Positions 1 through 43,890 of a stretch of 43,890 nucleotides of DNA are shown here, piece by piece. Origin of the DNA: Candidatus Nanoarchaeia archaeon. Its GTDB lineage: Archaea > Nanobdellota > Nanobdellia > Woesearchaeales > JAGLXL01. Positions within the stretch are counted from its first letter, which is position 1. Every line of letters begins with the position of its first letter. A program made the position numbers and the translations under genes. Location of the stretch: assembly GCA_035289325.1 (NCBI GenBank), contig DATDXM010000042.1:1-43890 (forward strand), read 5' to 3'. The notes beneath the pieces are model-generated. The model was given only the letters and a program-made list of their open reading frames with translations. It did no database searches and had not been told where the DNA came from.

Positions 1-73
1 TGAGGCAAATTTATTTTAAGGAGAGTTTTTTCCTTCTTGCAATGAAGTCTATGAAGCAGAGACATTCTCAAAG

Positions 74-334
74 TTGTATGAAGCGGCCGAGAAAAGAGAA
101 CAAGAATGGATAGATGCTATCAAAGACCAATTGAAGATAAACCTCTATACTGGAAAGCCGCTTCGGTTTAACTGGTTTCGAGAAAAAAAGCTTGGTAATA
201 AGCGATTATTTTACATTATTAATGTGAATACAAATAAAGCAATTTTGATCGCATTTGGAACAAAAAAAGAGCAGCAAAGAATAATTAATTCGATTATTTT
301 GAATATGGAACGTTACTTAAAACAAATATCTTAA
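74..334 (+). CDS. RelE/ParE-like small toxin-fold protein (start uncertain)
   Basis: The 86-aa ORF contains GKPLRFNWFREKKLGNKRLFYIINVNTNKAILIAFGTKKEQ, a RelE-like beta-strand pattern. It is a paralog of the minus-strand ORF at 12505..12780. The frame is open from nt 20 with no in-frame ATG (TTG at 74). Confidence 0.4.
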   Translation: MYEAAEKREQEWIDAIKDQLKINLYTGKPLRFNWFREKKLGNKRLFYIINVNTNKAILIAFGTKKEQQRIINSIILNMERYLKQIS

Positions 335-471
335 CGAACGCGCTTTATTCTACCTGCTTCTAGGTCTCGCAGGCTTGAGTCCATTTGAAGCAAAATATCA
401 TCTGCTATTTTCTCCTTTTTCTTAAGCTGAGTGTACTCATCTTGTGAGATGAGCATTTGTTCTGAGACCAT
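331..471 (-). CDS. 46-aa protein, antitoxin-like, paralog of 12385..12519
   Basis: Manual translation gives MVSEQMLISQDEYTQLKKKEKIADDILLQMDSSLRDLEAGRIKRVR. It shares the pattern IS..EY..LK..E.I..D.LL......L.D...GR with the 44-aa ORF at 12385. It is convergent with 74..334 and overlaps its 3' end (TTAA). Confidence 0.45.
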   Translation of the reverse strand: MVSEQMLISQDEYTQLKKKEKIADDILLQMDSSLRDLEAGRIKRVR

Positions 472-494
472 ACCTATTAAATGGTGAGCGTTCC

Positions 495-971
495 TTATAA
501 AGTTTTTGTTGGATTTTTGCTGTTCCAGTTAATGATCAGCAGACCAATCACACCAATCGTAATCGCACTGTCTGCGATATTAAATGTCGGCCAGAAATGA
601 AAATTAATGAAATCAGTGACTGCGCCGTATAATATTCTGTCAATACTATTGCCTAACGCACCTGCTGTGATGAGCGCAAAAAAATGAAGTGTTTTTTTGT
701 CTGGATGATTATAGACATGGATGAACATACCAATAATGACTGCGATACTGATGAGCAGGAGTATGGTGTTCATGTTCTGCAAAATGCCAAAGCTTGCACC
801 CGTGTTTGTGGTGTACGTGAGCGACAGAATTTTGGGAATGATGTTGATGTTTGGCTGATAATGACGGACGACGGATTTGGAAAGCTGGTCACAGATGAGA
901 ACAGCTGCAAGAATTATGTAGAAGAGATAGAATGACCTATTTAATCTGTTGAATAATAATGTAGCTACCAT
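495..971 (-). CDS. lspA: lipoprotein signal peptidase II
   Basis: Multi-TM 158-aa protein with the LspA motifs NTGASFG and FWPTFNIADSAITIG. Confidence 0.8.
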   Translation of the reverse strand: MVATLLFNRLNRSFYLFYIILAAVLICDQLSKSVVRHYQPNINIIPKILSLTYTTNTGASFGILQNMNTILLLISIAVIIGMFIHVYNHPDKKTLHFFALITAGALGNSIDRILYGAVTDFINFHFWPTFNIADSAITIGVIGLLIINWNSKNPTKTL

Positions 972-1327
972 TTGTATTTTTCTTTCTCGTCAACGCCTGC
1001 TACTTTTTCGAGGCGCGCAATGCGCAAATCGAGATTTGTTAACAATGAACGAATTGTATCAAGCTTGCTGAGTACGAGCTCAATGTCGCGGGATGCTCCT
1101 TGCTGTGCTGGAGGCGGCATTTGCTGCTGGCCGTACTGGCCAGGATAATTTGGCTGGACATTGCGAAATGGTGAAACTGCGGGCGCCATGTTTTCCTGTG
1201 CCTGCTGCATGGGAAACTCTTCTGATTTCAGCTCGCCTAAACCAAGCTCGTCATTGAGCGGCTGATAGGACGGCTTGTCAAGACCAAGATCATCTTTTCG
1301 CCGAAGCAGCTTGTCGAGAATTTTCAT
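965..1327 (-). CDS. hypothetical protein, Q/P-rich centre and C-terminal coiled coil
   Basis: 120-aa ORF overlapping its neighbours by 4-7 nt in one minus-strand operon. No family recognised. Confidence 0.45.
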   Translation of the reverse strand: MKILDKLLRRKDDLGLDKPSYQPLNDELGLGELKSEEFPMQQAQENMAPAVSPFRNVQPNYPGQYGQQQMPPPAQQGASRDIELVLSKLDTIRSLLTNLDLRIARLEKVAGVDEKEKYKW

Positions 1328-2073
1328 GTGCCACCAATTGCGCCAACTATTTTTTCTGTGATGAACGAAGGAAGCACTTTTGCCAATTTAAATGTTATCG
1401 TTTCTGGATAAATAATAACAGCGTCAGACTTGAGACTTTTAATCAGTAATGATTGGTCCTTTGTTGATGCTTGGACAAGCTGTGCAAATAGTGTGGCACG
1501 GGCATCAGCATTGGTGGATATTTTTGATTTTTTGAGGTTATCTGCAACGTAGCCGCGCACCTGTGGCGTGTCAGGCATGTTTTGGGTTTTGATGATGATG
1601 CCCGTGAGCTGTTCGAGCGTGTTATCTGCGCGGATTGCATCTAGCAGATCATCGCCACTGAACGGCTTTGTGCTCAATTCACTGGTGATGGAATCGAGAT
1701 CAGCAAATGTTTTTGTGTCAATGATAATAAGCTTGTAGTAATTGCCACGGATGGAGTCGAGGTCGTTTTTGTTTAGGGAGGATTGGAATGATGCGACGCC
1801 TGCTGCATCAATCGCAGTTGTATCTGTTAATGAGCTCTCAAAGCCCGCGAGAATTTGTTCGTCTTTGAGAAGAAATAGTTTCTTTGCGGTTGGAAAATTT
1901 TGCACAATGTCCGTGATATCAGTAAACAAGTTAAACCCGAAGACAGTGCCGAACAATGCGAGTGCGAGGAAGACGAGCAACGCCCATGCTGCAATCTTCT
2001 TAATGCCTTTGAATAAAAAAACGATAACAAGGAGTGATACAATCGCGGCTACTATTATATAGTTGAATTGCAT
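1324..2073 (-). CDS. hypothetical membrane-anchored protein
   Basis: 249-aa ORF with two N-terminal hydrophobic helices (IIVAAIVSLLVIVFLF, WALLVFLALALFGTVFGF). It overlaps the downstream ORF by 4 nt. Confidence 0.5.
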   Translation of the reverse strand: MQFNYIIVAAIVSLLVIVFLFKGIKKIAAWALLVFLALALFGTVFGFNLFTDITDIVQNFPTAKKLFLLKDEQILAGFESSLTDTTAIDAAGVASFQSSLNKNDLDSIRGNYYKLIIIDTKTFADLDSITSELSTKPFSGDDLLDAIRADNTLEQLTGIIIKTQNMPDTPQVRGYVADNLKKSKISTNADARATLFAQLVQASTKDQSLLIKSLKSDAVIIYPETITFKLAKVLPSFITEKIVGAIGGT

Positions 2074-2128
2074 AGAGGAATGATTATTTTATGGTTTATA
2101 TAGGTTGGGGTTTGTTCAGAATGAAACA

Positions 2129-2506
2129 CTACTTTTCCAGCAATACTGCATTAACAACGCCATCCTGGCCAGGTCGAGAGGTGACACGCGCACGGCCTTT
2201 TTCTGTTTCAATGATGCTGCCTTTTGTGATGATATTTCTGCGCGCTAAGAATTTGTTTGCTGGATTTTCAACAACATTGAGAATCTTTGCTTTTGCGACT
2301 TTGCCTGCTGCGGCAACATTTGCGATGTTTGCTGCAAGCAGCCTGTTCTTGATGCTGCCGCCGCGGACACGCACTTGTTTCAAATGTGTTTCACCGAGAA
2401 GTGTGTTTGACGGATGGCGCGCCAACTCAAACTTGCGCTTTGTCCTGTAGGGCTTATGATATCTGCCGCCGGACGGCTTACGCTTTGGACGCCATTGTGA
2501 TTGCAT
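2129..2506 (-). CDS. rps8e: 30S ribosomal protein S8e
   Basis: N-terminus [32 protein letters not shown] is typical of S8e, and the length is 125 aa. Confidence 0.9.
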
Positions 2507-2530
2507 GAGCGGGTGAAGAAAGGAGTTGGT

Positions 2531-2956
2531 TTATAAAGATTGCGGATAATGTTTATCGACAGTACTCCAGAGCTCTTTCGGGAGAAATGGCTTTGCTATA
2601 ACGCCCTGGACACGACCATCTGCAAGCAACTGGTTATAAAGTGCTGCTTCAGCTCGACTGAGGCTTGGAATGCCGCCCGTTACAAAGTAGATTGGGCATG
2701 TTGATTTTGGGTGTTCACGCCGTATTGTTTCTGCGAGCACAACACCATTCATATTAGGCATTTCAACGTCAGTAAAAAGAATATCAATACCACCATTTGT
2801 CTGTTGTGCGCCTTGAAACATGGTTAGTGCTTCTGCTCCGTCTGCCGCCAGCTTTACTGCGTATCGGGCATCACTAAATATTCGCCCTAACGTCCTTCGT
2901 AGATAATCTTTGTCTTCTGCAACAAGCACTTTTATTGGTTTTGATTCCATCTTCAC
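2531..2956 (-). CDS. response regulator receiver-domain protein (CheY-like, stand-alone)
   Basis: KVLVAEDKDYLR ... DILFTDVEMPNMNG ... IAKPF match the acidic pocket, phospho-acceptor Asp and conserved Lys layout. Confidence 0.8.
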   Translation of the reverse strand: MKMESKPIKVLVAEDKDYLRRTLGRIFSDARYAVKLAADGAEALTMFQGAQQTNGGIDILFTDVEMPNMNGVVLAETIRREHPKSTCPIYFVTGGIPSLSRAEAALYNQLLADGRVQGVIAKPFLPKELWSTVDKHYPQSL

Positions 2957-3067
2957 CGTTCAGTGACACTTGTTTATAAAGATGTCGGTTTGGTTGTGCT
3001 TTTCAGGCTATCTTGCAGCTGTGCTGGAAATCGTAAGTATTATATACCAACCATATTTCTTGCGCTT

Positions 3068-3298
3068 ATGATCGAAGAAAGCTCACGCCCATTGGATGCG
3101 CTGAACGAAGCGCGCAATCGAAGAGTCATCGTTGACTGCAAGAATGGAAAGCAGTATGTCGGCAAATTGAACGCATTTGACATTCACATTAACACAGTTT
3201 TACACGACGCAGAAGAGCGTGCTGACGGCGAGATGAAAAGGAAGTTAGGCAAAATTTTTATCCGCGGCGACACAATCATAACAATTTCTCCAGAATAG
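3068..3298 (+). CDS. Sm-like (LSm) archaeal protein
   Basis: [44 protein letters not shown] ... [11 protein letters not shown] match the Sm1/Sm2 motifs. I start at the ATG at 3068 (TATA-like GTATTATATACC at 3037-3048) rather than the track start at 2963. Confidence 0.8.
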
Positions 3299-3305
3299 GT
3301 GCATC

Positions 3306-3470
3306 ATGACAAAAGGAACGCCCAGCATGGGCAAGAAAAGCGGCAAGAAGAACATGATTAGATGCAGGCGCTGCGGCAGCCGTTCTTACCACATCAGGCA
3401 TAAAGCATGCTCATCCTGTGGATTTGGCAAGAGCAAGAAATTACGTTCTTATGCTTGGCAAGTGAAGTAG
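3306..3470 (+). CDS. rpl37e: 50S ribosomal protein L37e
   Basis: Not in the ORF track (54 aa). Manual translation gives [54 protein letters not shown], with the C4 zinc ribbon typical of L37e. Confidence 0.9.
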
Positions 3471-3555
3471 GCAAATTAGTTAGAGAGTGTGCAATTGAGT
3501 CAAAGTGACACTCTTTATTAAAATAATCTTCTGTTGGTTAATGATTAAGAGATTA

Positions 3556-3700
3556 CTGCGACAACAACAATGGCGGGTGACGGTCGCGCTTCGCACGCCC
3601 TATGTCGCAACAGATTTTACCGTTGTAGGGTAAAATCTGCTGCACTCCATCACCGCCAATGTTGCCGCACGAGAACTGCCCCAGCGCCACGGAGAACAGT
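3556..3700. repeat. GC-rich hairpin element E0 (member of the E/M family, see findings)
   Basis: GC-rich island between rpl37e and the stop of 3708..4373. It has an 11-bp hairpin CAGATTTTACC/GGTAAAATCTG (3611-3639). ATGGCGGGTGACGGTCGC resembles E1 5368-5386, and GCGCCACGGAGAACA resembles E3 35892-35906 and E1 5475-5489. Confidence 0.45.
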
Positions 3701-3707
3701 ACGAGAA

Positions 3708-4373
3708 TTACACTATCGTTTCGTTTGTTTTCTTTGCCCGCCGCTCGTCTGCTATCACTTTTGTTTTTTCAAAGCAGAGCTCTTTGACTGCACCAAGCAA
3801 GAGGAAATTGCATGTTGATGGGTCGCCTATCTCGTAAATAACCTTTAATCCACACCTGTCCTGTGCAAATGGCGGCGGCAGGTTACGGCAAATTGCAAGA
3901 TCTTTCTTTGCGACTGCAACTTTTGTGTAACAGCGCTCAGTCAATGGAATACTGTTCTGGACGCCTGCGCAGACAGTTTCGTCTTCTGTATCAAGAGAAA
4001 CATCAAGGTAACAGGTATTTTTAAGCTCTTCATTGGTAACTTGTGCGCAGAGTGAAGCATCGTTGATGTTCATGCCAACTGCTTTAAAGCATACATTGCG
4101 CCAATAAGAATCTTCTATGTCCGTGCAAATTGTTGAGCTGTTTGTTGTTTCGGCGATCCCTTCGTAACAATAATATTTGCTGCCTTCGTTTTCTGCACGG
4201 TCGCATAAGTTGATGTTCTGGCGAATGATGCCTATTTCAGCGTAACAAGTATCGCGCAAATTCTGCTGGCTAAGAGCATCACATTCTGCAACGACTGCAC
4301 CAGTAAATAGGTTGATTGCAGAGCAGGATGCAGTAATGATGAGCATGCTCAGCAGAATCACAATCAATCTCAT
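3708..4373 (-). CDS. secreted Cys-rich repeat protein
   Basis: N-terminal signal-like MRLIVILLSMLIITASCSA, followed by about 8 repeats of a C-x(n)-C unit (..RDTCYAEIG.., ..KNTCYLDVS.., ..ERCYTKVA..). Confidence 0.6.
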   Translation of the reverse strand: MRLIVILLSMLIITASCSAINLFTGAVVAECDALSQQNLRDTCYAEIGIIRQNINLCDRAENEGSKYYCYEGIAETTNSSTICTDIEDSYWRNVCFKAVGMNINDASLCAQVTNEELKNTCYLDVSLDTEDETVCAGVQNSIPLTERCYTKVAVAKKDLAICRNLPPPFAQDRCGLKVIYEIGDPSTCNFLLLGAVKELCFEKTKVIADERRAKKTNETIV

Positions 4374-4592
4374 AATTCATGGAGAACGCAAGAAACTTAT
4401 ATAGGTTGCGGTGGTGGGGAAATTAAGAAGTGTCTTGGTTCATTGGATTTGTCACACCCATTGCACATTCAAATATGATAGAAGACCTAATTATTTGATC
4501 TAATTTGTTAGGTCTTTTAGTATAGGTTGCTTCCTCATGACTCTTTAAATCACACAAAAATCGAAACATTTATATAATTCCATAATATTGGA

Positions 4593-5234
4593 ATGTTTAT
4601 TCCTAAAAAGTGGAAAATGATAACAAGAAAACACACCATATTAGAGCCGTTCGCTCAAGAAGCATGGAAAAAGCATACCTTCGGAGAGGTTAAAAAGTTA
4701 TCTCATAACAAGTCAGATAACTATGTCCATACCACTCTTAAGCGCTTTGTTGCGTCAGGTGTACTTCAAGAACAAAAAATAGGCAACATCATTGTATATT
4801 CTTTGACAAGAGAACTAATCTCACTAACAACTGTTGGCTTTGTCGCTGAGCACAGGGCAAACGCAGCTAAATATCTGCCTCATAGAAATATCCAAAAACT
4901 CATCAACAAAATTAAAACTGCTTTCTATATTTTTATTGTTACCGGCAGCTATGCTAAGATGAAGCAGAAAGAGACTTCTGATCTGGATATAGTTATCATT
5001 TGCGACAACAGGCAAGAGCCTAATGCTGTTCTTTCTCAGATAAAACTAGAAGCTGAGTTGATGATCCCAGAAGCTCATCCATATGTTTTCACTCAAGAGC
5101 AATTTTATCAGATGCTTACAGCTAAAGAAGAAAACTATGGGAAAGAATTCGCGCGGAATAACTTCATAATATCGGGGGGGGAGGCGTATTATTCAATTCT
5201 TATGGAGGCAATCGAACATGGATTCAACGGCTAA
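4593..5234 (+). CDS. nucleotidyltransferase (MNT-type antitoxin-like) with N-terminal wHTH
   Basis: IFIVTGSYAKMKQKETSDLDIVIICD matches the GS-x(n)-DxD polymerase-beta-type NTase motif. The architecture matches 8877..9410. TATA TTTATATAA lies at about 4569-4577. Confidence 0.7.
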   Translation: MFIPKKWKMITRKHTILEPFAQEAWKKHTFGEVKKLSHNKSDNYVHTTLKRFVASGVLQEQKIGNIIVYSLTRELISLTTVGFVAEHRANAAKYLPHRNIQKLINKIKTAFYIFIVTGSYAKMKQKETSDLDIVIICDNRQEPNAVLSQIKLEAELMIPEAHPYVFTQEQFYQMLTAKEENYGKEFARNNFIISGGEAYYSILMEAIEHGFNG

Positions 5235-5334
5235 AATTTACTTGCAAAGAGCGCGTAATGAGTTCAGTGCTGCCCAGTTGTTATTTACAGTTTCAAATGA
5301 CCAAAAGAGAAAGCAGGATCTCCAATTAGTCTAA
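5218..5334 (+). pseudogene. HEPN-partner gene fragment (38 codons) truncated by element E1
   Basis: The ATG at 5218 overlaps the NTase 3' end, as in the intact pair 8877/9407. Translation is MDSTAKIYLQRARNEFSAAQLLFTVSNDQKRKQDLQLV*. The last codons and the stop lie inside the conserved left arm of E1 (AATTAGTCTAA). Confidence 0.5.
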
Positions 5335-5527
5335 TATCCATTCAGTCGTAAAAATAATGTCCTCCTCGATGGCGGCGGTCGGTCACATTGAGATGTGCCC
5401 TCCGCTCGGCGCTCAGAAGCTCGGCTTCTGGCGCCTCCAGAATTTGAGGATTTTCGAGGCATTCGCCTCGCTCCGCGCCATGGAGGACATTAATTTTACT
5501 CCAATATACAACCTACTTATTACGTAC
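5324..5527. repeat. GC-rich hairpin element E1
   Basis: AT-rich arms are homologous to those of E3. The closing stem is ATGTCCTCC(5358-5366)/GGAGGACAT(5482-5490). Internal hairpins include CACAT-TGAG-ATGTG, GCGCtCAGAAGC-TCG-GCTTCTGGCGC and CGAGG-CATTCG-CCTCG. Confidence 0.55.
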
Positions 5528-5540
5528 GTTTCCTCGCAAC

Positions 5541-5548
5541 ATATATAA
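5541..5548 (+). promoter_or_regulatory. TATA box for tRNA-Leu
   Basis: ATATATAA lies 25 nt upstream of tRNA position 1. Confidence 0.5.
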
Positions 5549-5573
5549 TGTACTACTAAAACATCAGGCTTAT

Positions 5574-5719
5574 GCGGGGATGCCGGAGCGGTCAAACGGG
5601 TCAGGCTTAGGTCAGCATGATGTGTGCTACTCATCGCGAGATGAGCTGGTTACCGGCGGTCGTGCTGATAGAAACCTGATGGCTTAGTGCCTTCGCAGGT
5701 TCGAATCCTGCTTCCCGCA
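5574..5719 (+). tRNA. tRNA-Leu(UAG) with 62-nt intron (5612..5673) at position 37/38
   Basis: Manual fold: acceptor GCGGGGA/TTCCCGC; anticodon stem TCAGG/CCTGA; loop CTTAGG|intron|A; long variable arm TGGCTTAGTGCCTTC; T arm GCAGG-TTCGAAT-CCTGC; discriminator A. The intron ends pair (TCAGCAtG/CGTGCTGA), consistent with a bulge-helix-bulge substrate. Confidence 0.85.
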
Positions 5720-5794
5720 TTTTTTTGAGACTGAGCGAAGCGAATGTCTCAATATTCTTTGCTCACTTTCTTTGCAAGAAAGTGCGTCTGCTTC

Positions 5795-5814
5795 AATCCT
5801 GCTTCCCGCATTTT
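5795..5814 (+). repeat. direct duplicate of the tRNA-Leu 3' end (att-like)
   Basis: AATCCTGCTTCCCGCATTTT at 5704-5723 is repeated at 5795-5814. The roughly 70 nt between contain two hairpins (GAGAC..GTCTC; CACTTTCTT-TGC-AAGAAAGTG). Confidence 0.7.
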
Positions 5815-6119
5815 CTTTTTGTGTTTTGATGAGATGAATGTTCATTGAATGTCCGCATTAAGCTTGTAAGGTTTCATCTTTTTGGTTTCTATTTTTTAGT
5901 GATGACTTTGTTAAAACTATGAAATCGATTGTTATGGGCTTTCATTGAAATATTTCGATTTGGTGAAAAAGAAGCATTACGAAAACTTTATAAATCAAAC
6001 AAAAATAGCTTTTTTTAGATATTGGAATATGTTCCTAAGGTGAGTTTGAAACGAAACCTTAAAAAAGAGGCGCATATTTCTTTGATAGTAAGTCATAAAC
6101 ACGTGGAGGTGTTTAGATA

Positions 6120-8753
6120 ATGAAAGTGGGTAAAGCAATAAAAAAGATTGTTGCGCTTGGAATTGGTGCAACCATGATGGGAGCAACTATCCTCGGAGCA
6201 ACAGCAGCTGATTTCAGCGATTATCCGAATTTCTTTTTGGACGGAGGACAGTATGATGGTGTTATCGTTGTCCGCGGCGATGCAGACTCGTTAGCAGCTG
6301 TCGATATTACGAATAATATGTTCTACGCCGGCACAGGCGCGAGCACAACGACTACGACATCCGTGCAAGGAGATGCGTGGGAAGTAAAAACAAGCTCGAA
6401 GAAGCTGGAATTGGCGAATAGCAACGTGACTCAAGCGTCCATATCAGGTGAAATGCCGCGAGATGTTAATACATTTATCGGATCGGACGAATTAAATGGT
6501 TTGAGTGACCAGACATGGAAAACAAATGAGAAGGATTTTACGTTCCAGCAATATTTGTTTTTCGACAATCTTGATGAAGCGAGCAGCATCGTGAAATATT
6601 CTGAGAACGATGATTCTGAGACAGACGTGTTCTTTTTCGTAAAGAGTGCGCGACAGATTGCTCGTTACAAAGCAGAATTTACATCAACTGCGGAGTCTGA
6701 TATTACTGATTCAGTGGGTTCTGCGGATACAACTGGAACATTCCTCGATGACTTTGAAGATACTGAGTTGCCGATGTGGGGAAAGCCATATAATGTTGTT
6801 CAAGCGAGAAGAAATAGTAACACTGGAGAAGGTGGAGCTAATATTAAGCTTGTCCTTATGTCAGGAACTGCAAAAGACACCCTCCTTGAAGGAGAATCAG
6901 GCACCTATACTGTAGAAGGCGAGGAGTATACTGTTGAGCTGAACTTTGTCGATGCAGATGAGGCAAAGTTCCTGGTAAATGGGGAACAGACAAACAAGCT
7001 CAAAGATGGTGATACCTACGTTTTGAAGGGAGGAAAAGAAGTCGGAGTGAGTGAAATCCTCTATCAGGACTATGCGGGAGGCGTCCATTCGGCAACATTT
7101 TACTTGGGTGCTGAAAAAATTGAGATGCGTGATGATGATGTAGATTTGGGACCACATTCGCATGAGTTAGTGGTAGGATCGGAAACTATTGACGGGGCAG
7201 CGGTTGTTATCTCGGGAAGTGGTGGCGATAACACAACATTTAAGATAACGACAATCGAGGTAAATATGACCGCGGAAGATGATTACTTCGTGGGAGCTGG
7301 TGAGAAGCTCAGCGATATTATTGCGGCAGCCGGTGATGAGAATCAAATGCTGTTCAATGGTGCATTTGATGTGGAATATAAAGGTCTTACTCAACCGAAA
7401 ACACATGACATTAAGCTGAGTAGCACGTCGGCTCGCAGGTACAAGTTGAAACTGTATGATGGAGATGGAAATCCAGTTGATATACCTGTTGCATATGCTG
7501 AAAGTGCAACAAACTTGAGCTTCGCTGAAGACGGGTCCAACAGTAAGAAACTATATGCGTGGGGTGAAGATTCGACGCCTCATGATACAGTAGGAGGCAG
7601 CGGAAGTAAGTATATCCAAAAAGATGATTACTTTGTCGTAACTGGTGGCACTGCGGGTGATGGCTCGGCGAAGTCGTACCTATTGCAATACAGAGGTTCA
7701 GATGCCCGAACGAAGACAAGCCCAAAGATACAGTTTAAGAACATGGGTAGTGGAGAGACACTTGAGTATGCGGTGACAACGGTGCCATCAGGTGCACTTG
7801 ATAACACAGCGGTTGCTACACTTAAGCTAGGTGGGTACTCATTTGCTGTCTTTAACAGGACAGCCCAGAATGCTGATGACTTTAGACTGATGGTGGACTT
7901 GGATGGTGGTGGAGCTATAAATCCGGGAATATCTGCAAATGGTAATACCACAATCTTTGTTGATAGCTATGGTTCGCAGTGGAGCATTGGATCCAACAGT
8001 ACCCCTTGTGATGTTTGTATTGGGGATCACTCAGTCATCGCGAATGGAACACCATTTATCATTATAAATCAGACAACACCGAATGGCGATGATTATGACA
8101 ATAAGCGACCTGCTGGTATTAATCTGGTGATAACGCCGACAACAGGACCAGAAGTGAGGGCAGCATTAGGTGGCGGTGCAGATGCACAACCAGCTTTATC
8201 TTTGCTTACGCCCGATGGTGAAACTGAAGTAGCATATGGCTGGACATCAATGGGAGTCTTTGTAAAGCAAAGTTCGCCTAGCAGTGATCCGCAGGAGTAC
8301 ATATTAACGTACCCTGAAGAGCAGCGTTTGCCTCAAGTGTTCGTCACCGCAGGTGCAGTGACATCAAAGACAGTCGCGACTGGAAGCGGATTGGATCGTG
8401 TGACGATACCGTTGACGGCAACGAAGCTGCCTGAAGAAGTGACGAATGTCAAGTCACAGCATATCATCACTATTGGTGGTCCATGTGCGAACAGCGTTAC
8501 TGCGGCAGTCATGTACACGGAGCAGGGCAAGACAGTCCCAGCGAACTGTGCAGAAGACTTCAGCGAAGGAGCAGCATTGGTTGCACTGTATGATGTCGGC
8601 GATAAAGTTGCAATGGTTGTTGCAGGTTTCAGCGGCGATGACACCAGACGAGCTGGTAAAGTGTTAGCATCACGCGCAGCAGAACTCAGTGGAACGCAAG
8701 TTACCATTGAAGGAACGACAGCAAGCAATGCGGAAATCGTCAAAGTGAAGTAA
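6120..8753 (+). CDS. S-layer / cell-surface protein
   Basis: 877 aa with signal/TM KKIVALGIGATMMGATILGATAA and an N-terminal DFSDYPNFFLDGGQYDGVIVVRGD module. The body is Thr/Ser/Gly-rich and low in Cys. The C-terminal HIITIGGPCANSVTAAV..MVVAGFSGDDTRRAGKVLA module is typical of archaeal S-layer proteins. An SD-like GGAGGTG lies 9 nt upstream. Confidence 0.7.
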   Translation: MKVGKAIKKIVALGIGATMMGATILGATAADFSDYPNFFLDGGQYDGVIVVRGDADSLAAVDITNNMFYAGTGASTTTTTSVQGDAWEVKTSSKKLELANSNVTQASISGEMPRDVNTFIGSDELNGLSDQTWKTNEKDFTFQQYLFFDNLDEASSIVKYSENDDSETDVFFFVKSARQIARYKAEFTSTAESDITDSVGSADTTGTFLDDFEDTELPMWGKPYNVVQARRNSNTGEGGANIKLVLMSGTAKDTLLEGESGTYTVEGEEYTVELNFVDADEAKFLVNGEQTNKLKDGDTYVLKGGKEVGVSEILYQDYAGGVHSATFYLGAEKIEMRDDDVDLGPHSHELVVGSETIDGAAVVISGSGGDNTTFKITTIEVNMTAEDDYFVGAGEKLSDIIAAAGDENQMLFNGAFDVEYKGLTQPKTHDIKLSSTSARRYKLKLYDGDGNPVDIPVAYAESATNLSFAEDGSNSKKLYAWGEDSTPHDTVGGSGSKYIQKDDYFVVTGGTAGDGSAKSYLLQYRGSDARTKTSPKIQFKNMGSGETLEYAVTTVPSGALDNTAVATLKLGGYSFAVFNRTAQNADDFRLMVDLDGGGAINPGISANGNTTIFVDSYGSQWSIGSNSTPCDVCIGDHSVIANGTPFIIINQTTPNGDDYDNKRPAGINLVITPTTGPEVRAALGGGADAQPALSLLTPDGETEVAYGWTSMGVFVKQSSPSSDPQEYILTYPEEQRLPQVFVTAGAVTSKTVATGSGLDRVTIPLTATKLPEEVTNVKSQHIITIGGPCANSVTAAVMYTEQGKTVPANCAEDFSEGAALVALYDVGDKVAMVVAGFSGDDTRRAGKVLASRAAELSGTQVTIEGTTASNAEIVKVK

Positions 8754-8754
8754 A

Positions 8755-8790
8755 GGGTTTTTTCCCTTCTTTTTTTTATTTATTATTGTG
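8755..8790 (+). terminator. oligo-T terminator after the S-layer gene
   Basis: GGGTTTTTTCCCTTCTTTTTTTTATTTATT follows the stop codon directly. Oligo-T tracts serve as archaeal terminators. Confidence 0.5.
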
Positions 8791-8876
8791 TTTCTCGATT
8801 TTTTCTAGGTGTCTATACTGTTAGTAGCCGTTAGGAACGATAGGTTTAAATATCATTTGATAATAATTGGTATCAG

Positions 8877-9410
8877 ATGAGAGCTAAAAGTATCAAGCAG
8901 ACTATCAAAGAATACTTTTTTATTAATCCTACTGCTAAACTGCGAGTAAGAGAAATAGAAAGAACAGTTAAGCTTCCTCTCCCATCTGTCATAAGGTATT
9001 GCAGGGAACTTGAAAAAGAAAATATTTTAATGACAATTGTGGTAGGTAATGTTACTTTTTATACAGCAGATAGAGGCAGCAGGAAATTTATCTTAGAAAA
9101 GAAGCTTTACAATATAAAAGAAATATATGAATCAGGGCTTGTAGAGTATCTTCGGCAGGAATTAAGCAACCCCACAATAGTTCTCTTTGGCTCTTTTGCA
9201 AAAGGAGAAGACACGGAAGAAAGTGATGTTGATTTATATATAGAAACCCCTTCGAAGAAGAAAGTGGCGCTTGAAAGATTTGAAAAAGTGTTCCAAAGAA
9301 GTATACAGGCACTTCAACATAAGGACATATTTGTGATATCGAACTTACACTTAGCAAATAACATCATCAATGGGGTAATACTGAACGGTTATATCGAGGT
9401 TTTCAAGTGA
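8877..9410 (+). CDS. nucleotidyltransferase (MNT-type) with N-terminal wHTH
   Basis: IVLFGSFAKGEDTEESDVDLYIE is the NTase motif. It overlaps the downstream HEPN gene by 4 nt. Confidence 0.75.
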   Translation: MRAKSIKQTIKEYFFINPTAKLRVREIERTVKLPLPSVIRYCRELEKENILMTIVVGNVTFYTADRGSRKFILEKKLYNIKEIYESGLVEYLRQELSNPTIVLFGSFAKGEDTEESDVDLYIETPSKKKVALERFEKVFQRSIQALQHKDIFVISNLHLANNIINGVILNGYIEVFK

Positions 9411-9817
9411 AAGAAGCAAGCTGGGAAGATTGTTTGAGACATGAATCGACTAAAGCGGGCACACCAGACATAAAACGGGCGGAATCCTTAAAAGAGACTG
9501 CTCATGAAAGGATAAGCTTAATCAAAGAAGTAACTGAAGCAAACTGTAATTTTGTATTTGAAGATTACTATACATCATTGATTGAATTGTTGCAAGCTGT
9601 AGCTTTTAAACAAGGATATAACATTTTAAATCATATTTGTTTGGGCTATTATTTACGGGATGTGATGAAAAGAGAGGGGCTTTACATATTATTTGATGAT
9701 TTAAGATATAAAAGAAATTCTCTTACTTATTACGGAAACAGAATGGATTATGAAACAGCAAAGCAGGCAATAGAAAAATGTCAAAGAATAATAAAAGAGC
9801 TAGCTAACACATTATGA
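9407..9817 (+). CDS. HEPN-domain protein (partner of the 8877 NTase)
   Basis: 136-aa all-helical ORF translationally coupled to the NTase. It contains an LRYKRNSLTYYG region. The pairing is typical of MNT-HEPN modules. Confidence 0.65.
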   Translation: MKEASWEDCLRHESTKAGTPDIKRAESLKETAHERISLIKEVTEANCNFVFEDYYTSLIELLQAVAFKQGYNILNHICLGYYLRDVMKREGLYILFDDLRYKRNSLTYYGNRMDYETAKQAIEKCQRIIKELANTL

Positions 9818-11235
9818 AAAATATTGTCATTAAAGAACACTCCATCAAAGAGTTCTTACTTTTCGTGCTGCTCTTCTGCATACTACTCGCGCTGGGCATC
9901 TATTCACAATGGCCAACGACAATTACACCAGACGCTGCGATGCACGCGGAAATTGTTGAACTGATTCGAGCGCAGGGAGTTGTAACAACTTGGCAGCCCT
10001 ATGCTGTGAATCAATACACGTATCCGCCGCTGTTTCATTACATTGCGTTTTTATTGCCACTTGAGCCGATTGATGCTGTACGCGCACTGGGCCTTGTGCT
10101 GTGGCTGCTGCTGCCTGTTGCGATGTATCTGTTGCTGAGCACGTTTGACCGACGGGCTGCGGTGATTGGAGCGATCCTGATAGGGCTTGTGCCGTCATTT
10201 TCTAATGTATTTATCTACAGCGAATTTCCACAGTTGATGAGCATGGTGCTGCTCCTCTTGGAATGGTATTTTCTGCGCAAAGAGAAGCATGCGGCGGCGG
10301 CTGTGGCTGTGGGCGTTATTGGATTGACCCATGTATTCTTTGTGCTTGTTGCAGCTGCACTCTTTTTGGCTCATGTGTGGCTTGGTGGGAAAGTGAGAGC
10401 ATTGCGATATCTTGGGCTTTCGGCTGTTGTTATGATTCCATGGCTGTATGCATACGGACAAATTGTAATGAACGTGCTTGCTGGAACATGGGAAAATACG
10501 CGCTATAATTTGACGCAGCCTGTATTTGGATTTTGGAGCAGTAACGCACTCTATGACTGGTTTGTGAGTGCACATGGATTAACACTTGTGCTGATGGTCC
10601 TTGCCAGTTATGGCTTGCTTACTGTGAAAGATCGTGTGCTGCGCGGATTGTTTGTTGTGTGTGTTGTGCTGAGTGTATATCACATACCATTTACGCAATT
10701 GAAGATGTTCGATTTGCTTGCAGTGCCCGCGGTGATGCTTGCAGCAATCGGGTTGAGTGCAATTTCGCTAAAAAGTTTTTGGAAAAAATCAGTTGTTGTA
10801 ATTGTGGTCATTTTTATGCTTATGTTGCAGGTGAATCATTTTTGGGTTGCAAAAAACTGGTGGTTGAATCCAGAGATTGCGCCGACAGAGGAGTTTACGG
10901 ATGCTGCGCGGTGGCTGCGGAGTTATGACGATACATTTACTCGTGTGTTTTTTTATCAAGCGTCAGCATGGGGTGGGGTGTTATCGGGCAAATTGCCGTT
11001 AGATCCTGATATCACGCATTTAGAAGCTTTCTCGGATGATTATAAAGAACAGGTTGAAGGGCAGCGGAAGATAAAAGAGGCGCTGGTGGATGGTGAGGGG
11101 ATTGATGCTGATATTGTTGAACGATATGATATAAAGTATTTTGTGCTCCCTGTGGAGTTTGCTGGAGAATTGAAAAGTGATTTGCTCTATAGCAACGACG
11201 TGTGGGGGGTGTATAGAATTTATAAGAAAGAGTGA
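9814..11235 (+). CDS. polytopic membrane protein, GT-C-type glycosyltransferase-like (ArnT/PMT-like)
   Basis: 473 aa with more than 10 predicted TM helices, an acidic first loop (TPDAAMHAEIVE) and a soluble C-terminal domain. The family assignment is tentative. Confidence 0.45.
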   Translation: MKNIVIKEHSIKEFLLFVLLFCILLALGIYSQWPTTITPDAAMHAEIVELIRAQGVVTTWQPYAVNQYTYPPLFHYIAFLLPLEPIDAVRALGLVLWLLLPVAMYLLLSTFDRRAAVIGAILIGLVPSFSNVFIYSEFPQLMSMVLLLLEWYFLRKEKHAAAAVAVGVIGLTHVFFVLVAAALFLAHVWLGGKVRALRYLGLSAVVMIPWLYAYGQIVMNVLAGTWENTRYNLTQPVFGFWSSNALYDWFVSAHGLTLVLMVLASYGLLTVKDRVLRGLFVVCVVLSVYHIPFTQLKMFDLLAVPAVMLAAIGLSAISLKSFWKKSVVVIVVIFMLMLQVNHFWVAKNWWLNPEIAPTEEFTDAARWLRSYDDTFTRVFFYQASAWGGVLSGKLPLDPDITHLEAFSDDYKEQVEGQRKIKEALVDGEGIDADIVERYDIKYFVLPVEFAGELKSDLLYSNDVWGVYRIYKKE

Positions 11236-11248
11236 TATTCGTTCAGTC

Positions 11249-11787
11249 ATGACTGAGAAAATAGGTATTTCTGCTATTGATGTGAAGGTAATAGGGGAAG
11301 CTTATAGAGGTTTGCTCTCAATGTTTAGGTCTTATGAACACTTGTTGATTTTCTCGTTGAAGATGCTTTAGACAACCAAAATAAAAAGATTTCAACAACC
11401 TACTTATGGTTTTACAAACCGACAAATGATTTAGTTGGTTATGTGACTGTATTGGCTGATGCAATTAATCTGCAGGTAGAATTAAAAGAATATTTCCGCC
11501 AGACGGGGATTCTCTATAAGTCTTTACCTGCTATCAAGATTGGACGATTGTGTGTCGCTGACAATTATCTTAGAAAGGGAATAGGCACATTAATGATAGA
11601 ATTTGTGATGATTCTTGCTGAGAAAATAGGGAAAGATATTGGTTTGCGGTTTATTACAACAGATGCAAAGAGAAATATGGATTCAGGGAGAGATTCTCTT
11701 CATTTTTACAAAAAGTTTGGTTTTGAGGTTTTAAAGCAGAGAGACAAAGGAACGCTACCCATGTATAAGGACCTAATTAAGAAATGA
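11249..11787 (+). pseudogene. GNAT acetyltransferase (toxin-like) with apparent frameshift near 11335
   Basis: The C-terminal part (track ORF 11443..11787) has the GNAT motif-A-like RLCVADNYLRKGIGTLMIEF. The same frame stays open upstream to 11338 (TLVDFLVEDALDNQNKKISTTYLWFYKPTNDLVGYV) without a start. The ATG at 11249 is in another frame (MTEKIGISAIDVKVIGEAYRGLLSMFRSYEH). Confidence 0.5.
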
Positions 11788-11937
11788 TTCGAAGTGTTTT
11801 CTATTCTTATTAATATCAGCGTAGAGCAGTCTGTCTATTGCAGATAGTGGAGATGCCTCTCTTTTAAGCATTTTCTGAACAAAAAGTTCTGCTTCTTCTC
11901 CACGCAATGTTGGGGTTGCTCTGATTGGTTTTGCCAT
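11773..11937 (-). CDS. 54-aa protein, convergent with and overlapping the GNAT 3' end
   Basis: Manual translation gives MAKPIRATPTLRGEEAELFVQKMLKREASPLSAIDRLLYADINKNRKHFESFLN. A TATA (TTTTATATATTTA on the minus strand) lies about 30 nt upstream. Confidence 0.45.
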   Translation of the reverse strand: MAKPIRATPTLRGEEAELFVQKMLKREASPLSAIDRLLYADINKNRKHFESFLN

Positions 11938-11984
11938 TGTAAGCTTAATCTGACCCTAAATATATAAAACTTTGGTCAGGGGAA

Positions 11985-12062
11985 CGGAGCTGCTCTATAG
12001 CAATGGTGTGTGGGGGGGGTATGGTTAAACAATCTTCCCAAAGAACAGATTATATTTGCTGA
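11985..12062. repeat. relict copy of the junction between the 3' ends of 9814..11235 and 12996..14207
   Basis: 11985-12027 (..ELLYSNGVWGGYG*) resembles 11177-11220 (..DLLYSNDVWGVYR..). On the minus strand, 12024-12062 (LSKYNLFFGKIV*) resembles 12996-13034 (RSKHNVFFGKIV*). Confidence 0.6.
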
Positions 12063-12282
12063 GTCAGTTCAATTCCAATGGGCAGTGTTATTTTTATATC
12101 CTCAAGCTTACGTGTTCGTGCCTTGAACCCCATAATAGCAAAGCCTTTGACTTCCCCTGTTCGTCTGTCCGTTCAAAAACACCTTGACCAAGATTTTTAA
12201 ACGAACCTTCGGTGAATTTACCTATATGAAACTCTAAAAAATCTCCCTCTTCATCATAGTATACAGTCAGATTTCCTTTCAT
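12050..12282 (-). pseudogene. DUF2283-family protein with frameshift at a G-run (about 12146)
   Basis: The N-terminus MKGNLTVYYDEEGDFLEFHIG is the DUF2283 signature. After ..ERTDEQG the shifted frame reads EVKGFAIMGFKARTRKLEDIKITLPIGIELTQQI*, the expected family C-terminus. The in-frame tail (track ORF end 12094) does not fit the family. Confidence 0.6.
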
Positions 12283-12354
12283 TGTATTTTATCTGTATAG
12301 AAGCTTGTAATTATAAATCCATTGTCATCGTAGTCAGCGAAAATAAGAGAAAAC

Positions 12355-12362
12355 TATTTATA
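12355..12362 (+). promoter_or_regulatory. TATA box for 12385..12519
   Basis: TATTTATA lies 22 nt upstream of the ATG. Confidence 0.45.
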
Positions 12363-12384
12363 CATATTCAGCACAGATAGATTC

Positions 12385-12519
12385 ATGGAAACAATTACTA
12401 TTTCAAAAGAAGAATATGTTCATCTGAAGCGGATGGAATCTATAGTACAGGATGAATTGCTCGTGAGCGTTAAGCGAGGGCTAGAAGACGCAGCTCAAGG
12501 GCGGTTACGAGAGCGTTAA
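12385..12519 (+). CDS. 44-aa antitoxin-like protein, paralog of 331..471
   Basis: Manual translation gives METITISKEEYVHLKRMESIVQDELLVSVKRGLEDAAQGRLRER. It is convergent with the RelE-like ORF and overlaps it by 15 nt. Confidence 0.5.
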   Translation: METITISKEEYVHLKRMESIVQDELLVSVKRGLEDAAQGRLRER

Positions 12520-12780
12520 CTTTTTTCTGATGAGGTCGTTGTAATAATCTAATTCTCGTTTGATTTTTTTGATAGTGTCCTGCTGTGTTTTCTTGTCACT
12601 GATAGTTATGAGCAGGATTGCGTCGAGGTCTTCATACACTAAAAAGTAAATACGATAGAGGTCGATTTTCTTCTCTCTGAAAAACGGATAGCCTAAAGGT
12701 TTACCAGCATTTATGTTATGCTTTAATTGCTCAATAATTTTTGTAATTCGATTTTGATATGTCAGAATACCACCAGTATT
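12505..12780 (-). pseudogene. RelE/ParE-like gene lacking its 5' end (abuts element E2)
   Basis: Manual translation gives ..YQNRITKIIEQLKHNINAGKPLGYPFFREKKIDLYRIYFLVYEDLDAILLITISDKKTQQDTIKKIKRELDYYNDLIRKKLTLS*. It aligns with 74..334. There is no start codon, and the frame runs into E2. Confidence 0.5.
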
Positions 12781-12955
12781 TTACTGGTGATATCGGGTGG
12801 TATTCTGAGCATGCTCAAGAACCATCGGCGTCCATGCCATCGGTGTATAGCGACCGAAGGGAGCGGTCACCGATGGTTCTTGACAATCTTTAGGGAGAAG
12901 CTGCATGCGTCAAATTCTTGCGTTGATAGAACGCGAACCATATTGTGGTGGAGAG
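12759..12955. repeat. GC-rich hairpin element E2
   Basis: It opens with ATGTCAGAATACCACC..GGTGGTATTCTGAGCA, the same layout as the M1/M2 opening ATGTCAGAAAC..GTTTCTGAGCA. It also has an 11-bp stem AGAACCATCGG/CCGATGGTTCT and further hairpins. The right boundary is uncertain. Confidence 0.45.
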
Positions 12956-12995
12956 AATAGTAATTTATAATTTGATTGTTACAATCAATGCGTAA

Positions 12996-14207
12996 CTACA
13001 CAATCTTCCCAAAAAACACATTATGCTTGCTTCTTAGTATCTTGACTTTTATTTCGTCGCCGACTTGCGCATCTGAATTGAACACGGTAATTGATCGATC
13101 TTTTGCAACTGCCAGCCGTGTTTTGGGATATCTGCCTGCTGCAACAACCTTTGCGTAGACACTCTGACCTTTCTTGAATGGTTTGGGTAATTGTTTTGTT
13201 TGCTCAACATGGAAATCTTTTTTGAAATCGAGGATGAGGCGCATGCCGGTCTTTTTTTCCAAATCACGCAACTTTGACATAAACGGTTCCCAGGGCATCA
13301 TCTTTGTAGGATTTCTGCCTGTCGTATAATTAAGAAAATTTTGGATGCCGACCATCGGGTAATCCTTTTGTGGCAATGTTTTAGCAAACTCTACGACTTT
13401 GAGCAGCTCGTCATCGTTATAACCGGGAACGAAGAGAGGGGCGATTAGAATGTCCATCTTGTCAGCGGCGTACCGTGCCATTTCCATCACATGACTCGTA
13501 TTGTATATTGCACCTGCCATCTTTGAAGCGATTTCTTTGTCAACTGCGTTGAGCGAGATGTTCAGGCGAAGCTTTGGTATCTTCGACAGCTTGTCAATCA
13601 ACGGCTTGTTGAGCAATGTGCCGTTTGTGTCTGTGGTGATGCGATAGACATACGGAAGCGTGGAAAGTTCCTGCGCAAGCTCTGCAAATTCTGCATAGAC
13701 CAAAGGCTCGCCCTGCACGCCGATGTGCGCTTCGACGGGAATATTAACGAATGCTGCGACGCGCTTGAATTCTTCAATAAGGTAATCACGCTCGACGAGG
13801 TAGTCGGTTTGGTTTGAGGAGAGGCCTTCGTTCACAGAACAATAGACGCAATCAAGGTTGCATGATGTCTGCGGCTTGATCTCGATAATTGATGTGCCGC
13901 GATGGATGATGCCAAACGAGAGGTTGCCTATGAGGGGTATGCCACTGTTCTTGTGGACATAGACTGCTGGATTGTGGGTGACGATTGTCTTTAATTGCGG
14001 AAGCTTTTGTGTTAGGAGATTAAGAAATTTTTGTTCTGCACGCTGATGCGAGCAGTCAAATGTCAGTGCGTTGCGCTCGACTATACATGGTGCAATCGAT
14101 TCCAACTCTGCTTTCTGAATATGCGTGTAAAAACGCTTTGATAGGTTAACTCGTACCGTATCCTCTTCTTCCCAGAAGTCAAGCATCTGGTAGGTGAGCG
14201 TGGACAT
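12996..14207 (-). CDS. radical SAM protein
   Basis: CNLDCVYCSV is the CxxxCxxC cluster motif. There is a 403-aa TIM-barrel-like core plus a C-terminal small beta domain. Confidence 0.8.
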   Translation of the reverse strand: MSTLTYQMLDFWEEEDTVRVNLSKRFYTHIQKAELESIAPCIVERNALTFDCSHQRAEQKFLNLLTQKLPQLKTIVTHNPAVYVHKNSGIPLIGNLSFGIIHRGTSIIEIKPQTSCNLDCVYCSVNEGLSSNQTDYLVERDYLIEEFKRVAAFVNIPVEAHIGVQGEPLVYAEFAELAQELSTLPYVYRITTDTNGTLLNKPLIDKLSKIPKLRLNISLNAVDKEIASKMAGAIYNTSHVMEMARYAADKMDILIAPLFVPGYNDDELLKVVEFAKTLPQKDYPMVGIQNFLNYTTGRNPTKMMPWEPFMSKLRDLEKKTGMRLILDFKKDFHVEQTKQLPKPFKKGQSVYAKVVAAGRYPKTRLAVAKDRSITVFNSDAQVGDEIKVKILRSKHNVFFGKIV

Positions 14208-14295
14208 GAGCTCTTTTTAGGCGGGAGGGTATATAAATCTGATTGGTTCGGGCCTCTTCGAAACATTTTTATATTATACTTAGTATAACAGAATT

Positions 14296-14529
14296 ATGGT
14301 CGAATGTGAAGTTGTTGCACGGAAATGGGGGCATTCTTTAGGCGTTGAACTACCGAAAAATGTTGTTGAGGAAGAAGGAATCAAAGAGAATGAGAAAATA
14401 AGAATTTCTATTAAAAGAGAAGATGATGCTGAAGATAGGACTGCGCGAAAATTGTTTGGAATGGTTAAGTTTAAAAAACCTACGCAACAATGGAAAGATG
14501 AAATAAGAAAAGAACTATACAATGATTGA
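14296..14529 (+). CDS. vapB: AbrB/SpoVT-fold antitoxin (VapB-like)
   Basis: RKWGHSLGVELPKNVVEEEGIKENEKIRISIK is a swapped-hairpin AbrB/MazE-type motif. It overlaps the PIN gene by 8 nt. Confidence 0.7.
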   Translation: MVECEVVARKWGHSLGVELPKNVVEEEGIKENEKIRISIKREDDAEDRTARKLFGMVKFKKPTQQWKDEIRKELYND

Positions 14530-14893
14530 TGAGACTTATTTCTTTGACAGTTATGCGATTGCTGAGGTTCTTAAGCAAAATGAAAGCTATAAAGTATACA
14601 GCACATGCATGATTTTTGTCACCAAACTTAATCTATTTGAGACTGCCTATGGGTTGCATAAAGAAGGTCGGGCTCAGGATGTTGAACAATTTTTGAATGA
14701 AGCATCAAAATTTGTTACCGATTTCAATTCAGATATCATCCAAAAAGCTGCTGAATTTAGGTTTATTCATAAAAAACAAAATCTCTCCATGACCGACTGC
14801 ATCGGCTATTGTCTTGCGCTGAAGTTGGGTATTAAGTTTCTCACCGGTGATAAAGAGTTCGAGCACCTGCCAAACGTGGAATTTGTGAAGTAA
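14522..14893 (+). CDS. vapC: PIN-domain toxin (VapC-like)
   Basis: Acidic residues sit in PIN positions (YFFDSYAI.., ..MTDCIGY.., ..LTGDKEF). Length is 123 aa. Confidence 0.7.
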   Translation: MIDETYFFDSYAIAEVLKQNESYKVYSTCMIFVTKLNLFETAYGLHKEGRAQDVEQFLNEASKFVTDFNSDIIQKAAEFRFIHKKQNLSMTDCIGYCLALKLGIKFLTGDKEFEHLPNVEFVK

Positions 14894-14960
14894 CACTAAA
14901 TGGGATTATTATCTACCACACAGTGATTAATATAATAAGATTTATATAGCCGCCGCTTAC

Positions 14961-16340
14961 GTGGCTTGCATGGTGGATGGTCATTTTATCGGTTTAGTTC
15001 GCGATGAATTTGGACGAGTACAGAAAGTACTGTCAGATTCTGTTTATTACAGAAGCGAGCGAGGCGGGAATTATGGAGGACGCGTACGAAATCCCGGTCA
15101 ATGGTGGAGGTCAGAGAGAGTTGCACGAGTTGCTCCATTATCTGTTTCTTTGGAACAGGTTATTGATCAAAAAGTTACAGATGATTATAGGCGATTGCCT
15201 GATCACCTTAGAGAGACATTGCAGCAAGGGCTTTTGCGAACATCTGTAGAAAGAAGCACTGATTATGCTGTACTAATGAGTGTTGTTTGTGCTGATGGAA
15301 AAGTGGATGGGGGACGAACCGGCGCACTGCTCTACAGAGGAGAGCCCGTTATCGTTAACATTGATGGAAAGGAATTTGTTGTTGAAATAAAAGGGGTTGG
15401 AAGTGCTGATGGTAATAATACGCGAACTGAACCAATAGTGAGGCGCGGCTATTTTGGTATATTCAAGGAGAAATTTGGAAGCCTTGACAAAGAAGAAGGT
15501 ATGAGAGAATTAGAATGCCTTGAAGTGCAGCGAGGCTCATCTTCATTTGCTCGTGGTGATACAGTGCGTGCTGTCAGTTTGCACATATATGATAATATAG
15601 GTGATAATTATAAGCAGGCGTATCACTTGAGGCTTGCGCCAAGCACTGTTCGTGTGTCGTTCACTGGCAACCCTGCATTTCCTGAGCATGATGCACAATG
15701 TTTAGCTGAGGACATTGGACAGCAGTACGCGGAACTTGCACAGTTGGGATTTCTTCATGGTTCATTGCATGCGGAGAATGTGCTTTTTACAGGCACGCGT
15801 TATGTGATGACAGATTTTGGTGATTGCAGCAGATTAGAAGAACTCCCTGACCTGTATGATTTTTTAAGTAATACATTGAGCAGAGATAGATTCAGAGAAA
15901 TGCCTGGATTCACAAATAGACATATTGATATATTGTATGCAACGATTGCGCGGGGTTTAGGAATCTCTTATGCTTCTGAGAGAGATCTTTGGTTTATTGA
16001 TGATATCTGGTCAGGATTTTTTGCGTCGAAAGTATATGAGCTGAGAAAAGGAACGCATGTACAGGAGCATGTTGACGAAAAGAAAGCAAGTGTTCTTGAT
16101 GAGATCGAGCATGGAGACCGTGCGTGGATCGATAATAAATTACGAGTATATCCTCTTGCTTTTTTATCAAGAGAAATTCGTGTGCTCGAGCATGTTGATG
16201 CGCCAGAAGCCATTGAAAGCCTACGAATTGCACGCGAAAGGGCAGCATATCTCATGAATGCTGATGTTATAAAAGAGTTCAAAGATAATCTCGGTGCGTG
16301 GGAACAGTTGTTTTTTCTCCCGTATATGCGTTCGCGATAG
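14961..16340 (+). CDS. SelO/YdiU-like pseudokinase-fold protein (putative nucleotidyltransferase)
   Basis: FVVEIKGVGSADGNNT resembles SelO ..LKGaG.TP. LRLAPSTVRVSF resembles SelO RvAPSfiRfGsF. GFLHGSLHAENVLFTGTRYVMTDFGD resembles SelO GFvHGVmNTDNm....tIDYG. The start is GTG per the track. Assignment is from memory of SelO motifs. Confidence 0.45.
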   Translation: MACMVDGHFIGLVRDEFGRVQKVLSDSVYYRSERGGNYGGRVRNPGQWWRSERVARVAPLSVSLEQVIDQKVTDDYRRLPDHLRETLQQGLLRTSVERSTDYAVLMSVVCADGKVDGGRTGALLYRGEPVIVNIDGKEFVVEIKGVGSADGNNTRTEPIVRRGYFGIFKEKFGSLDKEEGMRELECLEVQRGSSSFARGDTVRAVSLHIYDNIGDNYKQAYHLRLAPSTVRVSFTGNPAFPEHDAQCLAEDIGQQYAELAQLGFLHGSLHAENVLFTGTRYVMTDFGDCSRLEELPDLYDFLSNTLSRDRFREMPGFTNRHIDILYATIARGLGISYASERDLWFIDDIWSGFFASKVYELRKGTHVQEHVDEKKASVLDEIEHGDRAWIDNKLRVYPLAFLSREIRVLEHVDAPEAIESLRIARERAAYLMNADVIKEFKDNLGAWEQLFFLPYMRSR

Positions 16341-16349
16341 CACACCCAC

Positions 16350-16738
16350 GCGATATTGAAAATGTCAGAAACAAGGTTTCTGAGCACGATCAGAAATCTG
16401 TGGATTTCTGACGGTTCTCGCTTAGTAATAAGCTAGTCAGCATTGCTATGCTTGACACGTACCTCGGTGCTGTCGTTCGCTCGGTCAATTTTTTTATGTG
16501 CTTTATTCACAAACACCATCAGATTAAGCTGAAGAAAATCGATTCCAACGTGCTCAGAAACTTCGTTTCTGGCACCTCGCTCACTTTGTTCGGAGGAGTC
16601 AGAACATTACCAACGCTTCGCTCAGTAAAAAGCTAGTCAGCACTGTGGTGCTCGACACGTACCTTGACAGCACACGCAAAGTTACCTTTGCTAGTCGCGT
16701 TCGGCAACTGCCTCGCGACCAACACTTTTCAATATCGC
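16350..16738. mobile_element. MITE-like element M1 (389 bp)
   Basis: The TIR is GCGATATTGAAAA(T)GT ... AC(A)CTTTTCAATATCGC. The first 125 nt differ from M2 at 3 positions, and the last 68 nt are identical to M2. The segment 16429-16483 is duplicated internally at about 16618-16672. No flanking duplication was seen. Confidence 0.6.
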
Positions 16739-16928
16739 CTCGAGGTTAGAGAATTTTTATCCAGATTCAGGGATAACGAGGGGATAAGCAATGACGAGCT
16801 TCAGGAATCTTACGAAATTAATAAGAAAGACTGTGGACTGGTGCGAGCTATTGCCCGTAGCATTATCAACCGTAATGCTCGTTCAGTTCGATAGGTTTGT
16901 CAAGAACGAGTATTACATCAGTCATAAG

Positions 16929-17246
16929 TCACACCTCTATTTCTGTTTCATTTTTTTCAAAGCTCTGTTCAATAAGCGTCATTTCTAATTCGAGAATATG
17001 TTTTGTAATTTGATTTGATGCGTTGAGAGTGTAATGATTTGTCTTCCCTTCTTTTCGCGTGACTTTGACGATGCCCCTGTTTTCTAATTCGTTCCAATAA
17101 TTGAATAACGAGGCGCGCGAAATGCATGAGCCGTCTGCAATTTCTTCTTTTGTGAAGTCCAAGCCTTTGTTGTCGACAAGGAAATCCATGATCTTAAACA
17201 GAGGTGTTTCACCCACGAGTTGAATAAATAAGGATTTTTCAGTCAT
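16929..17246 (-). CDS. winged-helix DNA-binding protein
   Basis: FKIMDFLVDNKGLDFTKEEIADGSCISRASLFNYWNELENRGIVKVTRKEGKTNHYTL shows an HTH plus wing pattern. Confidence 0.6.
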   Translation of the reverse strand: MTEKSLFIQLVGETPLFKIMDFLVDNKGLDFTKEEIADGSCISRASLFNYWNELENRGIVKVTRKEGKTNHYTLNASNQITKHILELEMTLIEQSFEKNETEIEV

Positions 17247-17305
17247 GCACTAGCTGTTACTAAAAAACTATATAAAGCTTTGGGAAATAAGTCTACGAGG
17301 TTGGA

Positions 17306-17575
17306 TTGATGTGGACTGATAATGAGATAAAGGGGAAGATACTGCATAAGTTGTCTCGTTTCGGGAAGTTTGAGGCAAGCCATACTGCGATTGAGAATCT
17401 TCAGAAAGGTTTTCCGAAGGACATAGTTGGACGAGTTAAGGAGATGATTATTGGACTCAAAAAAGAGAATGTTCTTTTTGTCAAACACACGAGTTATGGT
17501 GAGCACGTTTCGATAAATTTGGATAAAAAAAAATTAATAATGAATTACATAACATTCTTCTTAAAGAATGAGTAA
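17306..17575 (+). CDS. hypothetical small protein
   Basis: 89-aa ORF overlapping the GINS gene start by 8 nt. No family recognised. Confidence 0.4.
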   Translation: MMWTDNEIKGKILHKLSRFGKFEASHTAIENLQKGFPKDIVGRVKEMIIGLKKENVLFVKHTSYGEHVSINLDKKKLIMNYITFFLKNE

Positions 17576-18251
17576 CCACACCCCAGAAATACATTTAAAC
17601 CCTCATTTTATTATAAAAGCCATGGGGGGAGAAATAGCAATCACATTCGAAACGCTGTATGACATTCTCATGCGGGAAAAGCAGCGTGATGAGCTGCTGC
17701 CATTAGATCCAAACTTCTATCAAGATGTTATTACGTATTTGCAGGAGAAAAAGAAAGTATGGGAACGAATAAGCAAGGATGATGATCTTTTCAGCCTGGG
17801 CGAGCGGGATAAAATCGAAGGCGAGATAAAAAACACAAGAAAAGTATTGAAAGACATTTACGAACGCAGGGAAAAGAAAATTATTGAGCTTGCGCTGAAC
17901 AGGAGCAGAATCGGGCAAGAACTTGAATTGCCAAACGTGCTCAGTGAAGAACGAAAGTTTTTTGATACACTGGCAACAACATTAGACCGGTATAGGCATG
18001 GCGTGCTGCTCAATCTGTTACAGATGAAAATGCCTGTAGTCCAGGAAGGCAAAGTTGTGGTTGAAATTGAGGCAAAAAAGCAAAAGCCAAAGGAAACCAT
18101 GCTTGTCCGCTTTATTCATGCAGTGCCAAAGTTTGTAGGAAGTGACTTAGCGATTTATGGTCCGTTCGATGAAGACGATGCTGCAAATGTGCCGAAAGAT
18201 GTTGGGGAGCTGTTGGTAAAGAAAGGGCGCGCGGAAGAGGTGAAAACGTAA
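17568..18251 (+). CDS. GINS complex subunit (Gins51-like)
   Basis: ITFETLYDILMREKQRDELLPLDPNFYQDVITYLQEKKK ... IYERREKKIIELAL match the archaeal GINS A-domain pattern. Confidence 0.55.
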   Translation: MSNHTPEIHLNPHFIIKAMGGEIAITFETLYDILMREKQRDELLPLDPNFYQDVITYLQEKKKVWERISKDDDLFSLGERDKIEGEIKNTRKVLKDIYERREKKIIELALNRSRIGQELELPNVLSEERKFFDTLATTLDRYRHGVLLNLLQMKMPVVQEGKVVVEIEAKKQKPKETMLVRFIHAVPKFVGSDLAIYGPFDEDDAANVPKDVGELLVKKGRAEEVKT

Positions 18252-18302
18252 CCGCATAAGAATAGGAAATGTTTATAAACCCGTCACATTCTCATCGCCT
18301 TC

Positions 18303-18629
18303 ATGAAATATCCCAAAGTTGTCCGGCGATTATGCCCATTCTGCAAGAAGCATACTGAACATAAAGTTACCAATGAAAAAAACAGAGGCTTAAATAAAGC
18401 ACATTCTCAGTCACGCGGCTCGGTTGTTCGTGCACGCGCACGCGGCAGGAGACGAGGCATCGGCAACTGGGGAAGATTTTCACGGCCGCCAATTTCAAAG
18501 TGGGTCATGACCGGTGTCAAGGTCAGCAAGAAAACTGATTTCCGCTATCAATGCAAAGAATGTAAAAAGTCGCACTCGCAGCGCAGAGGCGTGCGCACCA
18601 AGCGTGTGGAAATGGTGGAAGCAACATGA
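18303..18629 (+). CDS. rpl44e: 50S ribosomal protein L44e
   Basis: RRLCPFCKKHTEHKV ... YQCKECKKSH form the zinc ribbon, in a basic 108-aa protein. Confidence 0.9.
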   Translation: MKYPKVVRRLCPFCKKHTEHKVTNEKNRGLNKAHSQSRGSVVRARARGRRRGIGNWGRFSRPPISKWVMTGVKVSKKTDFRYQCKECKKSHSQRRGVRTKRVEMVEAT

Positions 18630-18805
18630 AGACTGGTCCAACAAGCAATTTCGTTAAAGTTCGCTGTGCAAAATGCAAGAATGAGCAGATTGTATTCGGC
18701 AGCGCAAGCAGCACAATCGTCTGTTTGGTTTGCAGCACAAAAATAGCAGAGCCGACGGGCGGAAAAGCGCAGTTTCATGCGCGCGTGTTGGAGGTTCTTG
18801 AGTAA
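18626..18805 (+). CDS. rps27e: 30S ribosomal protein S27e
   Basis: Not in the ORF track (59 aa). Translation is MKTGPTSNFVKVRCAKCKNEQIVFGSASSTIVCLVCSTKIAEPTGGKAQFHARVLEVLE, with a C4 zinc ribbon. It overlaps both neighbours via ATGA/TAATG. Confidence 0.9.
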   Translation: MKTGPTSNFVKVRCAKCKNEQIVFGSASSTIVCLVCSTKIAEPTGGKAQFHARVLEVLE

Positions 18806-19590
18806 TGCTGTACCGACGCGAAGGTTTTCCGGGAGAAGACGAGCTTGTTCTGTCCACGGTGACAAAAGTTCTCCCCCATGTTGTGTTTGTTAATCTCGAT
18901 GAATATGATAAAGGTGGGTTAATCCATATCAGTGAAATCGCTCCCGGTAGAATTAGAAACATTCGTGAATATGTTGAGCTGGGCAAAAAGGTTGTCTGCA
19001 AGGTATTGCGTGTCGACCAGCAGCAAGGGCATATCGACTTAAGCTTGCGCCGCGTCTCTGAAATTGAGCGGAAAGGAAAGCTCGAAGAAATCAAGCAAGA
19101 GCAGAAAGCAGAGAAAGTCATTGAGCTCATTGCAAAAGATTTGAAGAAAAAGACGCAGGAAATTTATGATGCCATCACTGCAAAAGTGTTTGAGCATTAT
19201 TCTTTTGTTCACAAATTTTTCAAGGATATTGCAACAAAAGGAATTAATACTGGGGAATTTATAGCGGATAAAGAACTTGCACAGATGATTCATACCGCTG
19301 TTGTTGAACGATTTAAGCCGCCGAAGGTCAATATCAAAGGGCAATTTACACTGCATTGTTTTGCACCGAATGGTGTCCAAGTCATCAAAGATGCACTCCT
19401 TAATGCGCAGAAGAAAATAAAAAAAGCAGTCGTGAGTCTTCATTATGTAGGCGGCGGCAAGTACAAGCTGACGATTGAAGCGGAAAGCTACAAGGATGCA
19501 GAGCAGACGCTGACACAGGTTTCAGAGCTTGTTACATCTGCCGTTAATTCTCATCAAGGCGATGCTGCGTTTGTACGTGAAGGCGAATGA
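18805..19590 (+). CDS. eif2a: translation initiation factor aIF2 alpha
   Basis: It has an S1 domain (GELVLSTVTKVLPHVVFVNLDEYDKGGLIHISEIAPGRIRNIREYV), then helical and alpha-beta domains. Length is 261 aa. Confidence 0.9.
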   Translation: MLYRREGFPGEDELVLSTVTKVLPHVVFVNLDEYDKGGLIHISEIAPGRIRNIREYVELGKKVVCKVLRVDQQQGHIDLSLRRVSEIERKGKLEEIKQEQKAEKVIELIAKDLKKKTQEIYDAITAKVFEHYSFVHKFFKDIATKGINTGEFIADKELAQMIHTAVVERFKPPKVNIKGQFTLHCFAPNGVQVIKDALLNAQKKIKKAVVSLHYVGGGKYKLTIEAESYKDAEQTLTQVSELVTSAVNSHQGDAAFVREGE

Positions 19591-19757
19591 AACTGCTCTA
19601 CTGTGAACAATGCGCAGCATATACGATGAAAGAAACGCATGACTGCGGGACTGTTGCTGTTTTACGCGTGCCGCCAAAGTGGAGCCCAGAAGACAAGTAT
19701 GGGAAGTATAGAAGGGAAGCGCGGATGGATGAGTTGAAGAAGAAAGGATTGGTGTGA
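19587..19757 (+). CDS. nop10: H/ACA RNP protein Nop10
   Basis: Not in the ORF track (56 aa). Translation is MKLLYCEQCAAYTMKETHDCGTVAVLRVPPKWSPEDKYGKYRREARMDELKKKGLV. Confidence 0.85.
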   Translation: MKLLYCEQCAAYTMKETHDCGTVAVLRVPPKWSPEDKYGKYRREARMDELKKKGLV

Positions 19758-19759
19758 TT

Positions 19760-20377
19760 TTAGTACGCAGAATTTAGCTGTTTTCGATTTGTGATGTAGA
19801 GGATAATACATGCAAAAAGATACCACCAGATGATTGAAAGTGCGAAAGAAGGCAGCTTCGAAAGTGGAGTTTGTGAATATTGTGGACCATAAGAGAGTAC
19901 GTGAATAAAATTTACATCATCTAGCCCAAGTATAGTGGAACCGTAATCGCTAACAGCTCTTAAAATATCTAAGAAAAAGAATTGATTAGAAAATAGATGA
20001 TAGATTTCTTCGATCGGAGTTACACGAAGAAAAGCTGATAATAGTGAAAGAATTACAAAAAATAAGAAAAATATTGATAATACCATTCCTTTACTTGTCG
20101 ACCATTTGAAGAAAAAATGAACTTTTGGATATTTTAAAGATAATATTTCATAGATTTTAAGAATTGAGCAAGAGAGGATATAAACAAAAAAAGTTGTAGT
20201 GATGATATCAATTATAATCGAAGTATATATAATCCATTGCTCTATCGGCGGTGTCGAATATCGAAAAACAAAATAATAAAATATTGCAGAAGCTTCAATC
20301 GCTTGTGAAAAGTAAAAGATAGAAAACAAAAGAATGCTCCAGATTAGAGTAAATCTGCTTAATCTGAAAAATGACAT
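19760..20377 (-). CDS. hypothetical polytopic membrane protein
   Basis: 205 aa, very AT-rich, about 6 hydrophobic segments. No family recognised. Confidence 0.45.
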   Translation of the reverse strand: MSFFRLSRFTLIWSILLFSIFYFSQAIEASAIFYYFVFRYSTPPIEQWIIYTSIIIDIITTTFFVYILSCSILKIYEILSLKYPKVHFFFKWSTSKGMVLSIFFLFFVILSLLSAFLRVTPIEEIYHLFSNQFFFLDILRAVSDYGSTILGLDDVNFIHVLSYGPQYSQTPLSKLPSFALSIIWWYLFACIILYITNRKQLNSAY

Positions 20378-20541
20378 GGTTTTAGTATATATTTGAACTA
20401 CTTAAACATTTCTAACTGTTATTTTGGTTCTGGTGGTAAGTGTTTCGAGGGGGCACGTTTTTGCTATTTTCATGGTTCGGGGCAGAAAATAGTAAATTTT
20501 ATATTTAAACGGGTTTATTAACCATCTATTATGGTATATAA

Positions 20542-20823
20542 GATGGAGGGAGTCCGGACATAGATTCAGAACTCCAGACTAGGCTACAGAAAATAGACGT
20601 TGCTCTAGAAGAAAGTGGCTGGAAAGTCAAAAGTAGGGCGATGGTTATTGAGGAGTTAGATACTAAGTAATGACTATAATCTGTCAATCTCTCGGCATAA
20701 AGAAGTGAAACATGAGGACATTGTGTATGAAGAGCCGGAGAAATTGATTGATGCTAATATTAAGAAGCATGAAGAACTGCTGGAAGAGCTTAAAGAATTA
20801 AAAAAGATGGTATATCAAAAATA
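20542..20823 (+). pseudogene. hsdM: 3' remnant of a type I R-M methyltransferase gene (hsdM) with a frameshift
   Basis: Frame 1 reads ..SELQTRLQKIDVALEESGWKVKSRAMVIEELDTK*. Frame 2 reads ILSNDYNLSISRHKEVKHEDIVYEEPEKLIDANIKKHEELLEELKELKKMVYQK*. NDYNLSISR(Y) is the characteristic HsdM C-terminal motif. The upstream roughly 400 codons are absent. Confidence 0.55.
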
Positions 20824-20858
20824 GGAGACAGTGTCTCCTAAATGTGGGGTTTTAAAAT

Positions 20859-21134
20859 ATGGATGAACACAAAGCATTAGTTGTTTTTCAGGATAAAAAA
20901 ATAAGACGGACTTGGCATTACAATGAATGGTATTTCTCCGTTGTTGATATAGTTGAAGCGTTAACTGATAGCCCAAGGCAGTATTGGGGTGTCTTAAAAG
21001 GCAGAGAAAACCAGTTGTTAACACTTTGTTTACAACTGAAATTACCCTCTGCTGATGGTAAGTATTATGATACTGATTGCGCCAATACCAAGAATATGTT
21101 TGTTTGCCATAAAGAAACGTCAGTCAGTGACTGA
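20859..21134 (+). CDS. Bro-N/DinD-like DNA-binding domain protein, probably C-terminally truncated
   Basis: ALVVFQDKKIRRTWHYNEWYFSVVDIVEALTDSPRQYWGVLKGRENQLLTLCLQLKLPSADGKYYDTDCAN matches the N-terminal part of this family as I remember it. The tail is non-homologous. Confidence 0.4.
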   Translation: MDEHKALVVFQDKKIRRTWHYNEWYFSVVDIVEALTDSPRQYWGVLKGRENQLLTLCLQLKLPSADGKYYDTDCANTKNMFVCHKETSVSD

Positions 21135-21137
21135 CAA

Positions 21138-22193
21138 ATGAGAAAAATGGTAAATATGGAGAAAAGCAAGAAAATGAATGACAAACAATCCCAGAAACTA
21201 ATAGAAAAATTTGAAAGCCACTTCATTGAAGTAATTGAGATTATCAAGAGTTCAAGAATTACTGCTATAAAATCAGTTAATACAGAATTAATTAATCTTT
21301 ACTGGAAAATAGGCGAATATATACATCTCAAAATTGCAAATGCCGAGTGGGGTGATGGTGTAGTAAAAGAACTTGCTTCATACATTCAGGATAAATACCC
21401 CGAGATGAAAGGTTATTCTGATAAAAACATTTGGCGAATGAAACAATTCTATGATACTTATAAAGATTCAAAACTCTCGGCAGTGCTGAGAGAATTAAGC
21501 TGGACAAATAATCTATTAATCCTTTCCAAGTCAAAAACTGATAAAGAAAGGGATTTTTATATCAAATTATCTATCAAAGAGAGGTATAGTTCTCGTGAGC
21601 TAGAGAGACAAATAGACTCTGGTTATTATGAAAGAAGCATGATTTCGAGCAAAAAACTCTCATCAGTGATGAGAGAAATAAAGCCAGATTTATTAAACAC
21701 ATTTAAAGATACCTACATTTTCGATTTTTTAGATTTACCAAAGAACCATACAGAAAAAAATTTAAGACAAGCCCTCGTTGGTAGTTTTAAAGATTTTGTA
21801 CTTGAATTTGGCAAGGATTTCACGTATGTTGGAGAGGAGTATAGAGTTTCAGTTGGAAATCATGATTATTTTATTGATTTATTATTTTACCATAGGGAAC
21901 TTCAATGCCTTTTTGCTTTTGAACTTAAAATTGATGATTTCAAACCAGAATATTTGGGAAAATTAAATTTTTATCTTGAAGCTTTAGATAGGGATGTAAA
22001 GAAAAAACATGAAAACCCATCTGTTGGAGTAATATTATGCAAAAGCAAAGATAAAGAAGTAGTTGAATATGCGTTAAGCAGGAGTGCATCTCCTGCATTA
22101 ATATCTGAATATAAAACTAAACTGATACCTAAGAAAATTCTGCAAAACAAGCTGCACGAGTTGTTTATGCAAGAAGAGAAAAGGCTTACATAA
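21138..22193 (+). CDS. PDDEXK nuclease, YhcG/DUF1016 family
   Basis: YFIDLLFYHRELQCLFAFELKIDDFKPEYLGKLNFYLEAL is the D..ELK nuclease core, and the N-terminal helical region is typical of YhcG. Confidence 0.7.
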   Translation: MRKMVNMEKSKKMNDKQSQKLIEKFESHFIEVIEIIKSSRITAIKSVNTELINLYWKIGEYIHLKIANAEWGDGVVKELASYIQDKYPEMKGYSDKNIWRMKQFYDTYKDSKLSAVLRELSWTNNLLILSKSKTDKERDFYIKLSIKERYSSRELERQIDSGYYERSMISSKKLSSVMREIKPDLLNTFKDTYIFDFLDLPKNHTEKNLRQALVGSFKDFVLEFGKDFTYVGEEYRVSVGNHDYFIDLLFYHRELQCLFAFELKIDDFKPEYLGKLNFYLEALDRDVKKKHENPSVGVILCKSKDKEVVEYALSRSASPALISEYKTKLIPKKILQNKLHELFMQEEKRLT

Positions 22194-22236
22194 AAAAAGA
22201 ATTGGCAATGGGAAAGAGAAGAGGCTGTTGTGAGGA

Positions 22237-22770
22237 ATGATTACAAAACAATTTAAGCTAAGCATTGAACTGGTTCCCTCAACTATTTGGTACGCTAATA
22301 TTTACAAATATTATAGGAAATTAAACCAAATGGAGAAGTGGCATGAGCTAAAGCAGCATCTCTTTGAAACAGAAGGGAATAACTGCTGGATTTGCAATAA
22401 AAATGAGAGGAATTTGGAAGTGCATGAATTCTGGGAGTACGATGATTATAACCATATTCAAAAATTAAAAGCCATCCATCATATTTGCGATTTATGCCAC
22501 AAAATTAAGCATATTGGTTTGTGGTGCCATACTTCAGAGGGTCAAGTAAAGCTGAAAAAGCATGGGCTGACACGAGAAGCTCTGATAAACCATTTCTGTA
22601 ACGTGAACGGTTGTACTTCTGATGATTTTTTGAAGCATGAAGAGATTGCTTTTAAAAAATATTCACGAAGAAGCAAATTTCAATGGAAACAGGATTTAGG
22701 CATGTATGATCCCAAGTATGGATTAAAAGTCTTGAAAAGTCAGCAAAAATTACAGGCAATTGAAATATGA
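22237..22770 (+). CDS. uncharacterised Cys/His zinc-finger protein (HNH-like spacing)
   Basis: CWICNKNERNLEVHEFWEYDD...HHICDLCHKIKHIG shows the pattern CxxC..HE..CxxCH..H. The N-terminus reads ELVPSTIWYANIY. It is the first gene of an overlapping four-gene string. Confidence 0.5.
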   Translation: MITKQFKLSIELVPSTIWYANIYKYYRKLNQMEKWHELKQHLFETEGNNCWICNKNERNLEVHEFWEYDDYNHIQKLKAIHHICDLCHKIKHIGLWCHTSEGQVKLKKHGLTREALINHFCNVNGCTSDDFLKHEEIAFKKYSRRSKFQWKQDLGMYDPKYGLKVLKSQQKLQAIEI

Positions 22771-23105
22771 TTGATACTACACTCATAGACAAGCTTACAG
22801 AGATGGCTAACAAAGAAAAGAAGATTAAAGAGTTTAAGAAACGCCTGCGATTGAAAGGCAAGGTTGCTGCTAAAGGAACAACGAAGAAAGGAAATATTAC
22901 GCTTACTATAAGGAAAGGCAAAGATGATTTTAGGTTTACAGTATTGAAATCGCATAAAGAAAGCTTTGCATTAGCGGAGAGACTTAGTATTGGGAAGAGT
23001 GTTTCTGCTCACGGTATTCCAAAGTTCAGGATGATAATCTGCACAAAGTTGAAGGAATTGGAGAAAGGAATTGATGAAAGCAAGCAGAGAAGGTTAGAGG
23101 TTTGA
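22767..23105 (+). CDS. hypothetical basic protein
   Basis: 112 aa, Lys-rich, with 4-nt ATGA overlaps to both neighbours. Confidence 0.45.
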   Translation: MIDTTLIDKLTEMANKEKKIKEFKKRLRLKGKVAAKGTTKKGNITLTIRKGKDDFRFTVLKSHKESFALAERLSIGKSVSAHGIPKFRMIICTKLKELEKGIDESKQRRLEV

Positions 23106-23527
23106 AAATGAGTAAGATAACGCAAAATGAAAAATATTATTTTTTCCTAAATCCCTATATTGATAGCTCTTTCACACGATGCCCGAAGTGTGACAACAAG
23201 ACTAAAGTAAAAAAATTACCTCTTGCCATACTGCTGGAAAAAAAGAAAATAATATTTATGCTGAACAAAACCTGTAAATTCTGCCCCTACTGCGAGCTGA
23301 TCATAGCAAAAAAACGTGAATTAGAATTAATCATCCTGCAATTTTTAGGCGTAGAGCATATAACTGAAAAAGACTTCACGGTTATGGGGACACAAGACAA
23401 AGCAGTTTACCGTGAGGGTGTTGGTAAGGGGCTGATTAAAAAGAATCCATTAGAAGGCGTTTCCATATTTAAGAATGTGTGGCATTTTGAGGTTCAGCAT
23501 GCTTACTGGGGCGTTGATAAAAAATGA
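23102..23527 (+). CDS. hypothetical zinc-ribbon protein
   Basis: 141 aa with CPKCDNKT ... CKFCPYCE (two CxxC pairs). Confidence 0.45.
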   Translation: MKMSKITQNEKYYFFLNPYIDSSFTRCPKCDNKTKVKKLPLAILLEKKKIIFMLNKTCKFCPYCELIIAKKRELELIILQFLGVEHITEKDFTVMGTQDKAVYREGVGKGLIKKNPLEGVSIFKNVWHFEVQHAYWGVDKK

Positions 23528-23552
23528 AAGCGAAGTACTGGGGGCGATTAGA

Positions 23553-24431
23553 ATGATGATGGAACAATTTTATAATAGATTTCCTGATATGGCTGAGAAG
23601 GAAACACGATGTATAACCATTATGGGTGGAGAGGAAGGGCTTCCAAAAGGGGAATATTTTTTTTTAGAAAGCTACTGCAATGATCCAAAGTGCGATTGCC
23701 GCCGAGTTTTTATTAATGTTTTATATAAAGATAAAATTTTAGCCACCATAGGTTATGGCTGGGAGGAAGTAAAATTTTACGAACAGTGGATGGGTGAACC
23801 AGATTTGGCTCCCAATATTAAAGGTCCTATTCTAGAGCTCACTGGGCAGCATACTCAATATTCAGAAATACTTTTAGAGTTATTTAATAGGGTTATACTA
23901 AAAGACAACAAGTACATTAATCGCTTAAAGATGCATTATAAGATGTTTAAGAAAAATTCTTCTAAAAATAAAAGTGACAAACAAGATATAGAGGAAGAAT
24001 TAGAAAATTTTGATCCTAAATCATATGTAATGGCTAACTTATGCAAAGAAAATGGCACGGGCATAGAGGCCATTAATGAAACAAACCGAGAGGTATTCTA
24101 CCCCATTATAATGGCAATTGAAGAGTCCATTTGGATCAAGTATTCCAAAGATAGTTCGTTAAAGGATTCAGAAATAATTGAATCATTAAAGAATTTGAGG
24201 GACAATATATTTTCAGAGAATGCCCTTTTTAACCAATTGGAAGAGGAAATCATTACAAAATTAAAATTAGTATTATTTCTTAATCACTATGATAGACGGG
24301 ATCTGTCTTTATCCATTTCTTCTGTACTTAAGTCAGCAAAACTGCATAAATCGATGGGAGGAAGCAGAGGCTACTTAGATTTTATTTCTAGCTTTTTCAA
24401 CCAAATGGTGGGGAAAAATGAAGTCAAATAA
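23553..24431 (+). CDS. hypothetical protein with a CNDPKCDCRRVF motif
   Basis: The start is set at the MMMEQFYN ATG (23553), preceded by GGGG; the track ORF begins at 23475 inside the previous gene. It contains EYFFLESYCNDPKCDCRRVFINVL..IGYGWE. Its 3' end overlaps hsdS by 14 nt. Confidence 0.45.
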   Translation: MMMEQFYNRFPDMAEKETRCITIMGGEEGLPKGEYFFLESYCNDPKCDCRRVFINVLYKDKILATIGYGWEEVKFYEQWMGEPDLAPNIKGPILELTGQHTQYSEILLELFNRVILKDNKYINRLKMHYKMFKKNSSKNKSDKQDIEEELENFDPKSYVMANLCKENGTGIEAINETNREVFYPIIMAIEESIWIKYSKDSSLKDSEIIESLKNLRDNIFSENALFNQLEEEIITKLKLVLFLNHYDRRDLSLSISSVLKSAKLHKSMGGSRGYLDFISSFFNQMVGKNEVK

Positions 24432-25245
24432 TACTAATTGGGAATGGAAAAAGTTAGGGGAAATATGTCTTAGTAAAGCTCAATATGGTTCTGGTGCTAG
24501 AAAAATAGATTTTGATGATAAAGTCAGGTACATCAGAATTACCGATATTGATGATGGAGGTAACCTAAAAAATGATGAATTTGTATCTCCCTCTATTATC
24601 GAGAATGACTGCTTTTTAGAAAAAGATGATTTACTTTTTGCACGCTCTGGCTCGGTGGGTAGAACCTATCTCCATTCGAAAAATGATCTAAAATACCAAT
24701 TTGCTGGCTATCTAATCAGATTTAAAATAAATCCTAAGATTGCAGATGCAAGATATGTTTTTTATGTAACAAAATCAAAATATTATTTAGGCTGGGTTGA
24801 ATCTTTGAAAAGAAATGTAACAATATCAAACATTAATGCGAAAGAGTATTCCTCATTTGAGCTACCCGTCCCCCCTCTTCCCATCCAACAAAAAATAGTC
24901 TCAATACTTGAACAAGCAGAAAGTCTCAAACAAAAACGAGAGCAGGCAAATGAAGAGGCAAATAAAATTATTCAAAGTGTGTTTTATAAGATGTTTGGGG
25001 ATGTTGAGAATCACAAAGTAAAATCTTTCCTAGATGTTTTTGATGTAACCACCGGAAAACTAGATTCGAATGCCGCAGAGCCCGACGGAAAGTATCCATT
25101 TTTTACATGTTCACGGGAAACATTTAAGATAAATTCCTATGATTTTGATTGTGAAGCATTGTTATTAGCGGGAAATAACGCTGCGGCAAAGTATTCTGTT
25201 AAATATTATTCTGGAAAATTTAACCATTGGAGTGAACCCCATTAA
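24418..25245 (+). pseudogene. hsdS: type I R-M specificity subunit (hsdS), truncated in the second target-recognition domain
   Basis: TRD1 is followed by the central conserved helix LPPLPIQQKIVSILEQAESLKQKREQANEEANKIIQSVFYKMFG and the start of TRD2 (KYPFFTCS..). It ends at 275 aa, where the family continues for more than 100 further residues. Confidence 0.65.
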
Positions 25246-25428
25246 GTGGACACAAAGTTAAGATATACCGAAATAAAAAATGGTGAGGTGTGTACGATGG
25301 GTTTGGAAAAGTTTGAAAAAGAGATGAATGCGGATTGAACTTCATCCTCATAACAGATGTCTACAAAAGACAACGAGCGATTAGCGCGACAACAACATAT
25401 ATAAACATACACTCAAATATATCCACTC

Positions 25429-26196
25429 ATGTGGCAAGCAATCAAAGAAGCGAATGTTCCTCAACTGAAAGACCCAATACTGCTTGAAGGGCTACCAGGA
25501 ATTGGCAATGTAGGCAAGATTGCAATTGATTTTGTTATTGAAGAGTTAAAAGCAAAGAAAATTTATTCCCTGTTTTCGTATACGTTTCCGCACTCAGTGT
25601 TTGTCAATGATAATGATCTTGTGGAGCTGCCGAGCATTGAGCTGTACTATAAGAAATTCGACGGCAGGAAAAGAGACCTGCTGATCTTAACAGGCGATGT
25701 GCAGCCAGTTGATGAAGTAAGCAGCTATGAGTTTTGCGAGAAGGTTATCGAGCTGGCAAAGAAGATGGGTGCGCGCGAGATTATTACAACAGGCGGCATT
25801 GGGCTGAATAAAGTGCCTGAAAAACCACAAGTATATATCACGGGCAACAACAAAGAAGTGATCAAACGATATGCAAAAGGAACAGCTGTTGAAACGAAAA
25901 TTCATGGTGTTGTTGGTCCAATCATTGGTGTTTCAGGATTACTTGTCGGATTAGGAAAAATGCGCGAGATGGATGCAGTTGCATTGCTTGCTGAAACGTA
26001 TGGGCATCCGATGTACCTTGGTGTCAGCGGCGCAATTGAAATTTTGAGAGTTTTGAATATAAAATTAGGCGTGAAGCTTAATCTAAGCAAGCTGCACAAA
26101 GAGATTGAGCAGTTGGAAAAAGAGACTATCAAGCGGACAAAAAAGTTCAGCGCACTCACGATGAAAAAAGGAAATGAAGCGAGCTATATTGGTTGA
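25429..26196 (+). CDS. PAC2-family proteasome assembly chaperone-like protein
   Basis: ILLEGLPGIGNVGKIAIDFVIEELKAKKI and GVSGLLVGLG are typical of the archaeal PAC2/COG1938 family. TATA ATATATAAAC lies about 25 nt upstream. Confidence 0.65.
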   Translation: MWQAIKEANVPQLKDPILLEGLPGIGNVGKIAIDFVIEELKAKKIYSLFSYTFPHSVFVNDNDLVELPSIELYYKKFDGRKRDLLILTGDVQPVDEVSSYEFCEKVIELAKKMGAREIITTGGIGLNKVPEKPQVYITGNNKEVIKRYAKGTAVETKIHGVVGPIIGVSGLLVGLGKMREMDAVALLAETYGHPMYLGVSGAIEILRVLNIKLGVKLNLSKLHKEIEQLEKETIKRTKKFSALTMKKGNEASYIG

Positions 26197-26209
26197 TCGT
26201 TGAGGCTCT

Positions 26210-26818
26210 ATGAACGCTGTTTTTATTCTGGTCGGCATCTGTATTGCCTTATTTGCGCTGCAAGCAGCCATACCAGGCTTTACAGGACAGTTTGCACTCG
26301 TGTCAGCGCAGGTTGTTGAACGGCCGTGGACACTGGTCACTGCGATATTCTTGCACGGCGACCTTCCGCACCTGCTGTTTAACATGTTCGCGCTCGCGCT
26401 GTTTGGCATCATCTTGGAAAATATTGTCGGCAGGAAACGGTTTTTGTGGATATTTTTTGCTGGCGGCATTTTAGCGAGCGTTGGCTCAGTATTTTTGTAC
26501 ACTGCAGCAGTTGGAGCAAGCGGAGCAATCTTTGCTGTGCTTGGTGCACTTGCGATTTTGCGGCCACGGATGCAGGTTTGGGTAAGCTTTGTGCCGATGC
26601 CAATGATTGTAGCCGCGGCAGTGTGGGCAATTGGGGATTTCATTGGACTATTTGTGCCAACAGGCATAGCTAATCTTGCACATCTTGTTGGATTGGGATT
26701 TGGGTTAGGCAGTGGGCTGTATTTGCACAATCGCTTTGGTGAACGAGCAGACGGACGGGAAATATATCAGCTCGATGAGAAAGAAGTTGAAGACTGGGAA
26801 AAGAAGTGGATGAGGTGA
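26210..26818 (+). CDS. rhomboid-family intramembrane serine protease
   Basis: FLHGDLPHLLFNM matches the HxxxN motif, GASGAIFAVLGA the GxSG catalytic Ser and ANLAHLVG the catalytic His. The protein has six TM segments. Confidence 0.85.
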   Translation: MNAVFILVGICIALFALQAAIPGFTGQFALVSAQVVERPWTLVTAIFLHGDLPHLLFNMFALALFGIILENIVGRKRFLWIFFAGGILASVGSVFLYTAAVGASGAIFAVLGALAILRPRMQVWVSFVPMPMIVAAAVWAIGDFIGLFVPTGIANLAHLVGLGFGLGSGLYLHNRFGERADGREIYQLDEKEVEDWEKKWMR

Positions 26819-26838
26819 AGGAATATGACAGTTGTGGG

Positions 26839-27309
26839 TTAAGCAACCAATGATTTAAGATGTTCAATAGTAGGCATTACTCTTTCTGCAATATATAATT
26901 CAGCAGCTTCTGAAAATGATGCACGGTAATGTCTTTCAATCCGATTTACTAATCCAGGATGGGGATGCTTTCGCACAAAATCGAGAATCATTTCAATCCC
27001 TTCTTGATGTAAAGGGTTAATGAAGCGCACGTCCCTTAATGGAATATTTGCAGAAATTGATTTGTTAGCATCTAGATAATCTGGATTTTCGGGCGGTGCA
27101 TATGAACCATCAATTGCGATGATGCATGGAAGGTTTAATTTGTCGCTTCCTGAATCCCTGAAATGTTTACCTGCAAAACTGATAGCATCAACAGGAAGAG
27201 AAGTTACTTTTGCGGCAAACACATAAACAGCCTCCGGCTTTAATTTACCAAAAATAATATCGCGATGCACATTACCCCAAACAGTTCCACGATAAAGTAC
27301 GTTATCCAT
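26839..27309 (-). CDS. hypothetical protein
   Basis: 156-aa ORF with ordinary protein-like composition. No family recognised. Confidence 0.4.
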   Translation of the reverse strand: MDNVLYRGTVWGNVHRDIIFGKLKPEAVYVFAAKVTSLPVDAISFAGKHFRDSGSDKLNLPCIIAIDGSYAPPENPDYLDANKSISANIPLRDVRFINPLHQEGIEMILDFVRKHPHPGLVNRIERHYRASFSEAAELYIAERVMPTIEHLKSLVA

Positions 27310-27495
27310 GAAAGATGCAGCAAAATCATCCCTATTTAAACTTTTCTTCTTTAACCACCATCGAGTAATTAAAAAGCTTAAGAGAACTTTGCAAAAATGA
27401 TATTTAGGCCGTGATTACATGGAATTTCCGCTTAAATAAATGGATTAGTGGTTTAACTGAATTATTCAAAATTCTCTGGATTTTGTTTTTAATGT

Positions 27496-28188
27496 TTAAA
27501 CTCCATTTTGAAGTTTATATGAAGCAGCACGCAACAGTTCGAGTTTTGCCCTTGTGCCTTCAGCGAGCCATAATGTGCTCTGCCCAAAATTTAAATCGTA
27601 TTCAGGCTTTCCTATACTAGTCTGTTCAAATGCAAGTGCCAACTGATAAGTAATGAGCTTTAGAACATTTAGACCACGTGGTCCTTTGACATTGCTTTTG
27701 CACCAGTGCTCATTATCTGTAACTGTAACCGCCCCTTCTCCAATTAAAGAATCCAAATATTCACTTGCTTGTTCATCCCCTTTATGAAGAATTTTGCATT
27801 TTGCTAGTTCGAGATTTGAACAATCTATACCGTCAGCAGGTTGCTTTGTAAGCCGACCACTCAGATGGTTTCTCATTCCTCTTCGTGTATAGAATAAGCT
27901 AATACCATTTCTGGTTATTTCATCCATCCTGCCCGCACATTCCCGAGCAAGAGAAAGGTAATCCTGCATTGATCCATTTCTATACGTTAAGAAGTTTCCG
28001 TTAACTACAACGTCGTCCGCATTGTTTTCACCGATGAGCTCCGATAAAGTGTCAAATGACGCAGCAAACTGGTCGAAGGTTATTCTGCGCGCTATGTTTC
28101 TCGCTCTCATAAAGTCGATTTTGTAGCCTCTTGCCAAGTATTCGACAAGAATCGCGTCCGGGTCCATGAACAATCTCTGTCTAGCCAT
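27496..28188 (-). CDS. hypothetical protein
   Basis: The start is set at the ATG at 28188 (MARQRLF..), about 25 nt downstream of a minus-strand TATA (GATTTATATAC, 28211-28221). The track uses a TTG at 28209. No family recognised. Confidence 0.4.
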   Translation of the reverse strand: MARQRLFMDPDAILVEYLARGYKIDFMRARNIARRITFDQFAASFDTLSELIGENNADDVVVNGNFLTYRNGSMQDYLSLARECAGRMDEITRNGISLFYTRRGMRNHLSGRLTKQPADGIDCSNLELAKCKILHKGDEQASEYLDSLIGEGAVTVTDNEHWCKSNVKGPRGLNVLKLITYQLALAFEQTSIGKPEYDLNFGQSTLWLAEGTRAKLELLRAASYKLQNGV

Positions 28189-28421
28189 AGGTTTAACGAT
28201 TAAGCTCAACGTATATAAATCTTTCTGAAAGTTAGCTACTTTGTAGTGACTAAATCCCTAAAGAAATCTGGGCGTGATTTTATTATCTGGTCACTCAACT
28301 TCGACGCATTTTGAGGTAGTTATCAAGCTCTTCTTCTGTTTTACCCATGATTCGTTTTTTATGCCGCCGATTCTTTTACGTTTCCCACAGGATAACAAGT
28401 CTCGAAACCTATTTAAGCTTA

Positions 28422-29099
28422 ATGCCAGAACTCATTCCCATGAACATTCACGACATCAAGTCAGCTATTCCTTCGCAGCTTTATGCTGTGCTTTCTGCAA
28501 TCATCACCGAGCTCCGCCCATCGCAGGAAAAGGCAATCAACGCAGGACTGCTTGAGGGTAAAAATTTGCTTGTCTGCACGCCGACGGCGTCGGGCAAGAC
28601 ACTCATCGCTGAGCTTGCAAGCATGAAGCGCATCCTTGAAGGCAAGGGAAAGGGAGTATATATTGTGCCATTAAAAGCGCTCGCGAACGAAAAGTACAAG
28701 GATTTTACTGAACGCTATGGGCAGCTGTGCAAGGTTGCGCTCAGCAGCGGTGATCTTGATCGAAGCGATGCACATATGTCCAGCTATGATTTAATTATAA
28801 CGACAAGTGAAAAATTGGACAGCTTAATACGGCATCAAGCGCCATGGATACGGAACGTTGCAACTATTATTGTTGATGAGATTCATCTACTGAATGATCC
28901 TGGCAGAGGGCCAACGCTGGAGATATTGCTGACCATGTTACGGCAGCTGACTACGGCGCAGCTTATTGGGTTAAGCGCGACTATCGGCAATCCTCGAGAA
29001 CTTGCTGCATGGCTTCAAGCTGAGCTTGTGTTGGATGAGTGGCGGCCGGTGAAACTGAAGAAAGGGATTTATGTCAATGGAGAGATTAAGTTTTACTGA
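28422..29099 (+). pseudogene. Hel308/Ski2-like helicase, N-terminal RecA1 domain only (truncated)
   Basis: It has motif I CTPTASGKT, motif II DEIH and motif III SAT, then stops after ..RPVKLKKGIYVNGEIKFY. Full-length homologs are roughly three times longer. The start may be the ATG at 28440. Confidence 0.6.
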
Positions 29100-29110
29100 G
29101 AGCAGCATAA

Positions 29111-29398
29111 TTAATATGTCCCTGCGGATAAAAGTGTTGCAATTAATGTTGCATAGAAAATCCAGAAGACCAGATATAATGCGCCCATGACAATGCCGAT
29201 AATTCCGGTAACCAGACCAGCAATTGCCATACCTCGACCGCCTACTTTTGGATTTGATTTGATAAGCCGATCTGCCTGCTTGAAATAGTATACTGCAAGA
29301 ATGCCTAATACAAGACCAACAAATGGAATAAATGAGGTTGGCAAACTGATAATGCCGAGCACCATGCTTGCGATTGCCTTGTTGTTTTCCTGTTCCAT
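29111..29398 (-). CDS. small membrane protein, DUF4190-like
   Basis: 95 aa with ASMVLGIISL..VGLVLGILAVYY..GRGMAIAGLVTGIIGIVMG. Confidence 0.5.
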   Translation of the reverse strand: MEQENNKAIASMVLGIISLPTSFIPFVGLVLGILAVYYFKQADRLIKSNPKVGGRGMAIAGLVTGIIGIVMGALYLVFWIFYATLIATLLSAGTY

Positions 29399-29439
29399 GG
29401 ATGTAGAGATTTTCTTTTGATATTTAAAGGATTCGGTTT

Positions 29440-30768
29440 CTACACCAATCCCAAATTCTTCAGCACGACATCTTTAGAAAATGGCAATAAGTCATCATAT
29501 TCCTGCCCTGTGCCGATGTACATAATCGGCTTCTGGGTGACATAACTTATGCTCAATGCTGTGCCGCCTTTTTCGTCGACATCAGCTTTCGTCAGTATAA
29601 TCGCGTCAATCCCTATCTGATCGTTAAACTGCTGCGCCTGCTCAATGCAGTCATTGCCGGTGATGCTCTCGCCCACAAAAATCTTCAAATCTGGCTTTGT
29701 GACGCGAACAATCTTTTTCAGCTCGTCCATCAGATTGCTGTCGCTGTGCAAGCGGCCAGCAGTGTCAATCAGCACGATGTCAATTGCATTCTTTTGAGCA
29801 AATTTCACTGCGTCAAACGCGACAGCTGCAGCATCTGATCCATACTCATGCTTAATCAAACGGATGTTTAAACGCGATGCATGCTCTTCGAGCTGCTGGA
29901 TTGCGGCTGCACGAAACGTATCGCCTGCGGCAATCACGCAACTTTTTTTGCTTTCTTTCAGCAGATGAGCAATTTTTGCAATCGTTGTTGTTTTGCCTGA
30001 GCCGTTGATGCCAAAAAATGCAATCACGAACGGCTTTTTCGATGTGAGGTAATTAAGGATACCTGTGGAATCAACAACAACTGAAGAGAGGCTGTCTTTC
30101 AGGCTCCGCTGGACGACACTTTCGAGATTGCGCGGCAGCGGGCGGTTAATCAACTTGAGCTTGAGGTCTTCTTTTATTTTTTCGACAACGTCAAATGCGA
30201 CATTGCTTTCAAGCAAAACGCGCTCTAGTGTGCTGAACAAATCATCAAATTGTGCTGCGGAAATTGTTTTTGTTGTAAATAATTCTTTTGCTTTGGTGAA
30301 AAAGCCTTTCTTTTCTGGCACAGTTGCTTGTGATTTTTCTGATTTTACCCCCATGATATCTTGTGGCTCTGCTTCTGTTTTTTCTACTTTTGATTCGACT
30401 TTTTTTTCATGATGCGCTTGAACAGGTTTTTTTTCTATTTTTGGCTCTGCCGCTGGCTTCTGCTTTTTTTCCTGTTTTGATTCTGGTTGTGATTGTGGCT
30501 GTGCCTGCTCTGGCTTCTTTATCGCTTCAGCAAGTTCTACAGGAATACAGATGCCTTTCTTGTCATCGCAAATCATGCCTGGTGGATGTTCACTCACAGG
30601 CTCGGATTTAGAAACGACTTTTTCCTGATTTTTTTTCGGAACAGGGGTAACTGCACGCTCGGGCTCAACTTTAGCAGGTTCTGCTTCCTGCGGCGCTTCA
30701 GCTACTTTGCGCGAAAAAATGGACAGAGAACTTTTCAATTTCTCTTTAAGCTTGCTGAACAGTGCCAT
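29440..30768 (-). CDS. ftsY: signal recognition particle receptor FtsY
   Basis: It has an acidic/lysine-rich N-terminal region followed by an NG domain: FFGINGSGKTTTIAK, AGDTFRAAAIQQL, DTAGRLH, LTKADVDEKGG. The start is set at MALFSKLKEKL. Confidence 0.9.
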   Translation of the reverse strand: MALFSKLKEKLKSSLSIFSRKVAEAPQEAEPAKVEPERAVTPVPKKNQEKVVSKSEPVSEHPPGMICDDKKGICIPVELAEAIKKPEQAQPQSQPESKQEKKQKPAAEPKIEKKPVQAHHEKKVESKVEKTEAEPQDIMGVKSEKSQATVPEKKGFFTKAKELFTTKTISAAQFDDLFSTLERVLLESNVAFDVVEKIKEDLKLKLINRPLPRNLESVVQRSLKDSLSSVVVDSTGILNYLTSKKPFVIAFFGINGSGKTTTIAKIAHLLKESKKSCVIAAGDTFRAAAIQQLEEHASRLNIRLIKHEYGSDAAAVAFDAVKFAQKNAIDIVLIDTAGRLHSDSNLMDELKKIVRVTKPDLKIFVGESITGNDCIEQAQQFNDQIGIDAIILTKADVDEKGGTALSISYVTQKPIMYIGTGQEYDDLLPFSKDVVLKNLGLV

Positions 30769-31195
30769 GGAGTTCGGTGAGCAGTGCATCTGCACGCTCG
30801 GTTATATTCCCAATAGAGTGAGCGATTTGTGCTTTTACTTCTTCAACATCCCGTATCTGCCGGTCAAGGAATGTGAGCAGCTGAGGAACAGATTTTGTAA
30901 CTGCGGTATTTGCGCCCACTGCAACAAGAGCCTCATCAAACTGAGAAACTTTGACTTTTGCAAATATCCCAGAAGCGACAGGCACAAAGAGCTGAGCGTC
31001 TTTCAGCTGTTTCATTTCGGTGATACTTTCTTTTGTTTTTGTGTATTCGGCAAGCTTTTCATCGAGCTCTTCCGTATACTTCTGCATCATTTCAAGCTGC
31101 TGCTGCAACATCTGAAATTCTTCAGCTTTTTCTTTTTTGACGGGCATGGTGCGCATCAGAAGAAGACGACTTATAATACTTTCGCAGTGAGTCAC
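30746..31195 (-). CDS. pfdA: prefoldin alpha subunit
   Basis: It has a coiled coil, beta-hairpins and a second coiled coil (EEFQMLQQQLEMMQKY ... LFVPVASGIFAKVKV ... VAVGANTAVTKSV). The pfdA-ftsY adjacency is common in archaea. Confidence 0.7.
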   Translation of the reverse strand: MTHCESIISRLLLMRTMPVKKEKAEEFQMLQQQLEMMQKYTEELDEKLAEYTKTKESITEMKQLKDAQLFVPVASGIFAKVKVSQFDEALVAVGANTAVTKSVPQLLTFLDRQIRDVEEVKAQIAHSIGNITERADALLTELHGTVQQA

Positions 31196-31198
31196 GGC

Positions 31199-32659
31199 TT
31201 ACTGCGTCGGCTTTCCGTTTTTACCGTTCTGCTCTGATTCAGTTCCTGATCCAGCCCATAGTTTTTCAAGGTTAATTCTCGTTAAGTTATAGTACTTCTT
31301 CAATTCGTATGGGTCTGCAATTTTTAAGACATCAAGCTCAGGTCCAAAAAGATCAGAGTAACGATCTCGACGCCGGATAAGCTTTGTTGTGCCGTCCTGC
31401 CGTATAAGAACGATGGGCGGCCGCTTAAGATTGTTGAAGTTTGAACTCATCACATAACTGTACGCGCCGCAGTCCATGACCGCGAGCAAATCACCTTCTT
31501 CAAGTGTGGGCAATTTTTCATAATCTTCAATGATGTCGATGCAATCACATGTCGATCCGACAATCTCATATTTTTGAGTCCGACGCAGATTCATGTCTGT
31601 CGCCGGAAGAATATCATAAGAACATTTTGACACTAAGATGTCAGGGAACATTGAATAAGTCGAGGAATCAGTGATAACTGAGGTTTTTTTGCCGAGATCC
31701 TTGATGCTTACCACTTTAATGATGCCGATTCCTGCGGTTGCAACAATAGATTTACCAGGCTCGAAAATAAGTGTTGGTTTGTGAAGACCTGCTTTTTCAA
31801 AGAGTTCGTTGAAAAAACGAACAAAAGGCGGTCCGAATTCTTGAGGGTCAAAGTATTTACCTGGGCGATAGACTTTTGGCGCTTCCGGCGGGAATCCACC
31901 GCCGAGATCAAGCATGTCGATGATGACACCTTTCTTATGCGCATATTTGATGAGATTGAGAATTTTTTTTGTTGCAAGATAATACCCTTTTGGTGTATGT
32001 GCATATGAGCCGTGAAAGTGAAAGCCTTTTAACTTGACGTAGCTGCAACTCAGCGCTTTGTCAATTGCACGCCTCATGTAATTGTACGGAATGCCATATT
32101 TTTGGGATTTGGTTGAAAAACGACCGTCTTGTATCATCGGATTAACACGCAGCATGATAGGAATGTCTTGCTTTTGGTTTTTTGCTACATTAATCACTTT
32201 CTGCACTTCCTCTAATGAGTCAATTGTAATTGCGCGCACGCCAACGGTTGCTGCAAAAAAGATGTCCTGTTCTGTTTTATAAAGATTGGTAAAAGTGATC
32301 TCACTCGGCTCGAAGTCTGCGAGCAATCCTAAAATGATTTCGCCGACACTGCTCGCGTCAAATTCAAAGCCTTCTTCGCGCATAATTCTCAGAATTTCCA
32401 GATTTGAACTAACTTTACAGGCGTATTGCGGCTTGAACAGCCCATAGTTAAATGCATTTTTGAAACTTCGCAATCGATGGCGGATTTCTTCCTCGACAAA
32501 AACATAGAGCGGTGTACCGAAACGTTTCTGAAGCTCCTTGACTGAGACACCTTCAATGTGAAGAATACCGTCTTTATCTACACCTAAGAAATGTCTCCAT
32601 CTCTTCTTGTTATAGATTGGAGGAATCGCTCTCAACTTTTTTGGAAGTATTTGATTCAT
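31199..32659 (-). CDS. PLP-dependent Orn/DAP/Arg decarboxylase family protein, probably arginine decarboxylase
   Basis: YACKVSSN contains the PLP Lys region, and GFHFHGSY, LDLGGGFP and a C-terminal beta-barrel are present. The substrate is inferred from the adjacent aguA/aguB-type genes. The start is set at MNQILPKK. Confidence 0.7.
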   Translation of the reverse strand: MNQILPKKLRAIPPIYNKKRWRHFLGVDKDGILHIEGVSVKELQKRFGTPLYVFVEEEIRHRLRSFKNAFNYGLFKPQYACKVSSNLEILRIMREEGFEFDASSVGEIILGLLADFEPSEITFTNLYKTEQDIFFAATVGVRAITIDSLEEVQKVINVAKNQKQDIPIMLRVNPMIQDGRFSTKSQKYGIPYNYMRRAIDKALSCSYVKLKGFHFHGSYAHTPKGYYLATKKILNLIKYAHKKGVIIDMLDLGGGFPPEAPKVYRPGKYFDPQEFGPPFVRFFNELFEKAGLHKPTLIFEPGKSIVATAGIGIIKVVSIKDLGKKTSVITDSSTYSMFPDILVSKCSYDILPATDMNLRRTQKYEIVGSTCDCIDIIEDYEKLPTLEEGDLLAVMDCGAYSYVMSSNFNNLKRPPIVLIRQDGTTKLIRRRDRYSDLFGPELDVLKIADPYELKKYYNLTRINLEKLWAGSGTESEQNGKNGKPTQ

Positions 32660-32840
32660 TTTTAGAATGAGCGAGCAATGCATATCGCTTCACTGCAGGT
32701 TATGTTGTATGCAATCATTTCTAAAATAAAATGATTCCAGAATACTATTTAAATGTTTGTTTTGATTTCAGGGTAATCGTCGATGGCGCAGGGATTTTTG
32801 TTTATGAAAATGATTTATGAAAATGTTTTTATAGTATAAC

Positions 32841-33737
32841 ATGTTGCTGGCTTACATGAAAAACAAAGATGTTCGCATTGCACTCGTCCAAATGAGTATG
32901 ACTGCGTCAATGGATGCAAATCTGCGAAAAGCAATACTGCAGATTGAACTTGCAGCAAAGAGAGGCGCACAGATTGTTGCGCTTCCAGAATTATTTTTGT
33001 CGCCGTACTTTCCTCAAGAAAGAAAAAAACGCGCGTCAGATGCGTATCTCATCAAAATAGCAAGTGAACCTATTGAGCAGCTCTGTGAAGCTGCACGAGA
33101 TAATCATGTAGTGCTTGTTGCAGGTTCAGTCTATGAGAAGAGCGGGCAGAAGAAGTATAACACAGCACTTGTGATTGACAGCAATGGTCAGCTGCTCGGC
33201 ACATATAGAAAAATGCATATTCCCCATGATCCGTCATTTTACGAGCTTGATTATTTTGAGCCAGGCAATCTCGGCTATTGCGTGTTCCAGACGAGTGTTG
33301 GAAAAATAGGGGTGCTTATCTGTTATGACCAATGGTTCCCTGAAGCCGCACGAAGCGCTGCACTAAAAGGAGCAGATATTATCTTTTATCCTACGGCGAT
33401 TGGCCATGTCGAGGGCGTTGAAGAAGTTGAAGGCGACTGGATTGATGCATGGATGACTGTGCAGCGCGGGCATGCGATATCAAACAACGTTTATGTTGCA
33501 CCGATTAACAGAGTTGGACGTGAGGGTAAGATGATATTCTTCGGCAATTCTTTTGTTTGCGGACCATTTGGAACGATGCTTGCACGAGGCTCTGAACATG
33601 GAGAAGAGCTTGTACTTGCTGACTGCAACTTTGCAGAAAATAGAAATGCGCGTGACGGATGGCGGTTTTTTGCCAGCAGGCGGCCTGAGACATATAAAGG
33701 AGTTACAGAGCGATTACAGAAAAGGATAAAGAAATGA
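32841..33737 (+). CDS. aguB: carbon-nitrogen hydrolase, N-carbamoylputrescine amidase-like
   Basis: The nitrilase-superfamily E-K-C triad context is present (ALPELF, YRKMHIP, GVLICYDQWFPE). It overlaps aguA by 4 nt. Confidence 0.75.
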   Translation: MLLAYMKNKDVRIALVQMSMTASMDANLRKAILQIELAAKRGAQIVALPELFLSPYFPQERKKRASDAYLIKIASEPIEQLCEAARDNHVVLVAGSVYEKSGQKKYNTALVIDSNGQLLGTYRKMHIPHDPSFYELDYFEPGNLGYCVFQTSVGKIGVLICYDQWFPEAARSAALKGADIIFYPTAIGHVEGVEEVEGDWIDAWMTVQRGHAISNNVYVAPINRVGREGKMIFFGNSFVCGPFGTMLARGSEHGEELVLADCNFAENRNARDGWRFFASRRPETYKGVTERLQKRIKK

Positions 33738-34825
33738 ACCAAACACCACGAGCGTTTGGCTATCGGATGCCTGCAGAATGGAAAAAACATCAAGGGACAC
33801 TGCTTGCATGGCCGCATAATCCAACAACGTGGGAAGGCATTGTAAAAGAAGCTGAACATGTATGGCTTGGCATGATTGAAGCGCTGCACACAGGAGAGAA
33901 AATACTGCTGCTGGTGAATAACGCTGCAGAAGAAAAAAAAGTACGAGGATTGTTGCGAAAACGAGATGTTGATCTTAAACAAATTGAGTTTTTTCACATT
34001 CAAACTGCTGATGTATGGCTGCGGGATTCTGCGCCGATTTTTGTGACGCGGGCAGCCGGGAAGAAGACAGAAAGAGCGGCCATCCAGTGGACATTCAACG
34101 CATGGGGAGAAAAGTATGATGATCTGCTGGCAGACAAAGGGCTGTCAGAGCGCATTGCACAACGAATGAACGAGAAGAACAGGTTTGTTCCAGGTATCGT
34201 GCTGGAGGGCGGCTCGATTGATGTCAATGGACGCGGCACACTGGTAACAACTGAACAATGTTTGCTGAACAAAAACAGGAATCCACTGCTGACAAAAGCT
34301 GAAATCGAGAAGTATCTTAAAGAATATTTGGGCGTTTCCACTATTATATGGCTAAAGAGAGGCGTTGCAGGCGATGATACCGATGGTCATGTGGATGACT
34401 TTGCACGATTTGTAAATGAGAAGACTATTGTCTGTGCGGTTGAGGAAAATGAAAAAGATGCAAATTATGCCGTGCTGAAAGAGAATTTTGAGCTGCTGAA
34501 GAGAAGTGTCGACCAAGACGGCAAGAAATTGACAGTTGTTCCGCTGCCGATGCCGAAAATTGTACGCGGCAGAGAAGGACGATTGCCTGCAAGCTATGCG
34601 AATTTTTATATTGGAAATAAGGCAGTTGTTGTGCCCATATTTAACGACAAAAGTGATGATCGAGCACTTGAAATATTACAAAAATGTTTCCCTGACAAGA
34701 AAGTTGTCGGTGTTCGCTCAGAAACTATTGTTGAAGGGTTTGGCGGGCTGCACTGTGTGACACAGCAGGTGCCGACGATAGAAAATAAAAATCCCAGCCG
34801 CCCCGAGGGGCGGGGTATTGATTAG
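33734..34825 (+). CDS. aguA: agmatine deiminase
   Basis: YRMPAEWKKHQGTLLAWPHN, DVWLRDSAPIF, GDDTDGHVDDFARF and GGLHCVTQQ (catalytic Cys) are present. The last roughly 16 codons run into a hairpin element. Confidence 0.85.
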   Translation: MNQTPRAFGYRMPAEWKKHQGTLLAWPHNPTTWEGIVKEAEHVWLGMIEALHTGEKILLLVNNAAEEKKVRGLLRKRDVDLKQIEFFHIQTADVWLRDSAPIFVTRAAGKKTERAAIQWTFNAWGEKYDDLLADKGLSERIAQRMNEKNRFVPGIVLEGGSIDVNGRGTLVTTEQCLLNKNRNPLLTKAEIEKYLKEYLGVSTIIWLKRGVAGDDTDGHVDDFARFVNEKTIVCAVEENEKDANYAVLKENFELLKRSVDQDGKKLTVVPLPMPKIVRGREGRLPASYANFYIGNKAVVVPIFNDKSDDRALEILQKCFPDKKVVGVRSETIVEGFGGLHCVTQQVPTIENKNPSRPEGRGID

Positions 34826-34891
34826 TTAATTAGAGCTGGGATTTTTAAAGTTGCAAAAACCCAATCACCGCAAGCGGTGGGGTATTTGCAA
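34787..34891. repeat. two consecutive GC-rich hairpins at the aguA 3' end
   Basis: AAAAATCCCAGC (34787-34798) pairs with GCTGGGATTTTT (34835-34846) and encloses CCGCCCC-GAG-GGGCGG. TTGCAAAAACCCAATCACCGC-AA-GCGGTGGGGTATTTGCAA lies at 34851-34891. Confidence 0.5.
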
Positions 34892-34925
34892 CAAATAAAT
34901 GAATGGGATGGTGTCTTATTCGTGC

Positions 34926-35297
34926 TTAGTTCTTCAGATTCAATTCAACAAATTCCAAAAAAGAATGAAGCGCAATGAGCGGCTTGCTTGAGATGTTGCT
35001 CTCTTTGACATTGCTCTCTGAACCATCATGAAAGTGCTTTGGAAAAGTCATTATGTGCCTGTGCTTCTTATGAGGCGCATTATCGTGCCTATAGATACTA
35101 CCATCCAGCCGTTGCCAATGATACGAATATTTTTCGCCGCTTAACCAAATTTCAAGAAACGAGCCATCGCTCATAAACAAACGCAAGCTTTTTGCTGTGT
35201 TTAGGGGACCATGAGTTATAATGCCCGATAGAATAATGTCTGGAAAATCGAGAAGTGCTGCCCGCTTCAGCTCATCATAGGTATTTTCTGCATCCAC
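34926..35297 (-). CDS. TumE/DUF6516-like toxin-family protein
   Basis: YSYHWQRLDGSIYRHDNAPHKKHRHIMTFPKHFHDGSE matches the RyDNAPHH..tfPhHkH signature as I recall it. Confidence 0.5.
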   Translation of the reverse strand: MDAENTYDELKRAALLDFPDIILSGIITHGPLNTAKSLRLFMSDGSFLEIWLSGEKYSYHWQRLDGSIYRHDNAPHKKHRHIMTFPKHFHDGSESNVKESNISSKPLIALHSFLEFVELNLKN

Positions 35298-35560
35298 TCG
35301 CTCACCGCTTTTACTTTTTTACTCAAATTTTCCCAGTAAATAAGCTGTTCCCATGCGGGGTGCTCTTCAACTCGGCCTGATTCAATCTTCTGCTTCAGCT
35401 CATTCGGTGTTTCTACATCGAACTCATGTTTCAGCTTTGTAATTTCAACAGAAGCATTGCGCAACTCTCTTTCCAGAAATGCAGGGATACTTTCATCTAA
35501 TATTTTGACTTCTGAAAGTTCTAAATCCTTTGACAGCTGGGTCAGCATAGACTTTTTCAT
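35267..35560 (-). CDS. hypothetical helical protein, upstream partner of the TumE-like gene
   Basis: 97 aa, overlapping the downstream gene by 31 nt. A TATA (TTTTTATAGATATATT on the minus strand) lies upstream. Confidence 0.4.
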   Translation of the reverse strand: MKKSMLTQLSKDLELSEVKILDESIPAFLERELRNASVEITKLKHEFDVETPNELKQKIESGRVEEHPAWEQLIYWENLSKKVKAVSEWMQKIPMMS

Positions 35561-35604
35561 ACTATCACAAGAGTAATATATCTATAAAAATCTTTGTGTT
35601 TTTG

Positions 35605-35945
35605 GTACGTAATTAGTCTATTATATTTATCTTTGTAAAAATGTTGTTCTTCTCTTCTGGAGGGCAGAGCCCTCTAGAAGATACAAGAGGACTAAAAATG
35701 AAATTTTTGTCCTCTATGTATCCATGGCAGCGACTGTCAAAATTTGCGAATTTTGCCTGTTGTGAGCATAGCTCACTTCCAAATCAGTCTTTTCTACGGA
35801 AAAGATGATTCTATTTCGCACGTGCTTAGAAGCGTGGCTTCTGGCACATCAAGAAGCTGAGGCTTCTTAATGATTGTTATCGTGCTTCATCGCGCCACGA
35901 AGAACAACATTTTTACTACTATTTTACGAACGACTAATTACGTAC
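35605..35945. repeat. GC-rich hairpin element E3 (largest E-type copy)
   Basis: The outer inverted repeats are GTACGTAATTAGTC (35605-35618) and GACTAATTACGTAC (35932-35945). The inner closing stem is ATGTTGTTCTTC/GAAGAACAACAT. The interior has at least 7 hairpins, for example TCTTCTGGAGGG-CAGAG-CCCTCTAGAAGA and GTGAGC-ATA-GCTCAC. Confidence 0.6.
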
Positions 35946-35954
35946 ATATAAGCG

Positions 35955-36304
35955 GCGATATTGAAAATGTCAGAAACAAGGTTTCTGAGCACGATCAGAA
36001 ATCTGTGGATTTCTGACGGTTCTCGCTTAGTAAGAAGCTAGTCAGCATTGCTATGCTCGACACGTACCTCGGTGGTGTCAACTCGCTCGGCAAAAATCGG
36101 GATGTCAGATTAACACATTTTATGCTTTCATCCTCTTATTGATTTTTGTTCCACGAAAAAGATGCAGAGCAATAGGAAAGTAGCTACTCGTACTTCGTAC
36201 CGAGACATCGGCGCCTCGCTCGTAAATCAAAGACACCACACGCAAAGTTACCTTTGCTAGTCGCGTTCGGCAACTGCCTCGCGACCAACACTTTTCAATA
36301 TCGC
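35955..36304. mobile_element. MITE-like element M2 (350 bp) with flanking 9-10 bp direct duplication
   Basis: It has the same termini as M1. (C)ATATAAGCG occurs at 35945-35954 and again at 36305-36314, immediately outside the inverted repeats. Confidence 0.65.
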
Positions 36305-36319
36305 CATATAAGCGACATG

Positions 36320-36327
36320 TTTATAAG
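36320..36327 (+). promoter_or_regulatory. TATA box for hicB-hicA
   Basis: TTTATAAG lies 23 nt upstream of the ATG at 36350. Confidence 0.45.
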
Positions 36328-36349
36328 TTTCTTCAGTTATAGTAATGCT

Positions 36350-36586
36350 ATGACAAAAAAAAAACATTATCTTGATATTGTTATCATGAAAGAGAAATTG
36401 AGCACTGGCGCGCCAGTTTTTGTTGTTCATTGTATAAGTTTAGGAATAACGAGCCAAGGGAGCACAATTGAGGAAGCACATCGAAACATAAAAGAGGCAA
36501 TTGATTTGTATCTTGAGGAATGCCCTGAAAAGATTGATGAAGTTGCTTCAGAGAGTCCACCTACATTCTCTTATGTTGAGGTGTAG
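36350..36586 (+). CDS. hicB: HicB-family antitoxin
   Basis: VFVVHCISLGITSQGSTIEEAHRNIKEAIDLYLEE is the HicB N-terminal fold signature. The start is set at MTKKKHYL, because the track start at 36254 lies inside element M2. Confidence 0.7.
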   Translation: MTKKKHYLDIVIMKEKLSTGAPVFVVHCISLGITSQGSTIEEAHRNIKEAIDLYLEECPEKIDEVASESPPTFSYVEV

Positions 36587-36588
36587 AC

Positions 36589-36771
36589 ATGCCGAAGTTG
36601 CCGGTTGTTTCTGGGCATGATGTTCTCAAAGCACTTTCCCGCATTGGCTTTATTCATGTTCGCACTAACGGAAGCCATGCAATTCTGAAAAGAGATGGAA
36701 AAGTTGTTCCTGTGCCACTTCACAAGGAGCTGGCAAAAGGGACGTTGCTGAGTATTATCTATCAAGACTAA
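36589..36771 (+). CDS. hicA: HicA-family mRNA interferase toxin
   Basis: SGHDVLKALSRIGFIHVRTNGSHAILKRDGKVVPVPLH contains the GSH motif. Length is 60 aa. Confidence 0.8.
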   Translation: MPKLPVVSGHDVLKALSRIGFIHVRTNGSHAILKRDGKVVPVPLHKELAKGTLLSIIYQD

Positions 36772-36809
36772 CGAGAGAAGAATTTGTGAAAATGTTGAAA
36801 TGAAAAGCA

Positions 36810-37862
36810 CTAACCCAAGTCATTCGACGCTTTCAAGCTATCCAAATATTTTGCAAAGTTATGTTTTGGGCGGTTTTTCCAGCTGCCTTTGTGATACGCA
36901 TAACTTGCAAGCAGCGGCAATGACATCGTTGCTTCAGAATACACCATCTGTTCATAGGTCGTATCAACCTTGCCCCATGAGCTTGCTTCTTTTAATGTTG
37001 AACTTGAGCATGCGCCGTCACGGACGTCTGCAACGGTAATCTGCACGGCATACTTGTGAACAGGGACATTTTTGCCCAACACTTCTGCACAAACAACTGT
37101 ATCCTGTGCAAAATTCTTTGGCACGCCACCGCCAATCATCAGCAGACCAGAGGTGGGCGATTTCATTTTGATCTTTGTCAATTCGAGAAAATCTTTTACT
37201 GAATCTATTGAAACGTGCGCCTTAGGCGAATTCCATTGATGGTGAACTAAGCCGAAACCTGCAGATGAATCAGAAAATGCAGGGCAAAAGATTGGAACAT
37301 TATGCTCAAATGCAAGCTGGATGAGCGAGTTTTTCTTCTTTGCATTTTTTGTCAAGTAACGGCCCATCTCACGGATGAATTCACGGCTGGAGAGAACGCC
37401 TGATTTCAAGGAGTCGGCAATTTTTCCAATTGTTCGGTCACATACCTGCAGCTGCTCTTCATCAATAAAAGTGTCATAAATACGGTCAACATACAGGCTG
37501 CGCAGCTTCTTGTCATCAACAAAAGGTGTGCCTTGATAATGCTTGAACCCAAGCGCTTCAAAAAAGTCCATATCAACAATACTTGCACCAGTTGCAACAA
37601 TTACATCGACCATATTATTTTTTATTAGGTCTGCATAAATTTGCATGCAGCCGCCTGCGCTTGTGCTGCCCGCAAGTGTGAGAATGATTGCACAGTCTTT
37701 TTCTCGGAGCATCATGTCATAGATTTCAGCTGCACGAGCGAGGTCGCGCGACGAAAATGACATATGTTTGTAACTTTCGAGAATGGGTGTTGCATCAAAC
37801 GATTTAATGTCAATGTGCTTTACTTCTTTGTTGAGAAGCTCTTTTTTTTCTTTCTGCATCAC
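36810..37862 (-). CDS. dys: deoxyhypusine synthase
   Basis: ILTLAGSTSAGGCMQIYADLIKNNMVDVIVATGASIVDMDFFEALG ... MIGGGVPKNF ... SSWGKV match the family. Length is 350 aa. Confidence 0.9.
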   Translation of the reverse strand: MMQKEKKELLNKEVKHIDIKSFDATPILESYKHMSFSSRDLARAAEIYDMMLREKDCAIILTLAGSTSAGGCMQIYADLIKNNMVDVIVATGASIVDMDFFEALGFKHYQGTPFVDDKKLRSLYVDRIYDTFIDEEQLQVCDRTIGKIADSLKSGVLSSREFIREMGRYLTKNAKKKNSLIQLAFEHNVPIFCPAFSDSSAGFGLVHHQWNSPKAHVSIDSVKDFLELTKIKMKSPTSGLLMIGGGVPKNFAQDTVVCAEVLGKNVPVHKYAVQITVADVRDGACSSSTLKEASSWGKVDTTYEQMVYSEATMSLPLLASYAYHKGSWKNRPKHNFAKYLDSLKASNDLG

Positions 37863-38012
37863 GTTGGATGATGTGGTCTTGTATTTAAAACATTTGGTAA
37901 TTTAGTTGGCGAAATAGCACCAGTGAATTACCGATGTGTTCAAAAACCACATTGAGGTGTGGTTTTTGACATTTTCGTGCGCGAAATTTTAAAGAAATGT
38001 TGAAAAGATAAA

Positions 38013-38696
38013 CTACTGCCGAAGAAATCCAAGCGCTTCATCAGCGGCAACTGCCTCTGGGCCACCAGTGCGTTCACCAAAAATAAAACCGTGAGTGTTC
38101 GTGATGATGCCTGCCCCAACAAAAGGACTGCCAAGGTTGATTGTGCCCCGTGTCACCGGTACTTCAAGAAGCTCTTGCACCCATGCTGCCTGTTCAGGTG
38201 TTGCAAATGCAGAGAGCAAGCAGCCTTTATCGTTCAGCGCGGCAAGCGAGCCAATCGTCGGGATGTTTTCAATCGGATTAATTTCAATATGCTTGACGCC
38301 CAGAGCAACTTTAATTTCATCTTTCCATGGCTCGAGGACGGGCGAGATGATACACGCATGATCATTTGCGATCATGTTGTTGCCCAGTGCGTTGAAATCA
38401 GTGTTGAGAATATGATGCTTGATACCCAACTTGTTGAGAATGGCAATCTCGTCATCATCAATTATTGATGGGATGAGAATGCATTTATTGTTTCCAGCGA
38501 CAAATGCGCCAATCAGCGAGCTGTGATAAAGACTGAGCTTATGGACAGGAACTTTCAATGCTTTATGTATCTCATCAACTTGTGTTGCAGTTGCATCGTT
38601 TCCCAATAGGCAGACTTGGTCGTTGGCAAAGCCATACAGCCCAATATTGGGGTTTTGGTGGAATGATGTGCGGTAAAGATGGGACATAACGAGCAT
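38013..38696 (-). CDS. eif6: translation initiation factor aIF6
   Basis: 227 aa with a five-fold pseudo-repeat (..PNIGLYGFANDQVCLLG.., ..SLIGAFVAGNNKCILIP.., ..ALGNNMIANDHACIISP.., ..TIGSLAALNDKGCLLS.., ..PFVGAGIITNTHGFIFG..). Confidence 0.85.
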   Translation of the reverse strand: MLVMSHLYRTSFHQNPNIGLYGFANDQVCLLGNDATATQVDEIHKALKVPVHKLSLYHSSLIGAFVAGNNKCILIPSIIDDDEIAILNKLGIKHHILNTDFNALGNNMIANDHACIISPVLEPWKDEIKVALGVKHIEINPIENIPTIGSLAALNDKGCLLSAFATPEQAAWVQELLEVPVTRGTINLGSPFVGAGIITNTHGFIFGERTGGPEAVAADEALGFLRQ

Positions 38697-38722
38697 GTTA
38701 AGCTTATGGTTTAAAAATCTTG

Positions 38723-39508
38723 TTACGAAGCATCAATCCCTAATTCCCTATCCACCTGTTTCTTTGTATTCAGCAGCTGGATGTCTATCTCGCCAAAGTG
38801 ATGCTGCTGAAGCAAATCAATCTTTCGCTGGTTGTCAAGATGGAGCAACGGAATAAACGTGTAGACTTTTTCCTCTCGCGTTGCTTCCTTGGGCAGCAGC
38901 TTTGTAAATGTCAACCGCGGATTTTTTTCAGCGCTCTGATGAAAATATGTCTTGATGCGCGAATAGACATCGCGAATGACCTGGGTAATATCAAATTTTC
39001 TTTTTGGGATGGTTATCTTTATATTGGGGAGAGCACGGTCAAGCTTGCGTTTCTTGACTTCCAAGGCTTTTTGGAGCGCTTCAGCAAGATCATAGATAGT
39101 GATTTTACGCCGGCGAGGCTGCGGTGTTCGTGGAATCAGCTGCGGGTTTTCGCCGTCAATCTTGTCAGCAACCTGAAACAATTCATGTGAAAATTCGGAA
39201 AAGAAATTGTCGTCAACGAAGTCAGGCTCTTGTGAGCGTGCAAGCAATCTGTCCAACTCGTCCATGCCATGCTCAAGTAAATGTTCTGTCTTAATTTTAA
39301 GCATGACAGCAGCAGCCAAAAGGACTTTGCCCGAGATGCGGAAGTCCATCTGCTGCATCTTCTTAATCGTCTCAATATATTTTTGAGTCAGCACAGTAAC
39401 GTCAATGTCCCAAGGATTCATTTGTTCTGTACGGACTAATTCATAGAGCAGCGTCTTCCATGTAACATCGTCTTTGTCAAGGAGAAGGTGTAATGCCTCT
39501 TGTTCCAT
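38723..39508 (-). CDS. scpA: segregation and condensation protein A (kleisin)
   Basis: NPWDIDVTVLTQKYIETIKKMQQMDFRISGKVLLAAAVMLKIKTE is the ScpA N-terminal signature. Confidence 0.7.
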   Translation of the reverse strand: MEQEALHLLLDKDDVTWKTLLYELVRTEQMNPWDIDVTVLTQKYIETIKKMQQMDFRISGKVLLAAAVMLKIKTEHLLEHGMDELDRLLARSQEPDFVDDNFFSEFSHELFQVADKIDGENPQLIPRTPQPRRRKITIYDLAEALQKALEVKKRKLDRALPNIKITIPKRKFDITQVIRDVYSRIKTYFHQSAEKNPRLTFTKLLPKEATREEKVYTFIPLLHLDNQRKIDLLQQHHFGEIDIQLLNTKKQVDRELGIDAS

Positions 39509-39558
39509 GGAGCAGAGTAAAATGCGAGTGTATTTAAAGGTTGTTGGCTTGGAAAGTG

Positions 39559-42500
39559 TTAACTGAATTGACTCAGAGCATTGAGAATTTCGTATTCGTT
39601 GACGGCATAGAAGTCATCAAATGGAGGTCCTTGGCATTCGATTGCATCAATCATGCAAGCTCTTTTCCAGCTCTGGTAGCGCATTATTGAGTTATATGTT
39701 GGGCGGACATAACTTGCACACTGCTCGCCACAATCACCACCACAACCTTCGAAGAAACTGATTCCATTCAAACCTGCCCATTTAACCTGCGCTTCTTGCT
39801 CATTTGCCATGCAATTGGGTCCAGTGTTGAAATGCAAATCTTCAACCACATTTGGATCATCTCGTGATTCAAGGAAGTGATAGTATTCGTCTTCCAGACT
39901 TCCGATGCCATGTCCGAGCTCGTGCGTTAGAAGCCTGCCCGGATGAGCTTCTGCCAGCATGGAAACTACACAAGGCGTTCCAAAGTAGCAGTATGACCTA
40001 AAGCCGCGATTTGCTAGCAGAACAGTGTAATCTGCGTGAGGACAAAAACTCTGAAGAGAATATAGATCATCATCGCTGGCCCGTACACCCAAACTAGGAT
40101 CATCTTCATCTTCAAAATACTGTATCCTGCCATCTGCCATAATATACCAAATGTTAAATTTGGCTTTTATTGATTTCAGCGGTTCTCGACTGAAAAAACC
40201 TTCTGCATCCGTATCAAATGATTGTCCTTCATAATCAAGTAATTCGCTGATGATTTGCCTGAAGCCTGATTCAGTAAAAAAACCATCGCCGATGAAGAGT
40301 AGATCGGCTTTTTGTTCTGAAGGTCCATTTGAGATAAGATTTTTACATCCACTCAGGGGAGTTATTCGAGCGGGCTCGCATGTAGCTGTTGATGGTACTT
40401 CAGTACTGTACCTGCTCACATCTATTTTTGGAGAAAGCGAAACGCCCAAAAATTCACCGAGACTGGGGATTTCGCCACGAATGCGTTTCGTCATTTCTTT
40501 TTTTAGGGCATTTTTGATTTGCTCTTGACGGCGAGTTAATGAAGATGCACTATCGCATGGTGTTCCAGACTGAACGCACGACTGTTTTGTGCGGATGCAG
40601 GCTTTCCATTTATCAACAATGTCATTTGCTTTGTCTTCGTAGCGCTGGGCCGCCAGAGAGGGTAGACCATGTACATTGATATGCACATAGTCCGAGACTT
40701 TTTCCTGATGCCAAAAGTCTTTCTGAAAGAAATTTGTTTGGAATTGATCAAGAATGTATCCTGCGATATCACTTGCCAGAGAATATGATTGAATCTGCTG
40801 AAGAGCCTGCTGCTTAAAGTCCTCAGCTCCCACTAGAGATCGCAAATCGGCGATAAGAGTTCGCGCCTGTTCCTCATCCAGCCCATAGGGACCCATCAAT
40901 TCTACCCAGATTTCGTCTGGTTGAATATTGAATGTAGCGCAGTCAATGTCTGTCCCCACTTCATAATCATTTACTTTGCAGATTAAATTTTGAAGTTCTA
41001 CTTCTTGGTAGCATTGTCCATCAGAATCGCATTGAAAATCAAGTGGACAGCCGCAGGTGGCACAGTTATTGACCACTGTTAGGTCGCTCGTGCAAAATTG
41101 GGGAGAGTCTGTCATGCAGATCTCAGGAGTGTCGCACGTCAGGCAAGGTCCGCACGAGCCACCACAATCCATTCCTGTTTCATCTTGGTTCATAATGCCA
41201 TCAAAACAACTTTCAGAACAGATCGGTCGTGAACTAAATTCTGTTATCGAAATACTGCACTTGCCTGGGCAGTCTAATTGTTCACAGCTGCAACCTTGTG
41301 CATTAACGGAAGATTCAACCGTGCCCGGGCATCGATCGAGGGCATCTGGAATACTGTCATGATCTTCATCTGCATAGTGCTTTTGAGAGGGATCTACAAC
41401 AAAATTGAGCTCTCTGTAATTTGAGGTATCCTGGATTGTAGAGCTGCCGACAATATTGCCATTCCACAAGAAATTAATGGGCTCGCCAAGTGGACCGATA
41501 ATTCGGCCAAAATAGTCGCCTGTTTGAATGTTAAAAGAAAAAATAGTGTCTCCGAGTAGGGCAACCAAGACCCCACCCACGGGAGCACCTTGTGTGTTTG
41601 TTACCCTGCCTTTGAAAAAATTTGCACGATTATTGTCAATGGGATCCGGAACAGTACTATCAACAGTGACTGTTGCTGCTCCAAGGAGCACGCCTTGATT
41701 AGTAAAATCTAAGAAACCCTCTTCAATGCTGTAAATAGTAAATATAATTGTGAAATCTCCTCGAGGAGTGCCATCATCCATTTTCAATTCAATTATTTTT
41801 GAGACTGCTCCACCAGAAGGAATCCATTGACTCACGTCTGAGCCGATTATGTTGAATTGAATATTCGTAATCTCGACTTGGCCAGAATTGTATGTGAAAG
41901 AAATATATCCTGTAGGCACACCACTATCCAGCAGATTGAAAGTGTAAGCACCCGGTGAGATAGCAGAGATGGCACTGCTGAATGAAATGCCCATGTAGCC
42001 AAGCTGCTGACCTGCCTGAGAAAATTCCAATTGAGTACCAGCATCAACATGTGTGGATGAGACGCCTGTGCCCAACGGCAATGGCTGCGTATTTGCAAAA
42101 GACAAGTCAAGAGTTCCAGAAATGGGCAATCCTCTTTCTGGAATTATCTGTATTTCATCAATGCTAAGGCTTGTTCCTAAAACGTGAACAGTAGTTCCTG
42201 ATAAACCTAAATAATTTCGGTTTTGCAGCACGCGGGCAGCCATTTGTGTACCAAAGTCCGTTGATCCGACAACTATGACCTGCGGATTTCCCGTGAGGCT
42301 TCTCTGTATTCTGATCATTCCATCATGTGGTACGCTGTCACGGCACGTCTGAGCATCTGGATAGCGAAGATAGGAAAGTGTAACAGTATTGTCGCAACCG
42401 ATTGTGATCGTGGGGAGTGAAATGTCAGGATGCCGTAAGGCACTGATTGTCTGCGCGGTAGGTAATTGTGAGGCAATATCTGATGCAGCATCATTTTCTT

Positions 42501-42648
42501 GAGATGTTGGATTATCACCAATTACGATATAACCAGTAAAAGCATTCGTTGTTGGATCGATAAACATAGATGGATAGTTTTCTAAATTGAATGCAACTGC
42601 TGAAGCAGTCAGGAGTACGATCAGAACAACATAAATCACCCAACGCAT
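39559..42648 (-). CDS. large secreted surface protein: S-layer-type N-terminal module, Cys-rich middle, C-terminal M64-like metallopeptidase domain
   Basis: It has a signal/anchor VIYVVLIVLLTASAVA and NLENYPSMFIDPTTNAFTGYIVIGD (the same module as the N-terminus of 6120..8753). A Cys-rich region spans about aa 440-560. THELGHGIGSLEDEYY matches the HExxHxxxxLxDEY signature of IgA-peptidase M64. Confidence 0.6.
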   Translation of the reverse strand: MRWVIYVVLIVLLTASAVAFNLENYPSMFIDPTTNAFTGYIVIGDNPTSQENDAASDIASQLPTAQTISALRHPDISLPTITIGCDNTVTLSYLRYPDAQTCRDSVPHDGMIRIQRSLTGNPQVIVVGSTDFGTQMAARVLQNRNYLGLSGTTVHVLGTSLSIDEIQIIPERGLPISGTLDLSFANTQPLPLGTGVSSTHVDAGTQLEFSQAGQQLGYMGISFSSAISAISPGAYTFNLLDSGVPTGYISFTYNSGQVEITNIQFNIIGSDVSQWIPSGGAVSKIIELKMDDGTPRGDFTIIFTIYSIEEGFLDFTNQGVLLGAATVTVDSTVPDPIDNNRANFFKGRVTNTQGAPVGGVLVALLGDTIFSFNIQTGDYFGRIIGPLGEPINFLWNGNIVGSSTIQDTSNYRELNFVVDPSQKHYADEDHDSIPDALDRCPGTVESSVNAQGCSCEQLDCPGKCSISITEFSSRPICSESCFDGIMNQDETGMDCGGSCGPCLTCDTPEICMTDSPQFCTSDLTVVNNCATCGCPLDFQCDSDGQCYQEVELQNLICKVNDYEVGTDIDCATFNIQPDEIWVELMGPYGLDEEQARTLIADLRSLVGAEDFKQQALQQIQSYSLASDIAGYILDQFQTNFFQKDFWHQEKVSDYVHINVHGLPSLAAQRYEDKANDIVDKWKACIRTKQSCVQSGTPCDSASSLTRRQEQIKNALKKEMTKRIRGEIPSLGEFLGVSLSPKIDVSRYSTEVPSTATCEPARITPLSGCKNLISNGPSEQKADLLFIGDGFFTESGFRQIISELLDYEGQSFDTDAEGFFSREPLKSIKAKFNIWYIMADGRIQYFEDEDDPSLGVRASDDDLYSLQSFCPHADYTVLLANRGFRSYCYFGTPCVVSMLAEAHPGRLLTHELGHGIGSLEDEYYHFLESRDDPNVVEDLHFNTGPNCMANEQEAQVKWAGLNGISFFEGCGGDCGEQCASYVRPTYNSIMRYQSWKRACMIDAIECQGPPFDDFYAVNEYEILNALSQFS

Positions 42649-43538
42649 TCGCCCGTCACCTCGACATTCTTTACTGCAAATTGGAATGCAAGCGGCTGTG
42701 CAAATTTATTGATTGTTGGCTGTGCATCAACAATGCGGACCGCATCGTGCTTGCGCGTTGGATTGGAAATAAGATAAATGTTTACAAGGCCATCATGAGC
42801 AGCGTAGTCATCACACTTACTTGCAATGAGATATGATTCATCGTTTTTGATTTCTTCTGTAACGTCATTTGCGATTTTATGCAGCAGCCCCAGACGCAAT
42901 GGAATTTGTACAGTGAATGTATTCAGCTCGAATCGGTTGGAATCCCGTGTCAGGAGAAGAGGATAACTTACCGTTGATGTGATGCTTTCTGGAGCGATTT
43001 TAACGGATGATGAGACTCGGAAAACAGAATAGGCAACGGTTGCTTGGGTGAAATCAAAATCAATTGCCTGCCAATCAATCGATGGCTGCTGAATTGTAAA
43101 TTGTTCGCTAAAATAAGATAGTTCTGCACATTTGTGTAATTCAACTATGATATACTTTTCCATTAATCTTTCCATGTCTGAAAGCGTGCGCAGTGTTTTT
43201 GACATCCCATCTACAACAGCAGGCAGCGCAAAATCGCCGAGAAAGAAATGTGACTTTGGATTGACACCATCGCCAGGCTCGCCCCATTCGCGTGATCCGA
43301 GAGCATTCAGATAACCACCGTGCAGCGCAATCGCGTACGCTGCATTCTCCGTCACACGCTCAAGACAAGAAATCATATATTGCTCGACCTCCGCTGTTTC
43401 TGCGCTGAGCACAACTGCCTGCTGCCGCTCTGATTCTGGCTGAATTCCTCGAACGATAAAAACGTATATAATCAGCACTGCGGCGATGAGAATGACAATA
43501 CCGATTAGAATAAAGATAGTTACCTGCCCTCTTTTCAT
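42636..43538 (-). CDS. membrane-anchored extracellular hypothetical protein
   Basis: The start is set at MKRGQVTIFILIGIVILIAAVLIIYVF (ATG at 43538). The track start at 43715 would overlap tRNA-Val. It overlaps the downstream large gene by 13 nt. Confidence 0.5.
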   Translation of the reverse strand: MKRGQVTIFILIGIVILIAAVLIIYVFIVRGIQPESERQQAVVLSAETAEVEQYMISCLERVTENAAYAIALHGGYLNALGSREWGEPGDGVNPKSHFFLGDFALPAVVDGMSKTLRTLSDMERLMEKYIIVELHKCAELSYFSEQFTIQQPSIDWQAIDFDFTQATVAYSVFRVSSSVKIAPESITSTVSYPLLLTRDSNRFELNTFTVQIPLRLGLLHKIANDVTEEIKNDESYLIASKCDDYAAHDGLVNIYLISNPTRKHDAVRIVDAQPTINKFAQPLAFQFAVKNVEVTGECVG

Positions 43539-43693
43539 TGGTTTGGTGAATGAAGATACTGTTTTAAAGGTTTCCTCATCGTTTGAATAAATATATAAAT
43601 CAACAAGAAAAGATGAAGTGAATGGGCCCTGCGTGCCCGTTTGCTCAAGCAATGGAGCGATATGTTGTACGCAGGCAACCCTTCGGAGCAAAC

Positions 43694-43766
43694 GGGCCCG
43701 TGGTCTAGCGGTCATGACGTTTCCCTTACACGGAGAAGGTCACCAGTTCGAACCTGGTCGGGCCCA
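43694..43766 (+). tRNA. tRNA-Val(UAC)
   Basis: Manual fold: acceptor GGGCCCG/CGGGCCC; anticodon stem TTTCC/GGAGA; loop CTTACAC; T arm ACCAG-TTCGAAC-CTGGT; discriminator A. No intron. Confidence 0.9.
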
Positions 43767-43837
43767 TATTTTTTCTCACGGCTTCATTTTTCAGTGGTAC
43801 ACAATTTTTATTAACTGACAATAAATTATTCTTATCT

Positions 43838-43890
43838 ATGACACCTGTTGAGATTATTGCGTTGTTGCTTGCGCTTCTTTTGTTTGTAAA
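43838..43890 (+). CDS. 5' end of a membrane protein gene (partial, runs off the window)
   Basis: ATG followed by the hydrophobic MTPVEIIALLLALLLFV.. Only 17 codons are visible. Confidence 0.25.
   Translation, partial: MTPVEIIALLLALLLFV

Follow-up and report, generated by a model that had tools for sequence, protein, structure and literature searches.

A bulged hairpin with covarying stem positions in dispersed mosaic repeats of Woesearchaeota/Nanoarchaeota-type archaea

The stretch of DNA analysed here, referred to as the window, is positions 1 to 43,890 of contig DATDXM010000042.1 from a Candidatus Nanoarchaeia archaeon (GenBank assembly GCA_035289325.1). It is a piece of archaeal chromosome that encodes GINS, eIF2-alpha, eIF6, deoxyhypusine synthase, FtsY, ScpA and an S-layer-like protein; transposase or integrase genes were not found in it. 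DPANN archaea have small, compact genomes, and to our knowledge almost nothing has been reported on their non-coding DNA or their mobile elements. Within the 44 kb there are five copies of a hairpin, designated H1, all of which are parts of larger elements, either long-stem carriers (E1, E3) or MITE-like ones (M1, M2). The features are as follows:

5324..5527, plus strand: E1, a long-stem carrier with H1 and further hairpins, 46 nt upstream of an intron-containing tRNA
5409..5434, plus strand: H1 in E1, GCGC-T-CAGAAGC-TCG-GCTTCTG-GCGC (pattern, fold, 41.2 bits)
5727..5794, plus strand: 68-nt hairpin-rich insert between two copies of a tRNA 3' end, with the CTGAGCGAAGCGAA module
16350..16739, plus strand: M1, MITE-like, terminal inverted repeat (G)GCGATATTGAAAA / TTTTCAATATCGCC, centre unlike that of M2
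16362..16387, minus strand: degenerate inverted H1 (C4.A23 mismatch, G1.T26), directly beside the left terminal inverted repeat of M1 (35.2 bits)
16391-16410: H2-type hairpin CAGAAATC-TGTG-GATTTCTG beside the inverted H1 of M1
16550..16575, plus strand: H1 in the central, M1-specific part of M1 (pattern, fold, 41.9 bits)
35605..35945, plus strand: E3, of the same carrier type as E1, with at least six internal hairpins and the outer inverted repeat GTACGTAATTAGTC / GACTAATTACGTAC
35822..35847, plus strand: H1 in E3, with a T6.G22 wobble (pattern, 39.7 bits)
35851-35868: H2 hairpin AAGAAGC-TGAG-GCTTCTT, 3 nt after the H1 of E3
35954..36305, plus strand: M2, second MITE-like copy, adjoining E3, with an 8-bp target duplication ATATAAGC at 35946-35953 and 36306-36313
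35967..35992, minus strand: degenerate inverted H1 at the left end of M2, the same as in M1
35996-36015: H2-type hairpin beside the inverted H1 of M2

H1 has the consensus GYGC-T-YAGAARC-NNN-GYTTCTG-GCRC, which is 26 nt with 11 base pairs and one bulge, arranged as a 4-bp outer stem, a bulged T (T5), a 7-bp inner stem and a 3-nt loop. When the window was scanned with the pattern GYGCTYAGAARCNNNGYTTCTGGCRC, exactly three matches without mismatch were obtained, all on the plus strand (5409, 16550 and 35822), and with two mismatches allowed the two inverted copies (16362-16387 and 35967-35992, minus strand) were found; chance matches amounted to 0.00 in 100 dinucleotide shuffles. All three plus-strand copies fold as ((((.(((((((...))))))))))), with DNA fold energies of -10.7, -8.1 and -6.1 kcal/mol (z = -4.3, -5.5 and -2.9). 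A sequence-only reading of the window had reported these three hairpins, with two stem positions at which both partners change together, a third change giving a wobble, a bulged T kept throughout, and the same module in opposite orientation at the left ends of M1 and M2. All of this is indeed present: pair 2-25 is either C-G or T-A and pair 11-17 either G-C or A-T, the wobble is the T.G at pair 6-22 in E3, T5 is extrahelical in each of the three copies, and the inverted copies are there in degenerate form, with two mismatches.

Flanking motifs (TAATTAGTCTA... on the left) are shared by the two E elements, as are H1, H2, a long closing stem and an inner stem, ATGGCRGCG / CGCGCCAYG, which in E1 reads ATGGCGGCG / CGCGCCAT. 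The closing stems differ in sequence and keep their pairing, as had been claimed, and are longer than was first quoted: GTAAAAATAATGTCCTCC (5348-5365) / GGAGGACATTAATTTTAC (5482-5499) in E1 and GTAAAAATGTTGTTCTTC (35635-35652) / GAAGAACAACATTTTTAC (35899-35916) in E3. As whole elements E1 and E3 fold with z = -5.9 and -12.5, respectively, and neither is flanked by a target-site duplication. The M elements have terminal inverted repeats of 14 bp (GGCGATATTGAAAA in M2), M1 being without a clear target duplication and having its inverted pair of H1 copies 160 nt apart. Among the 114 loci collected from other genomes and metagenomes (see below; L numbers) the terminal inverted repeat of M was found only on a contig of the same organism, and no parent insertion sequence sharing the ends of M was found there. 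JGI sample C687J35174 includes two contigs that match parts of the window at 99.0% and 99.8% identity; in these same-organism contigs (L046 and L058) no empty sites were seen and E1, E3 and M2 are unchanged, L046 carrying the near-identical copy of E1. A copy related to E3 sits in an unrelated context in L050, where the E3-like element (10-300) also holds the right-end module of M.

Several other features of the window may be mentioned here. An intergenic structured element at 12770-12890 (minus strand; DNA fold z = -7.5), with the stem CAAGAACCATCGG...CCGATGGTTCTTG, contains an H1-like hairpin, ATGC-T-CAGAATACCACC...GGTGGTATTCTG-ACAT, and is probably what the sequence-only reading had named E2. 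E3 and M2 lie between two putative toxin-antitoxin modules, at 34926-35560 (minus strand) and 36384-36771 (plus strand), one consisting of a toxin of the TumE family and its upstream partner, the other being a HicB/HicA-like pair. Genes of the nucleotidyltransferase type are found at 4593-5234, next to E1, and at 8877-9817.

The tRNA downstream of E1 (5574-5817), which is probably tRNA-Leu(TAG), has an intron of about 70 nt, scores 42 bits with Rfam and was missed by ARAGORN. Its 3' end is duplicated (5704-5726 and 5795-5817): a second copy of the last approximately 20 nt (AATCCTGCTTCCCGCATTTT), counted from the T-loop on, lies 91 nt downstream, and the module of the insert between the two copies occurs also in the H1 elements of L015, L018 and L019. 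In L008 one copy of a duplicated tRNA T-arm is split precisely by an H1-H2 unit of 44 nt; moreover, H1-like hairpins lie within tRNA introns in L010 (sense) and in L008 (antisense). tRNA loci built in a like manner were observed in L001 (3840-4020), L006 (4500-4670), L008 (5190-5400 and 5428-5670) and L027 (1090-1245). They concern tRNAs for Gln, Trp, Gly and Ile and one unassigned intron-containing tRNA in L008, with duplications of 12-31 nt that begin in or near the T-loop and with inserts that hold H1 or H1-like hairpins. This layout resembles the att sites of integrases of the T-loop type, but the inserts are just 44-130 nt long. The tRNA-Gly(CCC) of L010 (2505-2727) and the tRNA-Ile(GAT) of L008 (5428-5605) have apparent introns of about 165 and 110 nt, respectively, which consist mainly of H1-like and H2-like hairpins, and both genes were left uncalled by ARAGORN and Rfam. 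In L016 (3600-3700, minus strand) about 19 nt (GGGTTCAAAT...CCCGTCCCTGGCGCTA) seem to interrupt the T-loop of a tRNA-like sequence and suggest a non-canonical intron at this place.

H1 was searched for in 185,579 species genomes; the loop, position 6 and two of the pairs, 2-25 and 11-17, were unconstrained. This gave 20 loci, 16 in archaeal MAGs and 4 in bacteria, the latter looking like chance matches. The archaeal MAGs are labelled mostly Woesearchaeota or Nanoarchaeota and in a few cases uncultured Methanosarcinales or Euryarchaeota SM23-78, and each contains 1-3 exact pattern matches. A scan of metagenomes, with positions 5 and 6 free and transitions allowed at three pairs, yielded 94 loci that fall into two classes: a low-GC class with about 50 H1-bearing loci, 42 of them non-redundant, and a high-GC class (35 non-redundant), which consists of chance or unrelated matches and which served as the control within the scan. 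The host genomes of H1 span 30-51% GC, and loops and flanks diverge. Many of the matches are at contig ends, and H1 is therefore a likely cause of assembly breaks. When E1, E3, M1 and M2 were compared by BLAST with the 114 loci, only H1 was common to elements of different genomes, L050 excepted. With the covariance model R1, copies more divergent than the scans admit were found in which stems of other sequence form the same shape, for example GCGC-T-CAGGAATTC...GAATTCCTG-GCGGC in L008, and a copy in L005 has an A instead of the bulged T.

Searches of the databases brought no known relative to light. With Rfam only the tRNA reached the gathering score, and nothing relevant appeared at E ≤ 5 over the E1 and E3/M2 regions; the H1 pattern has 0 matches in IMG/VR; and E3 plus M2 by BLASTN found nothing in PLSDB or INPHARED. 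A viral, plasmid or phage origin was rejected, all three collections being negative. In the literature we found no description of such repeats in archaea of the Woesearchaeota/Nanoarchaeota type. H1 occurs in dozens of related uncultured DPANN-type archaea, and the family looks previously undescribed.

Three copies from one genome could not show that compensatory changes had occurred independently, and the evidence for this was therefore taken from the other genomes. Since the scan patterns fixed the other stem positions, which are invariant for this reason, the comparison is restricted to the positions that were free to vary:

Pair 2-25: low-GC (n = 42), 40 Watson-Crick and 2 mismatches, 95%; high-GC (n = 35), 43%
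Pair 8-20: low-GC (n = 42), 40 Watson-Crick, 1 G.T and 1 A.C, 95%; high-GC (n = 35), 74%
Pair 11-17: low-GC (n = 42), 38 Watson-Crick, 3 G.T and 1 A.C, 90%; high-GC (n = 35), 69%
T at position 5: low-GC, 38/42; high-GC, 9/35
C at position 6: low-GC, 32/42; high-GC, 7/35

Of the eight fully paired combinations that the three variable pairs allow, six were observed, and there is one T-A transversion in addition. Among 34 distinct H1 sequences there are three pairs with changes on both sides, in 34 cells altogether, and 0 of 500 shuffles reached either the covariation score observed or the percentage paired. Two closely related sequences show the same at a finer scale. L005 (a MAG) and L064 (a metagenome contig) are 99.9% identical over 5,645 aligned nucleotides, and of the six differences between them two are the partners of pair 2-25, which is C-G in one and T-A in the other. 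At an orthologous site the C-G pair is kept in L081 and L027, a C.A intermediate is found in L010, and the loop and the flanks have diverged. A compensatory difference between related carriers was also noted in the hairpin that precedes H1 (ATGGGGC...GCCCCAT versus ATGGGAC...GTCCCAT; L034, around 615-660, and L099, minus strand, around 3155-3200). It had been proposed from the window that the structure is under selection as a folded nucleic acid, RNA or single-stranded DNA. The further copies support this: non-compensatory changes are not as frequent as compensatory ones, the low-GC pairs being Watson-Crick in 90-95% of the loci versus 43-74% in the controls.

It should be kept in mind that gene conversion between copies, or hairpin-templated repair, could give paired changes without selection on each event. 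The palindrome might accordingly be selfish or neutral and its pairing functionless, the arms being kept complementary by hairpin-templated repair, template switching or gene conversion. The double change between L005 and L064 joins two common variants and could have been produced by a short conversion tract, perfect palindromes with 3-nt centres are typical of processes at the DNA level, and the closing stems of the carriers are perfect and nevertheless differ between copies. Such mechanisms, however, would erase an asymmetric bulge, and T5 is kept in 38 of the 42 loci; beyond what pairing needs, the sequence is conserved in genomes of 30-51% GC, the loops and flanks being divergent; and the fixed spacing of H1 and H2 argues for constraint. 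Gene conversion does not explain the retained bulge or this conservation of sequence, and we consider a functionless pairing improbable.

The same asymmetry bears on whether H1 is recognised as duplex. CAGAARC-N3-GYTTCTG could be read as a dyad that is bound by a dimeric transcription factor, one conserved among these archaea, which would suit its symmetry, its intergenic location and its independence of orientation. A conserved extrahelical T on one arm, however, cannot matter in duplex DNA, a one-base asymmetry being meaningless for dyad recognition. Furthermore, the half-sites change together with complementarity kept, in at least four classes within single genomes, copies are located in tRNA introns and inside MITEs, and H2 and the carrier stems covary likewise without conservation of sequence. 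A double-stranded operator therefore appears very improbable indeed.

H1 is usually accompanied by a second hairpin, H2 (CARAA...TTYTG), mostly with a 3-nt loop and in most copies two bases after H1; positions +3 to +7 after H1 read CAAAA with 0.6-0.9 bits per position. Together the two hairpins form a unit of approximately 50 nt, which is embedded either way round in larger, otherwise unrelated carriers. The carriers are of several types: the E type, the M type, an approximately 245-nt type bounded by AATCAA, and a long-stem type of the form GTC...GAC. The third, the AACAACCTCG carrier, was found on at least seven contigs from a single metagenome, in unrelated flanking sequence, and has AATCAA on both sides in all copies; the fourth occurs in L015, L018, L019 and L060. 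The cassette may be rearranged within a carrier. For example, L015 and L060 share a carrier in which the H1-H2 cassette is inverted between them, and within one MAG an inverted H1'-H2' unit of 48 nt is present in L019 in addition to what its paralogue L018 contains. Mosaic arrays consist of H1, a linker hairpin and an inverted H1' (L019, L086) or of direct units in tandem (L092, L098, L111). In orthologous MoxR-DUF58 loci of three species the element is found at different positions and in different orientations, L094 being empty where L023 is filled. The H1 family thus behaves as a dispersed mosaic repeat like bacterial REP/BIME/REPIN, with carriers that are MITE-like.

For the H1-H2 unit itself no signature of mobility was detected, nor was a clean pair of filled and empty sites for the unit alone. 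Direct repeats of at least 11 nt flank it in 4 of 48 loci as compared with 8 of 240 controls, and no locus-specific target duplication was detected (p = 0.65), the hexamers upstream of H1 and after H2 being no more alike within a locus than between loci. Upstream of H1 there is a weak TTGAkk motif (0.2-0.4 bits per position). In three apparently orthologous loci the same H1 insertion has been kept (L010, 3140-3240; L081, 2700-2800; L027, 960-1090). There H1 is inserted at the place where a small ORF of the opposite strand has its 3' end; the C-terminus of this ORF is apparently encoded by H2 and the GATTGC that follows, and diverged direct repeats of about 27 nt flank H1.

A partner enzyme was sought in the neighbourhood. 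All-against-all clustering of 639 neighbouring ORFs revealed no recurrent mobile-element protein, and a Pfam scan of the 253 ORFs within 3 kb of H1 at about 60 loci revealed no recurrent transposase, HUH protein or integrase; these 253 ORFs were handled in two batches, and Y1_Tnp is absent from the listing of the 25 commonest Pfam families of each. That no such enzyme was found near H1 is expected if the factor acts in trans. IS6/IS240 transposases do occur near H1 in L030 and L050, and these were rejected as the linked enzyme, as their ends (GGTTCTGKTA) are unrelated to the terminal inverted repeat of M. The one in L050 (690-2108) is a DDE transposase of the IS6/IS240 family with a SWIM zinc finger, located about 700 nt from the E3-like element; that in L030 (4975-6375) is 61% identical to it and adjoins an H1 carrier.

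With respect to genes, 48 of 53 H1 copies lie outside any ORF of at least 110 amino acids, and for the remaining five the overlapping ORF looked spurious where checked (e.g., L001 and L015). Between co-directional genes 8 copies are sense versus 12 antisense, and many copies directly follow the 3' end of a gene. There is no promoter at a fixed distance from H1 (TATA-like motifs in 5 of 48), and in place of a positioned T-run after H1 there is H2 at +3. The pairing exceptions in the low-GC loci, A.C and G.T, are equally rare, and the loop bases on the H1 strand are A 90, T 36, G 26 and C 13. One sub-variant is exceptional: the G6 variant (GTGCTGAGAA) has the sense orientation in 5 of 5 loci, with a start codon 17-90 nt downstream of it, and there it precedes the Shine-Dalgarno sequence and ATG of five unrelated genes, among them those for LemA, DnaG and an XerA-like recombinase, with TATA-like boxes just upstream of it.

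These data allow the RNA and the DNA alternatives to be weighed. H1, with H2, might be a protective or regulatory stem-loop in transcripts, i.e., a stabiliser of 5' leaders or 3' ends, a processing site or a protein-binding site, which MITE-like carriers do no more than spread, as with the bacterial REP, ERIC and Correia elements. The G6 sub-variant, with its sense-only orientation ahead of Shine-Dalgarno and ATG and its TATA-like boxes, is what such a module would look like, and the A-rich loops on the H1 strand, the G.U-compatible wobble in E3 and the many copies just past gene 3' ends point the same way. It should be noted, however, that A-rich, strand-asymmetric loops fit single-stranded DNA as well as RNA. 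The excess of antisense copies between co-directional genes (12 versus 8), the lack of a promoter at a fixed distance and of a T-run after the hairpin, the fact that among the exceptions G.T is not favoured over A.C, and the antisense copies within a tRNA intron argue against an RNA module; the high conservation of sequence would not be read from a complementary transcript, and there is no Rfam match. For the whole H1 family a strand-specific role as RNA is not supported by the data, and we think it unlikely that the family is a module of this kind. Since orientation to genes is mixed and H1 lacks a promoter of its own, the folded form is more likely to be single-stranded DNA than RNA. There are precedents for such structures in DNA: some H1 copies carry the core GCGAAGC, which forms an extraordinarily stable DNA mini-hairpin (PMC13037366), and in the hairpin of IS608 an extrahelical T is a principal determinant of the strand specificity of TnpA (PMC5027513).

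Of the systems known, H1 resembles the REP/BIME/REPIN repeats (PMC2817692, PMC3116915) in being a short imperfect palindrome with an irregularity in the stem (20-40 nt by the REP criterion), extragenic, non-autonomous, arranged in mosaics and in direct and inverted pairs (L019, L086, M1), and a sequence family common genome-wide. It differs from them in that it is archaeal (DPANN), that its 5' foot is GYGC without a tetranucleotide of the GTAG type, that no RAYT or other Y1 gene was found near it among the Pfam families listed for the 253 ORFs, that the apparent copies per genome are far fewer than the tens to hundreds of the REP criterion, and that the unit is conserved across many species of 30-51% GC, whereas REPs are usually species-specific. 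The likeness to the ends of IS200/IS605 elements and of their miniature derivatives, which TnpA transposes as single strands ("peel and paste"), lies in the presence of two hairpins per minimal unit, H1-H2 having neither terminal inverted repeats nor a target duplication. In addition, the weak TTGAkk 5' of H1 and the AATCAA (complement TTGATT) at one carrier recall the ISDra2 target, which is TTGAT. As differences there are the lack of a strongly conserved target tetra- or pentanucleotide in H1 (0.2-0.4 bits per position), the lack of tnpA/tnpB among the Pfam families listed for the 253 neighbouring ORFs, the highly variable sequence of H2, and the location of H1-H2 inside carriers with ends of their own. 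Function of H1 would, as in these elements, require a folded single-stranded hairpin with an extrahelical T (PMC5027513). The carriers in turn are like MITEs (Correia, ERIC, RUP, BOX), since they are small, non-coding, highly structured and multi-copy, and since the ends of M are 14-bp terminal inverted repeats, with an 8-bp target duplication in M2 only; their architecture is modular like that of pneumococcal BOX elements. Unlike the terminal repeat of a MITE, however, H1 is an internal module of carriers with unrelated ends, and unlike terminal repeats that bind a transposase the closing stems of E vary and yet stay complementary.

Other assignments were considered and rejected: an intrinsic terminator (H1 is followed by H2 at +3, without a T-run), an integron attC site (no R''/R' cores, RYYYAAC / GTTRRRY, in H1 or the E closing stems, and in the window neither a cassette array nor an integron integrase), a kink-turn (no 3-nt bulge and no tandem G.A pairs), a bulge-helix-bulge splice motif (the bulge is just 1 nt), a retron or a bridge RNA (neither a reverse transcriptase nor an IS110 recombinase lies close by), origin recognition boxes (the arm polarity is wrong and the copies are dispersed), CRISPR repeats (no array), and a cis-regulatory or independent small RNA (mixed orientation and no promoter or terminator of its own, the exception being the G6 sub-variant).

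By analogy, then, H1 would work most like a REP unit or a hairpin of the IS200/IS605 type; what is unusual is that it is archaeal, conserved across many species and common to unrelated carriers. The retention of both sequence and structure across species, in carriers that are unrelated, implies a conserved partner that acts in trans. We therefore favour the interpretation, to which we assign a probability of about 0.45, that H1 is the core palindromic unit of REP/BIME/MITE-like mosaic repeats of Woesearchaeota/Nanoarchaeota-type archaea and is read as a folded single strand, probably of DNA, by a protein supplied in trans. With its 4-bp G/C clamp, extrahelical T, 7-bp stem and A-rich triloop, H1 would fold where the DNA is exposed as a single strand, e.g., at the replication fork. 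The folded form would be recognised by a protein encoded in trans, much as bulged hairpins are by the HUH Y1 transposases TnpA and RAYT, and this protein would propagate or maintain the unit. A more specific version goes further than this and is, in our opinion, doubtful: that the approximately 50-nt H1-H2 is itself the mobile or maintained unit, read as a bulged single-stranded hairpin by a conserved archaeal protein, either a counterpart of the REP-RAYT system or a different enzyme, that it colonises intergenic DNA, MITEs, and the introns and 3' flanks of tRNA genes, and that one sub-variant has been co-opted as an RNA hairpin in 5' leaders.

What H1 means for these organisms depends on the nature of the partner. 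If the partner is an enzyme acting on single-stranded DNA, biology of the REP/RAYT or IS200/IS605 type would be extended to a major archaeal lineage; if it binds RNA, H1 would be a cis-element that is lineage-wide. The link of H1 with tRNA introns and with duplicated tRNA 3' ends bears on the origin of unusual archaeal tRNA genes. And finally, H1 is a compact marker by which these archaeal lineages can be recognised in metagenomes.

Follow-up and report, generated by a model that had tools for sequence, protein, structure and literature searches.

A polymorphic islet of two eroded toxin-antitoxin cassettes with a relict gene junction in a woesearchaeal archaeon

In a groundwater archaeon of the Woesearchaeota (DPANN) with an ultra-compact genome, a 1.78-kb (~1.8 kb) insert of two eroded toxin-antitoxin (TA) cassettes was found between a membrane-protein gene (gene A) and a radical-SAM gene (rSAM). 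The islet reads, in order, gene A end (A), cassette 1, relict junction (A'B'), cassette 2, rSAM end (B). The empty allele was present within the same population, which shows the 1.78-kb segment to be inserted relative to an intact junction, and the relict between the cassettes was a collinear copy of the whole empty junction. We give about even chances to the reading that this indel-polymorphic islet was built by two insertions via short homology to the gene ends and now behaves as a single unit.

Gene content of the islet and its host genes

The features of the locus were as follows.

9814-11235, plus strand: host gene A, a 473-aa ORF whose polytopic membrane product is at best GT-C-like
11183-11214, plus strand: outer copy A, the functional gene-A 3' end, identical to the empty allele up to 11216
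11215-11986: cassette 1, GNAT pseudogene plus convergent 54-aa gene
11217-11224: TATA-like TTTATAAG of cassette 1
11250-11787: GNAT pseudogene, frameshift near 11340
11773-11937, minus strand: 54-aa gene, convergent to GNAT, 15-nt 3' overlap
About 11958-11972: TATA-like promoter region of the 54-aa gene
11987-12060: relict junction, a 74-nt copy that aligns without gaps to the empty A/rSAM junction
11987-12027: A' half of the relict, ..ELLYSNGVWGGYG-stop
12024-12060, minus strand: B' half of the relict, LSKYNLFFGKIV-stop
12061-12995: cassette 2, DUF2283-like, 44-aa and split RelE/ParE-like genes
12094-12282, minus strand: DUF2283-like gene, probably frameshifted
12385-12519, plus strand: 44-aa gene
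12505-12760 and 12887-12941, minus strand: RelE/ParE-like toxin gene, in two pieces
12761-12886: MITE-like hairpin-rich insertion of 126 nt (TGTCAGAA...TTCTTGACA), splitting the RelE-like gene
12966-12973: TATA-like box of the RelE-like toxin
12972-12988: palindrome TTGATTGTTACAATCAA of cassette 2
12997-13031, minus strand: outer copy B, the functional rSAM 3' end, with differences from the empty allele at 12999, 13014 and 12996
12996-14207, minus strand: host radical-SAM gene, 403 aa (Pfam PF04055, E 1e-23)

The initial annotation had called gene A glycosyltransferase-like. This can be kept only in the loosest sense: the Pfam search gave no match, the NCBIfam search gave a weak match to a glycopolymer-formation model (E 0.0014), and the homologue search using the gene-A C-terminus returned no match. 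In cassette 1 the GNAT domain was clear (Pfam E 7e-9 to 1e-8) and full-length homologues of 181-183 aa were 75-82% identical. The GNAT plus 54-aa module was kept in L105 and L107-L110, with DNA homology confined to 11329-11937. The two TATA-like elements of cassette 1 are readings of the sequence. In cassette 2 the DUF2283 match (Pfam E 7e-4) was below the curated cut-off, and the RelE/ParE-like protein, after reconstruction, matched NCBIfam TIGR02683 at E 5e-5 with 23.6 bits against a cut-off of 62.9. The 54-aa and 44-aa partner genes had no Pfam or NCBIfam family match and were convergent with the toxin genes, not co-directional. The GC content of the islet, including cassette 1, was ~35% versus 45-50% in the host genes.

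The gene content given by the initial annotation needs three corrections: GNAT is a frameshifted pseudogene, DUF2283 is probably frameshifted too, and the RelE-like gene has suffered more than a simple truncation, being interrupted by the MITE-like element, which is probably what had been labelled E2. Judged from their reading frames, with GNAT frameshifted and RelE split, both toxins appear dead. The MITE-like element folded as DNA at -34.4 kcal/mol (z = -7.4) and was missing from the orthologous RelE copy in the sister species L113; terminal inverted repeats (TIRs) were seen both in it and in a repeat at 35955-36305. In L102 and L103, cassette 2 carried a longer MITE and had different right flanks, probably owing to graph tangling at MITE copies.

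The empty allele, the replaced gene ends and the relict junction

The uninterrupted junction, for which the initial annotation had looked to related genomes, was carried by three metagenome contigs (L003-L005), each with an rSAM protein 100% identical. Its sequence is ..GTGTATAG TTAA ACAATCTTCCCAAAGAACAC.., in which the stop codons of gene A and rSAM overlap as TTAA, leaving an intergenic region of zero length. The exact rSAM protein was found on five contigs, two occupied and three empty. The occupied structure was seen in at least eight independently assembled contigs from several samples and is therefore no assembly artefact. On the rSAM side, occupied and empty alleles gave an ungapped alignment of 8260 nt with 3 mismatches, two of which (12999 and 13014) lay within the last 19 nt beside the insert; direct reading showed that the first base of the rSAM stop codon (12996) differed as well. 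Outside these three positions, the one difference in 8.2 kb was a population SNP.

Both host genes have received new ends from the cassettes, as the initial annotation had proposed. The gene-A C-terminus changed from ..VWGVYS-stop in the empty allele to ..VYRIYKKE-stop in the occupied one, the last 6 codons and stop (11215-11235, RIYKKE-stop) being cassette DNA, and the rSAM end changed from GTT TAA to GTG TAG, adjoining the RelE promoter and palindrome. In the occupied allele, gene A ends in codons and a stop that belong to the cassettes, and rSAM takes its stop from them too. The extra gene-A codons overlap what looks like the GNAT promoter. In L113-L115 the gene-A orthologues ended in ..WGVY plus 1 aa, L019 being the exception.

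The recurrence of both gene 3' ends in the middle of the islet was likewise confirmed. When each gene end was aligned separately to the islet interior (11260-12970), the local-alignment score was 20 for each while the maximum in 1000 shuffles was 14 (Gumbel p ~6e-7 each). The gene-A end was repeated at 11183-11214 and 11991-12022 (32 nt, 88% identity) and the rSAM end at 12026-12060 and 12997-13031 (35 nt, 86% identity), so that A/A' and B'/B form att-like flanks made of target-derived direct repeats. These two pairs were the best direct repeats within 9000-15500 and ranked fifth and sixth across the window, i.e., the whole 43.9-kb stretch of DNA analysed, behind MITE copies and one three-copy family (65-74% identity). 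A repeat of 9793-9825 at 23106-23138 was not significant, and the proteins adjoining it were unrelated.

The A' and B' repeat copies lay 3 nt apart in the native convergent order, and their stop codons overlapped in TTAA (12024-12027), as the initial annotation had stated; the translations it quoted were also correct. Compared with the empty junction, the central 24 nt of the relict (12024-12047) were identical and all 10 mismatches (7 + 3) fell in the arms, for which we estimate a chance of ~0.03. The arms were ~17% diverged from the empty site and the whole relict ~12%. Outer copy A was identical to the empty allele but the arms of the relict were diverged, so the relict is not simply a displaced host end, and this part of the initial annotation was revised; the SNPs were of hybrid type as well. 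The precise empty site of L003-L005 combines the left part of outer A, the relict core and the right part of outer B, that is, attL-left plus attR-right, and the SNPs partition as in attL/attR-type hybrids around the untouched 24-nt core. This partition agreed for both cassettes but was weakly informative at B, where 6 informative sites showed a single switch: two of the three hybrid SNPs were linked to the context of the stop codon (TTAA or CTA), and the remaining one was polymorphic in L010.

Population alleles, sister species and tests of mobility

The islet was found in at least three host haplotypes whose private SNPs reached the islet borders (in L013 on the left to 11216, in L010 on the right at 13014-13062), and it was almost free of SNPs across them; cassette 2 had 0 SNPs across the contigs covering it. 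The functional gene-A end of L013 carried the relict-type AATGGT, which a single reciprocal event would not predict there. No single-cassette allele was seen among the 8 contigs spanning the relict, the cassettes always occurring together, and searches for exact matches to the rSAM protein and to the products of the 54-, 62- and 44-aa genes found no single occupancy. The 0/8 informative contigs, the near absence of SNPs and the dead toxins give no support to a present-day or independent mobility of the cassettes.

The A/rSAM junction is a genus-wide hot spot of TA insertion. The sister species L019 has a PemK/MazF pair there, L115 has 145 nt, and of cassette 2 L113 has only the RelE core, with no relict. 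The cassette-rSAM joint (AATGCGTAA abutting CTA) was common to the islet and L113, a second species whose rSAM was only 79% identical. Between L113 and the islet, identity was 80-87% nt in the cassette (third-codon 63%) versus 68-72% nt in the host genes (third-codon 44-49%). Other displaced 3'-end relicts, which the initial annotation had suggested might lie next to TA cassettes, were found in at least two look-alike loci of other Woesearchaeota, but the GNAT cassettes of five other genomes had no gene-end repeats around them. L110 has a second copy of 52 nt of a gene end, stop included, which lies 594 nt downstream and next to a convergent gene. The relict of L069 consisted of a 150-nt copy of the upstream gene (76%) and a 75-nt copy of the gene end (89%), with ~660 nt deleted between them, and is better explained by duplication plus erosion than by a short att arm. 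L108 was rejected as a relict, being a whole-gene paralogue pair. When the genome-wide screen for 3'-end relicts was relaxed, it scored as often at bacterial control loci as at Woesearchaeota loci; therefore, only the strict screen and curated cases were used.

In agreement with the initial annotation, no recombinase was found in the cassette ORFs, nor did any recombinase or integrase domain appear among the 40 ORFs scanned in the 43.9-kb window. The transposon reading of the cassettes was rejected, as no inverted repeat paired the ends of either cassette and no TIR or target-site duplication (TSD) was found at them. The integron reading was rejected as well: single-strand DNA folding of 11938-12066 on both strands, of 11170-11260 and of 12950-13040 gave values no different from those of shuffles (z -1.0 to +0.6), with no attC-like hairpin, and no IntI or attI was found within the window. 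L007, the only contig with a joint of circle or tandem type, linked the A' flank and the beginning of cassette 1 through a 27-32-nt shared stretch plus an L013-type attL, and may be an assembly chimera; as an attP circle junction it was downgraded, because the functional gene-A end of L013 has the same right-hand sequence. For cassette 1 the shared core amounted to 16 identical nt (GTGTGGGGGGTGTATA), and this only when the A' variant of L007/L016 was compared; for cassette 2 it was only AACA between the switching SNPs. The predicted joints were ..GGGGAACGGAGCTGCTCTATAGCAATGGTGTGTGGGGGGKGTATRR joined to AATTTATAAGAAAGAGTGA for a circle or tandem of cassette 1 and ..TCAATGCGTAACTACACAATCTTCCCAAAAAACA joined to GATTATATTTGCTGAGTCAGTTC for a circle of cassette 2, and the predicted single-cassette alleles were ..GGKGTATGGTTAAACAATCTTCCCAAAGAACACATTATGCTTGCT (cassette 1 only) and ..GGTGTATAGTTAAACAATCTTCCCAAAGAACAGATTATATTTGCTGAG (cassette 2 only). 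When metagenome DNA was scanned for cassette 2 in each of its att forms (ACAATCTTCCCAAARAACASATTAT), there were zero matches; this zero is no proof of absence, since contigs of the same JGI samples sit in the scanned collection. Viral-contig scans with the GNAT protein and both att cores were negative or gave chance matches of 19-22 nt.

Several known systems resemble the islet in part. Integrative elements that target gene 3' ends, such as tyrosine-recombinase islands and the archaeal SSV-, pNOB8- and pTN3-type elements, are flanked by attL/attR direct repeats. Like these islands, the islet has repeats that are the 3' ends of target genes, genes left intact as the element supplies their end, a precise empty site in relatives and SNP hybrids of attB/attP type. 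Unlike them, it has no integrase gene, whole or split, its units are 0.8-1.0 kb, its repeats are 86-88% identical without sharing an identical core, and two different targets stand back to back at a convergent junction with no proven circle. Non-autonomous att-flanked elements are also known, namely the cis-mobilisable elements (CIMEs) of streptococcal ICE families and integrase-less satellites or decayed elements in tRNA-linked islands (for example, the tycheposon islands of Prochlorococcus), and they depend on a recombinase encoded elsewhere. The islet is similarly cargo-only and bounded by att repeats, with accretion leaving internal att relicts; it differs in that no cognate autonomous element or integrase was identified for it and its relict consists of half-sites of two genes, not of a repeated att. 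Integrons have been reported in Archaea, and chromosomal integrons carry TA cassettes. The islet units are, like integron cassettes, small (one or two genes), recombinase-free and of TA cargo, but they lack an attC hairpin (fold z ~0), IntI and attI and have apparent promoters of their own; cassette 1 does not start with TTRRRY, though its right border reads G/TTAAAC. The islet also resembles the chromosomal "spots" between core genes, in which gene turnover occurs by homologous recombination in the flanks and which include small, TA-rich, recombinase-less ones (PMC13617665). The same core pair brackets different TA cassettes in sister species, the islet comes and goes as one unit, and no recombinase lies in the spot. 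It is different from them in its zero-length intergenic region with overlapping stops and in a relict that records cassette entry. In a 2026 Photorhabdus study, how TA cassettes integrate in recombinase-free spots was called "unclear" (PMC13617665).

Possible histories of the islet and their meaning

We infer that two successive insertions built the islet. Homology to the gene ends would have let the cassettes in, ~35-40 nt of it for cassette 1 at gene A and ~35 nt for cassette 2 at rSAM. Each event would be a reciprocal join within the short homology (attB x attP type) that may have left one copy on the gene and the other at the far end of the cassette. The relict would then be the two far-end copies with the 24-nt core of the old junction left untouched between them. 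As a stop codon would be lost whenever TTAA is interrupted, only cassettes bringing a replacement end would survive. The joining may have been done by a trans-acting recombinase or by the recombination machinery of the host, and today the islet would be gained and lost as one unit by recombination in the flanking genes. The gene-end-replacement reading in the initial annotation is thus partly supported: the insertion, the collinear relict and the new gene ends stand, while a relict that is simply a displaced host end and an independent mobility of the cassettes found no support. A broader version, which we regard as doubtful, is that DPANN archaea harbor recombinase-less TA mini-cassettes of 0.6-1 kb with their own promoters, inserting site-specifically into the last 35-75 nt of gene ends with a preference for compact convergent junctions, the att being a cassette-borne imperfect mimic of the gene end and the recombinase a candidate one acting in trans.

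A history that is less probable than two insertions, though still to be taken seriously, is the import of a segment from a diverged relative, bearing a cassette and the adjoining gene ends, by homologous joining on one side plus illegitimate joining on the other (homology-facilitated illegitimate recombination) or by a Campbell-type single crossover in long gene homology, followed by erosion to a 74-nt stub, with neither a dedicated recombinase nor att. The junction would thereby have been partially duplicated and the redundant copy then shortened by deletions. It would explain why the repeats seem to have been born diverged (86-89%) although the islet is polymorphic among 99.9%-identical strains. 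Relict arm A' carries AATGGT (..SNGVWG..), which is also present in the functional gene of L013 and in the sister species and is thus a real allele, not random decay. In L069 the relict is what internal deletion left in the copy of a far larger segment, the relicts differ in length (35, 37, 52, 75 and 106 nt), the islet always moves as one unit and SNP density climbs toward it on both sides. However, host SNPs reach the islet border, so crossovers within 0-20 nt of heterology would be needed each time; the relict matches the local empty site exactly over its central 24 nt but is ~17% diverged in the arms; and a Campbell crossover predicts a resident-type relict identical to the empty allele, which was not seen. 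We consider it improbable, and clearly more so than import, that both cassettes inserted long ago with exact ~35-nt target duplications, whose inner copies then decayed neutrally in situ, with the empty allele as an old balanced haplotype or the product of two repeat-mediated deletions. That the RelE core and rSAM joint are common to a species with an rSAM only 79% identical, that both toxins are eroded, and that the empty site can formally be derived from the occupied one by A x A' plus B' x B recombination would suit such an age. Against it, the relict divergence of ~12% is 10-100 times the divergence between the flanks of empty and occupied alleles (0.04-1.5%), its mismatches are not evenly spread, the three A' changes match a functional allele, and 3 changes fall in 19 nt at the outer rSAM end versus 1 in the other 8.2 kb. 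Furthermore, had the relict existed since the species split, it would be expected to approach saturation, as do host third-codon positions (44-49% identical), whereas its identity is 86%.

Local tandem duplication unrelated to cassette gain, chance similarity or assembly artefact can be set aside almost completely, as nothing beyond the presence of the repeats speaks for them. Tandem duplication, which the initial annotation had named as the alternative that would overturn its reading, would give the order A, B', A', B and not the observed A, A'B', B; the empty allele reveals a clean insertion of low-GC foreign genes; and the p values of the repeats and the recurrence of the structure in independent assemblies oppose the other two. 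Two insertions via short gene-end homology stay as our preferred history, at the even chances given above.

The locus is a well-resolved natural case of TA cassette entry into a small, recombinase-free spot, uniting occupied and empty alleles, the scar of both entry points, replaced gene ends, cassettes in sister species and look-alike loci. It indicates that an ultra-compact genome with overlapping stop codons can accept foreign genes. If no trans-acting recombinase is involved, it would be a clean case of short-homology or illegitimate acquisition followed by erosion; if one is, it would represent a new mobility system in DPANN archaea. Were the mini-cassette reading true, these elements would be an archaeal counterpart of integron cassettes and CIMEs and would explain the presence of TA genes in gene-dense, integrase-free spots.

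Repeated gene ends and the empty site

The initial annotation had reported that the 3' ends of a glycosyltransferase-like gene (gene A) and of a convergent radical-SAM gene (rSAM) recur between two small cassettes, and this observation is confirmed.

Parts of the locus
9814-11235, plus strand: gene A, 473-aa polytopic membrane protein
11183-11214: A, functional 3' end of gene A
11215-11986: cassette 1
11987-12060: relict junction, formed by the inner copies A' and B'
12061-12995: cassette 2
12997-13031: B, functional 3' end of rSAM
12996-14207, minus strand: rSAM, 403 aa

In a repeat search, the top two direct repeats of 9000-15500 were 12026-12060 / 12997-13031 (35 nt, 86%) and 11183-11214 / 11991-12022 (32 nt, 88%), and across the whole window these pairs were outranked only by MITE copies and one low-identity three-copy family. 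When each gene end was aligned against the interior of the 1.8-kb insert (the islet), both scored 20, against a shuffle maximum of 14 (n=1000; Gumbel p ~6e-7 each), and the best alignments fell where the repeats had been annotated. A' and B' are convergent and separated by 3 nt; their stop codons overlap in TTAA at 12024-12027, also as described. Tandem duplication, chance similarity and assembly artefact were excluded as explanations of the repeats.

In an exact-protein look-up, rSAM was found on five contigs (L001-L005). L001 and L002 match the window and are occupied, while in L003, L004 and L005, from three samples, gene A directly abuts rSAM (..GATTTGCTCTATAGCAACGACGTGTGGGGGGTGTATAG TTAA ACAATCTTCCCAAAGAACACATTATGCTTGCT..). 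The proteins of this empty allele terminate in VYS* (gene A) and KIV* (rSAM), and both stop codons lie in the shared TTAA; the uninterrupted junction, which the initial annotation had proposed to look for in related genomes, is therefore present in the same population. On the rSAM side, empty and occupied alleles differed at 3 positions in an 8260-nt alignment, two of which (12999, 13014) were within the last 19 nt beside the insert; by direct reading, base 12996 differs as well. On the gene-A side the differences cluster at 11135-11174.

The relict aligned with the empty junction without gaps over 74 nt, with 10 mismatches (columns 3, 4, 18, 20, 21, 32, 37 and 62, 68, 69). Its central 24 nt (TTAAACAATCTTCCCAAAGAACA) equal the empty site exactly, and the chance of all mismatches missing the centre was ~0.03 by our estimate. 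Through the last base they share (..TGTATAG / AATTTAT), the outer gene-A copy and the empty allele are identical. The outer rSAM copy departs from the empty allele exactly where the relict matches it (CTAC and A versus TTAA and G) and matches it at positions where the relict departs. The SNP pattern of the outer copies and the relict thus resolves the empty site into outer-A left, relict core and outer-B right. Such a composition is what two reciprocal joins inside short homologies would produce, in the direction of either integration or excision. The hybrid SNP pattern calls for caution at B: of the three informative bases, two are part of the stop-codon context, and in the occupied contig L010 the third, 13014, reads G.

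Surroundings, gene content and variation of the islet

The window is archaeal: it contains an intron-containing tRNA gene, matching contigs carry Nop10, eIF2-alpha and GINS genes, and relatives of the rSAM protein were found in Woesearchaeota/Nanoarchaeota MAGs. The matching contigs come from groundwater metagenomes, and the ANAN16 and C687J records are presumably Rifle aquifer samples. GC content is 45-50% in host genes versus ~35% in 11236-12995. Small TA-like or defence-like cassettes flank core genes in the window, and the PIN pair was found in every allele seen.

Other features of the window
4593-5234: second MNT, TA-like or defence-like, low GC
5574-5719: tRNA gene, intron ~75 nt (Rfam tRNA, 42 bits; no ARAGORN report)
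8877-9817: MNT with HEPN-like partner, TA-like, low GC
12761-12886: MITE-like element, 126 nt, TIR-like ends, fold z -7.4
14296-14893: AbrB/MazE with PIN, TA-like, low GC
about 16348-16739: second, rearranged MITE copy downstream of a 459-aa gene, segments 98-99% identical
34926-35297: TumE, TA-like; with upstream ORF 34926-35560, low GC
35955-36305: hairpin-rich MITE, ~351 nt, TIRs GGCGATATTGAAAA.. / ..TTTTCAATATCGCC, 8-nt target duplication ATATAAGC

The annotated GNAT, 54-aa, DUF2283, 44-aa and RelE-like genes are all present, but GNAT and the RelE-like gene are broken. GNAT carries a frameshift near 11340 in every contig (full-length homologues of 181-183 aa, 75-82% identical, are common in Woesearchaeota), and the RelE-like toxin is split by the 126-nt element, which is absent from the orthologue in the sister-species contig L113; both toxins are thus inactivated. 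The small partner genes are intact in both cassettes. Cassette 2 consists of a DUF2283-like gene, which is probably frameshifted, the 44-aa gene and the RelE/ParE-like toxin, with sub-threshold family matches. The splitting element has CAGAAAT..ATTTCTG hairpin modules in common with the ~351-nt MITE. In two short contigs from samples also holding the empty allele (L102:653-836, L103:637-820), it is ~110 nt longer, with two extra hairpin blocks followed by different right flanks, which may be a further copy in the genome or a tangle in the assembly.

Each cassette has its toxin-like gene converging on a small ORF, with a 15-nt 3' overlap between them (GNAT/54-aa 11773-11787; RelE/44-aa 12505-12519). 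The GNAT/54-aa module recurs with this layout in five other Woesearchaeota loci (L105, L107-L110) in unrelated contexts, with DNA homology limited to 11329-11937. Such an arrangement is unusual among type II TA pairs and might point to antisense control. The extra gene-A codons (RIYKKE*) overlie TTTATAAG, a TATA-like sequence that precedes the GNAT ATG by 26 nt, and the new rSAM stop adjoins a TATA-like box and a palindrome upstream of RelE; these elements may be read as putative promoters.

All eight contigs spanning the relict carry both cassettes, and no single-occupancy allele was seen among them. Cassette 2 had zero SNPs in any contig. Variation in cassette 1 was confined to a 16-SNP patch of ~100 nt in the GNAT pseudogene (11477-11580), and the rest of the islet was invariant. 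Nine sites of the patch set the window apart from the contigs covering it, and at the remaining seven L017 has the same base as the other contigs; the patch looks like a gene-conversion tract, whose source may be another strain or a paralogue. Next to the islet, SNPs are dense in the host gene ends and define at least 3 haplotypes. L013 carries AATGGT and TATAA in its functional gene-A end, together with changes at 11162, 11166 and 11174, and L010 has changes at 13014, 13035, 13041 and 13062. Between strains with at least 99% identity elsewhere, both host genes are hypervariable over their last 50-70 nt: L013 has 7 SNPs in 55 nt (window-equivalent 11151-11216), L010 has 4 in 50 nt (13014-13062), and three alleles occur at 11166. 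This suggests that the gene ends at the junction may have been replaced repeatedly. Host-type SNPs thus extend to the islet borders in different backgrounds, a pattern that joins at fixed positions explain more readily than homologous crossovers do. Contig L007 has a joint between the A' flank and the beginning of cassette 1 such as would be expected of a circle or a tandem array; its sequence equals the L013-type attL beyond a shared 27-32-mer, and the joint was therefore treated as ambiguous.

The junction in sister species and look-alike loci

Gene A is kept beside rSAM only in close relatives, where the interval differs.

Interval between gene A and rSAM in relatives (rSAM identity to the window)
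L019 (68%): PemK/MazF-like pair, no repeats
L113/L114 (79%): 514 nt with the 44-aa gene and a MITE-free RelE-like gene; same rSAM joint (..AATGCGTAA / CTA)
L115 (79%): 145 non-coding nt

In the L113/L114 interval there was no relict, no DUF2283 and no cassette 1, and the RelE-like reading frame appears shifted near its 5' end. The RelE core is better conserved between the two species than host genes: 80-87% versus 68-72% in nucleotides, 63% (n = 148) versus 44-49% at third codon positions, and 87-93% versus 61-79% in protein. This suggests that the same site may have received the core by a later transfer; AT bias and functional constraint may contribute as well, and the comparison is not decisive. 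The L115 spacer (4561-4705) starts with ATTGATTGTA, a 10-mer also present in the palindrome upstream of the cassette 2 RelE; a lost cassette could have left it, although the match is statistically weak.

Further displaced 3' ends, a search for which had also been proposed, were sought in 649 kb of Woesearchaeota loci by comparing the last 45 nt of 1467 ORFs with 4 kb downstream (at least 24/28 matches). This strict screen gave 3 matches and 0 in the reversed control: the window itself, L108, which was rejected as a paralogue pair, and L110. In L110 a 79-aa gene has the 52 nt up to and including its stop repeated 594 nt downstream (3557-3608 / 4151-4202; 87%, 34/35 at the end), on the far side of a one-gene insert that carries its own TATA-like box; 10 nt separate this relict from the stop of a convergent SET gene. 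Its GNAT/54-aa cassette lies ~800 nt further along the contig. Two cases were curated from a relaxed screen, which was not specific, bacterial control loci giving as many matches. In L069, from a Woesearchaeota-like MAG (1313-1387, 2501-2756), a Fic/DOC gene lies between a Bud32-like kinase gene and a relict of the kinase gene's last 75 nt (89%) that abuts the stop of a convergent gene; a second piece of the relict, 150 nt long, copies the upstream gene at 76%, and a deletion of ~660 nt separates the two pieces. In L033 a 106-nt direct repeat (72%; 3177-3282 / 3728-3833) has one copy as a SAM-methyltransferase 3' end and the other beyond an inserted 135-aa gene.

Origin of the islet

We rank first, at about an even chance, two insertions in which each cassette would have entered through short gene-end homology. 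This reading draws on the collinear relict with its untouched core, the hybrid SNP pattern, host SNPs reaching the islet borders in several haplotypes, and the cassette-supplied gene ends, including the RelE-rSAM joint common to the second species. The proposal in the initial annotation that cassettes bring replacement 3' ends holds insofar as they supply the ends of both genes; as to how this arose, the main rival, less probable, is that a segment of a diverged relative was imported by homologous or illegitimate recombination and then eroded. Import would account for 86-89% repeats in a young polymorphism, for a real allele state in A' (NG, as in L013 and the sister species) and for the L069 relict, but the SNPs hard against the islet borders and a relict core identical to the empty site are difficult to reconcile with it. 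An old in-situ duplication followed by decay is improbable, as it conflicts with a 10-100-fold excess of relict over flank divergence.

No recombinase was found in the 43.9-kb window, in agreement with the annotation that neither cassette encodes one; searches for an attC fold and for a TIR or TSD at the ends of the cassettes were also negative. The closest known kinds are gene-3'-end-targeting integrative elements, although the islet lacks their integrase; integrase-less derivatives such as CIMEs and satellite or decayed elements in tRNA-linked islands; and recombination-driven hot spots. The likeness to integron cassettes is only functional, with no attC in the islet, and the cassettes differ from transposons and MITEs in having no TIR or TSD at their ends. 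Unusual here are the juxtaposition of two distinct gene-end targets at a convergent junction of zero length, the very small size of the TA cassettes and their own predicted promoters, the imperfect repeats, the occurrence in DPANN archaea, and a population and genus series of empty site, RelE core only and double cassette. That they represent a class of TA mini-cassettes without a recombinase, mobilised in trans and bearing att arms that mimic gene ends, we consider rather unlikely. Whatever its origin, the islet today behaves as one presence/absence unit with dead toxins, and, whichever cause underlies the RelE conservation, the junction of gene A and rSAM is a genus-wide TA hot spot.

Follow-up and report, generated by a model that had tools for sequence, protein, structure and literature searches.

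Introduction

The pneumococcal BOX elements are built of boxA, a variable number of boxB units and boxC, and the BIME/REP repeats of E. coli form mosaics. Among prokaryotic MITEs, those whose similarity to a parent insertion sequence (IS) is limited to the ends have been reviewed, with archaeal examples from Sulfolobus, Halobacterium and Haloquadratum, and BOX elements are mentioned in the same review (PMC10969869). A marked preference for particular targets is not seen in ISH1-type elements (PMC1676026). In the full-text literature on MITE and Woesearchaeota, nothing on transposable elements is found among the matches listed.

In this study, we have analysed two short elements, M1 and M2, in a DNA stretch of 43,890 nucleotides from a Candidatus Nanoarchaeia archaeon. 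This stretch, referred to below as the window, is contig C42 of the source genome (G000), which comprises 1.03 Mb in 117 contigs and is 72.5% complete. Our best explanation, which we hold to be very probable, is that M1 and M2 are IS5-derived MITEs from a past burst, now orphan and immobile, and that their near-identical ends arose by block exchange.

The family to which M1 and M2 belong (the M family) resembles the reviewed prokaryotic MITEs in many respects. Its members are 90-441 bp long, carry no ORF, have ends identical to those of an IS and make target duplications of that IS's length; they are also multicopy, intergenic, strongly folding and, as is often the case with MITEs, found in genomes without the transposase. 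Unlike the reviewed examples, however, the M family has a Woesearchaeota-type DPANN host, hairpin blocks that can be interchanged make up its interior, and these blocks, like the cores, are also found in families that have other ends and a 9-bp duplication. With BOX and BIME/REP repeats it shares a modular non-coding make-up, in which hairpin units of ~45-50 nt stand in variable number between conserved ends, as well as the clustering or nesting with other repeats. In contrast to these repeats, the M-family ends belong to an identified DDE IS and are flanked by 8-bp duplications, the modules are common to several families with unrelated ends, and there is no sequence similarity. As for ISH1-type elements, no obvious common motif is found among the target duplications.

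Results

A sequence-only reading of the window had described M1 and M2 as nearly identical copies of an element bounded by inverted repeats. By repeat search and base count, their first 125 nt (16350-16474 and 35955-36079) indeed differ at three positions (80, 104 and 121), identity extends over the whole of their last 68 nt, with the first right-end mismatch at position -69, and their centres, said to differ, are unrelated sequence. An internal duplication in M1 of about 55 nt proves to be real, but its limits had to be redrawn to the 47 nt of modules B and B' (Table 1). The terminal inverted repeats are present as well and measure 14 bp throughout the family. The first base of the M1 left end is C instead of the family's G, so that 13 of 14 positions match.

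M1 lies between convergent genes and starts 9 nt past the stop codon of a 459-aa gene (14961-16340). Its 8-bp flanks match at one of eight bases, in agreement with the earlier observation that M1 has no target duplication. The predicted single-stranded DNA folds are strong in both elements, with -70 kcal/mol for M1 (z -5.75 against shuffled controls) and -63.9 kcal/mol for M2 (z -5.51), and the central stem of M1 is followed by a T-run, TCAATTTTTTT. In an Rfam search of M1 and M2, no family reached its gathering score. Small ORFs occur within the elements (62 aa in M1, 72 aa in element C31), and we judge them to be spurious because module insertions break their frames.

M2 is placed between another element, E3, and hicB, directly upstream of the hicBA promoter; its right duplication ends 37 nt upstream of the hicB ATG (36351). 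E3 (35604-35945) is a separate element with terminal inverted repeats of ~48 nt, GGTACGTAATTAGTC... and ...GACTAATTACGTAC. A 49-nt block of E3 with two hairpins (35823-35871) is missing in one population contig (L089) and kept in others, and no direct repeat is found at its junction. This block is the sole length variation near M2 among the contigs examined. Any effect of M1 and M2 on the neighbour genes would be incidental.

Table 1. Positions of M1, M2 and their parts in the window, and of repeats on other contigs of the source genome
Feature	Position	Strand	Remark
M1, complete MITE, 391 bp including both 14-bp ends	16349-16739	+	no target duplication
M1 left terminal inverted repeat, CGCGATATTGAAAA	16349-16362	+	
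M1 module H1, two short hairpins, CAGAAAC..GTTTCTG and TCAGAAATC..GATTTCTGA	16363-16414	+	
M1 module B, 47 nt	16418-16464	+	internal duplication, copy 1
M1 core, box L to box R	16467-16673	+	
M1 box L, GTGCTGTC	16467-16474	+	
M1 central hairpin	16477-16550	+	98% identical to element C31:4999-5086
M1 bulged-hairpin block	16551-16598	+	extra block inside core
M1 module B'	16618-16664	+	extra block inside core; 40/47 identical to B
M1 box R, GACAGCAC	16666-16673	+	complement of box L
M1 module D, 47 nt, two hairpins, GCAAAG..CTTTGC and GTCGCG..CGCGAC	16674-16720	+	
M1 right terminal inverted repeat, TTTTCAATATCGCC	16726-16739	+	
M2 left target duplication, ATATAAGC	35946-35953	.	adjoins last base of E3, 35945
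M2, complete MITE, 352 bp	35954-36305	+	shell as in M1, core different
M2 module H1	35968-36019	+	
M2 module B	36023-36069	+	
M2 box L, GTGGTGTC	36072-36079	+	core of C14/C60 type
M2 box R, GACACCAC	36232-36239	+	core of C14/C60 type
M2 module D	36240-36286	+	
M2 right target duplication, ATATAAGC	36306-36313	.	7 nt upstream of TTTATAAG box
Module D recurrences	C43:694-740, C55:1875-1922, C11:18268-18315, C31:19054-19100, C21:4311-4357		
Palindromic repeats, ~97 bp	C36:3685-3781, C30:1921-2018, C5:2946-3047, C115:3540-3641, C41:613-713, C10:7375-7476		
Palindromic repeats, ~97 bp	C90:3380-3476, C62:9397-9493, C11:3208-3304, C75:2723-2821, C72:2745-2837, C3:7583-7681		

Members of the family were located by genome-wide BLAST with M1 and M2 and by a scan for the end motif. 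The search for further copies, which the sequence-only reading had called for, yields many with target duplications. With at most one mismatch, G000 contains 27 end motifs, compared with one for the reversed control, and their pairing over the whole genome gives 13 complete elements of 90-441 bp, referred to here by their contigs. One further element is split over a contig break, its two parts, which close C100 and open C11, sharing the flanking 8-mer TAACTATA, and another member is cut at the end of C99. The family in G000 thus consists of at least 14 complete elements plus contig-end fragments. Alignment of the copies defines the terminal inverted repeat as the 14 bp GGCGATATTGAAAA / TTTTCAATATCGCC, and GGCGATATTGAAAA is present at both termini of M2 and of most copies. 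GTT usually comes next, giving a 17-bp end, GGCGATATTGAAAAGTT.

Target duplications of 8 bp are perfect in 7 of the 14 copies, match at 7/8 positions in three and at 6/8 in one, and are absent in three, namely M1, C10 and C47b. The perfect ones are ATATAAGC (M2), GTCTATTT (C48), CTTACCCC (C3), GGTGGTAG (C30), GCGCTGTT (C79), AAAATCAC (C47a) and TAACTATA (C100/C11). Among 20,000 random pairs of G000 8-mers, none matches at 8/8 and 0.075% match at 7/8 or more. For M2, a flanking repeat of 9-10 bp had been proposed, and CATATAAGCG is in fact found on both sides, but comparison with the other copies shows that the duplication itself is 8 bp; CATATAAGCG is longer by a C and a G, since the inverted repeat ends in G and C, which happen to match the bases beside the target. 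We have considered recombination between copies as a cause of the missing duplications and rejected it, since the flanks of M1, C10 and C47b, compared by eye, are mutually unlike in any orientation.

Copies are found in both orientations, and by our reading of six-frame ORF lists all of them are intergenic or at extreme gene 3' ends. At C30:1800, the duplication GGTGGTAG includes the stop codon of a gene; at C103:11844, the duplication, continued by the initial G of the element, forms the stop codon TAG; and at C60:1226-1236, the last three codons and the stop are supplied by the element. Contigs of G000 (C99 end, C100 end, C11 start), G216 and G206 end ~125-140 nt inside elements, so that the family is one cause of assembly fragmentation.

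Both the end-motif scan and a search for transposase homologues took in 401 genomes of the order, and the end motif is strongly enriched in a few of them. In G003 and G216, the elements have ends as in G000 and 8-bp duplications that are perfect in 11 of 18 copies and match at 7/8 in four, but their interiors are wholly unlike those of G000, being lineage-specific and likewise modular. In G206, many contigs end ~127-140 nt inside elements that start with the end motif. One of its contigs, G206:C17 (L065/L075, Ca. Nanoarchaeia SMAG_U8128), starts exactly with GGCGATATTGAAAAGTT and contains a single ORF of 283 aa, with the right end of the IS cut by the contig end within the terminal repeat. A complete IS of 934 bp, bounded by GGCGTTATTGAAAAGTT and flanked by the 8-mer CCCAAACC in perfect duplication, is present on a 16.5-kb contig of Candidatus Woesearchaeota archaeon NC_groundwater_274 (L077). 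The earlier idea of a non-autonomous element with a DDE-type footprint is supported by the further copies with duplications and by this autonomous IS, which has the same terminal inverted repeat and the same duplication length and occurs, as had been looked for, in related archaea. The identity of the ends and of the duplication length suggests that the transposase of this IS is the one linked to the MITEs.

The 283-aa ORF matches Pfam DDE_Tnp_1 (PF01609) with 25.5 bits (cut-off 23) and NCBIfam NF033579, transpos_IS5_2, with an E-value of 5.6e-22 and 78.6 bits, which is below the curated cut-off of 140; the next-best NCBIfam families score far lower. The Pfam match marks the protein as a DDE_Tnp_1-type transposase. 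In metagenomes, the transposase has more than 100 close relatives, mostly on contigs of ~1 kb, as expected of a repeated IS. Among 72,556 plasmids, its only relatives are haloarchaeal, with 24-27% identity, and are annotated as IS5 or IS4 family. The haloarchaeal IS5 elements ISHxa2, ISHla2 and ISHma13 resemble the partner IS in having a single DDE_Tnp_1 transposase of ~275-285 aa, a length of ~935-950 bp and ends of the form GGC..T.TTGAAA; for example, ISHxa2, one of the plasmid relatives, measures ~947 bp and has ends GGCTCTGTTGAAAT that match at 10 of 14 positions. Besides the amino-acid identity of only ~24-27%, they differ in that the ISHxa2 copy examined has no duplication. In ISfinder, the ISH1 subgroup of IS5 comprises elements of 900-1150 bp with 8-bp duplications and GC at end positions 2-3, and with 934 bp, an 8-bp duplication and ends GGCG... 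the partner IS fits this description and may belong to the subgroup.

G206 (DATDXC01) has a second repeated element with ends GGCGTTATTGAAAAGTT, seen as 140-nt contig-end fragments only (C65:1-140, C27:16038-16177, C34:10159-10298 and C35:4644-4783). In its terminal 140 nt, the C-terminal peptide encoded on the reverse strand differs and carries a CxxC motif, so a second enzyme may act on the same ends.

Close homologues of the transposase (≥63% identity) occur among the 401 genomes only in G206, G253, G344, G210 and G244, with 11-14 end motifs in each of these genomes except G253, which has five. The genomes with the partner IS are those that contain long elements bearing these ends. No close homologue is found in G000, G003 or G216, which are the three genomes richest in short paired elements; G003, with 33 end motifs in 16 pairs, is 100% complete. 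In G001, of the same genus as G000, neither an end motif with zero or one mismatch nor an inverted pair is found. The sequence-only reading had noted that the window contains no transposase, and tblastn with the 283-aa protein finds no homologue in the whole of G000, so that its copies appear to be orphans. A resident transposase may lie on an unbinned short contig, G000 being 72.5% complete.

The state of the insertions in the natural population was followed by looking up the flanking proteins in public assemblies, the contigs obtained being from Rifle-aquifer samples. The M1 insertion is present in 7 independent metagenome contigs and the M2 insertion in all 4 contigs that span it, in each case with 100% identity. 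Those of C79, C48 and C30 are present in 10, 4 and 10 independent contigs, respectively, the contigs for C30 including a strain ~5% diverged. All five insertions keep the same spacing in every contig examined. Empty-site alleles, which the sequence-only reading had proposed as a sign of mobility, are found at none of these five sites in the Rifle contigs. For the C47 element, the neighbour look-up in public assemblies gave no record. Nor is an orthologous empty site found in eight other genomes of the taxonomic family, in which the M1 flanking genes have no orthologues and the M2 neighbourhood retains no conserved gene other than that for deoxyhypusine synthase. Within the natural population, all five insertions are fixed. 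That all sites are filled argues against current mobility, not against past transposition, and together with the failure to find a transposase it places the mobility in the past.

Comparison of the copies reveals how the elements are put together. The simple members C31, C103, C14, C3 and C60 (170-184 bp) consist of the left end, a linker rich in TCGCTCGG, an 8-nt box L, a central stem, a tail, box R and the right end; the loop of their central stem is ~40 nt and varies among copies. Box L and box R covary, the combinations being GTGCTGTC/GACAGCAC, GTACTGTC/GACAGTAC, GTGGTGTC/GACACCAC and GCACTGCC/GGCAGTGC, and departures from Watson-Crick pairing are seen only in C10 and C100/C11, as G:T on the strand as given. 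M1 has a C31-type core (98%) plus five extra blocks of 41-52 nt, H1, B, the bulged hairpin, B' and D; H1 is missing from the simple members of 175-184 bp. In M2, the blocks H1, B and D enclose a core of the C14/C60 type, which is 80% like that of C14. The left-hand 125 nt of M1 are 97.6% identical to M2, while its right-hand 128 nt are 98% identical to C48, and the M1/M2 differences at positions 121 (C/G) and -69 (G/C) form a compensatory box L/box R pair. In C48, 17 nt that include box L have been lost from between two TCGCTCGG motifs, which suggests that short repeats are at work.

The same blocks are found in other settings. C30, whose core is of another kind, carries a copy of module B that matches the M2 copy with 100% identity over 45 nt, and module D recurs with the same sharp boundaries (ACGCAAAG...GCGAC) in at least three other inverted-repeat families with unrelated flanks and ends. 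Its stems carry compensatory changes, from GCAAAG/CTTTGC to GCATAG/CTATGC and from GTCGCG/CGCGAC to GTCACG/CGTGAC. In addition, C27:6627-6916 is a MITE that belongs to a different family, its ends being GGGGTTGGTGCGA and its 9-bp duplication CGGTAATTC. Its interior is an M-like core, in which the central stem, the bulged hairpin and the TCGCTCGG motifs are those of the M family; end motifs of the GGGGTTGGTGCGA type are also present at C65:211 and C66:1854. G000 further contains a family of palindromic repeats of ~97 bp, with 12 copies that are 97-100% identical (Table 1). One of these is nested in the loop of the M-family element in C30 and is fixed even in the ~5% diverged strain.

Discussion

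The M family is an ordinary kind of selfish DNA, an IS5-derived MITE, with an interior that is unusual in being a patchwork. Its members have terminal inverted repeats and a duplication of fixed length, are small and multicopy without a transposase gene, and share their ends with an IS, and thus belong to the MITEs. Judging by the chemistry established for IS5-family elements, a DDE transposase would bind the terminal inverted repeats of 14-17 bp (GGCGATATTGAAAA followed by GTT), and the element would be excised and inserted at a staggered 8-bp cut, the repair of which would leave the 8-bp duplication. The enzyme would be the 283-aa transposase of the 934-bp IS5-family IS found in other Woesearchaeota / Nanoarchaeia genomes, and the G000 family would be the relic of a past burst, with the transposase gone and the tested insertions fixed. 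What the elements have in common with the IS is limited to the ends; their interior is a strongly folding patchwork in which 41-52-nt hairpin blocks are arranged around a box-bounded core.

The near-identity of the M1 and M2 ends had been ascribed to recent mobility or gene conversion. The second of these, taken to include the transfer of modules, agrees with our comparisons, while a recent jump of the whole element does not, for the cores differ. A shared shell around different cores suggests that the ends come from block exchange rather than from one element copying the other, and we favour an exchange between copies by gene conversion or template switching at short repeats. The route could have been gene conversion, template switching in repair (for example of excision gaps) or the separate insertion of blocks.

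The last of these routes, taken further, leads to another reading of M1 and M2, in which H1, B, D and the bulged-hairpin block are small mobile or site-seeking units that inserted independently into already diverged MITE cores. We regard this reading as rather unlikely, even though several observations speak for it. Relative to C31, the five extra blocks of M1 have sharp edges and no duplications; the boundaries of module D stay constant in at least three families with non-homologous flanks, with compensatory changes in its stems; the M2 and C30 copies of module B are identical around different cores; and the 49-nt block of E3 is present or absent among population contigs, with no repeat at the junction. 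However, no enzyme could be linked to the modules and no conserved target word precedes them, and one difference between copies, the 17 nt missing from C48, is explained by loss between TCGCTCGG repeats. The only Y1 transposase gene of G000, at C93:17513-18055, is of the IS200 type (PF01797, 79 bits) and is flanked by the hairpins typical of the two ends, left and right; its catalytic motif appears to be degenerate, with HVP in place of HUH, and no derived small copies of this element were found. An origin of the modules from it is rejected, as the element is present only once and its terminal hairpins bear no relation to the modules. Neither can M1 and M2 be placed in the PATE / IS200-IS605-derived class, because they have inverted ends and their family makes 8-bp duplications. 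A more general proposition is that the 41-52-nt hairpin blocks and the box-bounded cores are real evolving units, which would move seamlessly, without target duplication, between MITE families whose ends are unrelated and whose transposases differ, with duplications of 8 bp and 9 bp, while their stems are kept by compensatory changes. We consider this to be unlikely.

It might also be argued that the elements are primarily structured RNAs or DNA signals with a function for the host, such as portable oligo-T terminators or RNA-stability hairpins, and that their inverted ends are secondary. The strong predicted structure, the covariation of the boxes with G:T as the only non-Watson-Crick combinations, the T-runs after the central stem and the position of all copies between genes or at gene 3' extremities would fit such a function, and yet we find it very improbable. 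The duplications and the IS-shared ends indicate that the elements spread by transposition, the interiors in G003 and G216 are completely different despite the same ends, copies lie in both orientations and Rfam gives no match; the wobble pairs, present in only two elements, are too few to tell RNA from DNA. If transposition is accepted, the enzyme could be sought in the IS6/IS26 group rather than in IS5. G000 has an IS6-like transposase gene at C36:2705-3630, which is single-copy, has a frameshift at a run of eight A's and shows no recognisable inverted ends, and PF13610 (DDE_Tnp_IS240) matches there at 3037-3501 with 32.9 bits. The ends of IS26 are likewise 14 bp and start with GG, its duplications equal those of the M family in measuring 8 bp, and its end sequence, GGCACTGTTGCAAA, matches the M-family end at 10 of 14 positions. 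Mobilisation by an enzyme like this is nevertheless extremely unlikely, since nothing resembling GGCGATATTGAAAA (≤4 mismatches) and no terminal inverted repeat is found near the C36 gene, no IS6-type gene bounded by GGCGATATTGAAAA was seen, an IS5-family IS with the exact MITE ends and an 8-bp duplication exists, and long elements with these ends occur in genomes with that IS. Finally, contigs do break inside family members, as at C99, C100 and C11, and a collapsed or misjoined repeat had been named as one finding that would argue against mobility. The chance that M1 and M2 are such an artefact is negligible: both loci with their unique flanks are 100% identical in contigs from different samples and different assemblers (MEGAHIT-style k141, ANAN16 scaffolds and JGI), and their reproduction in independent assemblies rules out misassembly.

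With M1 and M2 as IS5-derived MITEs, the family accounts for several long intergenic spacers and contig breaks in the assembly and for the odd gene 3' ends at or in stop codons in C30, C103 and C60. It would also mean that 1-Mb DPANN genomes, too, undergo bursts of IS5-type MITEs followed by loss of the transposase, and that one set of ends has repeatedly been combined with hairpin cargo specific to each lineage. Of wider interest may be that families with different ends have modules and cores in common, which would be new if a dedicated mechanism underlies it. If the modules were evolving units, they would imply an undescribed structure-specific mechanism of insertion or exchange in DPANN archaea or, alternatively, a selected function, such as that of a portable terminator or a protein-binding hairpin. 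Elsewhere in the window, a stretch unreported by ARAGORN (5574-5719, 146 nt) matches the tRNA family of Rfam and presumably contains an intron.

Follow-up and report, generated by a model that had tools for sequence, protein, structure and literature searches.

Guards of the PrrC and RloC types are embedded in type I restriction-modification (R-M) loci, and PrrC, which guards the R-M complex, fires once this complex is inhibited. Further instances of genes residing within type I R-M operons are on record, among them TgvAB (bioRxiv 10.1101/2024.04.04.588119), and Payne et al. reported 3,231 such families, over half of which lack an assigned function (bioRxiv 10.1101/2024.01.29.577857). Here, we analyzed a 43,890-nt stretch of DNA (hereafter, the window) from Candidatus Nanoarchaeia archaeon, a member of the Woesearchaeales (contig DATDXM010000042.1, assembly GCA_035289325.1), in which four small ORFs, g1 to g4, occupy positions 22237 to 24431 (Table 1). 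Like the embedded genes of Payne et al. (2024), TgvAB, and PrrC, these four genes are sited between hsdM and hsdS, are co-directional and probably co-transcribed with them, and belong to a cassette whose content varies between related operons; their neighbors YhcG (PDC-S02) and PDC-S13 are themselves listed among the candidates of Payne et al. In contrast to the described cases, g1 to g4 match none of the 5,027 models of the PADLOC search, their hosts are DPANN archaea, and the host R-M operon of the window is inactivated. With the PrrC/RloC guards they share the position inside the R-M operon and may share a functional reliance on the R-M complex, but they have no ATPase or anticodon-nuclease domain and no sequence or fold similarity to these guards, and in the window they survive without an R-M partner. 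We consider it fairly probable that g1 to g4 represent independent cargo in the hsdM-hsdS gap, a known hotspot of gene embedding, and not one four-part system.

Table 1. Features of the R-M island in the window (L numbers designate loci of the comparison set)
Feature	Position	Strand	Description
hsdR N-terminal remnant	20548..20667	+	~40 codons; tblastn match (97.5% identity) to the 944-aa HsdR of L019, residues 7-46
hsdM C-terminal remnant	20660..20824	+	~55 codons; 82-88% to residues 443-476 of the 493-aa HsdM (L097/L019)
Palindromic junction element AAAATAGGAGACAGTGTCTCCTAAATG	20818..20844		Conserved, 25-27 nt
Truncated PDC-S13 gene	20859..21134	+	First ~83 of 276 codons, then divergent tail
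YhcG/DUF1016 PD-(D/E)XK protein	21138..22193	+	Full length; PADLOC candidate PDC-S02; Pfam and PADLOC profiles
g1, standalone HNH-annotated Cys/His protein	22237..22770	+	177 aa; PHROG 5200 family; profile match
g2, rare Lys-rich small protein	22767..23105	+	112 aa; putative OB fold; weak Pfam match
g3, four-Cys zinc-ribbon protein	23108..23527	+	Alternative TTG start 23102 (141 aa)
g4, two-domain protein	23553..24431	+	292 aa; Cys-cluster N-domain 1-135, helical C-domain ~150-292
hsdS fragment	24418..25245	+	275 aa; retains the first target-recognition domain, the central repeat, and the beginning of the second domain

The R-M remnants that an earlier note on this DNA had placed on either side of the four genes are borne out. 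The type I R-M operon of the window is nonfunctional, with hsdM, hsdS, and hsdR all incomplete. The frame of the hsdM remnant ends in NDYNLSISRHKEVKHEDIVYEEPEKLIDANIKKHEELLEELKELKKMVYQK followed by a stop, as in the intact HsdM of loci L096 and L097, and the hsdS fragment contains only one Methylase_S domain (Pfam, E = 3.5e-19), intact relatives measuring 376 to 404 aa. No further copies of hsdM, hsdS, or hsdR were found in the 43.9-kb window, and a tblastn search with the HsdR of L019 found the remainder of hsdR to be absent from it. The earlier note had missed the hsdR remnant. The PDC-S13 fragment matched positions 1 to 89 of the 286 positions of its PADLOC model (E = 5e-26) and is 92% identical to residues 1 to 83 of the full-length gene of L096, and YhcG was recognized by both Pfam (YhcG_C, 9.8e-55; DUF1016_N, 3.3e-42) and PADLOC (PDC-S02, 1.8e-129).

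The G+C content of the island is 34.3%, versus 42.5% in the rest of the window. This difference, together with the abundance of the g1 family in phages, would fit a virus or provirus fragment inserted into the R-M locus, and the earlier note had raised a phage-derived fragment as an option. However, the low G+C content is shared by related R-M loci of further DPANN contigs (32 to 39%), and the whole R-M island, not a virus, was the likely transferred unit. Furthermore, a search of 2.9 million IMG/VR contigs recovered no relatives of g2, g3, or g4, PLSDB plasmids contained no match to g4, and the island contains no structural, replication, integrase, or transposase genes, while searches for direct repeats or att sites around it returned only short chance matches. 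A phage origin is thus unsupported for g2 to g4, and we regard viral insertion as extremely improbable.

The four ORFs exist as described and are all co-directional on the + strand. They had been proposed to form a single, translationally coupled nucleic-acid-targeting system, in which ATGA overlaps join the first three genes and the last gene overlaps hsdS. Their tight packing is consistent with this proposal, as are the ATGA overlap of g1 and g2 (22767-22770), the 14-nt overlap of g4 and hsdS (24418-24431), the metal-binding motifs of three of the proteins, and the absence of any + strand terminator-like site inside the array. The two remaining junctions argue against it. The g2 stop codon (TGA, 23103-23105) overlaps the TTG at 23102, but g3 homologs of 139 aa start at the position of ATG 23108, so g2 and g3 are probably separated by a 2-nt gap, and g3 and g4 are 25 nt apart. 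Translational coupling is therefore plausible only for g1/g2 and g4/hsdS. In addition, the tight co-directional array runs from the PDC-S13 fragment (20859) through YhcG to the hsdS fragment and is thus longer than four genes, which makes the four-gene boundary arbitrary. Shine-Dalgarno-like motifs upstream of g1, g3, g4, and hsdS, combined with the lack of an internal terminator-like site, suggest that the array is probably still read as a single transcript; a sigma-70 promoter scan gave background levels, this consensus not being applicable to an archaeon. Comparison with close relatives yielded dN/dS values of 0.04 to 0.14 for g2, ∼0.2 for g3, and 0.09 to 0.14 for g4 (0.04 to 0.22 across the genes), establishing that g2, g3, and g4 are real genes under purifying selection. 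They have remained intact despite the destroyed R-M partner.

The motifs quoted in the earlier note were all found in g1, g3, and g4, and Cys/His metal-binding signatures are indeed present in three of the four proteins. In g1, the motifs are C50WIC53, LEVH63EFW, and C84DLCHKIKH92, and an alignment of 40 homologs showed C50, C53, H63, E64, C84, C87, H88, K91, and H92 to be invariant. The protein aligned over nearly its full length (residues 5 to 158, E = 1.6e-20) with phrog_5200, annotated as HNH endonuclease, and shares with these phage proteins the CxxC ... H-E ... CxxCHxxxH pattern expected of a zinc-stabilized ββα-metal nuclease, although viral members are only 27 to 39% identical to g1. 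The residues expected in the HNH superfamily are present, with roles assigned by inspection: a catalytic His behind the first strand (H63), metal-binding His in the helix (H88/H92), and two CxxC pairs (C50/C53, C84/C87). An invariant Gln75, however, seems to take the place of the canonical Asn. No Pfam HNH model matched g1, PF01844 not reaching an E value of 0.1, and Endonuclease_7 matched weakly in 3 of 40 family members (E = 0.03). Against the PDB, the g1 profile gave only weak matches (IcmJ/DotN, E = 0.017; ZRANB3 HNH, E = 0.81) and a single-sequence search gave nothing usable. From the PHROG annotation and the inspected motifs, g1 is predicted to be a stand-alone ββα-metal (HNH-type) nuclease. 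It has at least 237 homologs, several of them named HNH endonuclease by NCBI, and the family is spread over 74 species loci, 54 IMG/VR contigs, and 119 GenBank phages, the phage homologs being partly annotated as HNH endonucleases. Neighbor clustering in the 74 species loci revealed no constant neighbor, and most homologs lie away from defense genes recognizable by a few tblastn queries.

That no described defense system matches the locus, as the earlier note had stated, holds for PADLOC-DB v2.0.0, which returned nothing for g2, g3, and g4 and only a noise-level match for g1 (RmrA, E = 0.016); g2, g3, and g4 are also absent from Pfam and NCBIfam. The g2 protein (19.6% Lys, pI 10.2) resembles the tRNA_anti-codon OB fold PF01336 below the cutoff (E = 2e-4, 21.7 bits for a cutoff of 27), a weak match repeated in 11 of 21 family members, and its profile weakly retrieved the AsnRS anticodon-binding domain from the PDB (E = 0.16). 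The family is rare, with no more than 43 cluster representatives in a set of 1.84 billion. We propose g2 as an OB-like putative nucleic-acid binder and not an enzyme. The same may apply to g3, which combines a zinc ribbon (C27PKC30 and C61PYC64) and a pI of 9.4 with a lack of conserved acidic residues; the four cysteines are invariant in the family and many lysines are conserved. Its AlphaFold2 model (pLDDT 81.5) had no significant fold match in the PDB, and a match to a CTCF zinc finger reflected the Cys spacing only. Similarity of g3 to Lar-like restriction-alleviation proteins or MqsA-like antitoxins was limited to the zinc-ribbon level (E = 0.06 to 0.3), with weak MqsA-like matches in 5 of 35 members. 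More than 300 relatives occur in metagenomes, and the family is also carried by four Nostoc megaplasmids, where it adjoins a GIY-YIG nuclease gene, with DpdE and AIPR genes nearby. Neighbor clustering found no universal partner of g3, and most of its distant homologs lie away from defense genes detectable by a few tblastn queries.

The g4 protein (74 homologs) carries the motif EYFFLESYCNDPKCDCRRVF at residues 34 to 53, and its AlphaFold2 model (pLDDT 94.1) had no significant match in the PDB or BFVD; a single-sequence search against the PDB gave nothing usable. Its first ∼135 residues align at 35 to 57% identity with SEC-C proteins of Bacteroidota, Planctomycetota, and DPANN, with which they share a C-x4-C-x-C cluster, W70, D118, and H128-Y129. 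In place of the SEC-C motif of these proteins, g4 has a helical domain of ∼140 residues, which is found elsewhere behind different zinc-finger N termini. The g4 protein may combine a partner- or ligand-recognition domain, with a predicted structural zinc site (C42, C47, C49, and probably H128), and an interchangeable helical output domain. Several candidate relationships were rejected. DUF1186, encoded near g3 in Nostoc, has no BLASTP similarity to g4; matches of the C-domain to the immunity protein Imm6 were at noise level (E = 0.04 to 0.2 over 40 to 50 residues in 5 of 43 members); and a DNA-mimic role was suggested only by nonsignificant top Foldseek PDB matches to SAUGI-type UDG inhibitors (E = 0.5, TM ∼0.25).

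We compared the window with 235 fetched loci (L001 etc.). The siting of the genes inside a type I R-M locus was confirmed, and homologs recur within intact type I R-M operons: g1 in L025 and L030 (hsdS-g1-hsdR), g2 in L007 and L096, g3 in L019, L096, and L106, and g4 in L007 to L010 (hsdM-g4-hsdS-MNT-HEPN-72aa-g2-hsdR). Each of the four families thus has at least one instance between genes of an intact multigene defense system, the guilt-by-embedding criterion. In contrast, the complete set occurred in no fetched locus beyond the window, its subsets being distributed over at least eight architectures. L011/L095 (g1-g2-g3-hsdS) lack g4, L096 (hsdM-PDC-S13[276 aa]-g2-g3-g4-hsdS) lacks g1, L097 reads hsdR-hsdM-YhcG-218aa-g2-g3-g4, L019 reads hsdR-hsdM-YhcG-g3-hsdS, L017 and L107 contain an AlbA_2 protein ... 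g3-hsdS, L015 contains AlbA_2-g1-DUF6155-g2, and L013 has g1 alone. The closest relative of the window, with a g1 97% identical, has no g4, and other close relatives have no g1; the nearest loci hold three of the four genes in differing combinations. Among 52 flanked species-level g1 loci, g2 and a g4 N-domain homolog were each found once. Nucleotide identities to the window are discordant between adjacent genes (g2 75% and g3 93% in L096; g1 98% and g2 89% in L011), and these sharp changes indicate recombination. The palindromic junction element of the window (Table 1; palindrome AAAATGGGAGACAGTGTCTCCTAAATG) also lies at the hsdM/YhcG junction of L019, the hsdM/PDC-S13 junction of L096, and the YhcG/218-aa gene junction of L097, where its flanks are unrelated; it is possibly a site of cassette swapping in the hsdM-hsdS gap or else a binding site for a regulator. 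Since the full set of four families recurs in none of these loci, an outcome that the earlier note had itself named as grounds for refutation, the claim of one functional unit fails, and a four-component system, largely refuted by this distribution, is very unlikely.

Some associations in the distribution nevertheless speak against independent cargo. The three rare families g2, g3, and g4 share a locus in four places (the window, L096, L097, and L098/99), and g3 and g4 are adjacent in these and in L100 and L103, and in reversed order in L111, an adjacency that recurs at 49 to 57% identity (L098, L100, L103, L111). Moreover, in the window and in L007, L011/L095, L017, L019, L096, and L107, the gene directly upstream of hsdS is g3 or g4, which overlaps the hsdS start. 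A functional link among some of these genes is therefore possible. The genes g3 and g4, with or without g2, might form a lineage-specific module acting together with the type I enzyme, either regulating or assisting HsdS or operating as a PrrC-like guard. Stated more broadly, they would make up a hitherto undescribed module accessory to the type I R-M operons of DPANN archaea, with two folds lacking a solved analog, that tunes HsdS or serves as a backup effector once R-M is disabled, and g3 would in addition represent a broad new defense-associated zinc-ribbon family common to archaea and cyanobacterial plasmids. Against such a module, g4 occurs without g3 in L001, L004, and L007, and g3 occurs without g4 in 35 of 41 flanked loci (some of the 41 being duplicate contigs) and with it in six. 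The Nostoc plasmids have no R-M genes among the annotated neighbors of g3, relatives of the g4 N-domain are found in unrelated contexts, and the genes of the window are under purifying selection although their R-M partner is destroyed. A YFFL...Cys motif is present in both g3 and the g4 N-domain, but hhalign supported no relationship between them (probability 0.4%). We consider either form of the module rather unlikely.

The genes could also be selfish cargo with no defense role, g1 being a mobile or homing-type HNH protein and the small basic proteins addiction, regulatory, or neutral hitchhikers of a recombination hotspot. The abundance of the g1 family in phages and its scattered single occurrence in genomes, the MqsA-like matches of g3, the palindrome conserved at cassette junctions, and the arrays of unrelated small genes around g4 N-domain relatives would agree with this explanation. 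It is countered by the purifying selection on g2 to g4, by the recurrent siting of the families in intact defense operons and of g3 beside defense-type genes in cyanobacterial plasmids, and by the lack of a transposase, integrase, or flanking repeats in the island, and we find it distinctly unlikely.

Under the favored reading of independent cargo, the original host would have been a Woesearchaeota-type type I R-M operon, in whose variable hsdM-hsdS gap at least three separately assorting units (g1, g2 with g3, and g4) would have stacked up with YhcG/PDC-S02 and PDC-S13. Later deletions would have gutted the host operon, the cargo genes staying intact under purifying selection. Each unit may be an independent conflict- or defense-type accessory gene whose expression and spread rely on the R-M operon, as is on record for other genes within such operons; the defense role is suggested by genomic association.

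Defense systems have repeatedly been recognized among genes nested within type I R-M operons, and most nested families are unassigned. The locus adds three families to these, g2, g3, and g4, of which g3 and g4 are confidently predicted to adopt folds with no solved analog, and related loci show cassette exchange in the hsdM-hsdS gap. The outcome is not a new mechanism but a short list of single-gene candidates from DPANN archaea, hosts whose virus defense is poorly known.

Genes g1 to g4 lie in a single unbroken co-directional array on the + strand, running from a fragment of the PADLOC candidate family PDC-S13 to an hsdS fragment, within an island of 34.3% G+C compared with 42.5% in the remainder of the window. 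The genome around the island is archaeal: upstream ORFs read, by sequence, as ribosomal L44e-like, S27e-like, eIF2-alpha-like and Nop10-like, and a PAC2 protein (Pfam) is encoded downstream. A remnant encoding HsdR residues 7 to 46, 97.5% identical to HsdR of comparison locus L019, is joined without a break to the final ~55 codons of hsdM, which argues that one or more deletions took out almost all of hsdR and hsdM; no further copy of either gene was found within the window. The match of PDC-S13 to its full-length 276-aa relative ceases after residue 83, and hsdS is truncated at 275 aa versus 376-404 aa in intact relatives. All cargo genes 3' of the hsdR-hsdM remnant still have open frames. 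The earlier note was right to place g1 to g4 between hsdM and hsdS remnants, which also means that at present none of the four can rely on a working type I enzyme encoded at this locus.

Coordinates of features in the window and in comparison loci
Feature	Locus	Position	Strand
MNT-type nucleotidyltransferase gene	window	8877-9410	
136-aa ORF	window	9407-9817	
Low-G+C island	window	~20400-25300	
hsdR remnant	window	20548-20667	
hsdM remnant	window	20660-20824	
Palindrome	window	20818-20844	
Palindrome	L019	6838-6862	
Palindrome	L096	1410-1434	
Palindrome	L097	3422-3446	
PDC-S13 fragment	window	20859-21134	+
End of PDC-S13 similarity	window	~21101-21106	
Candidate breakpoint	window	21107-21137	
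Hairpin	window	21118-21136	
YhcG/DUF1016 (PDC-S02)	window	21138-22193	+
g1	window	22237-22770	+
g2	window	22767-23105	+
g3	window	23102 or 23108 to 23527	+
g4	window	23553-24431	+
g4, alternative 318-aa ORF	window	23475-24431	
hsdS fragment	window	24418-25245	+
DUF6155-like gene	L015	7434-7922	
DUF6155-like gene	L007	8494-8712	
DUF6155-like gene	L108, L138, L036		
g3 homologue	L234 (Nostoc PCC 7120 pCC7120alpha)	16291-16749	
Array with g4 N-domain/SEC-C homologue	L231-L233	about 120-7700	

Every motif cited in g1 to g4 by the earlier note is present, as are the ATGA overlap of g1 with g2 and the 14-nt overlap of g4 with hsdS; the ATGA overlap claimed for g2 and g3, however, actually reads TTGA. 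Since g3 homologues of 139 aa begin where ATG 23108 stands, g2 and g3 are more likely separated by a 2-nt gap than overlapping. The g3-g4 spacing is 25 nt. A longer g4 ORF begins within the 3' end of g3, and some database homologues are annotated in a long form (~309-310 aa). We prefer the short form, because conservation starts only at MMME (23553). Shine-Dalgarno-like purine runs precede g1, g3, g4 and hsdS, and no terminator-like hairpin was found on the + strand inside the array, so co-transcription is plausible. The genes are real; compared with close relatives, g2 had a dN/dS of 0.04-0.14, g3 one of about 0.2 and g4 one of 0.09-0.14, and g1 is too similar to its close relative (98% nucleotide identity) for such a judgement.

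Loci for comparison were collected by exact-protein look-ups, a g1-profile scan of 185,579 species genomes, a metagenome scan with a g3 profile and viral scans, and tblastn screening of every locus used the window proteins together with HsdM/R/S of two loci.

Gene order in loci carrying relatives of g1 to g4
Locus	Arrangement
L011/L095 (g1 97% identical)	g1-g2-g3-hsdS(full)
L096	hsdM-PDC-S13(276 aa)-g2-g3-g4-hsdS
L097	hsdR-hsdM-YhcG-218aa-g2-g3-g4
L098/99	g3-g4(N-domain) ... g2-PDC-S13
L100, L103	g3-g4
L111	g4N-g3
L007-L010	hsdM-g4-hsdS-MNT-HEPN-72aa-g2-hsdR
L019	hsdR-141aa-hsdM-YhcG-g3-hsdS
L017	AlbA_2/HATPase_c_4-166aa-g3-hsdS
L107	hsdM-AlbA_2-g3-hsdS
L015	AlbA_2-g1-DUF6155-g2
L022	g1-g2, then contig end
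L013	g1 alone
L001, L004	g4 and other unknown small genes, without R-M

The complete g1-g2-g3-g4 set occurred in no screened locus other than the window. Among loci with at least 1.5 kb of flank on each side (a few are duplicate contigs), the 14 anchored on g3 at ≥45% identity had a type I R-M gene in 6, g4 in 5, g2 in 3 and g1 in none; the 27 with more distant g3 had one R-M gene, one g4 and neither g2 nor g1; and of 52 g1 loci from species genomes, 6 had an R-M gene, one g2 and one an N-domain homologue of g4. R-M and defence neighbours were sought by tblastn with few queries, so the defence association of distant homologues is probably undercounted in these figures. Clustering of all neighbouring ORFs gave no universal partner of g1 or g3, only clade-specific synteny. 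Divergence from relatives is discordant between adjacent genes, which argues that they were exchanged separately by recombination. The four families thus do not travel together, and the four-component system proposed in the earlier note falls on co-occurrence, the ground it had itself named. A narrower grouping, in which g3 and g4, with or without g2, make up a genuine lineage-specific unit linked to HsdS, is unlikely; it keeps some weight because the hsdS start is so often overlapped by g3 or g4 and because four distinct loci bring these three rare families together.

The palindrome AAAATGGGAGACAGTGTCTCCTAAATG (~25 nt) is conserved at cassette junctions of four related loci, after hsdM in three; in L097 its neighbours are YhcG and an unrelated 218-aa gene, and the flanking sequence is unrelated. 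It may serve as a recombination site or cassette boundary, as an operator or as a hairpin terminator. Where similarity of PDC-S13 to the full-length L096 gene stops, a second hairpin, CGTCAGTCAGTGACTGACA, follows at once and then the YhcG start; this interval looks like a breakpoint at which a YhcG cassette replaced the remaining PDC-S13. Several loci encode, directly 5' of g2 or g3, a DUF6155-like protein or its 72-aa C-terminal version, which seems to be drawn from the same set of shuffled cargo genes. Elsewhere in the window, an MNT-type NTP_transf_2 nucleotidyltransferase gene overlaps by 4 nt a 136-aa ORF that has no Pfam match, an arrangement resembling the MNT-HEPN pairs embedded in the related R-M locus L007.

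No PADLOC model matched g1, g2, g3 or g4, and IMG/VR held no relatives of g2, g3 or g4. The most probable role of g1 is that of a standalone HNH nuclease. It matches phrog_5200 ("HNH endonuclease") across almost its full length, and the pattern invariant in 40 homologues (C50-x2-C53 ... H63-E64 ... Q75 ... C84-x2-C87-H88-x2-K91-H92) has the layout of a zinc-stabilised ββα-metal nuclease, with presumptive residue roles. Pfam HNH gave no match to g1, and the best PDB profile match was IcmJ/DotN (E 0.017). Members of the family are spread over DPANN, Asgard, Bathyarchaeia, Chloroflexota and others. Viral occurrences comprise 54 IMG/VR contigs, jumbo phages among them, and 119 GenBank phage records, of which several are labelled HNH endonuclease.

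For g2 and g3 the most probable role is that of basic nucleic-acid binders. The g2 protein (pI 10.2, 19.6% Lys) has a sub-threshold OB-fold match, seen again in 11 of 21 members of a tiny family (43 representatives among 1.84 billion). In g3, two CxxC pairs supply four invariant Cys and many Lys are conserved; the family has no conserved acidic residue. The AlphaFold2 model of g3 (pLDDT 81.5) had no significant PDB neighbour, the best being a serine-integrase zinc ribbon (E 0.11). More than 300 relatives occur in metagenomes. Homologues of 48% identity on four Nostoc megaplasmids (L234 and L235 among these loci) are an unexpected range for a family found elsewhere mostly in DPANN and metagenomes; these copies adjoin a GIY-YIG nuclease gene, with DpdE, AIPR, thermonuclease and DUF1186 genes nearby.

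For g4 the most probable role is that of a zinc-containing, two-domain, adaptor-like protein. Its AlphaFold model (pLDDT 94.1) had no significant match in PDB or BFVD. In the N-domain (1-135), C42, C47, D48, C49, H128 and Y129 are nearly invariant and W70, D118 and F132 invariant; this domain is also fused to SEC-C motifs in DPANN, Bacteroidota and Planctomycetota, and the helical C-domain also follows other zinc-finger N-termini. On one DPANN contig, a homologue with the N-domain and SEC-C is surrounded by small unknown genes packed densely on both strands; their products include a weak-HNH 195-aa protein, one SWIM protein and one DUF6429 protein, and the array adjoins the gene of a 2,120-aa Amidase_2/fn3/PA14 giant protein.

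Payne et al. described 17,432 non-redundant genes embedded in BREX, DISARM and type I R-M systems, in 3,231 families and 3,568 cassette combinations, over half without assigned function; the PDC candidates, including PDC-S02 and PDC-S13, derive from that set (bioRxiv 10.1101/2024.01.29.577857). TgvAB is a type I operon-embedded case with experimental proof (bioRxiv 10.1101/2024.04.04.588119). Our data fit this known nesting of additional genes within type I R-M operons, and on that basis we read g1, g2 (with g3) and g4 as accessory genes that would have been acquired separately. The window represents a late stage of an embedding locus, in which the host operon has been destroyed and the cargo kept.

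Follow-up and report, generated by a model that had tools for sequence, protein, structure and literature searches.

What are the six segments that lie between the open reading frames (ORFs) of the DNA stretch analysed here, and that fold into closely packed hairpins? The stretch (the window), about 44 kb long, is a contig of a MAG assigned to Candidatus Nanoarchaeia (DPANN). The genomes of DPANN archaea are among the smallest of any cellular organisms and are commonly regarded as containing few transposable elements. An earlier note, made by reading the sequence, had taken the segments (E0, E1, E2, M1, E3 and M2) to be GC-rich copies of a single family, and had suggested a non-autonomous mobile element, a structured RNA gene family, or both. 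As set out below, the analysis favours the first of these suggestions and not the second, and indicates that more than one kind of element is involved.

Six hairpin-rich segments

All six segments lie where the earlier note had placed them (Table 1), and the description of them as hairpin-rich is well founded, in that each folds far better than dinucleotide shuffles of the same sequence. The z-scores are -12.3 for E3, -7.1 for E2, -6.9 for M2, -6.8 for E1, -6.5 for M1 and, on the minus strand, -4.6 for E0. When 100-nt sliding windows are folded, E1, E2 and E3 reach -0.46, -0.44 and -0.42 kcal/nt respectively, against a mean of -0.19 kcal/nt (sd 0.06) for the window as a whole. Perfect hairpins counted across the entire window are mildly above chance (31 versus about 21 in shuffles); the hairpin signal is one of concentration within the elements, not of window-wide number. 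As for base composition, E0 (GC 0.57), E1 (0.49, and 0.55 in its core), E2 (0.49) and M1 and M2 (0.46) are indeed GC-rich relative to the window mean of 0.416, but E3, at 0.39, is not.

The idea of six copies of one element does not survive comparison of the segments with each other: BLAST among them links only M1 and M2. There are instead at least two MITE families, together with hairpin clusters devoid of family termini, and what links the E, M, E0 and E2 types is a common pool of hairpin modules. Some of the shared short motifs are nevertheless as described. The opening ATGTCAGAA-stem-TTCTGAGCA is common to E2 and the M elements, and GCGCCAYGRAGRACA has exactly three occurrences, those in E0, E1 and E3 (with as many as two mismatches permitted, there are 4 matches versus 0.39 expected). 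A second motif assigned to the same three segments, ATGGCGG, reads ATGGCAG in E3.

It could be argued that such similarities are artefacts of assembly or chimerism, and some contigs do terminate at the edge of an element: L006 stops precisely at 35605, and L093 and L123 of another MAG behave likewise. However, true multi-copy repeats produce breaks of this kind, and at least six assemblies made independently from ENA and JGI samples contain identical structures, E3 itself having been found in six. We therefore give an artefactual origin practically no credence.

Table 1. Elements, terminal repeats, duplications and hairpin units in the window
Feature	Position	Strand	Description
E0	3556..3700	-	Long imperfect hairpin plus motif GCGCCACGGAGAACA; no E or M termini
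E1	5324..5527		E-family copy, 46 nt upstream of tRNA-Leu gene
Doublet in E1	5408..5457		50 nt: GGCGCTCAGAAGCTCGGCTTCTGGCGCC then TCCAGAATTTGAGGATTTTCGA
Two-hairpin insert	5727..5817		68 nt, then 23-nt duplicate of tRNA-Leu 3' end (5795-5817)
E2	12759..12955		Hairpin cluster without E or M termini
M1	16349..16739		M-family copy, 391 bp; first base C instead of G
E3	35605..35945		E-family MITE, 341 bp; about eight hairpins between inner repeats
E3 outer terminal inverted repeat	35605-35618 and 35932-35945		GTACGTAATTAGTC; 14 bp, perfect
E3 inner inverted repeat	35635-35652 and 35899-35916		18 bp, perfect
Doublet in E3	35822..35871		50 nt: GTGCTTAGAAGCGTGGCTTCTGGCAC then ATCAAGAAGCTGAGGCTTCTTAAT
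Target-site duplication of M2, left copy	35946..35953		8 bp, ATATAAGC
M2	35954..36305		M-family MITE, 352 bp; terminal inverted repeat GGCGATATTGAAAATGT / ACACTTTTCAATATCGCC
Target-site duplication of M2, right copy	36306..36313		8 bp, ATATAAGC
Isolated hairpin, CAAAA type	37940..37969		12-bp stem TCAAAAACCACA..TGTGGTTTTTGA

Two MITE families with 8-bp target-site duplications

M1, M2 and a third copy elsewhere (M3) constitute a MITE family with the terminal inverted repeat GGCGATATTGAAAA, each end reading GGCGATATTGAAAA(T)GT. The arms of the three copies are 96-100% identical and enclose three different middles; M2, for instance, has in common with M1 a left arm of 125 nt (98% identity by BLAST) and a right arm of 74 nt (99%), its middle being unique. 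Two independent copies are flanked by target-site duplications, ATATAAGC at M2 and GTCTATTT at M3, both exactly 8 bp long and abutting GGCGATATTG...CAATATCGCC. M1 is without such a duplication (its flanks are CACACCCA versus TCGAGGTT), and since the module TCGCTYAGTAA.AAGCTAGTCAGC... is present a second time in its interior, M1 may have arisen by recombination between two copies. The 16-nt M terminus is also present in MAGs of two other species (L052 and L086); neither the M-like element of L052 nor a 195-nt repeat found in L086 and L104 has a target-site duplication. M1 and M3 each adjoin an ORF of 456-459 aa, but the two ORFs are unrelated and their adjacency is therefore coincidental.

E1 and E3 represent a second MITE family, with the terminal repeat GTACGTAATTAGTC. 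In both, as had been reported, inner inverted repeats starting GTAAAAAT are accompanied by an outer arm ACTWATTACGTAC, and the similarity between them is confined to the termini. The right terminus of E1 (ACTTATTACGTAC) is intact at 5514-5527 and the left is truncated (CCAATTAGTC). A further E copy, from a related species (L137:11747-12003), has a terminal repeat matching at 13 of 14 positions and is flanked by a perfect 8-bp target-site duplication, TTTCTCAC; E3 and E1, like M1, have none. Alignment of the three copies holds at the left terminus and, on the right, for about 55 nt, while the interior, between 96 and 282 nt in length, changes by whole hairpin units.

Lengths of 204-391 bp, below the limit of about 600 bp usual for MITEs, and the fact that only short, non-protein-like ORFs cross the elements agree with this classification. 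That E3 and M2 lie back to back is borne out: the gap between them consists of the 8-bp ATATAAGC and nothing else. They would be independent insertions into one gap between two divergent toxin-antitoxin promoters, M2 having presumably landed directly beside the end of E3. A point against is that about 66 kb of sampled genome contain no more than three M and two E copies. The lack of further copies, which the earlier note had named as grounds for refutation, does not apply, M3, the L137 E copy and the module loci in other genomes (below) having been found; about 10 kb beyond the left end of the window contain no additional E or M copy, and on the right side contigs stop at the window end. Every strain contig carries E3, M2 and M1, that is, insertion polymorphism of these three was not seen, and an exact search of JGI metagenomes for the empty site of M2 (expected ACGTACATATAAGCGACATG) gave no matches.

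Might the E-type segments be genes for a new structured non-coding RNA, with the AT-rich arms acting as promoter and terminator and the hairpins as RNA domains? The very strong fold z-scores would fit such a role. So would the closing stems, whose sequences are conserved and differ by compensatory changes among the E1, E3 and L137 copies (UCCUCC/GGAGGA, UUCUUC/GAAGAA and UUCUCC/GGAGAA), and the behaviour of E0, the only asymmetric element, which folds better on its minus strand with nine G-U pairs. Yet the plus and minus strands of all the other elements fold equally well, with 0-5% G-U pairs (0/61 in E1, 5/122 in E3), and near-perfect stems are untypical of functional RNAs. A search of Rfam retrieved two tRNAs at the gathering score, and the elements remained unmatched even at E<=5. 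An RNA gene would also have to accommodate an interior altered by indels of entire hairpins, a copy bounded by terminal inverted repeats and an 8-bp duplication, and a lack of conserved synteny and orientation. Given the absence of an Rfam match, the equality of strands, the scarcity of G-U pairs and the lack of strand bias relative to adjacent genes or of a conserved neighbour, the structured RNA half of the earlier proposal is not supported, and we regard a non-coding RNA gene as improbable. The non-autonomous mobile element is supported, by the terminal inverted repeats, the 8-bp duplications and interiors that vary by whole hairpin units.

A conserved hairpin module in Nanoarchaeota and relatives

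Common to all element types are short hairpins of 24-30 nt, the most frequent kind of module, in which the stem base CAGAA/TTCTG is conserved, a U is bulged and the tip varies. These modules are usually paired as two-hairpin doublets of about 50 nt, and their flanks read ATGT/AGCA or GYGC-U/GCRC. The module pattern has five matches in the window, all within elements, where none is expected. A scan of 185,579 species genomes recovered 75 loci, 58 of them in archaeal MAGs, and most of these 58 are labelled Woesearchaeota, Nanoarchaeota or Pacearchaeota, with the remainder labelled Methanosarcinales, Euryarchaeota or 'archaeon'. In Woesearchaeota/Nanoarchaeota MAGs the enrichment of the hairpins exceeds 500-fold; one MAG has module matches on eight different contigs, and doublets of two hairpins are found again at over 20 MAG loci.

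Since only M1 and M2 are related, a covariance model of the six segments, as had been suggested, is not meaningful, and covariation was instead evaluated on 59 modules (55 usable locus matches plus four from the window). The variable stem pair is Watson-Crick in all 59 (AU in 34, GC in 25), and a pair outside the search pattern is UA in 41, CG in 14, UG in two and something else in two. At the unconstrained stem pair, 58/58 archaeal matches have A-T or G-C, versus 9/17 of the bacterial chance matches. Neighbouring hairpins of other lengths, which did not serve as seeds, are likewise fully paired.

That the stem base and bulged U are conserved in many species, with strict pairing, could be due to a function in the host and not to selfish spread. 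Under this alternative the modules would be selected cis-elements of the host, such as bidirectional terminators or insulators, stabilisers of mRNA 3' ends or sites for an abundant nucleic-acid-binding protein, and the MITE termini would be secondary. Location agrees with this in part. The modules are strongly extragenic (11/90 fall in ORFs versus 82% ORF coverage), four of the elements in the window either follow a gene or occupy a gap between 3' ends that converge, and the isolated CAAAA-type hairpin is situated after the stop codon of the eIF-6 gene, between it and the deoxyhypusine synthase gene. Hairpins of the CAAAA type follow CAGAA hairpins in many MAGs and, as CAAAA..TTTTG, give a T-run on both strands, making use as bidirectional terminators possible. 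Against this, E3 and M2 are placed between divergent promoters and not after genes, and across the 58 loci no significant preference for 3' ends or for orientation was detected (tandem contexts 10 versus 3, p ~0.09). Moreover, presence varies between strains of more than 99% identity as well as between species, and the copies are mosaics occupying different loci in different genomes. ORF clustering over the 58 archaeal loci yielded no recurrent gene family linked to the hairpins. On balance, we consider it unlikely that host function is the primary explanation. A host function would not exclude mobility, since REP elements combine the two.

Turnover and sharing of hairpin cargo

The doublets appear as discrete units of difference between genomes. 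In the E3 of contig L002, exactly the 50 nt of the E3 doublet are missing and the remaining aligned E3 is identical; the strains concerned are more than 99% identical, and no direct repeat longer than 1 nt flanks the indel. The 50-nt doublet of E1 is likewise missing from a homologous core in a related species (alignment with L137:5355-5475). Both 50-nt units consist of a CAGAA hairpin and a second hairpin with a TGAG loop. The indels could be replication deletions driven by the hairpins rather than products of transposition.

Modules are also shared across element types. That of the M right arm is found again within the L137 E copy and at two further places in L137, where another element contains a three-hairpin block of E1 in inverted form, at 84% identity. 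Nine loci of one MAG share pieces in mosaic fashion. E2 at 12759-12885 is a doublet of the form (ATGTCAGAA..TTCTGAGCAT)(GCTCAAGAACCATC..GATGGTTCTTGACA), an architecture also present in other Woesearchaeota MAGs (L092, L118, L124 and L098), and GTTGCCGCACGAGA, related to the motif of E0, occurs in L137.

Some hairpin sites are associated with other duplications, which raises the question of whether site-specific recombination uses the clusters or left them behind as scars, in the form of integrase att-site arms or of folded sites resembling attC that stem from integrated elements. Inserts lie between duplicated tRNA ends at 5704-5817 of the window and in L069, L073, L099 and L134. L134 has three tandem copies of the tRNA end and departs from the window exactly at 5814, at the second copy. 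E2 is contained in a strain-variable block of 1.78 kb whose edges are 32-35-nt duplicates of gene 3' ends, and the conserved stem base with its extrahelical base recalls attC. However, no integrase was found in the window or flanks, the attC core RYYYAAC/GTTRRRY is absent from the hairpins as judged by eye, M and E copies have 8-bp duplications of the transposase type, and most hairpin loci are not beside tRNA genes. Recombination sites are accordingly a very unlikely general explanation.

Taken together, we think it probable that the segments are nested non-autonomous mobile DNA, namely MITEs that carry REP/REPIN-like hairpin doublets as cargo. Two layers may be distinguished. The outer layer comprises the E and M families, non-coding and a few hundred bp in size, which insert with an 8-bp target-site duplication, presumably through a DDE-type transposase that acts in trans and makes 8-bp staggered cuts. 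In the inner layer, the interiors of the MITEs and the E0 and E2 clusters are mosaics of short hairpin modules. The doublets of about 50 nt, common to E, M, other clusters and many Nanoarchaeota species, are themselves gained or lost with no duplication of the target, much as REP/REPIN or IS200/IS605-derived mini-elements are. The data show the termini, the duplications, the sharing between copies, the module-exact indels, the enrichment at phylum level, the strict Watson-Crick covariation and the extragenic position; the enzyme or enzymes, the direction of each indel (insertion or excision) and any use by the host are inferences.

The search for a parent element and enzyme

It had been suggested that a longer copy might carry a transposase between the same termini. 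Neither the window nor the 58 archaeal loci or relatives yielded an autonomous element of this kind, bounded by E or M termini, and there is no transposase in the window or beside any hairpin locus. A tblastn search for RAYT/IS200 genes with an IS200 TnpA query produced no match in the sampled DNA; in a survey of 256 Nanobdellota proteomes, strict transposase-KO matches were only to K07491 (RAYT/IS200 type). A related Nanoarchaeia population from the same aquifer has an IS6-type DDE transposase gene, and as IS6 elements generate 8-bp duplications, this is a candidate class for the enzyme. The gene itself was set aside as the source: no E- or M-type terminus lies beside it, it is single-copy in one genomic context, and it is not assignable to the genome of the window. 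An apparent 5-kb insertion containing the gene reflects the unequal length of the two contigs that were compared, and the accompanying 53-nt 'indel' is a scaffold gap.

Plasmid and phage sequences gave no BLAST match to E3 plus M2, and scans of viral contigs for the E arm and the doublet centre returned none, with 39 single chance matches for the M terminus. No regular CRISPR repeat family was reported. A CRISPR array needs identical repeats, regular spacing and unique spacers, none of which fits hairpins that abut and differ in sequence. Bulge-helix-bulge introns, hammerhead and hairpin ribozymes and K-turns were dismissed from sequence, their defining motifs being absent.

Comparison with known systems

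Like other prokaryotic MITEs (SM1-4 of Sulfolobus, those of Haloquadratum and Halobacterium, and Correia/NEMIS), the E and M elements are small, non-coding, intergenic and foldable into long hairpins, with terminal inverted repeats, duplications of fixed length (8 bp) and, among the three M and two E copies sampled, conserved ends. They differ in that an IS with the same ends, which would be their parent, has not been found, and in that the interior is not the remnant of a deleted IS but a changing mosaic of hairpins that extends across two families. The host differs too: a 2024 review does not list DPANN among the archaeal hosts of MITEs.

The modules resemble the REP/BIME/REPIN elements of bacteria, which are mobilised by RAYT (Y1, IS200-like) transposases, in being short imperfect palindromes that lie outside genes and keep the same stem base, in forming doublets and mosaic clusters, in coming and going with no target duplication, and in their conservation across a lineage. 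In contrast, a GTAG or CGTC tag is missing, the flanks being ATGT..AGCA or GYGC-U..GCRC, the sampled DNA yielded no RAYT gene, the host is archaeal, and the hairpins ride inside MITEs with terminal repeats. The BOX elements of Streptococcus pneumoniae (boxA-boxB(n)-boxC) similarly have conserved ends around a variable number of internal hairpin modules, but their sequences and host are unrelated, and we know of no demonstrated 8-bp duplication or terminal repeat of the E/M kind among them.

The IS6 family (IS26, IS240 and the archaeal ISH14 and ISPfu types) resembles the elements in its 8-bp duplication and in a short terminal repeat that begins GG. The M terminus GGCGATATTGAAAA matches GGCACTGTTGCAAA, which we take to be the terminus of IS26, at 10 of 14 positions, a similarity to be treated as a lead only. 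The differences are that E and M elements encode nothing and that the IS6-like gene is, as noted above, single-copy and without a matching terminus.

A more specific and quite tentative suggestion is that the doublets are an archaeal counterpart of REPINs: DNA replicators of about 50 nt that form a population throughout the lineage and persist vertically in the very small genomes of Nanoarchaeota and Woesearchaeota. A single-copy domesticated transposase, of the Y1/K07491 type or IS6-like, might then recognise them as folded single-stranded DNA, and they might remodel MITE cargo, intergenic regions and the ends of tRNA genes.

Implications

Two MITE families account for about 4% of this 44-kb stretch as non-coding repeat DNA. 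What is new relative to known selfish DNA is that the interiors are built from 50-base hairpin units, which are gained and lost and which recur across many related archaea. Should the hairpins be used by the host, as terminators or insulators, they would represent a kind of regulatory element that a whole lineage of archaea shares and that has gone unannotated. If instead the doublets are themselves mobile, the REP/REPIN phenomenon would extend to Archaea, and the doublets would be a tractable marker for population genetics at the strain level, for assembly breaks in DPANN MAGs and for tracing the enzyme that recognises folded DNA.

Six structured segments and two families of miniature elements

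The six hairpin segments picked out by eye in the earlier note are present where it placed them, 6/6 lying between ORFs, and the short motifs common to them are real. Its description of them as GC-rich holds as a modest rise in GC over the window mean (0.416), except for E3, which is not raised at all. In 100-nt windows, E1, E2 and E3 fold at -0.42 to -0.46 kcal/nt against a contig mean of -0.19 (sd 0.06) and rank among the contig's most structured. They are not, as had been proposed, six copies of one element: BLAST finds likeness between M1 and M2 only. There are two families, E and M, with inverted termini and 8-bp duplications, while E0 and E2 are hairpin clusters without these termini.

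Coordinates of hairpin segments and associated features (window positions unless a contig is named; z-scores are of folding energy versus shuffled sequences)
Feature	Position	Strand	Fold z-score	GC
E0	3556-3700	minus	-4.6	0.57
E1	5324-5527		-6.8	0.49 (core 0.55)
E2	12759-12955		-7.1	0.49
M1	16349-16739		-6.5	0.46
E3	35605-35945		-12.3	0.39
M2	35954-36305		-6.9	0.46
Short ORF beside E1	5219-5330
Insert in E1	5408-5457
tRNA-Leu gene	5574-5719
tRNA-Leu end duplication	5704-5817
Strain-variable segment	11217-12996
ORF before M1	14961-16340
Stretch complementary to E3	16189-16212
Its E3 counterpart	35835-35858
Part of E3 missing in a strain	35822-35871
Isolated hairpin	37940-37969
tRNA-Val hairpin	43621-43700
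E-type element	L137:11747-12003
Shorter copy of E1 core	L137:5355-5475
Tandem tRNA-end copies	L134:2400-2620
Hairpin doublet at tRNA-Leu	L099:140-260
IS6-type gene	L140:1290-2264

The analysis covered about 66 kb of the genome to which the window, a 43,890-bp contig from a MAG labelled Candidatus Nanoarchaeia archaeon, belongs. Several groundwater assemblies from ENA and JGI contain contigs near-identical to the window (99.4-99.98% identity), and the window's archaeal genes include those for Nop10, eIF-2alpha, GINS, an Sm-like protein, prefoldin, SRP54, eIF-6 and an S-layer-like protein.

M1 and M2 share a left arm of 125 nt (98%) and a right arm of 74 nt (99%) around differing middles. Scanning metagenomes with the M left terminus recovered M3, a third copy that two assemblies carry at a different locus; the earlier note had listed a lack of further copies as a refutation. 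The arms of M3 are the same and its middle is a third version. M2 ends in GGCGATATTGAAAATGT...ACACTTTTCAATATCGCC and has the 8-bp direct repeat ATATAAGC on either side, and M3, with the same termini, is likewise bounded by GTCTATTT. Cut-and-paste or replicative DDE transposition leaves this signature, two independent 8-bp direct repeats that each touch the same inverted termini. An exact search of JGI metagenomes yielded no empty M2 site. M1 has no target-site duplication, its first G is replaced by C, and one of its modules is present twice, the second copy being internal (repeat D2); M1 may have arisen by recombination between two copies. MAGs from two further species (L052, L086) contain the 16-nt M terminus as well.

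E3 has a perfect outer inverted repeat of 14 bp (GTACGTAATTAGTC) and a perfect inner one of 18 bp, and E1 has an intact right and a truncated left terminus; no target-site duplication flanks either. Relatives were sought on contigs bearing homologues of the neighbouring deoxyhypusine synthase (HLC74738.1). A contig of a related species, L137, whose synthase is 83% identical, carries an E-type element with termini GTACGTAATAAGTC...GACTAATACGTAC, flanked by the perfect 8-bp duplication TTTCTCAC. In reverse complement, this element can be aligned with E1 and E3 at the left terminus and along the entire right arm (GCGCCAYGRAGRACA...TTT.C...ACTWATTACGTAC). On the basis of these termini, this alignment and the duplication, the E elements form a second MITE family, whose duplication is as long as that of M. 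E3 and M2 lie together in the 790 bp that separate two divergent promoters, one of a DUF7342/TumE pair and the other of a HicB/HicA pair. The M2 target site begins immediately past the final base of E3, and the two are separate insertions.

A short ORF (MDSTAKIYLQRARNEFSAAQLLF...) that follows a nucleotidyltransferase gene and resembles the N-terminus of a HEPN partner runs directly into the truncated end of E1, which suggests that the gene was destroyed when E1 inserted or by a deletion linked to that event.

A hairpin module shared across a lineage

One hairpin type, with the stem base CAGAA/TTCTG and a bulged U, is found in E1, E3 and M1, and in reverse orientation in M1 and M2. Its pattern, GCTYAGAARCNNNGYTTCTGRCRY, matches five times in the window, always within elements, against zero expected. 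Scanning GTDB with one genome per species returned 75 loci, 58 in archaeal MAGs of many species and 17 bacterial. Most of the archaeal loci are labelled Woesearchaeota, Nanoarchaeota or Pacearchaeota, and a few Methanosarcinales, Euryarchaeota SM23-78 or simply archaeon. As such archaea make up, by our estimate, well under 1% of the collection, the module is enriched several hundred-fold; the bacterial matches are close to chance expectation.

The free stem pair (R with Y in the pattern) is A-T or G-C in 58/58 archaeal versus 9/17 bacterial matches. Across 59 modules (55 usable locus matches and four from the window) this pair is AU in 34 and GC in 25, with no other type, and a pair outside the search pattern is UA in 41, CG in 14, UG in two and otherwise in two. 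The bulged U is constant, and half of the copies have a C.A mismatch, which reads as G.U on the opposite strand. Adjacent hairpins of other lengths, which the pattern did not select, are fully paired too. The hairpin, with its conserved stem base and bulge, is lineage-wide.

Modules are extragenic (11/90 in ORFs, against 82% ORF coverage), with no orientation bias relative to genes, no preference for 3' ends and no recurrent neighbouring gene. They usually occur as doublets, either ATGTCAGAA-x-TTCTGAGCAT|GCTCAGAA-x-TTCTGACAT, of which E2 is a long-stemmed variant whose architecture recurs in other MAGs, or a CAGAA hairpin followed directly by one of CAAAA or CAGAA type. The matches in Desulfobacterales bacterium HSG2 (L060, L084) belong to an unrelated repeat family, with at least seven copies on a bacterial contig at spacings down to about 130 nt, that contains the pattern by chance (GCTCAGAAACGAGGCTTCTGGCAT, stem mismatched).

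DNA structure or RNA gene

The earlier note had left open a mobile element, a structured RNA family, or both. Inverted termini and 8-bp duplications support the first of these, whereas symmetric folding and the lack of an Rfam match to the elements speak against an RNA gene. E1, E3, M1 and M2 have equal fold energy on the two strands, G-U pairs are scarce (0/61 in E1, 5/122 in E3), the variable stem pair is a wobble in 0/59 modules, and loop triplets are about as frequent as their reverse complements (TTC 14, GAA 10; AAA 8, TTT 7). Transcribed RNA with a defined sense does not fit these observations; they fit palindromic DNA that either has to pair on both strands or is recognised as folded single-stranded DNA. 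E0 is an exception, lying directly after a minus-strand gene and folding better on the minus strand, with nine G-U pairs.

Hairpins at tRNA genes and in strain-variable DNA

The tRNA-Leu gene (anticodon TAG) has an intron of about 75 nt, and is detected by Rfam at 42 bits but missed by ARAGORN; a homologous intron-bearing gene occurs in another Woesearchaeota MAG (L099). In the window, a second copy of the gene's 3' end (AATCCTGCTTCCCGCATTTT) lies 91 nt downstream of the first, two hairpins separating them, and strain contig L134 departs from the window exactly past the second copy (5814), carrying three tandem copies of the tRNA end, each after a hairpin containing CTGAGCGAAGCGAATG. The site looks like a hot spot of integration or recombination. 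On L099, L069 and L073, hairpin doublets lie between a tRNA gene end (5' of tRNA-Leu in L099, 3' in the others) and its 15-23-nt duplicate, a long target duplication compared with the 8 bp of E and M. The start of tRNA-Val, at its 5' end, is overlapped by another hairpin (GCCCGTTTGCTC...GAGCAAACGGGC; -0.40 kcal/nt in a local fold scan), and a second GGGCCC lies upstream.

A 1.78-kb segment missing in three strain contigs (L009-L011) contains a GNAT fragment, small toxin-antitoxin-like ORFs and E2. Its two blocks, 808 and 971 bp long, both close with 32-35 nt that imperfectly repeat the 3' ends of the flanking genes (D10, D11). Between eIF-6 and deoxyhypusine synthase, an isolated hairpin with a perfect 12-bp stem (TCAAAAACCACA-TTGAGG-TGTGGTTTTTGA) and a T5 run on each strand could be a bidirectional terminator. 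Finally, 24 nt in the 3' part of the ORF before M1 are 88% complementary to part of the E3 doublet (GCCAGAAGCCA), close to a 30-nt direct repeat (16046 and 16169); the end of this ORF may contain module remnants.

Proposed mobilisation and exchange of hairpin modules

In structure, the E and M elements are MITEs. Archaeal MITEs have been described from Sulfolobus, haloarchaea and a small number of further lineages. A 2024 review does not list DPANN among the hosts, and full-text literature searches turned up nothing describing these hairpins. No parent IS with E or M termini was found in the window, the archaeal hairpin loci or relatives. Both families would be mobilised in trans by a DDE transposase making 8-bp staggered cuts, as made by the IS6 family. 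The same samples contain a related Nanoarchaeia population with an IS6-type gene (DDE_Tnp_IS240 with an InsA-like zinc ribbon; 288 aa, single-copy), which is not assignable to the window's genome. Three copies of the palindrome TTAGACGTCTAA precede this gene, which lacks both recognisable terminal repeats and an adjoining E or M terminus. Because its context is identical in 7/7 contigs, it may be domesticated.

The hairpin layer works like REP, BIME and REPIN sequences, but lacks their GTAG or CGTC tag and a demonstrated RAYT. With hairpins in a subterminal position and neither a terminal repeat nor a duplication, the doublets would behave like REP/REPIN or IS200/IS605-derived mini-elements. 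According to a 2026 preprint, K07491 (RAYT/IS200 type) is the sole transposase KO with strict matches in 256 Nanobdellota proteomes; a tblastn search of the DNA examined, with an approximate IS200 TnpA query, gave no gene of this type.

Doublets come or go as exact units. E3 of strain contig L002 lacks exactly 50 nt, two whole hairpins, and is identical over the rest of the alignment. The E1 core runs collinear with a shorter L137 copy and differs from it solely by an exact 50-nt insert of the same design as in E3 (a CAGAA hairpin, then a TGAG-loop hairpin). Hairpin-driven deletion during replication is an alternative explanation of these differences. Neither indel is flanked by a direct repeat longer than 3 nt. 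A three-hairpin block of E1 recurs inverted in another L137 element (84%), and the M right-arm module lies inside the L137 E copy and two further times on that contig. In one other MAG, nine loci share pieces of 30-195 nt in differing combinations. These elements thus carry a mosaic cargo, taken from one common pool.
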